Shown here: positions 1-17,793 of the stretch, piece after piece | Layout: each line of letters begins with the position of its first letter | How positions within the stretch are numbered: the first letter of the stretch is position 1 | Source of the DNA: Verrucomicrobiota bacterium | Lineage (GTDB): Bacteria; Verrucomicrobiota; Verrucomicrobiia; Limisphaerales; JADLHS01 | Length of the DNA: 17,793 bases | Direction: 5' to 3' | NCBI GenBank assembly: GCA_025457745.1 | Contig: JALOTT010000121.1 | Coordinates: 1 to 17,793 of the forward strand | Position numbers and translations under genes: made by a program | Notes under the pieces: generated by a model | Databases searched by the model: none | What the model saw: the letters and a program-made list of their open reading frames with translations, nothing else | What the model was told of the DNA's origin: nothing

Positions 1-76
1 TGTCGCCGAGTTCGATCAGCGGGTAGTTGATGACTTTTTGCAGATCCGTCCACCATTGGCTCAATGTCTCGCTCAT
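1..76 (-). CDS. 5' end (N-terminus) of a minus-strand gene running off the left edge; unknown product
   Basis: Reverse complement of 1-76 reads ATG AGC GAG ACA TTG AGC CAA TGG TGG ACG ... (MSETLSQWWTDLQKVINYPLIELGD...) with no stop before the window edge. It is divergent from the + strand protease gene. Only 25 codons are visible, so function is unknown. Confidence 0.35.
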   Translation of the reverse strand, partial: MSETLSQWWTDLQKVINYPLIELGD

Positions 77-255
77 AATTGTTACCTCGTCCGTGATTGA
101 TGCGTGCCGGGCCTCGGATAACCAAGGCTTGTTTCAAACGTCGGTTCGGTGCATAAAACCGACATGCGCAAGCATAAGAGAACCCTGAGCTTATGGGAAC
201 CCGTGACTGTGAAATGCCGGCACGGTCTGCCTTCGGCTCGCACCAATCCTGTGCT

Positions 256-1353
256 ATGAAATGGTCACTCCGACTCGGCAGCATCGTCGGCATCAACGTC
301 TATATGCACTGGACGTTCCTCTTGCTCATCGGCTGGATCTTCTTCAGCCACCTCGCGCAAGGGCACAACGTCGCGATGGCCACGCGGGGCGCGGCGTTTA
401 TCATGGCCATCTTCGGCTGCGTCGTGCTTCATGAACTCGGACACGCGCTCGCGGCGCGGCGCTACGGCATCCGCACCCGCGACATCACGCTGCTGCCCAT
501 TGGCGGCGTCGCGCGGCTGGAGCGGATGCCGGAGAAACCCAAGCAGGAACTGGTCGTCGCGCTGGCCGGGCCGGCGGTGAACGTGGTCATTGCGGCGATT
601 CTCTTTGTGGTGCTCGCCGTCCTGGGCACGCTGGGGAATTTGCTCTCGCTCGAATTCGTCGGCGGCAGTTTCCTCGTCAACCTCATGAGCGTGAACGTGC
701 TGCTCGTGGTCTTCAATATGTTGCCCGCGTTTCCGATGGACGGTGGGCGGGTGTTGCGCGCGTTGCTGGCCACCCGGATGGATTACCGGCGTGCCACCGG
801 CATCGCGGCGTCGGTCGGCCAGGGCATGGCCATCCTGTTTGCGCTGGCCGGGCTGTTCGTTTTCAAGAACCCGTTCCTCCTTTTCATCGCGCTCTTTGTT
901 TTCCTCGGCGCGGCCAGCGAAGCGGAGACGGTCGGCGTGCAGCAAACACTGCGTGGCCAGTCGGTGCGCGACGCCATGCTCACGCGCTTTCGCACGCTGG
1001 CCGCCGAAGCGACGCTCGACGACGCAGTGCGTGAGTTGTTGGCGGGTTCGCAGCAGGATTTCCCGGTCATGTCCGGCGATGCGCTTGTAGGCATCCTGAT
1101 GAGGAACGATCTGGTCAAAGCCATCGCCGAAGGCGGCCGGCAAGCGCTCGTGAAAAGCGCCATGCGCCAGAACTGCGCCGTGGTTGAGGCGTCCGATCCG
1201 CTCCGCGCGGCGTTCGACAAGATTCGGCGGGGCGAGTGCTCCACGGTGCCGGTTTTGCAGGAGGGCCGGCTGGTGGGATTGCTCACGCTGGAAAACGTTG
1301 GCGAACTGGTAATGGTCAACGAGGCCAGCAGCCAGTTTGAAGGGAGGACCTGA
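256..1353 (+). CDS. Site-2 protease (peptidase M50) family zinc metalloprotease with C-terminal tandem CBS domains
   Basis: The HExxH zinc motif is present in a TM helix (VVLHELGHALAARRYG). The downstream M50 signature NMLPAFPMDGGRVLRALL is present, and the protein has multiple hydrophobic helices. The C-terminal ~130 aa resemble a CBS pair (QSVRDAMLTRF...FPVMSGDALVGILMRNDLVKA...VPVLQEGRLVGLLTLENV). Start chosen at ATG 256 (MKWSLRLGSIVGINVYMHWTFLLL, typical N-terminus of this family) rather than ATG 193. Confidence 0.85.
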   Translation: MKWSLRLGSIVGINVYMHWTFLLLIGWIFFSHLAQGHNVAMATRGAAFIMAIFGCVVLHELGHALAARRYGIRTRDITLLPIGGVARLERMPEKPKQELVVALAGPAVNVVIAAILFVVLAVLGTLGNLLSLEFVGGSFLVNLMSVNVLLVVFNMLPAFPMDGGRVLRALLATRMDYRRATGIAASVGQGMAILFALAGLFVFKNPFLLFIALFVFLGAASEAETVGVQQTLRGQSVRDAMLTRFRTLAAEATLDDAVRELLAGSQQDFPVMSGDALVGILMRNDLVKAIAEGGRQALVKSAMRQNCAVVEASDPLRAAFDKIRRGECSTVPVLQEGRLVGLLTLENVGELVMVNEASSQFEGRT

Positions 1354-1357
1354 AGGC

Positions 1358-2896
1358 ATGGCAACACAGAAAGGCATTCTTACGCGTCAGGCGCTCGGCG
1401 CGAAAACCGCCGTTGGCCGGCACGGCTTGCTAACGGCGCGCGAGCAAGAGAAACAATACCGGTTGCTGTTTCAGTTGAACCCTTGCCCGATGTGGATTTG
1501 CGATGAGAAAACCTTGGAGTTCCTCGCCGTGAATGAGGCGGCCTTGCGGCTGTATGGTTGTTCGCGCAAGAAATTCATGCGAATGACGGCCACGGACATT
1601 CGTCCGCCCGAGGATGTGCCCAAGTTTCTTCGCGCGATGGGCGGGCAGCGCAGATCGCGGGCGACGTTTGTCGGCGAGTGGCGTCACGTCAAGCGGGACG
1701 GCACGGTCTTTGACGTGGCTGTCACGATCAGCTCCATTCCTTACGCCGGACGCGCGGCCCGGCTGGTGTTGGTGGATGACATCACGGAACGCAAGCGGGC
1801 GGAGGAGCAAGTGAAGCAACTCACCGCCACGCTCGAACGCCGCGTGGCCGAACGAACCGACGAACTTCTGGATGCCAACGAGCGGCTGCGCGCCATCATG
1901 GACAACGCTTTGGTTGGGATACTCACCTTGAACGCGCATGGAGTGATCGAGTCCCTCAACCCGGCGGCCACGCTGATATTCGGCAACACGCCGGACGAAA
2001 TGCTGGGCCGCAACGTCAGCCGGTTTATGGCATCTCCGCAGCAGCTCAAGGGAGAGGAATTCCTCGCCCATTACCTCGAACCCGGTGACCAGCGCTCCAT
2101 GGGCGCGGGGCGCGAAGTCCTCGGCCGGCGAAAGGGCGGTCACGCGATCGTGATCGAGTTGACGGTGAGCGATTTCTCCCACACGGGACGCCGGGAATTC
2201 GTCGCGATGGTGCGCGACATCACGGTACGCAAGCGACTGGAGCGTGAGCTTTTGGAAATCAGCGAACGCGAGCAGCAGCGAATCGGGCGCGATTTGCACG
2301 ACGGGCTTGGCCAGCAACTGCACGGGCTTTCCTATCTGGCGGCGCTGCTGGAGAAGGGCCTCCAGGAAGAGGCTTCCTCCCGCGCCGCGGAGGCCGGCCA
2401 GTTGAACAAGTATCTGGATGAAGCCCTGGAACTGACGCGCGGCCTCGCGCATGGCTTGCAACCCGTCAAGGCCATGCCCCGGGGATTGATGATGGCACTC
2501 CGCGAACTGGCCGAACGCACGCGGGCGATGTATCGGGTGGATTGCCGCTTTGAATGTCGCGCGCCCGTGCTCATCCACCGGCACACCGCCGCCACGCACC
2601 TTTATCGCATCGCGCAGGAGGCTGTGAACAATGCCATGAAACACGCCAAACCCACGCGCGTCCGCATTAAGCTTGCGGCCACGGCGCAGCGGATCGTGCT
2701 CGGCGTCCGGGACAACGGCACTGGCATCCGTCATCGCAAAGCACCCGCGAGAGGCATGGGCCTGCACATCATGCAATACCGGGCCGATGCCATCAGAGGC
2801 ACACTGGCCGTCCAGAAACTTCCTGAACGCGGGACGGAAGTCGTATGCACCGTCAAGCGCCTCGCACTGCTCCCGCAAGAGAACCACACCCAATGA
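1358..2896 (+). CDS. Cytoplasmic sensor histidine kinase, two PAS domains + HisKA_3 dimerisation/H-box + HATPase_c (NarX/DevS-class kinase)
   Basis: H-box EREQQRIGRDLHDGLGQQL is typical of HisKA_3. The C-terminal ATPase region has the N-box AVNNAMKHA and the G-box DNGTGI. Two PAS-like segments are present (LLFQLNPCPMWICDEKTLEFLAVNEAALRLYG...; IMDNALVGILTLNAHGVIESLNPAATLIFG...). There is no TM segment. GGAGG RBS at 1342-1347 precedes ATG 1358. The stop (2894-2896) overlaps the start of the next gene (caATGAaa). Confidence 0.85.
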   Translation: MATQKGILTRQALGAKTAVGRHGLLTAREQEKQYRLLFQLNPCPMWICDEKTLEFLAVNEAALRLYGCSRKKFMRMTATDIRPPEDVPKFLRAMGGQRRSRATFVGEWRHVKRDGTVFDVAVTISSIPYAGRAARLVLVDDITERKRAEEQVKQLTATLERRVAERTDELLDANERLRAIMDNALVGILTLNAHGVIESLNPAATLIFGNTPDEMLGRNVSRFMASPQQLKGEEFLAHYLEPGDQRSMGAGREVLGRRKGGHAIVIELTVSDFSHTGRREFVAMVRDITVRKRLERELLEISEREQQRIGRDLHDGLGQQLHGLSYLAALLEKGLQEEASSRAAEAGQLNKYLDEALELTRGLAHGLQPVKAMPRGLMMALRELAERTRAMYRVDCRFECRAPVLIHRHTAATHLYRIAQEAVNNAMKHAKPTRVRIKLAATAQRIVLGVRDNGTGIRHRKAPARGMGLHIMQYRADAIRGTLAVQKLPERGTEVVCTVKRLALLPQENHTQ

Positions 2897-3591
2897 AACC
2901 GAAGACCAAATCCCCGCCGGCGCCCAAACGCAAACGCATCCTCGTCGTGGACGACCATCCGCTGATGCGCGAGGGCGTGAGTCAATGGATTCAACGCGCG
3001 CCCGAATTGGAAGTCTGCGCCCAGGCGGAGTCGGCGGCCCAGGCCGTTTCCCTGGCGGAAAAACTCAAACCCGACCTCGTGCTCACCGACATTTCGTTGA
3101 TGGGCCGCAACGGTCTTGAACTCATCAAAGACCTGGGCGCGCTTCAGCCCGGCCTGCCGGTGCTTGTGCTTTCGATGCACGAGGAATCGCTTTACGCCGG
3201 GCGGGCCCTCCGCGCCGGCGCGCGCGGTTACATCATGAAACGCGCCGGCGGCGACCGCGTGGTCGAAGCCATCCGTGAAGTGTTCCAGGGCCGCATCGCT
3301 GTCAGCCCCGAAATGGCGACGCACTTGCTGGAGGAATACTCCGGGCGAAAATCGCGCTCCGGGCGCACGGCGCTGCCGAATCTCACGGACCGGGAATTTG
3401 AAATCTTTCAATTGCTCGGCGAGGCCAAGAGCAACCGGGAGATTGCCGAACAACTTCATCTCAGCCCGAAGACGGTGGAAACACATCGCATGAACCTGGC
3501 GCGCAAGCTCAAAGTCAAGAGCGCTGTCGAGTTGCTGCGCTTCGCCCTGCAATACGTCGAGAAAGAGGCCTCGGGCGACCTGGGCGGTTGA
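2893..3591 (+). CDS. NarL/FixJ-family response regulator (REC + LuxR-type HTH)
   Basis: Receiver motifs are present: ILVVDDHP, phospho-acceptor in LVLTDISLMG, VLVLSMHEE, YIMKRAG. The C-terminal LuxR HTH is LTDREFEIFQLLGEAKSNREIAEQLHLSPKTVETHRMNLARKLKV. ATG 2893 overlaps the kinase stop in an ATGA arrangement. Confidence 0.9.
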   Translation: MKPKTKSPPAPKRKRILVVDDHPLMREGVSQWIQRAPELEVCAQAESAAQAVSLAEKLKPDLVLTDISLMGRNGLELIKDLGALQPGLPVLVLSMHEESLYAGRALRAGARGYIMKRAGGDRVVEAIREVFQGRIAVSPEMATHLLEEYSGRKSRSGRTALPNLTDREFEIFQLLGEAKSNREIAEQLHLSPKTVETHRMNLARKLKVKSAVELLRFALQYVEKEASGDLGG

Positions 3592-3663
3592 CACCACGCT
3601 GGCGTTTTCCTGGTTAATCACGCGCGCTCACTTCATCGGCTAGTTTTCAGCGGTGATTTCCTC

Positions 3664-3683
3664 CGCACGTGACTCGCACGTGC
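3664..3683 (+). promoter_or_regulatory. Tandem direct repeat CGCACGTG-N3-CGCACGTG (two CACGTG palindromes 11 bp apart); candidate transcription-factor site upstream of the pseudo-receiver gene
   Basis: Sequence cgcacgtgactcgcacgtgc is read directly from the window. It lies in the 266-bp intergenic region, about 175 bp upstream of ATG 3858. Function is purely inferred. Confidence 0.3.
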
Positions 3684-3857
3684 CCTTCAGCAATTCGCTG
3701 GTATCTCTCGGCGTTTTGCTGAACCTCAACCGGAACTTCATCCCATTGTGGGCGAAAGCGCCGACGCGTTAGAGTGCGCGTGTGTATCAAGTGCATCAAC
3801 GACGCGGCAGTGGCGACCGACGGCCAGGAACGACTTCAAAACCCGTTTGGTTTGAAG

Positions 3858-4301
3858 ATGAGCAGGACGTCAAAGCGTAACGTGGCGAACGGGCGCAATG
3901 CCGTGTTTCTCGTGGACCGGCACGCGCTCATGCGGCGTGCCGCCGCCCATTGGATCAATTCGAGTTCCGGTCTGAAGGTCTGCGGCATGGCGGGCGGCGT
4001 GGCGGGCGCATTCCGAGCAGTCAAACGATTGCGCCCGGACATTGTAGTCTCGGAAATCATGCGACCACACGACCTCGGTTTCATCCGGGAGTTGCATCGG
4101 CGGCATCCGGGTCTGCCGATTCTCGTTTTTTCCATGCAAGACGCAGCGGTGTATGCGGCCAGGGCGCGGGAAGTTGGTGCCAGCGGCTATTTGATGAAAG
4201 ACGTGGGCGGAGAACAACTTGTCCACGGCATTCGCGCCATGCTGAGTCGGCGAAAGGGTCACTCCATCCGGCCTGCCCGGACTCGGCGACCGGCTGAGTG
4301 A
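3858..4301 (+). CDS. Stand-alone, output-domain-less pseudo-receiver (paralog of the adjacent NarL-type regulator; phospho-acceptor Asp replaced by Glu)
   Basis: It aligns residue-for-residue with the receiver of the 2893-3591 protein: VFLVDRHALM vs ILVVDDHPLM; PDIVVSEIMRPHDLGF vs PDLVLTDISLMGRNGL (D->E at the phosphorylation site); ILVFSMQ vs VLVLSMH; YLMKDVG vs YIMKRAG. There is no HTH. Start is ambiguous between ATG 3774 and ATG 3858; 3858 was chosen as it sits ~17 aa before the first beta-strand. Confidence 0.7.
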   Translation: MSRTSKRNVANGRNAVFLVDRHALMRRAAAHWINSSSGLKVCGMAGGVAGAFRAVKRLRPDIVVSEIMRPHDLGFIRELHRRHPGLPILVFSMQDAAVYAARAREVGASGYLMKDVGGEQLVHGIRAMLSRRKGHSIRPARTRRPAE

Positions 4302-4416
4302 ACTCAGGCAATTGCTGAAGCGCGTTGGGCGGCAGACCGATTGTGTGGAGCACAAGTGCGGGACTAGAGTGTAAATGTCGTAACTGTGAAACAGAACCAA
4401 ATCAGCGATCAACGAT

Positions 4417-4992
4417 ATGAGTGCGACGGCAATTCGAGACGAAGAGATCGGAAATTCTTTTGAAACGACCATGAAAGCAGTGATCCTCTACGACGAATTC
4501 GATCTGGCAGCGAAGGCGAATGCGCTGCTGACGCGCGCGGCCAACCGGGCAGACCCGGCTGTGCCGTGGAGCATCAACCCCTGGCGACTGGACATGCTGA
4601 TGCTGCCGCCGACTGCCGACAATGCGCTCCAAGATACGGCAGGCGCGCACCTGATAGTGTTGGCGATCCAGCGCCAAAGGGAGTTGCCGCCCTGGCTGTT
4701 CAACTGGCTGGAAAAGTGGGCCGGGTGCCGAGAGGTTCAAGACGTCGCCTTCGCCGTGTTCGATGGTGGGAACGGGGGCATGCTGTCAATGCCTGCCGCG
4801 CCCGAGTTGTCCCGCTTTGCCGAGCGACACGGCTTGTGTTTCATCTTTGGCGACGTGCATCCGGACGAAGGCAAATCGGCCGGATCTTTGGACGACCTGC
4901 ACGCGCGTGAGGTGACGCAGACGCCGACAATGGTTCACATCCTGGAGCAGACGCCCCGCCGCTACTATCAGCATTGGGGAATCAACGAGTGA
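4417..4992 (+). CDS. Hypothetical protein (no recognisable family); alternative start at ATG 4471
   Basis: It is a 191-codon ORF in the coding strand orientation of the locus (MSATAIRDEEIGNSFETTMKAVILYDEFDLAAKANALL...). The N-terminus after M19 (MKAVILYDEF) faintly resembles a flavodoxin/CheY-like beta1 strand, but there is no confident motif. No good RBS is seen for either start. Confidence 0.5.
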   Translation: MSATAIRDEEIGNSFETTMKAVILYDEFDLAAKANALLTRAANRADPAVPWSINPWRLDMLMLPPTADNALQDTAGAHLIVLAIQRQRELPPWLFNWLEKWAGCREVQDVAFAVFDGGNGGMLSMPAAPELSRFAERHGLCFIFGDVHPDEGKSAGSLDDLHAREVTQTPTMVHILEQTPRRYYQHWGINE

Positions 4993-5048
4993 GTCGCGGC
5001 GCAGTCGTGGCGCTGATTGCGATTTGAAATTCCGATGTCCGACCAAAC

Positions 5049-5387
5049 ATGAAGACAACCGTGAACAACAATGTTATTGAAGTAAACGAAGCGAACTTTC
5101 CGCGGGAAGTGCTCGGCGCGCGGAGGCCCGTGCTGGTGCAGTTTTGGGCCAGTTGGTCTGATCCGTGCAAGGCCATGACCCCCGTGCTCGAATCCGTCGC
5201 CGAACATGAGGCCACCCCGGTCAAAGTGGCCCGGGTGAACGTGGAGCATCACGAAGGGTTGGCCGAGGAATATGGCGTGCGCGCCGTGCCCACTCTGCTT
5301 ATTTTCAACCGGGGAAATCTACAGGACCAGATCATCGGGCGCGCCACCGAACAGGAAGTGCGCGAGAAATTAGAATGCTTGAAATGA
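5049..5387 (+). CDS. Thioredoxin-fold protein with non-canonical active site WSDPC (CGPC -> SDPC; nucleophilic Cys missing)
   Basis: It aligns along its whole length with classical thioredoxin: VLVQFWASWSDPCKAMTPVLESVAEH...VKVARVNVEHHEGLAEEYGVRAVPTLLIFNRGNL, compared with E. coli [27 protein letters not shown]...[30 protein letters not shown]. The cis-Pro (VPTLL) is conserved. The first Cys of CxxC is replaced by Ser. Confidence 0.8.
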   Translation: MKTTVNNNVIEVNEANFPREVLGARRPVLVQFWASWSDPCKAMTPVLESVAEHEATPVKVARVNVEHHEGLAEEYGVRAVPTLLIFNRGNLQDQIIGRATEQEVREKLECLK

Positions 5388-5630
5388 ATTTCCGAAAGCC
5401 AAATTGCGGTGGCGATGTGCGGGTGTTGAGAATCCACGCTCCAGAGCAGGACCAAACCTCATCGCCCGTCGAGATCAAGTTTAACCGCGGGCATCCGCTT
5501 GAGAACAACGAATTGCCGGCTCGGTTGAGCCGACTGCGATGCGGGCAAGAGACCCGTAAAACGGTTGCGCCCGCACCGCGACAAACCGAACTCATCAACG
5601 CATAACCATCGAAACAGAGAAAGGACCAAC

Positions 5631-5924
5631 ATGACACCACATGAAGCAAATCAACGGCTGACCGGCGATCTTAAACTGGTCATGCGCGACGCGGAGGAGT
5701 TGCTCAAGGCCACCGCGGGCGAGGCGGGCGAAAAAGTGAAGGAAGTGCGCAGCCGGCTGACGACGGCGCTAGATTCCGCCAAGGCCACGTGCGAACACCT
5801 CCAAGACAAAACCGTCGAAGCGGCCAAGGCCACGGATCACGTCATCCGCGAGCATCCCTATGAATCCATCGGCATCGCCTTTGGCGTGGGGCTGCTAATT
5901 GGCGTGCTGGTCGGACGCCGTTAA
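5631..5924 (+). CDS. DUF883 / ElaB-YqjD-family membrane-anchored stress protein
   Basis: It has an N-terminal coiled-coil and the C-terminal signature [26 protein letters not shown] (conserved HPY...GxGxLxG tail anchor of ElaB/YqjD/YgaM). Strong RBS aaagga 7 nt before ATG 5631. Confidence 0.8.
   Translation: MTPHEANQRLTGDLKLVMRDAEELLKATAGEAGEKVKEVRSRLTTALDSAKATCEHLQDKTVEAAKATDHVIREHPYESIGIAFGVGLLIGVLVGRR
5838..5912 (+). repeat. Dispersed direct repeat, copy A (tail-anchor coding segment of DUF883 gene); copy B at 9523-9597
   Basis: atccgcgagcatccctatgaatccatcggcatcgcctttggcgtggggctgctaattggcgtgctggtcgg (copy A) versus atccgcgagcatccgtatgaatccatgggcgtcgccttcggtgttgggctgctgattggtgtgctggtcat (copy B). 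About 85% nucleotide identity over ~72 nt, read directly from the sequence. Confidence 0.8.
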
Positions 5925-5928
5925 ACCC

Positions 5929-6315
5929 ATGGACGAAAGCGAAACAATCCGTCCAGGCGTGTTGGACACCTTGCGGCGGCTTGGCACCACCGTTCTAGCC
6001 ATTTTTCAGAACCGGCTGGAGTTGCTGGTGGTCGAGTTGCAGGAGGAACGCATCCGCCTTTTCAACGCGCTCTTGCTGACGGCGGCGATCGTGGCGCTGG
6101 GTTTCTTCACGCTGGCGATGGCGGCCCTCGCGCTAGTCATCGTCGTCTGGAATCAATTCGGCGTGAAAGGGCTGTTGTTGATGAGCGCGCTGGGTTTGAT
6201 CAGCACACTGCTGTCCTATTGGCGGCTGCGCGTGCGTTTGAAGAACTGGCCGCTGTTATCCGGCACGCTGGCCGAACTCAAAAAGGACCGCGAATGTTTG
6301 GAGAGCAAGAAATGA
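5929..6315 (+). CDS. YqjE-like inner-membrane protein (holin-X / Phage_holin_3_6 superfamily, DUF1469-like)
   Basis: It shows the two-TM architecture and the motif FQNRLELLVVELQEERIRLFNALLLTAAIVALGFF...ALALVIVVW, characteristic of YqjE homologs encoded immediately downstream of elaB/yqjD-type genes. It starts 5 nt after the upstream stop. Confidence 0.7.
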   Translation: MDESETIRPGVLDTLRRLGTTVLAIFQNRLELLVVELQEERIRLFNALLLTAAIVALGFFTLAMAALALVIVVWNQFGVKGLLLMSALGLISTLLSYWRLRVRLKNWPLLSGTLAELKKDRECLESKK

Positions 6316-6614
6316 CGGCACTTCAACTGCGCAAACAAACGCTGTTGCTGGAGAGCGACCTGAACCGCCTGACGCTGCACGTCGAATGTGCGCAGTTGCG
6401 CGAAGCCACGAATTGGATGGGCCAGATCAGAGGGGCGCAAAAAAGAATTCCTTCGTGGGCGCTGGCCGTGGCGCCGCTGGCGGGTGTGGCGTTGGTGCTG
6501 GGCCTGCGCCGTTCCTCGGCCGGCGCTGGACTTTTGACAAAGGCCCTGGGAGTCGCACCCTCGCTGATCCAGATTTGGCGCATGTTTTCGGCGTCATCCA
6601 ACGAACCGAAATAA
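6312..6614 (+). CDS. YqjK-like small membrane protein (third gene of yqjD-yqjE-yqjK-type triad)
   Basis: ATG 6312 overlaps the upstream stop (aATGAcg). The ~100 aa protein has an N-terminal amphipathic region (LQLRKQTLLLESDLNRLTLHVECAQLREA) and one TM (WALAVAPLAGVALVLGL). Size and position match YqjK. The assignment rests on synteny more than on motifs. Confidence 0.55.
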   Translation: MTALQLRKQTLLLESDLNRLTLHVECAQLREATNWMGQIRGAQKRIPSWALAVAPLAGVALVLGLRRSSAGAGLLTKALGVAPSLIQIWRMFSASSNEPK

Positions 6615-6664
6615 ACCTGGCTCGAAGGGCCGCACCGCCCGCGGGCCGCAACCGAAGGATAAAC

Positions 6665-6970
6665 ATGGCAAAAACCAACCATACAAACCCCGCAAAGCTC
6701 GGAACAAAGCGTGGCCGGACTCAGACGTTCTCCATCACCGCACCCACGGCGATGAGTGTACAGTTGGTGGGCGACTTCACGCATTGGACGCAGCAGCCGA
6801 TCAACATGCAAAAGAGCGCGGACGGCGTCTGGCGCACCAGTGTCGAACTTGAACCGGGCACGCACCACTACCGTTTCCTCGTGGACGGTCAGTGGCGTGA
6901 TGATCCAGAATGTGCGTTGCACGTGCCGAATCCGTACGGCAGTCAGGACGCAGTTCGGCAAGTCGCTTAA
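6665..6970 (+). CDS. Stand-alone CBM48 / AMPK-beta-type glycogen-binding domain protein (101 aa)
   Basis: It matches the AMPK beta GBD / isoamylase N-domain consensus: VQLVGDFTHWTQQPINMQKSADGVWRTSVELEPGTHHYRFLVDGQWRDDPE (W...W...L.PG.H.YKF.VDG.W..DP). RBS aagga precedes ATG 6665. The in-frame upstream extension to 6386 overlaps the previous gene and is discounted. Confidence 0.8.
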   Translation: MAKTNHTNPAKLGTKRGRTQTFSITAPTAMSVQLVGDFTHWTQQPINMQKSADGVWRTSVELEPGTHHYRFLVDGQWRDDPECALHVPNPYGSQDAVRQVA

Positions 6971-7093
6971 CCGGTTTGGCCTCCGGTCCCTGGGCGCGAT
7001 GAGTTAGGTTGTCCGGCCTGCAAGGGCCGAGGGGATGATGCGTCCTTAGCGTTGGGCAGCCAGGTTTCGGGCGCGCCACAACCGGAAAGAAAC

Positions 7094-7438
7094 ATGAAAG
7101 AAATAAAAGCGTATATCAGGCTACTCTGTGCCAGCCAGGTTATCAAAGATCTAAAGGATGCTGGCGCCAAAGACCTGACCCTGATCCGGGTGGACGCAAT
7201 CCGCCCCGTGAATTATCAAGGGCAGGCGGTGGAAGCCGAGTCTGCTAACTATGTCACGCGCTACTCGACCGTCGCCAAACTGGAATTGGTTTGCCGGGAC
7301 GAGGAAGCGAAGCTCTTCGCCGAGATCATCCGGGCCCGCGCCCACACCGGCAAGAAGGGTGATGGAAGGGTATTCGTGAGCAACGTGGAAGAGGCAGTCA
7401 ATATTCGCACGGGAGAAACCGGCGATACGGCTCTTTGA
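7094..7438 (+). CDS. Divergent PII (GlnB/GlnK)-superfamily signal-transduction protein, stand-alone
   Basis: The N-terminus MKEIKAYIRL matches PII beta1. The B-loop HTGKKGDGRVFV and the C-terminal NIRTGETG match the PII signatures TGxxGDGKIFV / IRIRTGE. The T-loop region (RPVNYQGQAVEAESANYVTRY) is longer and unlike the canonical RGQKGxxELYRGAEY. The gene has noticeably lower GC than its neighbours. No amtB/glnA neighbour is present. Confidence 0.8.
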   Translation: MKEIKAYIRLLCASQVIKDLKDAGAKDLTLIRVDAIRPVNYQGQAVEAESANYVTRYSTVAKLELVCRDEEAKLFAEIIRARAHTGKKGDGRVFVSNVEEAVNIRTGETGDTAL

Positions 7439-7689
7439 ACGAACACAGTTACGACTTTTTTCCCATGATCAGGCCGCATCGGTCTTTACCTGATGGCTCT
7501 CAGCGTTTCCCGGAAGCGGCATCCGCCCTTGGCCGATAGCGTCACGGCCGGCGCAAAGGTAACTTGAAATCGTGCGGTTTCACCAAACCGGACGAAGCTG
7601 GTGGAAGTTGTCTTGAACGAGCGCAGCCGATGAGTGATTTACGACGCGCGTGGGAACGTGATGCTCGGCCCGAAAAACACAACCTGAAA

Positions 7690-8205
7690 ATGAAAACGAA
7701 AAAACAACCAGGAACTATGGTAAACCGCGGAGAAAGAAAACGGGGAGGTGCCAAAGCCGCAACGCTGAAACTGCGCCGGATTCTCGTGCCGCTGGACTTC
7801 TCCGGCAAATCACGCCAGGCACTCGATTTCGCCGTGCCCTTGGCGAAGCAATACGGCGGAAAAGTCTTCCTGCTTCACGTGGTCGAGCCGCCTTACGTTT
7901 ATCCCTATCACCCCGGCGAGATTGGGGTTGCGGCGGTGGACCCACGACCCATTGCCGAAGCTTCCAAGAAAAAACTCTCAGCCTTGGCCCGTGAACTCGT
8001 GCCGCCGGACGTGCTCGGCAAGACGATGGTGCGCACCGGTCGCGCGTACTTGGAAATCGTTGATGCCGCCGATGAACTGGGCGCGGACCTCATTGCGTTG
8101 AGCACGCACGGTCATACCGGTCTCAAACACGTCCTCCTTGGCAGCACCGCCGAACATGTTGTGCGGCACGCGCGCCGTCCGGTGCTCACGGTGCGCCGAC
8201 ATTGA
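7690..8205 (+). CDS. Universal stress protein (UspA family, ATP-binding UspFG type) with basic N-terminal leader
   Basis: It contains RILVPLDFSGKSRQALDFAVPLAKQYGGKVFLLHVVEP. The C-terminal ATP-binding motif is ALSTHGHTGLKHVLLGSTAEHVVRHARRPVLTV (G-x2-G-x9-G-S/T). Start at ATG 7690 (MKTKKQPG...) was chosen by analogy with the paralogs' MxxKTxxx leaders, ~28 aa before RILVP; ATG 7564/7630 are possible but less likely. Confidence 0.85.
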   Translation: MKTKKQPGTMVNRGERKRGGAKAATLKLRRILVPLDFSGKSRQALDFAVPLAKQYGGKVFLLHVVEPPYVYPYHPGEIGVAAVDPRPIAEASKKKLSALARELVPPDVLGKTMVRTGRAYLEIVDAADELGADLIALSTHGHTGLKHVLLGSTAEHVVRHARRPVLTVRRH

Positions 8206-8226
8206 CCCAAATCCCAGAGACAACTC

Positions 8227-8754
8227 ATGCGGATTAAAACGACAAAATCGCAAGTTCGGAGAAAAACCGCCCGCGTTCTGCCGCGGCAGCGAATCATTGT
8301 GCCGATTGACTTTTCAAAAAACTCGCTGCGCGCGCTGGATGTGGCCGTGTCGCTGGCCGGGCAATGCGGGGGGAAAATCAATTTACTGCACGTTGTCCAG
8401 CCGCCCGCCGCATCTACCTGGTACGCCGTCCCTGGGGGAAAACACTATCTCGGTCTGACCCTTCACAACCTCGCCGACGCCGCCCGGAAGCGGCTGACGG
8501 CGATGGCATCGGAACGCCTCCCACCGCAGTTGCAGGGACAAACTCTCGTGCGGCAGGGATCGGCTTACGAACAAATCATTTCTGCGGCGCGGCGGTTGGA
8601 TGTGACTTTGATTGTCATCAGCACGCATGGCCTTACCGGCCTCAAAAGGATGCTGATCGGCAGCACCGCTGAACGCGTTGTGCGCCACGCGCACTGCCCG
8701 GTGCTCACGGTGCCGTTGACGGAGATCCAGGAGAAAAATTATGCAAACGAATAA
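8227..8754 (+). CDS. Universal stress protein (UspA family), paralog 2
   Basis: It contains ARVLPRQRIIVPIDFSKNSLRALDVAVSLAGQCGGKINLLHVVQP and ISTHGLTGLKRMLIGSTAERVVRHAHCPVLTV. It starts 21 nt after the Usp1 stop. Confidence 0.9.
   Translation: MRIKTTKSQVRRKTARVLPRQRIIVPIDFSKNSLRALDVAVSLAGQCGGKINLLHVVQPPAASTWYAVPGGKHYLGLTLHNLADAARKRLTAMASERLPPQLQGQTLVRQGSAYEQIISAARRLDVTLIVISTHGLTGLKRMLIGSTAERVVRHAHCPVLTVPLTEIQEKNYANE
8268..8370 (+). repeat. Tandem-paralog nucleotide repeat (5' region of usp paralog 2; partner at 8781-8885 in paralog 3)
   Basis: ccgcccgcgttctgccgcggcagcgaatcattgtgccgattgacttttcaaaaaactcgctgcgcgcgctggatgtggccgtg... (paralog 2) versus ccgcccgcgttctgccttggcggcgaatcctcgtgccaactgatttttcaaaaacctcgctgcgcgcgtttgatgtggccgtg... 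(paralog 3). About 85% identity over ~105 nt. The 3' ends of paralogs 1 and 2 (~8100-8195 vs ~8620-8715) are similarly conserved. Confidence 0.75.
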
Positions 8755-9256
8755 AACCGCAAGGGGACTCCCGAACAAGCCCGCCCGCGTTCTGCCTTGG
8801 CGGCGAATCCTCGTGCCAACTGATTTTTCAAAAACCTCGCTGCGCGCGTTTGATGTGGCCGTGCCGTTGGCCCGCGACTGCGGAGCGCGACTGTGCCTCC
8901 TCTCCGTCATTGAACCCGCGGCGTATGCCACGGGTCTGGAAGGATTGGTGATCGCGGTGCCGGACACTATGCTGGTCAGGGACGCCAGGGCCGGGCTGCC
9001 CAGGCTTGCACGACGATTTGTTCCGTCGGCCATACCCGTTACTTGTTGGGTAAAGCGGGGAAAAGCGTTCGATGTCATCACCGAGGTTGCGCAGCAGAAG
9101 AACATTGACCTCATCGTGCTGGCCAGTCATGGCCGCACGGGTTTTGATCGCGTTCTGATGGGCAGCACGGCGGAACGAGTTGTGCGCCATGCCCGGTGTC
9201 CCGTCTTTGTCGTGCGGGCATCCCATCCAAATCACGGAAAACAACCAAAGGACTAA
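8741..9256 (+). CDS. Universal stress protein (UspA family), paralog 3
   Basis: It contains ARVLPWRRILVPTDFSKTSLRAFDVAVPLARDCGARLCLLSVIEP and ASHGRTGFDRVLMGSTAERVVRHARCPVFVV. It overlaps Usp2 by 14 nt. The 5' ~105 nt are ~85% identical to the corresponding part of Usp2. Confidence 0.9.
   Translation: MQTNKTARGLPNKPARVLPWRRILVPTDFSKTSLRAFDVAVPLARDCGARLCLLSVIEPAAYATGLEGLVIAVPDTMLVRDARAGLPRLARRFVPSAIPVTCWVKRGKAFDVITEVAQQKNIDLIVLASHGRTGFDRVLMGSTAERVVRHARCPVFVVRASHPNHGKQPKD
8781..8885 (+). repeat. Tandem-paralog nucleotide repeat (5' region of usp paralog 3; partner at 8268-8370)
   Basis: See 8268-8370. Confidence 0.75.
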
Positions 9257-9259
9257 ACC

Positions 9260-10261
9260 ATGGAAACCTATTTTGGAGTAATCGAGCAAGCCGGAGGCAG
9301 CCTCGCCCGCGAACGGGTGTTGGCTGACCTCAAGACGCTGATCCGTGATTCTGAAAACCTGCTCAAGGTCACGTCCGCTGACGTAAGCGACAAGGCTCAG
9401 GAAGCGCGCTCCCGCGCCACCGCCGCGCTTGAACGAGCGAAAGCCATCTACTCGGAATGGCAGGATCAGGCCGTCGCGACCGCGAAAGCCACCGCCAAAA
9501 AGACGGACATAATAATCCGCGAGCATCCGTATGAATCCATGGGCGTCGCCTTCGGTGTTGGGCTGCTGATTGGTGTGCTGGTCATACGGAGCGCCCGGAA
9601 TGGGCGGGAAGCCAAAGGGCCGGGCCTGATTCTGCTCATACCGATTGTGGACCGGATCGTGAAGGTGGACTTGCGCGTGGTCACCATTGACGTGGCCAGT
9701 CAGGAGATGATGACCCGCGACAACGTGCCGGTCACCGTGGATGCCGTGGTCTATTTTCGTGTGGTGGACCCGGAGGCCGCCATCGTCAAGATCGAGAATT
9801 TCTACAAGGCGACCTCGCTCATTGCCCAAACGACCTTGCGCAGTGTTATCGGGCAGGCGGAACTGGACGAGCTGCTTTCGCACCGCGAGAAAATCAACCA
9901 ACGTCTTCAGGAGATCATAGATCGCCAGACCGATCCGTGGGGCATCAAGGTGACCTCCGTCGAGGTCAAGGATGTGTCGTTGCCCGAAACGATGAAGCGC
10001 GCGATGGCCAAACAGGCCGAAGCCGAACGCGAACGCCGCGCGAAGATCGTCAATGCCGAAGGCGAATTTCAGGCCGCCGAGAAGATGGTGCAGGCCGCCG
10101 CGTTGATCAGCACCCAACCCATCGCTCTGCAATTGCGCTTCCTGCAAACCATGCGCGAGATTTCTGGCGAGCACAACACGACCACGTTCCTGCCGCTGCC
10201 CATTGATTTGTTCACTCCCTTTCTGAAGCGCGGCACCGATGGCAGCGCGAAAGGTGCGTAA
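9260..10261 (+). CDS. Chimeric DUF883 (ElaB/YqjD-like coiled-coil + tail anchor) :: SPFH/band-7 (stomatin-like) protein
   Basis: Residues 1-108 are paralogous to the 5631-5924 protein, including [23 protein letters not shown]. From ~aa 118 onward it is a classical prokaryotic stomatin: [94 protein letters not shown]...[53 protein letters not shown]...[13 protein letters not shown]. The usual first SPFH strand (IV.EYER.VVFRLGR) is absent and replaced by the linker [10 protein letters not shown]. Starts 3 nt after the Usp3 stop. Confidence 0.85.
9523..9597 (+). repeat. Dispersed direct repeat, copy B (inside the DUF883::SPFH chimeric gene, immediately 5' of the fusion junction)
   Basis: See copy A (5838-5912). 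The repeat ends exactly where the homology with the free-standing DUF883 gene stops and stomatin-like sequence begins. Confidence 0.8.
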
Positions 10262-10926
10262 TGTCAGCAACCAAAAGAGACGCCATGAAAACCAGGAACA
10301 CCAAACGCAAACTTGCCGAAACGGCTGTGGGAATGGCAGTGGGCGGTGCCGTGGCTGGCCCCATTGGCGCCGTGGCCGGCGCTTTCGTGGCCGGCCATGT
10401 CGAAGAAGGGCTGGAACACGTCGCGAAACTCAAGCCACCGCAGGACTGGAACAAGCTTGCCGCGGATGATCCCCTGATTCATGTCTGGCCCAAGCGCATC
10501 CTCGTCCCGCTCGACTTTTCGCCGCCGTCACGGCGGGCCTTGCGCTTTGCCCGCCACTGGGCGGATTTCTTTGCCGCCAAGGTGTACCTGCTGCATGTCG
10601 TCGAGCCGACCACTGCAGTTGGCGAGTTCGGAACGGTGCCGCTGGGCGCGGTCCAGCGCGACATTTCGGGCAAGGCCAAAGCGGCCTTGGGTGAATTGGC
10701 GCGCACGGAGTTCCCAGATTCGATCCCGATCCGCATGGTCGTCCGAAAAGGAAAAGCGTACGACCAGATCGCCGCCACCGCGCGATCCATCCGCGCTGAT
10801 CTCATCATCATCGCAACGCACGGCCGTACCGGCCTGAAGCATGTGGTGCTCGGCAGCACCGCCGAGCGCGTCGCGCGCCATGCGCCGTGTCCGGTGTTGG
10901 TGTTGCGCCGCAGCGCAACTCGCTGA
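10261..10926 (+). CDS. Universal stress protein (UspA family), paralog 4, with N-terminal glycine-zipper hydrophobic segment
   Basis: The N-terminus has a basic patch followed by AVGMAVGGAVAGPIGAVAGAFVAG (repeated GxxxG/AxxxG). It then has KRILVPLDFSPPSRRALRFARHWADFFAAKVYLLHVVEP and IATHGRTGLKHVVLGSTAERVARHAPCPVLVL. ATG 10261 overlaps the upstream TAA by 1 nt (alternative ATG 10282). Confidence 0.85.
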   Translation: MSATKRDAMKTRNTKRKLAETAVGMAVGGAVAGPIGAVAGAFVAGHVEEGLEHVAKLKPPQDWNKLAADDPLIHVWPKRILVPLDFSPPSRRALRFARHWADFFAAKVYLLHVVEPTTAVGEFGTVPLGAVQRDISGKAKAALGELARTEFPDSIPIRMVVRKGKAYDQIAATARSIRADLIIIATHGRTGLKHVVLGSTAERVARHAPCPVLVLRRSATR

Positions 10927-10953
10927 AACGCTGAGGAGCTAACCAAGACAACC

Positions 10954-11424
10954 ATGAGTCAGGAATTCCAAAGTCCCAGCAAAACCGCGACAGAAACCCC
11001 GGCACCGCGGAAAACAAGACCCCGCCTCCGGTCATGGCTGCCAGTGATCGTCCTGCTCGCTGCTTTCTGCGCGGGCTTTGTTCCGATGTGGCTCAGGTCC
11101 AGCCGGCTGACGGGGGAATTGCACCGGACACAGCAGGAACTGCGACGGACGCAACTTCAGATCACGCTGGCCTGCGCGGCTCTGGACGCCCGGCGCGGCG
11201 ATTACGAAGCCGCCCGACAAGGTGCGGCCAACTTCTTCAGCCTGGTCACAGCGGAACTCGACCGCGGAATCGGATCGGCCTTGCCATTAAACGCACGAAC
11301 AGGGCTGCAGCCGCTCCTGGCGGAGCGTGACGACTTGATCACCCTGCTGGCTCGCGGCGATCCGGCGTCTGCCGAGCGGCTCGGCAACGCTTACGCCGAG
11401 TTTCGGAAGACCCTCGGCAAGTGA
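10954..11424 (+). CDS. Hypothetical single-pass membrane protein with coiled-coil region
   Basis: It has a basic N-terminus, one TM (SWLPVIVLLAAFCAGFVPMWL) and a helical/charged remainder (TGELHRTQQELRRTQLQITLACAALDARRGDYEAARQ). No family was recognised. It is in the strand orientation of the locus with a short 27-nt gap to the upstream gene. Confidence 0.5.
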   Translation: MSQEFQSPSKTATETPAPRKTRPRLRSWLPVIVLLAAFCAGFVPMWLRSSRLTGELHRTQQELRRTQLQITLACAALDARRGDYEAARQGAANFFSLVTAELDRGIGSALPLNARTGLQPLLAERDDLITLLARGDPASAERLGNAYAEFRKTLGK

Positions 11425-11463
11425 ACATCTCATGGTCAGCCAACGGCACTTCACATCACCTAG

Positions 11464-12855
11464 ATGAAAATCACACTCCACGGCGCGGCGGGTGAAGTCA
11501 CCGGCTCGGCCTATCTGTTGGAAACCGCCCGCGCGCGGGTGCTCGTGGATTTCGGCATGTTCCAAGGCGGAGGGAATACCGATGCGAAAAACGTTCTGCC
11601 CTTGGGACTCGATCCCAAGCGGCTCGATGCAGTGTTGCTGACCCACGCGCACCTCGACCACTGCGGGCGACTGCCGTTGCTGACCAAAGCCGGCTATCAA
11701 GGCGGCATTTACGCCACTGGTGCCACGCGTGACCTGGCCGGATTGATTCTGCGCGATTCAGCGAAAGTCCAGTCCTACGACGTTGAACGCAAGAATCGCA
11801 AGCGTGAGCGGGCCGGGAAGCCTCTGCTCGAACCGCTCTACAACGCCAACGAAGTTGACCAGACGATGTCACGCTTTCGGGATGTCGAGTTTGACCGGTC
11901 CTTCCAGGTCGGCGAGGGCATCACGGCGCGTTACACCATTGCCGGACACATGCTCGGCTCGGCCAGCATCAAACTCACCGTCCAGGAAAAAGGGAAAACG
12001 AGGATTGTCGTTTTCTCCGGCGACATCGGCCCAATGCATCTGGCGATCATCCGGGGCGCCGTGCCGTTCAAACATGCGGACCTCGTGTTCATGGAATCCA
12101 CCTACGGCGACCGGGACAACAAGCCGTTGAAAGAAACGCTCGCCGAGTTTCGCGGCATCATCCAGGACGCGGTGAAACGCCGGGCGCGCATTCTTGTCCC
12201 CGCGTTTGCGGTCGGGCGCACGCAGCAGATTCTGTATCATTTGGATGAACTGTTCTGCGCCAGCAAGCTCAAGCCGTTCCCGGTCTTTCTCGACAGCCCG
12301 ATGGCGATTGAAGCGACGAACATTTACCGCCGTCACCCGGACTTGTTCGACGACGAAGCCAAGGCGTGGCGTCGCGGCTGTGCCCTCACCCGAAAACAAG
12401 CGCATGTGAAACCCACGCCCACCGCGCAGGATTCCATGAAGCTCAACGACGTTTCCGGCCCGTGCCTCATCATGGCCGGTTCGGGCATGTGCACCGCCGG
12501 TCGCATCCTTCACCATTTCAAGCACGGCCTGTGGCAGCCCGACACCGTCGTGATGATCGTCGGCTATCAGGGCGAAGGCACGCTGGGTCGCCAACTCGTG
12601 GACGGCGCGAAATCCGTAAAAATCTTCGGCGAGAAAATCGCGGTCAAGGCGCACATCCACACGTTGAACGGCTTCAGTGCCCACGCCGGCCAGAGCGCAC
12701 TGATGAACTGGTTCGGCAGCCTCGCGCCGTCCAAACCCAAAGTGGTCCTCACTCACGGTGAAGCGCGCGGGCGCGAACCGCTGGCCGAACTCATCCGCAA
12801 GCGGCATGGACTCAAGCCGATTCTGCCAGCGCAGGGAGATGTCATCAAGCTGTGA
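11464..12855 (+). CDS. Beta-CASP family metallo-beta-lactamase-fold ribonuclease (RNA-metabolising MBL, CPSF73/RNase J-like)
   Basis: The N-terminus MKITLHGAAGEVTGSAYLLETARARVLVDFGMFQG and the motif-2 LLTHAHLDHCGRLP (HxHxDH) are present. Downstream D/H motifs (FSGDIG, FMESTYGD, HTLNGFSAHAG, VLTHGE) follow the beta-CASP order (motifs A, B, C). Length is 463 aa. Confidence 0.85.
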   Translation: MKITLHGAAGEVTGSAYLLETARARVLVDFGMFQGGGNTDAKNVLPLGLDPKRLDAVLLTHAHLDHCGRLPLLTKAGYQGGIYATGATRDLAGLILRDSAKVQSYDVERKNRKRERAGKPLLEPLYNANEVDQTMSRFRDVEFDRSFQVGEGITARYTIAGHMLGSASIKLTVQEKGKTRIVVFSGDIGPMHLAIIRGAVPFKHADLVFMESTYGDRDNKPLKETLAEFRGIIQDAVKRRARILVPAFAVGRTQQILYHLDELFCASKLKPFPVFLDSPMAIEATNIYRRHPDLFDDEAKAWRRGCALTRKQAHVKPTPTAQDSMKLNDVSGPCLIMAGSGMCTAGRILHHFKHGLWQPDTVVMIVGYQGEGTLGRQLVDGAKSVKIFGEKIAVKAHIHTLNGFSAHAGQSALMNWFGSLAPSKPKVVLTHGEARGREPLAELIRKRHGLKPILPAQGDVIKL

Positions 12856-14300
12856 AGCCAGGAATCCCATCCCGTTTTGCTTTCGACGTGGCCGTTGTCG
12901 GCGGCGGCAGTGCCGGTTTTGCCGCGGCGCGGACGGCGTCGGCCGCGGGGCTGCGCACCGTTGTGATCGAGGGCGGGCGCGAGTTGGGTGGTTTATGTAT
13001 TTTGCGCGGCTGCATGCCGAGCAAGGCGCTGCTCTGGGCGGCGGAAGTGCGCCACCTCGCGCAGCGCGCTGAGGTTTGGGGCATGAAGCCGAAGTCCATC
13101 CCCTTTCGATGGGAAAGAGTCATGGCGCGCAAAGAATCCATGATCCGCGATTTTGCCGCCTATCGCCAACGGCAACTCACCGGGAGCAAGTTCGCGCTCA
13201 TCCGCGCCCGCGCCACGTTTCAAAATCCCCACACCCTCGACCTCGGCAACGGGCGAACGCTGACGGCCCGGCATTTTGTTTTGGCCACCGGCTCGGTCGT
13301 TTCGCCTCCGCCGCTGCCTCAACTCCATAACGCGGGATTCATCACGAGCGACGAAGCAGTCACTCTGCGCCGATTGCCCAAATCACTCCTGGTGCTCGGC
13401 GGCGGCAGCGTGGCCGTGGAACTCGCCCAGCTCTTCGCGCGCTTCGACGTGGCGGTGACATTGATTCAGCGCAGCGACCACATCTTGCGCGGCTGCGATG
13501 CCGACGCCGCCGAGGCGCTCGAAACCGCGCTGCGCCGCGACGGCGTCCAGTTGTTCACCGGCACGAAACTGCTCGACGCGCGGCGGAAAGGACGGAAGAA
13601 AGTCGTGGAGTTTCAACACGCCGGAAAACGGAGGCGTGTCGCCGCTGAGGAAATCCTTCTCGCGCTGGGTCGTAGCCCCAACACGGCCTCGTTGAATCTG
13701 GATTTGGCCGGAGTGAAGACGGACGGCGGACGAATCGTGACCGATGAACAAATGCGCACGACAGCGCCGCACATCTACGCGGCGGGTGATTGCACCAGTC
13801 TGCACGAGGTGGTTCACGTGGCTATTCAGCAGGGAGAAACCGCGGCGCAAAACATCATCAACTCGCAGCAGCCGCGCGTCATGGATTGCCGGCTGCTGAC
13901 GCAGGTCGTGTTCACCGAACCGCAAATCGCCACCGTGGGCCTGACGGAAAAACAAGCCAAGGCCGCCGGCCAACGCGTCCTCGTTGCCCGCTATCCGTTC
14001 AACGACCACGGCAAATCCCTCATCATGGACGCGACGGATGGCTTCGTAAAACTGCTGGCGCATCCCGCCACAGGCGAAATCCTCGGCGGCGCGTGCGTTG
14101 GCCCGCTTGGCGGCGAACTCATCCACGAAATCGTGGCCGCGATGCACAGCCGCATGACCGTGCGCGAACTCGCCGTCATGCCGCACTACCATCCGACGTT
14201 GGCGGAAATCTGGACCTACCCTGCCGAGGAACTCGCGGAACAACTTCCTCACCGAAGAGTTTCATCGGCGAAAGCTGTTCGTCCCAATCCAAACCGGTAG
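12852..14300 (+). CDS. Class I FAD-dependent pyridine nucleotide-disulfide oxidoreductase (LpdA/MerA/glutathione-reductase family)
   Basis: The FAD dinucleotide fold FDVAVVGGGSAGFAAA is present. The redox-active disulfide is GGLCILRGCMPSK (CxxxxC; cf. GGTCLNVGCIPSK). The NAD(P) fold is LLVLGGGSVAVELAQLFARFDV. The C-terminal dimerisation/His-Glu pair is HYHPTLAEIW. It begins with GTG 12852, which overlaps the RNase stop (GTGA). No E1/E2 or mer genes are nearby, so the physiological substrate is unknown. Confidence 0.85.
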   Translation: MKPGIPSRFAFDVAVVGGGSAGFAAARTASAAGLRTVVIEGGRELGGLCILRGCMPSKALLWAAEVRHLAQRAEVWGMKPKSIPFRWERVMARKESMIRDFAAYRQRQLTGSKFALIRARATFQNPHTLDLGNGRTLTARHFVLATGSVVSPPPLPQLHNAGFITSDEAVTLRRLPKSLLVLGGGSVAVELAQLFARFDVAVTLIQRSDHILRGCDADAAEALETALRRDGVQLFTGTKLLDARRKGRKKVVEFQHAGKRRRVAAEEILLALGRSPNTASLNLDLAGVKTDGGRIVTDEQMRTTAPHIYAAGDCTSLHEVVHVAIQQGETAAQNIINSQQPRVMDCRLLTQVVFTEPQIATVGLTEKQAKAAGQRVLVARYPFNDHGKSLIMDATDGFVKLLAHPATGEILGGACVGPLGGELIHEIVAAMHSRMTVRELAVMPHYHPTLAEIWTYPAEELAEQLPHRRVSSAKAVRPNPNR

Positions 14301-14309
14301 AATCAAGTT

Positions 14310-14516
14310 ATGAAAGATCGCGTCTATAAACACATCGAACTCACCGGCACGTCCACGACCAGCATTGAGGACGCCGTGAATACGGCGCTCAAACGTGCGG
14401 GCAAAACCATCAAGAATCTGCGCTGGTTTCAAATCGTCGAAACGCGCGGCGACATTGACAAGAACCGCGTCGCCCACTGGCAGGTCACTTTGAAAGTCGG
14501 ATTCACCGTCGAATGA
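14310..14516 (+). CDS. Dodecin (small flavin-binding/storage protein)
   Basis: This 68-aa protein reads [68 protein letters not shown]. It matches the dodecin consensus (V/YK.IE..GTS......A...A...A..T...L.WFEV...RG....G.V..YQV...VGF.LE), including the flavin-stacking Trp. Confidence 0.85.
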
Positions 14517-14526
14517 AAGGAACGCC

Positions 14527-14814
14527 ATGAACCAGCCGCAACCGTCCCGCGAAACCATCGCCGAACGCGCCTATCATCTATGGGAACAGGCGGGCAAACC
14601 TTCCGGACGCGATGAAGAATTCTGGCTGCGCGCGGAGGCGGAATTGTCTGCGCCCGCGAGCGCAGTCGGTGTGCCACCCGTGATTGCACCCCCGGCCGCG
14701 CTTTTGCCAACGCCGCCGGTATTGCCGGTTCACCAGGTCCCGCCGCTTATCAAGGCCACCGTCAAATCGCCGGACCTCCGACCGCCGCCCCGCCGCCGGC
14801 CGAAACGCGCTTGA
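14527..14814 (+). CDS. DUF2934-domain protein with proline-rich C-terminal tail
   Basis: The N-terminal ETIAERAYHLWEQAGKPSGRDEEFWLRAEAEL matches the DUF2934 signature (I..RAY.LWE..G.P.G.D...W..AE.EL). The remainder is Pro-rich and low-complexity (PPVIAPPAALLPTPPVLPVHQVPP...RPPPRRRPKRA). Confidence 0.65.
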   Translation: MNQPQPSRETIAERAYHLWEQAGKPSGRDEEFWLRAEAELSAPASAVGVPPVIAPPAALLPTPPVLPVHQVPPLIKATVKSPDLRPPPRRRPKRA

Positions 14815-14862
14815 CCCTTCAACACGCCCAGGAAAAGAACGCGACACAGAAAGGAGTTTGTT

Positions 14863-15369
14863 ATGCGAAAATTCATCAATGGATTGATTGTCGGATTGAT
14901 CTTGGGCGTGGGCGGCTACTGGTTTTTCAGCCGGGCCAACCAGCCCCGCGCCGTTCAGCAAGCGCAACAGCGGTTGCGAGCAGTGGCCGCTGACACTCTC
15001 GCGAGCGCGGGACAGACCGCCGCTCAATTGGAGGAGATGCTCAAACCCAAGCTGGAAGCACTGGAATTGCAGGCCAGCACGGTCAAAGAGGAACTCGAAC
15101 AGACAGGCAAAGTGGTTCGCCGAAAGGCGCGCGACGCCGGCGCAGTTGTCGCCGATGCCGCCGCCGAGGCGCAGATCACGGCTGTCATCAAGGCCAAGTT
15201 GGCCGCCGACTCGGAACTCTCCGCTTGGAACATCGCGGTCAACACGACCGGTAGCGTGGTAACGCTTTCCGGGACGGTGTCGTCAGCGGATTTGATTGGC
15301 CGCGCCGTGCTGCTTGCGCTCGAAACCAAGGGTGTGACGCAAGTCGTTTCCACCTTGCAGGTCAAATGA
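14863..15369 (+). CDS. BON-domain protein (OsmY-like) with N-terminal membrane anchor
   Basis: RBS aaaggag precedes ATG 14863. The N-terminal TM is FINGLIVGLILGVGGYWFF. The C-terminal BON domain is ITAVIKAKLAADSELSAWNIAVNTTGSVVTLSGTVSSADLIGRAVLLALETKGVTQVVSTLQV. Confidence 0.8.
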   Translation: MRKFINGLIVGLILGVGGYWFFSRANQPRAVQQAQQRLRAVAADTLASAGQTAAQLEEMLKPKLEALELQASTVKEELEQTGKVVRRKARDAGAVVADAAAEAQITAVIKAKLAADSELSAWNIAVNTTGSVVTLSGTVSSADLIGRAVLLALETKGVTQVVSTLQVK

Positions 15370-15456
15370 TTGCATGAGCGGTTTTCCGACGTGACGAGCG
15401 AAGATAACGAACGCAAAGAACACTGCCGATCCAGCATTAGAAAACAGCCATTAGTC

Positions 15457-15672
15457 ATGAAAGAATTCACATTCAATTGTCCCACCTGTGGCCAGCCCAT
15501 TTTCGCGAAGCAAGACTGGGCCGGGCGCCGTATGAACTGTCCATCCTGCAGTAATCGCATAACCATTCCCGCCTCAGCAAGGGCGTCGAAGAAGAAAGCG
15601 CGGATCACGTCCATCAAAAAGACTGGTCTGAAGCCTCCTGGCGGCACAAAGCGTCTTCTGGGTTTCCCTTGA
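15457..15672 (+). CDS. Small zinc-ribbon protein (CPxCG...CPxC) with basic C-terminal tail
   Basis: It reads MKEFTFNCPTCGQPIFAKQDWAGRRMNCPSCSNRITIPASARASKKKARITSIKK... and contains two CxxC pairs 17 residues apart. The start is taken at internal ATG 15457 of the 15370-15672 ORF, because the upstream 29 codons directly abut the BON-gene stop and lack signal. Moderate confidence that it is expressed. Confidence 0.5.
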   Translation: MKEFTFNCPTCGQPIFAKQDWAGRRMNCPSCSNRITIPASARASKKKARITSIKKTGLKPPGGTKRLLGFP

Positions 15673-15719
15673 GAACACCGGGGCCCAACCGGCCAGCAAA
15701 AGTTTAATTGCTTTGAATT

Positions 15720-16742
15720 ATGAAAACACAAGAAATGGAAACGACCGCCCAGGCGCTCGTGGCGCCGGGAAAAGGCATTCTGGCAGCGGACGAAAGTTCG
15801 CCAACCATCGAGAAACGGTTCAAAACCATTCAGGTCGAGTCAACTGAAGAGAACCGGCGCGATTACCGGGCGGCGTTGTTTTCGACGCCCGGTCTGGGCG
15901 AGTTCATCAGCGGCGTCATTCTGTTTGACGAAACCATCCGGCAGAAGGCCGGTGATGGCACGCCGCTGGTGAAACTGCTCCGGCGGCAAGGCATCATTCC
16001 CGGCATCAAAGTGGACAAGGGTGCTAAGGCGCTGGCGCAGTTTCCCGGCGAAAAGATTACTGAAGGTCTTGATGGTTTGCGCGACCGTCTGGCGGAATAC
16101 GTCCAACTCGGCGCGCAGTTCACCAAGTGGCGCGCAGTCATCACCATCGGCGAGAACATTCCGACGCTGACGTGTCTGCAAGCCAATGCCCACGCGCTGG
16201 CCCGCTTCGCCGCTTTGAGCCAGGAGGCGGGACTCGTCCCCATCGTCGAACCTGAAGTGCTCATGGACGGCGACCACACCCTCGCCCGCTGTGCGGAGGT
16301 CACGGCCGCCGCACTGGAGGCTTTGTTCACGGCCCTGTTTGAGCATCGGGTCACATTTGAAGCCATGCTGCTCAAGCCGAACATGATTGTGTCGGGAAAG
16401 GCCTGTTCGCAACCGGCCGGCCCGGCGGAAGTGGCCGAAGCGACCCTGCGATGCTTTCGCCGCGTGGTGCCCGCAACCGTGCCCGGCTGCGTCTTTCTCT
16501 CCGGTGGCCAGAGCGATGTGGAAGCTACACGCAATCTCGACGCTCTCAACCAGCAGGCCAGCGCGCCCTGGCAACTAAGCTTTTCTTTTGGCCGTGCGCT
16601 GCAAGCGCCCGCGCTGAAAGCCTGGGCCGGCAAACCGGAGAATGTCAAGGCAGCGCAGCACGTGCTCCTTCATCGTGCCCGTTGCAACGGCGCGGCGCGC
16701 TTCGGCAAGTATTCCGCCGAGTTGGAAACACGCACGACTTAG
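15720..16742 (+). CDS. fba: Fructose-bisphosphate aldolase, class I
   Basis: It matches the class I FBA signatures along its full length: GKGILAADESSPTIEKRF, ENRRDYRAALFSTPGL, ISGVILFDETIRQKA, GIIPGIKVDKG, the Schiff-base region LEAMLLKPNMIVSG, and the C-terminal FSFGRALQ. Alternative start at ATG 15735. Confidence 0.9.
   Translation: MKTQEMETTAQALVAPGKGILAADESSPTIEKRFKTIQVESTEENRRDYRAALFSTPGLGEFISGVILFDETIRQKAGDGTPLVKLLRRQGIIPGIKVDKGAKALAQFPGEKITEGLDGLRDRLAEYVQLGAQFTKWRAVITIGENIPTLTCLQANAHALARFAALSQEAGLVPIVEPEVLMDGDHTLARCAEVTAAALEALFTALFEHRVTFEAMLLKPNMIVSGKACSQPAGPAEVAEATLRCFRRVVPATVPGCVFLSGGQSDVEATRNLDALNQQASAPWQLSFSFGRALQAPALKAWAGKPENVKAAQHVLLHRARCNGAARFGKYSAELETRTT

Positions 16743-17793
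<1,051 letters not shown>

Follow-up and report, generated by a model that had tools for sequence, protein, structure and literature searches.

A stand-alone AMPK-β-type CBM48 protein beside a non-canonical PII protein in a verrucomicrobial stress cluster

What links a gene for a bare glycogen-binding module to the gene for a PII signalling protein that follows it? The two lie on a contig from a Verrucomicrobiota bacterium that was analysed as one stretch of 17,793 nucleotides ('the window', 17.8 kb), and the original prediction took them for a possible carbon/energy-status sensing pair. The window as a whole forms a stress cluster, in which four Usp genes are accompanied by genes for YqjD/E/K-like proteins, thioredoxin, Band 7 (SPFH), BON and dodecin proteins, an M50-CBS protease and a class I aldolase. 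The features referred to below are as follows.

1337..2896, + strand: PAS-PAS-HisKA_3 sensor kinase, a PAS domain resembling FixL and DosP (Pfam, NCBIfam)
2845..3591, + strand: NarL/LuxR-type response regulator, Response_reg and GerE domains (Pfam)
3687..3722, + strand: another tandem pair of the palindrome described for 4283..4318, 5' of a receiver-only gene at 3774
4283..4318, + strand: tandem palindromes TCGGC-N5-GCTGA and TCAGG-N5-GCTGA, 21 nt apart, 5' of the gene at 4417; putative NarL-type operator
4417..4992, + strand: conserved 191-aa protein of no named family (orthologues), first gene past the putative operator
5049..5387, + strand: thioredoxin (Pfam, 6.1e-24)
5565..6614, + strand: YqjD/ElaB-like (DUF883), YqjE-like (Holin-X) and YqjK-like small membrane proteins (Pfam), directly 5' of the CBM48 gene
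6665..6970, + strand: stand-alone AMPK-β-type CBM48 protein, 101 aa (Pfam, PDB sequence matches, AF2, Foldseek)
6971..7093, + strand: CBM48-PII spacer, 123 nt, without terminator, promoter or Rfam element
7094..7438, + strand: PII-NG-type PII signalling protein, 114 aa (PF00543, family conservation, gene context of relatives)
7564..10926, + strand: four Usp genes and one DUF883-Band 7 (SPFH) gene, 3' of the PII gene (Pfam)

The CBM48 and PII proteins

The CBM48 ORF runs from ATG 6665 to TAA 6970, and its start codon agrees with the conserved MAK... N-terminus of the homologues. Pfam matches the product to AMPK1_CBM (PF16561, 6.7e-14, 52.3 bits versus a cut-off of 26.8) and CBM_48 (PF02922, 6.3e-10, 39.7 bits versus 22.4) and returned no further domain in its 101 residues; the N-terminal tail is basic and variable, and the protein is cytoplasmic. 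The CBM of AMPK β1/2, SEX4, LSF1 and GlgB are among its sequence matches in the PDB. The core of the AF2 model (residues ∼ 18–80, pLDDT ∼ 90) superimposes on the glycogen-binding domain of AMPK β1 (1z0m) at 1.1–1.4 Å over 64–67 residues, and Foldseek matched the model, a β-sandwich, to 1z0m, 4yee and 2qlv at rmsd 1.1–1.5 Å. Across 33 homologues W41, R70, W77 and G92 do not vary; their counterparts in the alignment with AMPK β1 are W100, K126, W133 and G147 (rat numbering). Polekhina et al. in 2005 reportedly gave W100, K126 and W133 as the carbohydrate-contact residues. C83, D79 and D80 are also invariant in this small CBM48 family, H67 and H68 nearly so. The product of 6665–6970 is a stand-alone cytoplasmic AMPK-β-type CBM48 in which both sugar-stacking tryptophans are invariant, and Pfam and AF2 agree with the original prediction that it is essentially such a module alone. 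Binding of glycogen or another α-glucan is predicted from gene context at two related loci (L170 and L176, see below). The family has at least 1277 clusters, about 10 times the size of the PII family (121 clusters).

The PII gene begins 123 nt further on, as originally described (6970/7094), and runs from ATG 7094 to TGA 7438; its start agrees with the conserved N-terminus MKEIKAY of the homologues. PF00543 covers the protein at full length (7.4e-13, 49.2 bits versus a cut-off of 25, profile positions 1–102 of 102), so it does not fall outside the PII superfamily. The AF2 model (pLDDT 87.9, with lower confidence at 36–58) has GlnK and GlnB as its best Foldseek matches (probability 1.00, TM 0.70–0.91, 28–36% identity); both methods give a ferredoxin-like β-α-β-β-α-β fold with the T-loop between β2 and β3. 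The protein keeps the conserved B-loop (TGKKGDGRVFV) and C-terminus (NIRTGE). Its T-loop is two residues longer than that of GlnB and has DAIRPVNY in place of the GFGRQKG base, with V opposite K58 of GlnB in the alignment. An alignment with GlnB thus bears out the lengthened, non-canonical T-loop that had been noticed at the outset. In GlnB numbering the changes are G27 to D, K34 to D, R38 to P, K58 to V and R101 to N, and because these residues are changed, nucleotide binding is a prediction only. The residue aligned with Q39 is likewise replaced, and a Tyr at the Y51 position is not conserved across the family. Invariant among the homologues are K5, Y7, L20, G24, K62, E64, C67, G86, G89, D90 and G91, with D27 and D34 invariant or nearly so and B-loop GDGR and C-terminal R105 conserved. 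The NCBIfam GlnB/GlnK equivalogs score 46.8 bits versus a cut-off of 181 and 45.6 versus 202. Pfam found no amtB, glnA or glnD in the window, as the original prediction had it, and neither these nor nif genes occur near PII in the related loci examined. The protein encoded at 7094–7438 has a PII fold, is non-canonical and stands outside nitrogen control.

Genomic setting of the pair

Within the PII superfamily, Sant'Anna et al. (2009), cited in PMC7726332, described a clade named PII-NG ('new group'). PMC7726332 links PII-NG to czcABC, and for the example of Geobacter sulfurreducens GSU2134 it proposes the role of a metal-responsive sensor. The present PII family fits the description given there, an assignment made from gene context and that description, not from named PII-NG sequences. 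The family is found chiefly at heavy-metal RND efflux genes, not in a setting of carbon metabolism. Outside the subclade of the window protein, an RND efflux gene lies no more than 1.5 kb away for 103 of 135 distinct PII sequences, and ACR_tran lies within 200 nt for 80 of the 135; relatives at 38–56% identity lie 0–200 nt from OEP-CusB/CzcB-CzcA-type RND genes, and an RND gene also adjoins PII at L001, L168 and L169. The subclade itself (at least 63% identity) has no adjoining RND pump except at L001, and Pfam detected neither an RND pump nor a metal ATPase in the window. Few close relatives came from scanning metagenomes with the family alignment; the loci were mostly those of the RND-linked clades. 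When plasmids were searched by tblastn for PII-NG/czc records, only canonical PII was returned, at 34–38% identity.

In this verrucomicrobial subclade PII belongs to a conserved stress cluster that also encodes a PAS-HisKA_3 kinase and a NarL-type regulator, together with Usp, YqjD/E/K-like, thioredoxin and Band 7 proteins. Of 9 distinct subclade loci, 4 have a small CBM48 gene directly 5' of PII and 7 have one within 3 kb, counts that are not phylogenetically independent since all the loci come from related Verrucomicrobiota. Where the two genes are immediate neighbours, the gap is 39 nt (L182), 40 nt (L161) or 43 nt (L001), versus 123 nt in the window. At L176–L179 the order is CBM48, glycogen synthase, PII; at L163, L164 and L002 the CBM48 gene is 1.5–2.7 kb from PII, and on the P0011 contig 2.3 kb. 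No CBM48 was found near PII in subclade loci L180 and L081, and small CBM48 genes occur without PII at L170 and L172–L175. L170 reads CBM48-GlgA-GlgB-GH57. Downstream genes encode trehalose phosphatase, GH65 and isoamylase at L163, and GH15 and a trehalase N-terminal domain at L175. Because L163, L002 and L176 differ in how the genes of the cluster are ordered, part of the CBM48-PII linkage reflects shared regulon membership and not a fixed pair.

A second type of CBM48 protein extends the association. Longer ORFs with a CBM48 domain, above the AMPK1_CBM cut-off and without the His and Cys features of the small family, lie ∼ 20 nt 5' of divergent PII genes that head OEP-CusB-CzcA operons (L001/L143, L169). 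At L001 two different CBM48-PII pairs flank one efflux operon. Contig matching, in which co-residence rests on identical source and size and the matched contigs include some of 926–1945 bp, paired 4 of 34 long-CBM48 proteins with PII-family proteins in source and exact contig size. Three or four small CBM48 proteins match PII-family contigs in size, one of them differing in source; the control, small against long CBM48, gave 0 matches. The co-occurrence on which the original prediction depended is therefore seen repeatedly in relatives, and a second CBM48 family is paired with other PII-NG genes. Among ∼ 135 PII-NG sequences of other phyla, essentially none is encoded beside a CBM48 gene. No CBM48-PII fusion was seen among the matches listed in three homologue lists.

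In the window, CBM48 and PII belong to a same-strand run 3' of a conserved tandem palindrome, beside the PAS-HisKA_3/NarL-type two-component system. No intrinsic terminator is predicted between them, a result that could have gone against the original prediction, or just past them; all hits reported by the terminator scan fall inside coding regions. A sigma-70 promoter scan of 5000–9000 gave nothing, Rfam had no match in the whole window, and the fold of the spacer RNA is not significant (z-score −1.2). The motif search directly 5' of CBM48 or PII was also empty, the dyads being further upstream at 3687–3722 and 4283–4318. Six matches to the palindrome occur in the window versus 0.69 expected, and a tandem TCAGC-N5-GCTGA arrangement is found at orthologous positions in L163, L176/L177, L175 and L002. 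From this sequence pattern we regard the pair at 4283..4318 as a candidate operator of the NarL-type regulator, which resembles NarL and MctR at scores under their NCBIfam cut-offs. The gene at 4417 heads the run that contains CBM48 and PII, and orthologues of its 191-aa product head the equivalent run in L002, L163, L175 and L176. Neither this product nor the 131-aa protein encoded at 6219 matched Pfam or NCBIfam; for the third gene of the Yqj set, the L182 orthologue has a weak YqjK match.

Coupling of the two proteins and its alternatives

We tentatively favour a model in which the two proteins are coupled, an adenylate-reading PII acting with a glycogen-binding CBM48 in a stress regulon; its one support is recurrent gene adjacency. 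The genes would be co-transcribed within a stress or dormancy regulon run by the PAS-HisKA_3/NarL-type system. The PII trimer would still bind adenine nucleotides and report energy state, not 2-oxoglutarate, and the CBM48 protein would bind glycogen. The PII T-loop may then engage the CBM48 protein itself or a glycogen enzyme that it recruits, a step modelled on plant PTST and starch synthase, so that the handling of glycogen reserves would be tied to energy state under stress. Against coupling we count that it gives no reason for a glycogen-binding domain at metal-efflux operons. The sensing pair originally proposed thus keeps its recurrent neighbourhood, but has against it that the PII family is found mainly at RND efflux genes and that CBM48 often occurs without PII.

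It is a real possibility, though one we rate below coupling, that the two genes are co-regulated in one stress regulon and functionally independent, their adjacency being operon packing. CBM48 would decorate or target glycogen on its own, and the target of PII-NG would be something else, for instance a membrane transporter, in the way that AmtB is controlled by GlnK and SbtA by SbtB; an AI-2E transporter gene does lie 3' of PII at L161 and L162. Each gene is found without the other: CBM48 beside glycogen synthase and branching enzyme genes (L170), alone (L172–L174) or after an equivalent kinase and regulator (L175), and PII at L180, L081 and most PII-NG loci. The differing gene order noted above points the same way. 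Packing sits less well with direct adjacency in 4 of 9 subclade loci, with the long CBM48, distinct in sequence, being paired at RND operons, away from the stress cluster, with PII clades that are distinct as well, and with the two different pairs around one efflux operon at L001.

A bolder version of coupling, which we consider rather unlikely, makes AMPK-β-type CBM48 proteins dedicated partners of PII-NG in Verrucomicrobiota, together a kinase-free sensor of carbon reserves and energy state that gates costly membrane machines or glycogen synthase. PII would read adenylates and CBM48 would shuttle between glycogen and the PII T-loop, for which the swapping of partners on PII by PipX offers a model. 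The complex could gate RND efflux pumps, membrane proteins of the stress operon, or glycogen synthase.

It is improbable that PII is a metal-responsive PII-NG sensor and the CBM48-like sandwich a metal-homeostasis accessory, not a glycogen binder, with the copy in the stress cluster serving metal or redox stress. The family's overwhelming tie to heavy-metal RND efflux and the CBM48-type genes at efflux operons (L001, L169) speak for this, as do the invariant or nearly invariant residues Cys67, D27 and D34 of PII and C83, D79, D80, H67 and H68 of the small CBM48. Metal sensing by PII-NG is also proposed, by analogy, in PMC7726332. However, RND pumps and metal ATPases are missing from the window, the sugar-binding Trp of the CBM48 are invariant and its gene occurs in glycogen operons elsewhere, and the long type lacks the His and Cys features.

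The idea that PII is an ordinary GlnB/GlnK nitrogen regulator can claim the PF00543 match, source annotations reading 'nitrogen regulatory protein P-II' and GlnB and GlnK as closest solved structures, but is scarcely credible given the equivalog scores, the absent GFGRQKG, the unconserved Tyr51, the replaced Q39- and K58-aligned residues and the lack of nitrogen genes in the window and the related loci examined. Recent horizontal insertion of PII into the cluster is just as implausible: the lower GC noticed originally is numerically true (0.554, the second-lowest value among 25 genes, for which the mean is 0.605 and the sd 0.029), but the separate acquisition read into it does not follow, as GC3 (0.652 versus a mean of 0.707, sd 0.049) is within the spread with four genes lower, orthologous clusters keep PII at the same place at 69–86% identity, and Pfam found no mobile-element genes flanking it in the window.

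Implications and comparison with known systems

PII-NG was named in 2009 and, in the literature that we found, is a functionally empty branch of a signalling family that is among the most widespread; that literature names no partner, ligand or solved structure, and its only proposal is metal sensing by analogy. Its pairing with two AMPK-type CBM48 families supplies a concrete candidate partner and suggests that carbon-reserve status may feed PII-type signalling in Verrucomicrobiota, at stress and metal-efflux operons alike. The small CBM48 is highly conserved, as far as we found uncharacterised, and sometimes first in a glycogen synthase operon, where it may do in bacteria what PTST does in plants. 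If dedicated partnership were true, PII-NG would gain its first function and target, and bacteria would have a functional counterpart of the way AMPK joins glycogen to energy sensing. If the genes are merely co-regulated, the annotations 'nitrogen regulatory protein' and 'branching enzyme' are still corrected, and a conserved stress regulon emerges together with a candidate operator.

The PII protein resembles GlnB and GlnK in length (within two residues), fold, sequence (28–36% identity), the B-loop pattern TGxxGDG[KR][IV]F and the C-terminal RTGE; it differs from them in the missing GFGRQKG, the T-loop longer by two residues, scores under the equivalog cut-offs and the absence of amtB and glnA nearby. 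With PII-NG it shares the PF00543 fold, a non-canonical T-loop and a context without nitrogen genes. However, its subclade is not beside an RND pump (except at L001) but in a stress cluster with a two-component system and usually a small CBM48. SbtB, too, is PII-like and outside nitrogen control, and is encoded beside its transporter, as PII-NG is beside RND pumps. In contrast, the window has no sbtA, and the PII protein ends in ...GETGDTAL, with no Cys-containing C-terminal extension resembling the redox loop (R-loop) of SbtB. The carbohydrate module is a separate small protein here, whereas in bacterial GlgB the CBM48 is N-terminal.

The CBM48 protein is of the AMPK1_CBM type, its W41, R70 and W77 aligning with W100, K126 and W133 of β1. 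Unlike AMPK β and PTST, it has 101 residues, neither β C-terminal scaffold nor coiled coil, and no kinase or γ subunit in the locus. An AMPK/SNF1-like heterotrimer is not what the window encodes: Pfam found no Pkinase gene, the CBM48 protein ends at the CBM, and in place of a γ subunit with four CBS repeats there is a single CBS pair, located at the window's start and fused to an M50 peptidase as its C-terminus. That pair had been taken as an AMPK-like hint and loses this meaning as part of a protease; the AMPK logic of the original prediction is reduced to analogy. PTST (PROTEIN TARGETING TO STARCH) is a CBM48 adaptor for starch synthase (PMC4339375). Like it, the present protein is a non-catalytic CBM48 protein, with a gene directly 5' of that for glycogen synthase in L170 and L176; unlike PTST and AMPK, it is a bacterial cytoplasmic protein. 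The two-component setting can be compared with DosS/DosT-DosR (DevSR), which governs the mycobacterial dormancy regulon. The sensor domains here are PAS, not GAF, the operator sequence is different and so is the phylum, but both systems have a HisKA_3 kinase and a NarL-type regulator near multiple Usp and reserve-metabolism genes, with a tandem palindromic operator.

The CBM48 and PII proteins

Two adjacent open reading frames are considered here:

6665–6970, + strand: CBM48 gene, ATG 6665 to TAA 6970, 101 aa
7094–7438, + strand: PII gene, ATG 7094 to TGA 7438, 114 aa

Both starts match homologue N-termini (MAK... and MKEIKAY, respectively); in-frame 5′ extensions offered by the ORF finder were rejected, as homologues begin at these residues. 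The window spans all 17,793 bp of one contig from a Verrucomicrobia MAG, for which the PII protein is recorded (exact match) as 'hypothetical protein MUF81_09215'. ORF coordinates and Pfam agree with the original prediction of a 101-aa CBM48-only protein followed, after a 123-nt spacer, by a PII protein.

Pfam finds AMPK1_CBM (6.7e-14) and CBM_48 (6.3e-10) in the CBM48 protein and no other domain; by eye, the translated N-terminus carries no signal peptide. Its sequence matches in the PDB are the glycogen-binding modules of AMPK β1/β2, SNF1 Sip2, the glucan phosphatases SEX4 and LSF1, pullulanase and GlgB. W41, Y69-R70-F71, D74-G75, W77 and G92 are invariant in an alignment of 33 homologues, and W41, R70 and W77 align with W100, K126 and W133 of AMPK β1, reported in the 1Z0M work as sugar-contact residues. 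The core of the AF2 model (∼ residues 18–80, pLDDT ∼ 90) superposes on 1z0m, 4yee and 2qlv at 1.1–1.5 Å; confidence is low in the basic N-terminal tail and the final 20 residues. This small CBM48 family comprises at least 1277 clusters (E ≤ 1e-3), the best 120 of which show 66–83% identity, and its members are commonly misannotated as 'branching enzyme'.

The PII protein matches the whole Pfam P-II profile (7.4e-13, positions 1–102 of 102), confirming the superfamily originally proposed, and AF2 gives a PII fold (pLDDT 87.9) with reduced confidence in the T-loop (∼ residues 36–58). As first described, conserved loops accompany a lengthened, non-canonical T-loop: the B-loop (TGKKGDGRVFV) and C-terminal IRTGE of GlnB are kept, whereas the T-loop is longer by two residues, has DAIRPVNY at its base in place of KGFGRQKG, and GlnB G27, K34, R38, K58 and R101 are replaced by D, D, P, V and N. 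In alignment with GlnB/GlnK the protein lacks the usual 2-oxoglutarate and uridylylation features, and the NCBIfam GlnB/GlnK equivalogs score 46–47 bits where their cut-offs are 181 and 202. Because of these T-loop and residue changes and the low equivalog scores, the protein is, judged by its sequence, a PII-superfamily member other than GlnB/GlnK, for which nucleotide binding is plausible. GlnK/GlnB (28–36% identity) are the closest solved structures, and structure searches returned no nearer solved relative. AF2 also predicts a helix within the T-loop (residues 44–57, window 7223–7264, pLDDT ∼ 58–75); a structured T-loop, as modelled here, would be unusual among PII proteins.

Among 69 family members the T-loop sequence is variable, K5, Y7, L20, G24, K62, E64, C67, G86, G89, D90 and G91 are invariant, and D27, D34, R92, N103 and R105 almost so. 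GlnB has G27, K34 and V65 at the positions of Asp27, Asp34 and Cys67. Together with Glu64 and Lys62, these three might make up either a metal site or a nucleotide pocket of altered form.

The homologue search yielded 121 clusters, nearly all of 112–114 aa, and genome and metagenome scans 160 loci, none of whose matched PII sequences has the canonical GFGRQ motif. In 103 of the 135 distinct sequences outside the query's own clades, the 1.5 kb around PII include a gene for RND efflux (OEP, CusB/CzcB or ACR_tran). ACR_tran lies within 200 nt in 80 of them, its end usually 0–150 nt upstream of PII. The hosts of these loci include Ignavibacteriota, Bacteroidota, Calditrichota, Desulfobacterota and Gemmatimonadota. 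The order PII-OEP-CusB-CzcA occurs in annotated loci of Opitutaceae (L168) and in L169, and a Sedimentisphaerales locus (L166) has many metal genes. By gene context the family matches the published description of PII-NG, a 'new group' clade whose genes cluster with czcABC and of which GSU2134 is an example (PMC7726332), and it is putatively assigned there. Metal sensing by GSU2134 was proposed without biochemistry (PMC7726332).

The stress cluster and its candidate operator

All window genes from 193 to 16742 lie on the + strand. They encode, in order, an M50 peptidase with a CBS pair, a PAS-PAS-HisKA_3 kinase, a NarL/LuxR-type regulator, a receiver-only protein, a 191-aa protein, thioredoxin, DUF883 (YqjD/ElaB-like), Holin-X (YqjE-like), a YqjK-like protein, CBM48, PII, three Usp proteins, a DUF883-Band 7 (SPFH) protein, a fourth Usp, a protein with weak, sub-threshold TPR-like matches, a β-CASP nuclease, a flavoprotein disulfide reductase, dodecin, DUF2934, BON and a class I aldolase.

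1337–2896, + strand: kinase; its second PAS (∼ residues 175–308) matches the oxygen-sensing PAS models of FixL (6.9e-25) and DosP (1.6e-14), both below equivalog cut-offs
3687–3722: tandem palindrome pair upstream of the receiver-only gene
4283–4318: tandem palindrome pair upstream of the 191-aa gene
4417–4992, + strand: 191-aa protein, conserved, heading the operon and always the first gene past the candidate operator; no match in Pfam or NCBIfam
7564–8205 and 10261–10926, + strand: two of the four Usp ORFs, each with a ∼ 70-residue extension ahead of the Usp domain; either the true starts lie further 3′ than called, or an additional region is present
14310–14814, + strand: dodecin (68 aa, 4.8e-29) and DUF2934 (95 aa, 1.4e-16), the latter present too in the related cluster L161

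Overall the genes look like a cluster for stress or dormancy governed by a two-component system, similar to the DosRS/DosR-type dormancy regulon; given the second PAS domain of the kinase, oxygen or redox state may be what it responds to. It holds no nitrogen genes, RND pump or Ser/Thr kinase, so the lack of amtB/glnA/glnD context first noted for PII stands. Two side arguments of the original prediction fared less well. Separate acquisition of the PII gene is unsupported, since its GC (0.554 versus a mean of 0.605, sd 0.029) is not an outlier, its GC3 is 0.652 versus 0.707 (sd 0.049), and the gene is kept in orthologous clusters. The CBS pair forms the C-terminal module of an M50 protease, as is usual for such enzymes, and is not a free γ-like sensor.

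The window has six copies of the palindrome TCAGC-N5-GCTGA (≤ 1 mismatch) where 0.69 would be expected, a count reached in 0 of 200 shuffles. Four of the six form the two tandem pairs, with 21-nt spacing. These tandem dyads are kept in the orthologous promoters of four related clusters (L163, L176/L177, L175 and L002) and were not found in the RND-linked loci examined; they probably serve as operator for the NarL-type regulator encoded close by. From 4417 through PII the genes share one strand with intergenic gaps of ≤ 177 nt, and no intrinsic terminator is predicted between CBM48 and PII, in keeping with the original pairing, or just past them. Co-transcription of the two from about 4320 is therefore plausible.

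CBM48 genes beside PII in related loci

Nine distinct loci of the PII subclade (identity ≥ 63%) were compared. A small CBM48 gene is adjacent to PII in four and within 3 kb in seven; the neighbourhood first seen in the window thus recurs elsewhere.

Position of the small CBM48 gene relative to PII
Window: immediately 5′, 123 nt
L182/L183: immediately 5′, 39 nt; DUF883-HolinX-YqjK-CBM48-PII order as in the window
L161: immediately 5′, 40 nt
L001: immediately 5′, 43 nt; pair downstream of an RND pump
L176–L179: CBM48, glycogen synthase, PII
L163/L164 and L002: 1.5–2.7 kb, Usp genes between
P0011 contig: 2.3 kb
L180: not found in the available DNA
L081: not found in the available DNA

A second, sequence-distinct family of long CBM48 proteins (154–187 aa, above the AMPK1_CBM cut-off) is encoded ∼ 20 nt 5′ of divergent PII genes heading OEP-CusB-CzcA operons (L001/L143, L169). 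In L001 (660–10342) the long-CBM48/PII pair heads such an operon and the small-CBM48/PII pair follows it, so both ends carry a pair; its upstream part has a truncated PII remnant (660–902) and a DUF3347 gene. The L169 metal-efflux locus (7115–8345 and 15255–15545) has two tandem PII genes and both CBM48 types: an ECF sigma factor, a long CBM48-like protein (its ORF missing from the public gene call), a 113-aa divergent PII, a 114-aa PII and OEP-CusB-CzcA, with a small CBM48 just downstream of the pump.

Source and identical contig size are shared with a PII-family protein by four of 34 tabulated long-CBM48 proteins and by three or four small ones, the small match at 1082 bp coming from a different source. 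Matched contigs include 926, 1268, 1269 and 1945 bp, and the control matching small against long CBM48 gave none. From the equal sizes we infer that CBM48 and PII share a contig in these cases, which would lend the pairing indirect support.

Functional coupling or co-regulation

Domain identities, the motifs kept and lost, gene neighbourhoods and the conserved dyads are observed; building on these, that CBM48 and PII are functionally coupled is the reading we prefer, tentatively. The PAS kinase and NarL-type regulator would turn the operon on in response to stress, the signal possibly being redox or oxygen. Glycogen would be bound by the CBM48 protein, which may bring a partner to it in the way that plant PTST targets starch synthase to starch (PMC4339375). 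The PII-NG trimer would sense adenylates rather than 2-oxoglutarate and would signal through its T-loop to the CBM48 protein, an enzyme or a transporter.

Mere co-regulation of the two genes is possible, if somewhat doubtful; the varying gene order would suit it too. A dedicated pair is weakened by several observations: the small CBM48 family is ∼ 10 times the size of the PII family and often occurs without any PII; in other phyla essentially no CBM48 lies beside PII-NG genes, also when a broadened HMM is used; gene order in the stress clusters is fluid; the loci counted come from related bacteria and are not independent; and no CBM48-PII fusion was found. Small CBM48 stands alone in L172–L174, in L170 opens an operon with genes for glycogen synthase, branching enzyme and GH57, and in L175 follows the same kinase, regulator and, directly, the 191-aa gene, ahead of GH15 and trehalase genes. 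In L176–L179 (4367–6345) and L170 (7001–11911) it lies immediately 5′ of a GT5/GT4 glycogen-synthase-like gene, beyond which come PII in L176 and, in L170, branching enzyme and GH57; such a position suggests a PTST-like targeting role. A metal-centred role, to which the family's RND linkage points, is improbable in a window with no such pump.

Both domain families and the PII-NG clade are already known. Full-text literature searches retrieved nothing on a PII-NG subclade relocated into a stress operon, or on recurrent PII-NG pairing with two AMPK-type CBM48 families. The pairing makes the CBM48 proteins the first specific candidates for a partner of PII-NG. The PII-like protein SbtB, which regulates its neighbouring transporter and in addition binds GlgB, the glycogen branching enzyme (PMC10117731), provides a precedent for such a protein acting on both a glycogen enzyme and an adjacent transporter.

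Follow-up and report, generated by a model that had tools for sequence, protein, structure and literature searches.

Tandem-Usp clusters occur in dormancy regulons, such as that of M. tuberculosis DosR. Proteins of the E. coli YqjD family function in ribosome binding and silencing, the YqjD N-domain being the part that binds ribosomes; they share a conserved helix-breaking proline by the transmembrane (TM) segment and glycine within it, their genes are described in a yqjD-yqjE-yqjK synteny, and only ~300 family homologues were counted in the whole PVC group (bioRxiv 10.1101/2024.08.16.608256). Slipins have been described in an operon context with NfeD1b (PMC2636767), and SPFH proteins of the QmcA type are predicted to face the cytoplasm (PMC10434171). 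Here these systems are compared with a locus on a contig of an uncultured Verrucomicrobiota bacterium (the window, 17,793 nt), in which a sequence-only reading had seen a five-gene operon of Usp paralogues around a DUF883–stomatin fusion and, in it, a possible undescribed membrane-associated stress complex.

Usp, DUF883 and slipin genes in a same-strand row

Domain searches bore out the basic observation: five ORFs lie on the + strand, with Usp (PF00582) in four (E 1e-31 to 1e-34) and DUF883 plus Band_7 in the fifth, all above Pfam gathering scores (Table 1). The first four genes are spaced by 21, -14 and 3 nt on reading the sequence, as had been proposed, and the 14-nt overlap of Usp2 and Usp3 goes with an AGGAG at -14 to -10 of Usp3. 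The fourth spacing, previously given as -1, depends on taking the ATG at 10261 as the Usp4 start and is otherwise +23. As the NCBI model of Usp4 (MCU0784211.1) has 213 aa, like most full-length homologues listed (many of exactly this length), translation probably starts at M9 (10285), which would make the spacing +23; the matching slipin–Usp spacing in locus L003 is 22 nt. The packing is tight, but the five-gene boundary is arbitrary, because same-strand genes run on past Usp4 to 14300 at spacings of 27, 39 and -4 nt. Pattern scans returned no promoter-like site and no excess of terminator-like sites over shuffled sequence (13 versus a mean of 11.3), the nearest being inside Usp4.

Table 1 Features of the row and its neighbours, in window coordinates.
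Feature	Position	Strand	Remarks
DUF883a	5631-5924	+	Pfam; protein ends ...GRR
Holin-X/YqjE-like gene	5929-6315	+	Pfam
YqjK-like gene	6312-6614	+	Pfam
CBM48/AMPK-type glycogen-binding protein	6665-6970	+	Pfam; between yqjDEK block and Usp1
P-II-like protein	7094-7438	+	Pfam; between yqjDEK block and Usp1
Usp1	7690-8205	+	171 aa, basic N-terminal leader (MKTKKQ...); Pfam Usp E 2.5e-32
Usp2	8227-8754	+	175 aa, leader ...RRKTARVLPRQRIIVP; Pfam Usp E 1.6e-31
Usp3	8741-9256	+	171 aa; Pfam Usp E 1.7e-34
DUF883b + slipin joint ORF	9260-10261	+	333 codons; Pfam DUF883, DUF883_C, Band_7
DUF883b part (aa 1-117)	9260-9610	+	Complete YqjD/ElaB-type module; Pfam DUF883 + DUF883_C
Fusion junction E117/A118	9610-9611	+	Alignments and blastn
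Slipin (SPFH1b/stomatin) part, aa 118-333	9611-10261	+	Band_7 E 2e-36
NCBI-annotated alternative product MCU0784210.1	9539-10261	+	240 aa, from M94
Usp4	10261-10926	+	Pfam Usp E 6e-32 at aa 78-216; probable start 10285
Single-TM protein, 156 aa	10954-11424	+	27 nt 3' of Usp4
Beta-CASP metallo-beta-lactamase RNase	11464-12855	+	Pfam; order same in L180
Pyridine-nucleotide-disulfide oxidoreductase	12852-14300	+	Pfam; 4-nt overlap with RNase gene; order same in L180

The row is embedded in a longer series that reads thioredoxin, a yqjD-E-K-like block, CBM48, P-II-like, Usp1-2-3, DUF883b, slipin and glycine-zipper Usp4, followed by the TM protein, beta-CASP RNase, oxidoreductase, dodecin, DUF2934, BON and aldolase, and several Usp paralogues share this island next to a PAS histidine kinase and a LuxR-type regulator. 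Parts of this order recur elsewhere: the yqjDEK-like block with CBM48 and Usp–DUF883b is found in L166-L169 and L177, and CBM48 adjoins Usp and DUF883 in many loci. The 156-aa TM protein has homologues in L001 (68%), directly 5' of Usp–slipin, and in L170-L172 (58%), and is a recurrent member of the island that is probably carried on the same transcript as the row. Anti-phage defence models of PADLOC gave zero matches at E <= 1e-3 to seven proteins of the row.

All four Usps score 110-120 bits against a PF00582 gathering cut-off of 24 and cover the profile from position 2 or 3 to 141 of 141. The ATP-binding motif G-x2-G-x9-G-S/T, previously called intact in all of them, is instead a variant: with the register set by the solved ATP-type Usp 4wny ('MGTHGRRG...GS') and the Pfam consensus, the first glycine is serine in Usp1 and Usp2 and alanine in Usp3 and Usp4, and this position is Ser, Ala or Thr in 12 of 12 aligned orthologues. 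The pattern actually present is [S/A/T]-x2-G-x-T-G-x6-G-S-T, of which G-x9-G-S-T is invariant in the aligned Usps, as is an N-terminal P-x-D-F-S. A K-x-ARVLP leader, attributed earlier to three paralogues, is common to Usp2 and Usp3 only, Usp1 having a different basic leader; the leaders keep their basic character in aligned Usp1 and Usp3 orthologues. The Usp1 start is backed by orthologues in L084 (70% identity) and L175 (69%). The best counterpart of Usp2 is the Usp directly 5' of DUF883b in L166-L169 (66%), and Usp3 has orthologues in that same position in L003 (62%), L084 (63%), L175 (68%) and L164 (61%). Usp4 consists of an N-terminal basic stretch, a Gly/Ala-rich zipper segment and the Usp domain, a layout seen in most of the full-length matches listed; the glycine-zipper segment noted by the sequence-only reading is indeed present, at aa 20-46, and is kept in orthologues.

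In the joint ORF, DUF883 (PF05957) matches aa 18-62 (38.6 bits, cut-off 25.4) and DUF883_C (PF19029) aa 82-108 (35.9 bits, cut-off 27), and the NCBIfam ElaB model matches over positions 8-100 of 101 at E 1e-9, under its cut-off. This part, DUF883b, comprises a helical N-domain, then a helix-breaking proline (...IREHP90) and, at aa 93-109, a hydrophobic segment rich in glycine, agreeing with the 120 listed homologues in the proline beside and the glycine within the TM; it is 71% identical to stand-alone 117-aa proteins and is kept through the homologues' last sense codon. L003 has a C-terminal tail anchor, and so does each of the 120 homologues listed (111-170 aa); in the window contig 224 residues follow the TM, so DUF883b is not tail-anchored there. 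In the slipin part, Band_7 (PF01145) matches joint ORF aa 109-269 (125.9 bits, E 2e-36, above gathering score) from profile position 12 onwards, the core of PH stomatin (3bk6, positions 2-179) aligns to aa 129-306 and human stomatin to aa 117-319, and the SPFH core, coiled-coil and conserved C-terminal region are all present. This part is 76-87% identical to 80 species-representative slipin loci. The absence of its own first 49 codons costs it the TM anchor as well as the invariant PQxIRxLREYERGVxFRLGKL segment; 14 positions invariant in 26 aligned slipins fall in the missing part.

A 169-nt deletion at the DUF883b–slipin junction

In locus L003 a Usp3-like gene is followed by separate genes for DUF883 (113 aa), slipin (265 aa) and a Gly-zipper Usp (213 aa), in this order. 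Alignment with it shows a gap of exactly 169 nt in the window, which takes away the stop codon of DUF883, the spacer and codons 1-49 of slipin; the reading frame is kept, and the missing stretch starts precisely with the stop codon. Identity of the window to the slipin DNA of L180, L001, L002 and L003 begins at 9611 in alignments and blastn. The independent contig L180 matches window 9611-14926 over 5316 nt at 100.000% identity, and 5' of the junction point it encodes a native slipin N-terminus, ...LPQMIRILREYERGVIFRLGKLLR, continuing across that point into AKGPGL. It begins only 138 nt 5' of the junction and so cannot show what precedes slipin there. Thus the DUF883::stomatin ORF of the sequence-only reading is present in the window sequence but absent from an otherwise identical contig. 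On conservation, which that reading had itself made its refutation test, the fusion is confined to the window contig: no protein with both DUF883 and Band_7 occurs among the best 120 of ~8000 slipin matches (~224-268 aa, except one 366-aa internal duplication) or the best 120 of 850 DUF883 matches. Since L180 is identical from the junction on yet has a normal slipin 5' end, the fusion is not an evolved domain architecture but either a deletion allele of very recent origin or an artefact of assembly. The deletion allele could nonetheless be real and functional: the joint ORF is open from a conserved METYFG start at 9260, 3 nt after the Usp3 stop and preceded by a Shine-Dalgarno-like AAGGA, and substitutions at conserved sites are not in excess in the slipin half (2 versus a median of 1) or the DUF883 half (3 versus a median of 2).

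If the fused 333-aa protein were a real, expressed and functional neo-protein, as the sequence-only reading had it, an SPFH ring, built by the intact coiled-coil and C-terminal region, would multimerise DUF883 ribosome-binding modules. It would take the place of the dimerisation through the TM on which ribosome silencing by YqjD depends, or reinforce it, giving a membrane-scaffolded hibernation platform served by Usp paralogues. Consistent with such a protein, the frame is open from a conserved start with a Shine-Dalgarno-like sequence, the loss is in frame and begins exactly at a stop codon, nothing is missing from the C-terminal oligomerisation region or from the core known from the PH-stomatin crystal structure (3bk6), neither half has decayed in sequence, and YqjD itself must oligomerise to be active but can do without its own TM. 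We consider it unlikely, however, because a fusion on one contig, with an unfused slipin start on L180, which is identical past the junction, has had no time for selection and shows no conservation. The product would also lack the 14 invariant slipin residues, and slipin is dispensable in the module (L175, L178, L084). Moreover, with aa 93-109 as the single hydrophobic segment, flanked on both sides by basic residues, the DUF883 and SPFH domains would have to lie on opposite membrane sides, whereas both are natively cytoplasmic, the one binding ribosomes in YqjD and the other predicted so for the QmcA type (PMC10434171). Still less probable is that the functional product is the 240-aa protein of the PGAP model (MCU0784210.1), a slipin newly anchored at its N-terminus by the hydrophobic segment captured from DUF883, with codons 1-93 left as a dead 5' remnant. 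With few residues before its single TM and four K/R residues C-terminal to it, this product would, by the positive-inside rule, regain the native N-out/C-in topology facing the cytoplasm; yet the ATG at 9539, unlike the start at 9260, has no Shine-Dalgarno-like sequence in front of it, the invariant REYERGVxFRLG strand is still absent, and its uniqueness poses the same problem as that of the fusion.

A misassembly or binning error, in which 169 nt were lost in contig building from a genome whose DUF883b and slipin genes are separate like those of L003, is conceivable but doubtful. The window is a MAG contig, identity to L180 (100% over 5316 nt) stops exactly at the junction, and the end of L180 138 nt 5' of that point suggests an unresolved graph region. 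Against this, reading the alignment by eye turned up no repeat as long as an assembler k-mer that the two edges share, the only strings in common being the 11-mer TGGGCGTCGCC, which lies 60 and 72 nt away from the junction, and CGGGAA, with an offset of 10 nt; a clean in-frame loss starting exactly at a stop codon would be unusual for a misjoin; and short-read (de Bruijn) assemblers need reads or k-mers across a join, which speaks for a physical molecule over an artefact of software alone.

A recurrent Usp–DUF883b unit and a lineage-specific slipin

Slipins of this type usually keep other company: NfeD1b lies directly 5' of slipin in 61 of the 75 species-representative loci with at least 1.5 kb upstream, and neither Usp nor DUF883 adjoins slipin in any of the 80 (0/80). 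In the window, tblastn with an NfeD1b query gave a best E of 0.85, and NfeD was found neither there nor in L001, L003, L084 and L173. Among orthologous Usp–DUF883–Usp4 loci, slipin is missing from L175, L176 and L178, where Usp, DUF883b and Usp4 occur without it, and has decayed in L084, which keeps only the last 46 codons before Usp4. Slipin is therefore a lineage-specific insert without NfeD. The recurrent element is, by comparison of gene order, Usp directly before DUF883b, often followed by Gly-zipper Usp4, within a larger same-strand stress island: in ~10 locus families, a sample and not a census, Usp is directly 5' of DUF883b in every locus examined, with spacings of 3-55 nt in the window, L003, L164, L166-L168, L170, L171, L175 and L178. 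The observations of the sequence-only reading are thus confirmed in part and its interpretation is supported in part: the link between Usp and the DUF883 anchor is conserved, whereas the stomatin scaffold as part of a dedicated set is not. The idea of an undescribed complex of a stomatin–DUF883 fusion with dedicated Usps fails that reading's own refutation test, given the one-contig fusion, with a normal slipin N-terminus on L180, the loss of slipin from related loci, the other contexts of slipin and the variant ATP motif.

The account that we favour, with a probability of about 0.6 for the whole of it, is that the region forms part of a long same-strand stress or dormancy island, that one sub-lineage acquired, between DUF883b and Usp4, an inserted copy of the SPFH1b slipin that lacks the usual NfeD1b partner, and that the 169-nt deletion in the window contig then joined DUF883b and slipin in frame. 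The domains, the gene order, the deletion with its uniqueness and the synteny are shown by the sequences, whereas we infer that the genes are co-transcribed and that their products bind ribosomes and nucleotides, as well as any complex that these may form. The genes of the module would be co-expressed under stationary phase or energy stress; DUF883b, like E. coli YqjD, ElaB and YgaM, would bind the 50S subunit near the tunnel exit and silence ribosomes or tether them at the membrane; the UspFG-like proteins may act as nucleotide-binding partners or regulators; and intact slipin, where present, might be an accessory membrane scaffold facing the cytoplasm. The Usp–DUF883b unit is probably a stationary-phase ribosome-silencing module.

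Comparison with described systems

Compared with E. coli YqjD, ElaB and YgaM, DUF883b shares the DUF883 N and C regions and the helix-breaking proline (P90) before a Gly-rich TM, and its genes likewise stand in a stress-gene neighbourhood, but in the window contig it has no tail anchoring and its host phylum is Verrucomicrobiota. The archetypal yqjD-yqjE-yqjK synteny is reproduced by DUF883a, whose product ends in RR, with the YqjE-like and YqjK-like genes after it, whereas DUF883b has Usp genes 5' instead of yqjE and yqjK 3'. The slipin shares its SPFH core, coiled-coil and C-terminal region with the products of SPFH1b slipin–NfeD1b operons (P. horikoshii PH1511/PH1510; E. coli QmcA–YbbJ), but it has no NfeD partner, sits between Usp genes, and has its N-terminal anchor and juxtamembrane strand replaced by DUF883b. 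Relative to ATP-binding Usps of the MJ0577/UspFG class (1mjh, 4wny, TeaD 3hgm), the window Usps are alike in full-length fold and share the strand-1 P-x-D-F-S and the phosphate-loop G-x9-G-S-T, but their clade has Ser, Ala or Thr in place of the first motif glycine, each adds a 20-30-aa basic leader, and Usp4 adds an N-terminal Gly/Ala zipper that is common among Verrucomicrobiota homologues. Their closest NCBIfam models are UspF, UspE and UspG, with scores far under the cut-offs of these named E. coli equivalogs. As in tandem-Usp clusters such as that of M. tuberculosis DosR, several paralogues share one stress island here too.

A same-strand row of Usp genes around a DUF883/Band_7 gene

All genes between positions 193 and 16742 of the window lie on one strand, and the five open reading frames (ORFs) that the sequence-only reading had described as an operon of three universal stress protein (Usp) genes, a DUF883::stomatin fusion gene and a glycine-zipper Usp gene are present as tabulated. 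Usp domains were confirmed in four of them by full-length Pfam matches (E 1e-31 to 1e-34), and the product of the gene between Usp3 and Usp4 matches DUF883 (aa 18-62), DUF883_C (aa 82-108) and Band_7 (aa 109-269), the last from profile position 12 onwards. All parts of the row belong to known families.

Genes of the Usp–DUF883/Band_7 row in the window
Feature	Coordinates	Arrangement	Basis
Usp1	7690-8205	same-strand row	ORF + Pfam Usp
Usp2	8227-8754	same-strand row	ORF + Pfam Usp
Usp3	8741-9256	same-strand row	ORF + Pfam Usp
DUF883/Band_7 ORF, 333 codons	9260-10261	same-strand row	ORF + Pfam
Usp4	10261-10926	same-strand row	ORF + Pfam Usp

Gene spacings of 21, -14 and 3 nt were reproduced, but the fourth, proposed as -1 nt, holds only if Usp4 starts at the ATG at 10261 and is otherwise +23 nt. 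Because Usp4 is 213 aa long in the NCBI model MCU0784211.1 and in most listed full-length homologues, the likelier start is 10285, which makes the spacing +23 nt; the corresponding spacing in L003, a related metagenome contig, is 22 nt. The boundary drawn around a five-gene operon proved arbitrary, as the same-strand row continues to position 14300 with gaps of 27, 39 and -4 nt. Scans of 6900-15000 found no promoter-like sites and a number of terminator-like sites no higher than shuffled sequence yields (the nearest is inside Usp4), and so set no operon boundaries; we infer co-transcription of the row only from spacing and conserved order.

An intact G-x2-G-x9-G-S/T motif had been assigned to all four Usps, but in the register of solved ATP-type Usps the position of the first glycine is occupied by Ser or Ala in each of them, and by Ser, Ala or Thr in every aligned orthologue; no variation is seen among the aligned Usps in the G-x9-G-S-T part or the P-x-D-F-S strand. 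Both the basic leaders and the Usp4 Gly/Ala zipper are genuine and kept among aligned orthologues, with aa 9-46 of Usp4 (window 10285-10400) forming a basic stretch and then the zipper, ahead of the Usp domain. This architecture is recurrent (most listed full-length matches are ~208-230 aa, many exactly 213 aa), and some proteins that have it carry the Pfam family PF27000; no Pfam model matched the Usp4 zipper segment significantly. The zipper is unlikely to be a true transmembrane (TM) segment, as mean hydropathy reaches only 1.74 in its best stretch of 17 residues and the basic N-flank would force an N-in orientation that places the nucleotide-binding domain outside the cell.

Origin of the DUF883–slipin fusion

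The DUF883 part of the 333-aa ORF (DUF883b) and its slipin part (SPFH1b/stomatin) meet at E117|A118, positions 9610|9611, where two frames are joined by a 169-nt loss. In L003 the Usp3-like, DUF883, slipin and Gly-zipper Usp genes are separate, the DUF883 protein (113 aa) beginning METYFG and ending NERE before its stop codon and the slipin being 265 aa long, and DNA alignment with this contig shows that the 169 nt absent from the window run from the DUF883 stop codon through the spacer to slipin codon 49. In L001, L002 and L003 alike, the slipin DNA is homologous to the window from 9611 onwards. The missing slipin segment contains the protein's own TM anchor and the PQxIRxLREYERGVxFRLGKL strand and holds 14 positions invariant across 26 aligned homologues; the crystallised core of PH stomatin (3bk6) is kept, as is the C-terminal region. 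In the NCBI annotation (P0002, MCU0784210.1) the fused gene encodes a slipin of 240 aa that begins at M94.

Further evidence on the fusion comes from L180, an independent JGI contig (sample 3300037461) recovered by context look-up with the window's Usp4, which matches window 9611-14926 with 100.000% identity along all 5316 nt. Ahead of the position equivalent to 9611, this contig, which starts 138 nt before the junction, encodes a native slipin N-terminus (...LPQMIRILREYERGVIFRLGKLLR|AKGPGL). The identity ends exactly at the fusion point; the fusion is either a very recent deletion allele in one strain-level population or an assembly artefact; it is not a lineage property, and perhaps not one of the organism. 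No repeat that would explain a slipped deletion or a k-mer misjoin was found at the two deletion edges, where microhomology is limited to CCAAAG/CGGGAA-type 6-mers that are out of register; no mechanism can be assigned to the deletion.

The best-scoring homologues listed include no second fusion. Among the best 120 of ~8000 scored slipin homologues none carries DUF883, and lengths are ~224-268 aa with the exception of P0001, while the best 120 of 850 homologues of the DUF883 part are all stand-alone proteins of 111-170 aa without Band_7. P0001 (366 aa), the only slipin match to score above the window's own protein, was considered as a DUF883 fusion and rejected as an internal slipin duplication: on its 2374-nt ENA contig, ~100 residues are repeated in tandem (AVVKVENF...EKMVQAA occurs twice), a duplication that is either real or an assembly artefact. 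A low dN/dS of the slipin part relative to L001 (0.029; 35 synonymous and 4 non-synonymous changes) was likewise rejected as support for a functional fusion, since the unfused L180 allele is 100% identical and the constraint is older than the deletion. This ratio records history before the deletion, as does the finding that neither half has excess substitutions; both are silent on the function of the fused product.

The initial observation is partly confirmed; its headline interpretation, that a fused stomatin/DUF883 protein with dedicated Usps may form an undescribed membrane stress complex, is not supported. The main value of the analysis is this correction: a seemingly novel two-domain membrane protein of a metagenome-assembled genome is a strain-level deletion or assembly product, and an independent contig, the same from the junction on, exposes its origin at single-base resolution.

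Usp–DUF883 synteny and its island

Every DUF883b-type gene that could be placed in context has a Usp gene directly ahead in the same orientation, 3-55 nt away (window, L003, L164, L166-L168, L170, L171, L175 and L178; ~10 locus families), and a Gly-zipper Usp often follows. DUF883 matches occurred in 6 of 80 Usp-anchored metagenome loci versus 0 of 80 slipin-anchored loci (one-sided P ~0.014). In L166-L168 (5440-5997) gene calling splits the Usp directly ahead of DUF883b into two pieces (72 + 99 aa), a split found in three of the four places shown and in different samples (JGI, ENA). The DUF883b protein P0198 is encoded by 24 contigs, and the pattern suggests a frameshifted Usp persisting in a widespread population. 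A limited literature search found no paper linking Usp to DUF883 or to a stomatin operon, and within that search the Usp-before-DUF883 synteny appears undescribed, a modest result drawn from ~10 locus families.

Neither Usp nor DUF883 adjoins the slipin in any of the 80 species-representative genomes whose slipins are nearest to the window's (76-87% identity); NfeD1b (~425 aa) lies directly upstream in 61 of the 75 with enough upstream sequence, SPFH1b–NfeD1b being the canonical operon (PMC2636767). NfeD is absent from the window, L001, L003, L084 and L173. Three loci (L175, L176 and L178) read Usp(–Usp)–DUF883b–Usp4 without slipin. In L084, Usp1–Usp3 are followed by an unrelated 126-codon ORF, the last 46 slipin codons and Usp4; that ORF (3629-4181) has no Pfam match and replaces DUF883b and most of the slipin, an independent loss at the same spot. 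L001 has slipin–Usp4 with a degenerate Usp ahead and no DUF883. Its truncated Usp (1840-2238; 132 aa, Pfam E 0.003) runs into the 5' end of an intact slipin gene, the protein of which is 98.5% identical to the window's slipin part, a further rearrangement on the slipin 5' side in a close relative. These slipin-free or decayed loci show that the slipin is dispensable and is a lineage-specific insert between DUF883b and Usp4, now undergoing loss or remodelling.

Recurrent members of the wider island are thioredoxin, a yqjD-yqjE-yqjK-like block (L166-L169, L177, L084 and L179), CBM48, a 156-aa TM protein (L170-L172), SpoIIAA-like genes and a class I aldolase. At window 5631-6614, a second DUF883 gene (DUF883a), whose product ends in GRR like YqjD/ElaB, is followed after 4 nt by a holin-X/YqjE-like gene, which a YqjK-like gene overlaps by ATGA, which makes this the archetypal yqjDEK block; the two DUF883 paralogues lie 3.3 kb apart. 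A PAS–HisKA_3 histidine kinase, a LuxR/NarL-type response regulator and an orphan receiver domain (1337-4301) lie upstream of the Usp island, a layout that recalls DevS/DevR-type control of Usp-rich dormancy regulons. The stretch just ahead of Usp1 (6665-7438) encodes a small glycogen-binding protein of the CBM48/AMPK type as well as a P-II-like protein. Many unrelated contigs also have CBM48 next to Usp and DUF883 genes, and in L003, L174, L177 and L166 the module adjoins glycogen/trehalose genes (GH57, GH15, GH65, trehalose phosphatase and glucan-water dikinase). Downstream (11464-14814), a beta-CASP RNase resembling aCPSF1 and the Cas14 MBL-CASP model (E 5e-107, below cut-off) is overlapped by 4 nt by a pyridine-nucleotide-disulfide oxidoreductase, beyond which L180 gene calls place dodecin (14310-14516) and a DUF2934 gene (14527-14814). 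A defence-system reading was rejected, PADLOC giving no match at E <= 1e-3 for seven proteins of the row, and an Rfam scan of the whole window matched no RNA family.

The best reading of the row places it in a stationary-phase or energy-stress island, with a recurrent core of UspFG-like nucleotide-binding proteins and a YqjD/ElaB-type tail-anchored protein. To our knowledge, Usp proteins still lack a general molecular function. In E. coli, proteins of the YqjD family attach to the 50S subunit and block the exit tunnel, and they depend on dimerisation through the TM (bioRxiv 10.1101/2024.08.16.608256); any ribosome binding, nucleotide binding or complex in the window row is putative. We consider it unlikely, at roughly one chance in five, that a YqjD-type ribosome-silencing tail anchor has UspFG-like proteins as its dedicated partners in Verrucomicrobiota, with Usp4 docking on or co-assembling with the Gly-zipper TM of DUF883b and Usp-sensed nucleotide status gating the tethering of ribosomes to the membrane and tunnel blocking. 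If this were true, the long enigmatic Usp family would gain a concrete client, and the one-off DUF883–slipin fusion would be a natural experiment in which the anchor tolerates a large C-terminal scaffold. A Usp gene directly ahead of a YqjD/ElaB-type ribosome-hibernation factor, recurring on Verrucomicrobiota contigs in a conserved starvation island, is a testable, modest lead.

The fused product beside native slipins and YqjD-type proteins

The 333-aa ORF has a single hydrophobic segment (aa 93-109) with basic residues at both flanks, so that its DUF883 and SPFH domains must be on opposite faces of the membrane. In their native proteins both domains are cytoplasmic: YqjD-family N-domains bind ribosomes (bioRxiv 10.1101/2024.08.16.608256), and the native slipin is like QmcA, which is predicted to face the cytoplasm (PMC10434171), in its short N-terminus, TM and basic C-flank. 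Starting translation at M94, the NCBI choice, would give back the native slipin topology, but no Shine-Dalgarno-like sequence precedes the M94 ATG. AlphaFold2 gave pLDDT ~85 for the DUF883 helices and <40 for the SPFH part of the fused protein, values from a shallow alignment with which an intact control slipin (P0003) fared equally poorly (mean pLDDT 53.6), so the models do not bear on damage by the truncation. Compared with slipins, the fusion is without two defining features, its own anchor with the juxtamembrane strand and the NfeD partner, and compared with YqjD-type proteins it is without one, anchoring by the C-terminal tail, as follows from its being a deletion product.

Follow-up and report, generated by a model that had tools for sequence, protein, structure and literature searches.

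Two families of membrane proteins that the literature links to stress provide the points of comparison for the locus described here. Proteins of the YqjD family (DUF883; YqjD, ElaB and YgaM in E. coli) are tail-anchored, bind the 50S ribosomal subunit near the tunnel exit through their N-terminus and require dimerisation through the transmembrane helix. A glycine zipper and a proline preceding the helix have been described for the family, as has synteny with yqjE and yqjK (bioRxiv 10.1101/2024.08.16.608256). Binding and inactivation of the 50S subunit by the N-terminus are known only for the E. coli proteins. The second family, the slipins or bacterial stomatins, includes E. coli QmcA/YbbK and Pyrococcus PH1511. 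The SPFH domain of QmcA faces the cytoplasm and that of HflKC the periplasm, and foreign transmembrane helices placed in QmcA or HflC are tolerated, with localisation kept when the orientation is preserved (PMC10434171).

Within the window (the whole stretch of 17,793 nucleotides analysed, contig JALOTT010000121.1 of a Verrucomicrobiota bacterium), a single open reading frame joins the two families. It occupies 9260-10261 on the forward strand and encodes 333 amino acids in 333 uninterrupted codons. Pfam resolves a DUF883 N-domain (residues 18-62, E 9.9e-10, 38.6 bits against a gathering score of 25.4), then the DUF883_C glycine-zipper helix (residues 82-108, E 5.6e-9, 35.9 bits against a gathering score of 27) and then Band_7/SPFH (residues 109-269, E 2.3e-36, 125.9 bits against a cut-off of 23.6). 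The Band_7 match covers only positions 12-175 of the 176 in the profile. Together with a comparison to 82 slipins, these domains bear out the preliminary description of a stomatin-like protein whose anchor and first SPFH strand have been replaced by DUF883. The only strongly hydrophobic segment is the glycine-zipper helix, at 9539..9586 on the forward strand (residues 94-109; Kyte-Doolittle maximum of 2.43 at residues 93-109).

The first 117 codons (9260..9610, forward strand) correspond, by Pfam, homologue alignment and synteny, to a complete 117-amino-acid YqjD/ElaB-family protein minus its stop codon. Free-standing DUF883 proteins of 111-121 amino acids, of which a search with residues 1-125 found hundreds, are 61-71% identical to the N-terminal half, and in alignment the 117-residue members end at the very residue where the fusion switches to slipin. 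The stretch RSARNGRE (9587..9610, forward strand) was earlier read as a short linker before the SPFH domain. It is not a linker, because it aligns with the natural C-terminal tail of 117-residue DUF883 proteins: P0121 terminates in ...GVLVIRSNRPKEQ followed by the stop, its tail aligning as IRSNRPKEQ, and the terminal TRGNQPGGE of P0125 and APSHRQERE of P0176 align with RSARNGRE as well. The identity of the DUF883-like part was thus correctly recognised, and its length, put at about 108 residues, was underestimated, since the homologues show a complete 117-residue gene. The fusion keeps the conserved proline that precedes the helix, together with the glycine zipper (P, G, F, G and G are invariant in 13 homologues), and the first 93 codons show a dN/dS of about 0.25 relative to DUF883 orthologues.

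In both DUF883 domains, in the conserved proline and glycine zipper and in its orthologous gene position, this half resembles YqjD, ElaB and YgaM. It differs in being no longer C-tail-anchored: 224 residues follow the helix, whereas free-standing relatives in the family end 2-10 residues after it. The fusion scores 38.7 bits on the ElaB equivalog (NCBIfam NF007709), against a cut-off of 139. Moreover, yqjE and yqjK neighbours are lacking at the fused copy, unlike at the paralogue at 5631.

From codon 118 to the stop (9611..10261, forward strand) the protein is a slipin, starting at slipin codon 44 with AKGPGL... and continuing through the SPFH core and coiled coil to the C-terminal tail. In these features residues 118-333 are typical of the family. 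Nucleotide homology to three slipin loci starts sharply at 9611 (codon A118). The nearest slipin orthologue, at loci L001 and L002, shares 96-97% protein and 93% DNA identity over the common part, and begins with a normal N-terminus, MPTELKFLQTLLPWVVTVVVLAGVALPQMIRILREYERGVVFRLGKLLR followed by AKGPGL. The slipin half also matches the PH stomatin structure 3bk6 (E 3.7e-64) and the cryo-EM chains of human stomatin and QmcA. Alignment with 3bk6 runs through residue 306 and that with full-length stomatin cryo-EM chains to residue 319, showing that the coiled-coil and C-terminal oligomerisation region is present; this whole region is near-invariant in the alignment.

What is missing are slipin codons 1-43, which encode the anchor helix together with IRILREYERGVIFRLGKLL, the first strand of the SPFH domain. 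All 82 related slipin loci keep ...IRILREYERGVIFRLGKLLx immediately before AKGPG, the strand being near-invariant, and all 82 have their own hydrophobic N-terminal anchor directly before I-R-I-L-R-E-Y-E-R-G-V-I-F-R-L-G-K-L; the fusion has neither. The SPFH core fold as such can do without the lost strand, because the crystallised cores start farther in, at query residue 129 for PH stomatin (3bk6) and 128 for mouse stomatin (4fvf). In the cage formed by human stomatin, however, the equivalent SPFH1 region contacts both the membrane and neighbouring subunits, and loss of the near-invariant IRILREYERGVIFRLGKLL may have crippled the fusion product. Relative to L001, the slipin half shows a dN/dS of 0.03-0.05 (3 amino-acid changes over 205 codons). 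The fusion is thus very young, or else its SPFH half remains under constraint, and a low dN/dS cannot tell these two cases apart. The fusion further departs from ordinary slipins in that its anchor is borrowed from a family in which the native orientation is opposite, and in having no adjoining nfeD. No nfeD partner gene lies beside the slipin in the window or in L001/L002, and an NfeD-like neighbour occurs in 61 other loci.

The breakpoint falls at 9610..9611 on the forward strand, between GAA (E117) and GCC (A118). The junction alignment shows DUF883 homology up to ...GGGCGGGAA and slipin homology from GCCAAAGGG onward. The join keeps the reading frame, falls between two codons and stands exactly where the DUF883 stop codon would be expected; lost from it are that stop codon, any DNA between the two genes and the first 43 slipin codons. 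Neither the junction alignment nor a repeat analysis of the window detected a repeat or shared parental sequence at the breakpoint.

The surrounding genes place the DUF883 half in its resident context. A second, free-standing DUF883 gene of 97 amino acids lies at 5631..5924 (forward strand) and carries the same two Pfam domains, DUF883 and DUF883_C, in agreement with the paralogy proposed earlier. It is the first gene of a yqjD-yqjE-yqjK-like trio (5631-6614), the next gene being Phage_holin_3_6 (Pfam), and its synteny is conserved in many loci; the 131-amino-acid gene at 6219-6614 has no YqjK match in Pfam and is yqjK-like by position only. Immediately upstream of the fusion is a universal stress protein (Usp) gene (8741..9256, forward strand; Pfam Usp E 1.7e-34), whose stop codon at 9254-9256 is separated by 3 nt from the ATG at 9260. 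The same spacing is found at the orthologous DUF883 genes of L004-L009, which are likewise preceded by orthologous Usp genes, and transcription of the upstream Usp gene together with the fusion is probable. L004-L007 share the gene order DUF883 (97 amino acids), holin-X-like, a gene of about 100 amino acids, CBM48, Usp, Usp and DUF883 (117 amino acids), which matches 5631-9610 of the window. Judging from this shared order, the position of the fused 117-residue DUF883 gene after Usp genes is the ancestral one.

On the other side, the ATG of a second Usp gene (10261..10926, forward strand; Pfam Usp E 6e-32), with a Gly/Ala-rich hydrophobic N-terminus, overlaps the fusion stop codon (TAATG). This Gly-rich Usp gene follows the slipin in L001 and an intact DUF883 gene in L008/L009, where 4 nt separate it from the DUF883 stop codon. 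Besides the window, the order slipin then Gly-rich Usp gene occurs only in L001/L002. These two loci have a breakpoint of their own, where a Usp gene is truncated 42 nt before the slipin ATG. The slipin of the clade formed by the window and L001/L002 is therefore already unusual, lying among Usp genes and without an nfeD partner.

Looking across all searches made, we found no second DUF883-slipin fusion or adjacency in 82 slipin loci and about 86 DUF883 loci. No DUF883 gene lies within 3 kb of the slipin at 80 slipin loci from metagenomes, nor any slipin within 4 kb at 80 DUF883 loci from GTDB species genomes. Word-indexed searches of 5.8 billion protein clusters likewise listed no such fusion: the homologues listed for residues 1-125 are DUF883 only and the slipin homologues listed are Band_7 only, with no double-domain protein in either list of 120. 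An exhaustive HMMER scan of 1.84 billion representatives gave 20,762 hits, and the best 150 of these include no DUF883-slipin double-domain protein either; their matches all begin at query residue 90 or beyond, for the most part at 107-118. A junction-centred protein search gave Band_7 fragments only among the 120 matches listed, where the contig's own 240-amino-acid product is also not found; the junction-centred BLASTP alignments extended over the DUF883_C region by chance likeness to ILREY---ERGVIFRLGKLL. P0345 and P0245, considered as analogues because of their length, turned out to be slipins of the ordinary kind, each extended at the N-terminus by a long stretch of unrelated sequence. 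Odd N-termini do occur in other singleton slipins from metagenome gene calls (such as P0243, P0259 and the internally duplicated P0001). The fusion itself is absent from protein databases because public annotation calls only the 240-residue slipin starting at M94. As far as these searches reach, the fusion is a one-off, lineage-specific combination of two well-known families, and not a new family or system. On the same searches, DUF883-Band_7 is not a common annotated architecture, which would have spoken against the earlier proposal.

We consider it highly improbable that DUF883-SPFH is an established, selected architecture that merely escaped annotation. Both halves are under purifying selection relative to their relatives, and both belong to families of stress-related membrane proteins, here within a stress-gene cluster; counter to this, the searches gave no second example, and the closest slipin orthologue, in L001/L002, has a normal N-terminus. 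No more credit is due to a second explanation, given in the preliminary description, in which the chimera arose by homologous recombination through a 72-nt repeat shared with the free-standing DUF883 gene. A direct repeat does exist (family D3): the DUF883 C-terminal motif at 9494..9588 (forward strand) shares 79% identity with 5823-5917 over 95 nt, rising to 88% in a core of 66 nt. The partner coordinates given earlier, 5838-5912, are about 14 nt out of register, and the similarity does not run up to the fusion point as had been stated, but ends at 9588, 22 nt before the join at 9610/9611. Arguing further against this route, every pair of DUF883 genes compared, whether from one genome or from two, has the 66-nt motif at an identity of 0.77-0.89, and the fused copy resembles the genes of L004 (0.88) no less than its own paralogue (0.88). 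The two DUF883 genes are old paralogues, each with its own orthologues in conserved positions; the fused one is the resident orthologue of a distinct 117-residue subfamily, in its ancestral position, and the motif is absent from the slipin. Since the motif is equally similar between genomes, gene conversion between the two DUF883 genes of the window was rejected, as was a recent duplication. On these comparisons the "72-nt repeat" is a motif conserved throughout the genes compared, not the scar of a recombination. What survives of the earlier account is that the protein is a chimera of a DUF883 and a stomatin gene. The repeat-mediated mechanism does not survive, as the fused DUF883 gene is the resident one and the breakpoint shows no detectable homology.

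Two further alternatives concern the DNA and the start codon. The join could be an assembly or sequencing artefact (a strain chimera or a collapsed segment), the true genome having separate DUF883 and slipin genes. That the fusion is known from a single metagenome-assembled contig counts against the fusion reading; the join is unique among all data searched, and the singleton slipins with odd N-termini mentioned above show that such oddities occur in metagenome gene calls. Nevertheless, an artefact seems unlikely to us. Graph assemblers need shared k-mers, and the lack of these and of any repeat at the join makes an assembler-made chimera unlikely; moreover, the two coding parts meet exactly between codons, with the frame intact. 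A splice of two genomes was rejected because GC content is flat across the join and the flanking genes, which come from one conserved cluster, are similarly diverged from L001 on both sides (dS of 0.84 for the downstream Usp gene and 0.96-1.38 for genes of the upstream cluster). On this sequence evidence, the junction is very probably real DNA. Less probable again than an artefact is that only a 240-residue slipin is made, starting at M94 with the borrowed helix as anchor, the upstream 93 codons being untranslated or a decaying DUF883 remnant. The NCBI annotation of the contig has just such a 240-amino-acid "slipin family protein" (P0002), whose layout is slipin-like, with a short N-terminus, a hydrophobic helix, positive charges and then the SPFH domain. 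Yet the frame is open from 9260 to 9539, with neither a stop codon nor a frameshift, and the upstream codons still encode a recognisable DUF883 domain with the identity to orthologues and the dN/dS given above. A Shine-Dalgarno-like AAGGA (9248..9252, forward strand) lies 7 nt 5' of the ATG at 9260 in a conserved start context, and nothing of the kind is seen in the sequence 5' of 9539 (M94); ribosomes that initiate at 9260 must read through. Because of these start signals, we favour initiation at 9260, from which the fusion is most likely translated as one 333-residue polypeptide.

We therefore prefer, as the probable explanation, a real, lineage-specific fusion that arose by illegitimate recombination or deletion and is read as one polypeptide with the internal helix as its sole anchor. 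A single such event in this lineage would have removed the DUF883 stop codon, anything between the genes and slipin codons 1-43, joining the last sense codon of the intact resident DUF883 gene to slipin codon 44 with the reading frame preserved. The other DUF883 gene, with its 72-nt similarity, would have had no part in it. If the event was a deletion, the ancestor may have had the order Usp, DUF883, other genes, slipin, Usp. An arrangement of this kind, with DUF883 next to slipin, was found in none of the 80 slipin loci or 80 DUF883 loci of relatives, which leaves a simple deletion between neighbours undocumented. The two independent rearrangements on the 5' side of the slipin, in the window and in L001, would fit either deletions or separate insertions.

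How the product might work depends on its topology. The YqjD-like N-domain would stay cytoplasmic as in the rest of its family, bind the 50S subunit and dimerise through the glycine-zipper helix, which, now internal, would alone hold the SPFH part to the membrane. Provided that it keeps the N-in/C-out orientation usual in its family, this helix would place the SPFH domain and coiled coil on the periplasmic side, as in HflK/HflC and contrary to QmcA and other ordinary slipins. Hydropathy and charge counts give +3/-3 before the helix and +4/-1 after it. Because of the net +3 charge just after the helix, efficient export of the SPFH part is disfavoured, and a cytoplasmic or mis-inserted SPFH part appears nearly as likely as a periplasmic one. 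AlphaFold monomer models are of low confidence, whether built on 41 DUF883 plus 16 slipin sequences (pLDDT 54.8) or on 118 slipins (pLDDT 52.7). Mixed alignments with more slipins put DUF883 sequences onto the slipin coiled coil.

With the helix in its family orientation, the fusion would share with HflK and HflC a cytoplasmic N-terminus, a single helix and an SPFH domain across the membrane. By sequence, however, it is a slipin, scoring 67.3 bits on hflK against a cut-off of 159.4 and 40.6 on hflC against 134.4. The engineered QmcA and HflC constructs with swapped transmembrane segments (PMC10434171) are comparable in that a foreign helix stands in place of the native SPFH anchor. Unlike these constructs, the fusion also lacks the first SPFH strand, has gained a 93-residue cytoplasmic domain, and takes its helix from a donor in which it natively points the other way. 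One could imagine a working protein that couples a ribosome-hibernation factor to an SPFH scaffold, either as a multimeric slipin ring at the membrane with many YqjD-like arms that bind ribosomes, or as a slipin inverted to face the periplasm like HflK/C; we regard this as unlikely. If it were true, nature would have run an experiment on SPFH topology and on the dispensability of the first strand.

The contig illustrates how annotation can hide a gene fusion, as the public record holds only a 240-residue slipin. As one example from one contig, the fusion is a curiosity of modest interest. Provided that the join exists in the genome and the product is expressed, the fusion would test whether an SPFH/stomatin domain deprived of its own anchor and near-invariant first strand still folds and assembles, and what follows when the SPFH domain is hung on a helix of opposite orientation. 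It would equally test whether a ribosome-hibernation factor that is normally tail-anchored can carry a large passenger at its C-terminus.

The slipin segment of the fusion gene is close to its counterpart in L001, one of the two related loci (with L002) that carry the nearest normal slipin orthologue. Synonymous divergence across this segment (window 9611-10240 against L001 2370-3000) is 0.30, whereas the neighbouring genes common to the window and L001 give values of 0.84-1.38. Nucleotide identity between them is 87-100% within the slipin and falls to ~70-75% directly after it. Either codons in the slipin are under strong constraint, or the slipin segment was recently exchanged between lineages.

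Directly upstream of the normal slipin orthologue in L001 lies a truncated universal stress protein (Usp) gene (L001 1840-2238), also found in L002, which is cut off after ~114 residues, 42 nt 5' of the slipin ATG. With this truncation, the clade has two independent rearrangement breakpoints on the 5' side of the slipin.

The window itself holds four Usp paralogues (7564-9256 and 10261-10926), three in tandem upstream of the fusion and one downstream. The stop codon of the fusion overlaps the ATG of this last Usp in the sequence TAATG, and the protein has a hydrophobic, Gly/Ala-rich N-terminus (AVGMAVGGAVAGPIGAVAGAFVAG). A gene for a 156-aa membrane protein (10954-11424) lies downstream of the fusion in the window, but in L001 and in two further loci, L146 and L148, it precedes the Usp genes. 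Gene order within the cluster is therefore fluid. An open reading frame of 480 aa on the minus strand (8828-10270), recognized only as an open frame, runs across the entire fusion gene; the 60% GC content is the probable reason that it is open.

In the fusion, residues 84-105 (9509-9574) resemble the slipin first strand, ILREY---ERGVIFRLGKLL, so closely that both MAFFT and BLASTP align the two. The likeness is due to chance; it causes sequences to be misplaced in mixed alignments and inflates the apparent coverage of slipin matches.

Three database proteins (P0001, P0243 and P0259) are further singleton slipins of abnormal structure: one, of 366 aa, has an internal duplication, and two have unrelated sequence in place of the anchor and first strand, directly before (A/P)KGPGL. 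Frameshifts or miscalls may lie behind these structures, or they may be genuine variants; they show that disturbances of the slipin junction region are frequent among gene calls from metagenomes.

At 5631-6614, the free-standing DUF883 gene precedes a Phage_holin_3_6/YqjE-like gene and one for a 131-aa membrane protein, an arrangement similar to the yqjD-yqjE-yqjK trio of E. coli; the third gene has no YqjK match in Pfam. Many verrucomicrobial loci keep this block, as a rule followed by a CBM48 gene and by Usp genes. Eight GTDB genome records (L091, L094, L107, L118, L123, L154, L157 and L167) are titled 'uncultured Bifidobacterium/Bifidobacteriaceae' and look mislabelled, as they contain a DUF883/Usp cluster of verrucomicrobial type.

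Between the yqjDEK-like block and the Usp genes of the window are genes for a small CBM48/AMPK-beta-like glycogen-binding protein (6665-6970) and a P-II-like protein (7094-7438). The genes around this pair encode a PAS histidine kinase, LuxR-type and stand-alone response regulators, a thioredoxin, a beta-CASP RNase, a disulphide oxidoreductase and a BON-domain protein. Taken together, the pair and its surroundings have the look of a genomic island for stress or dormancy.
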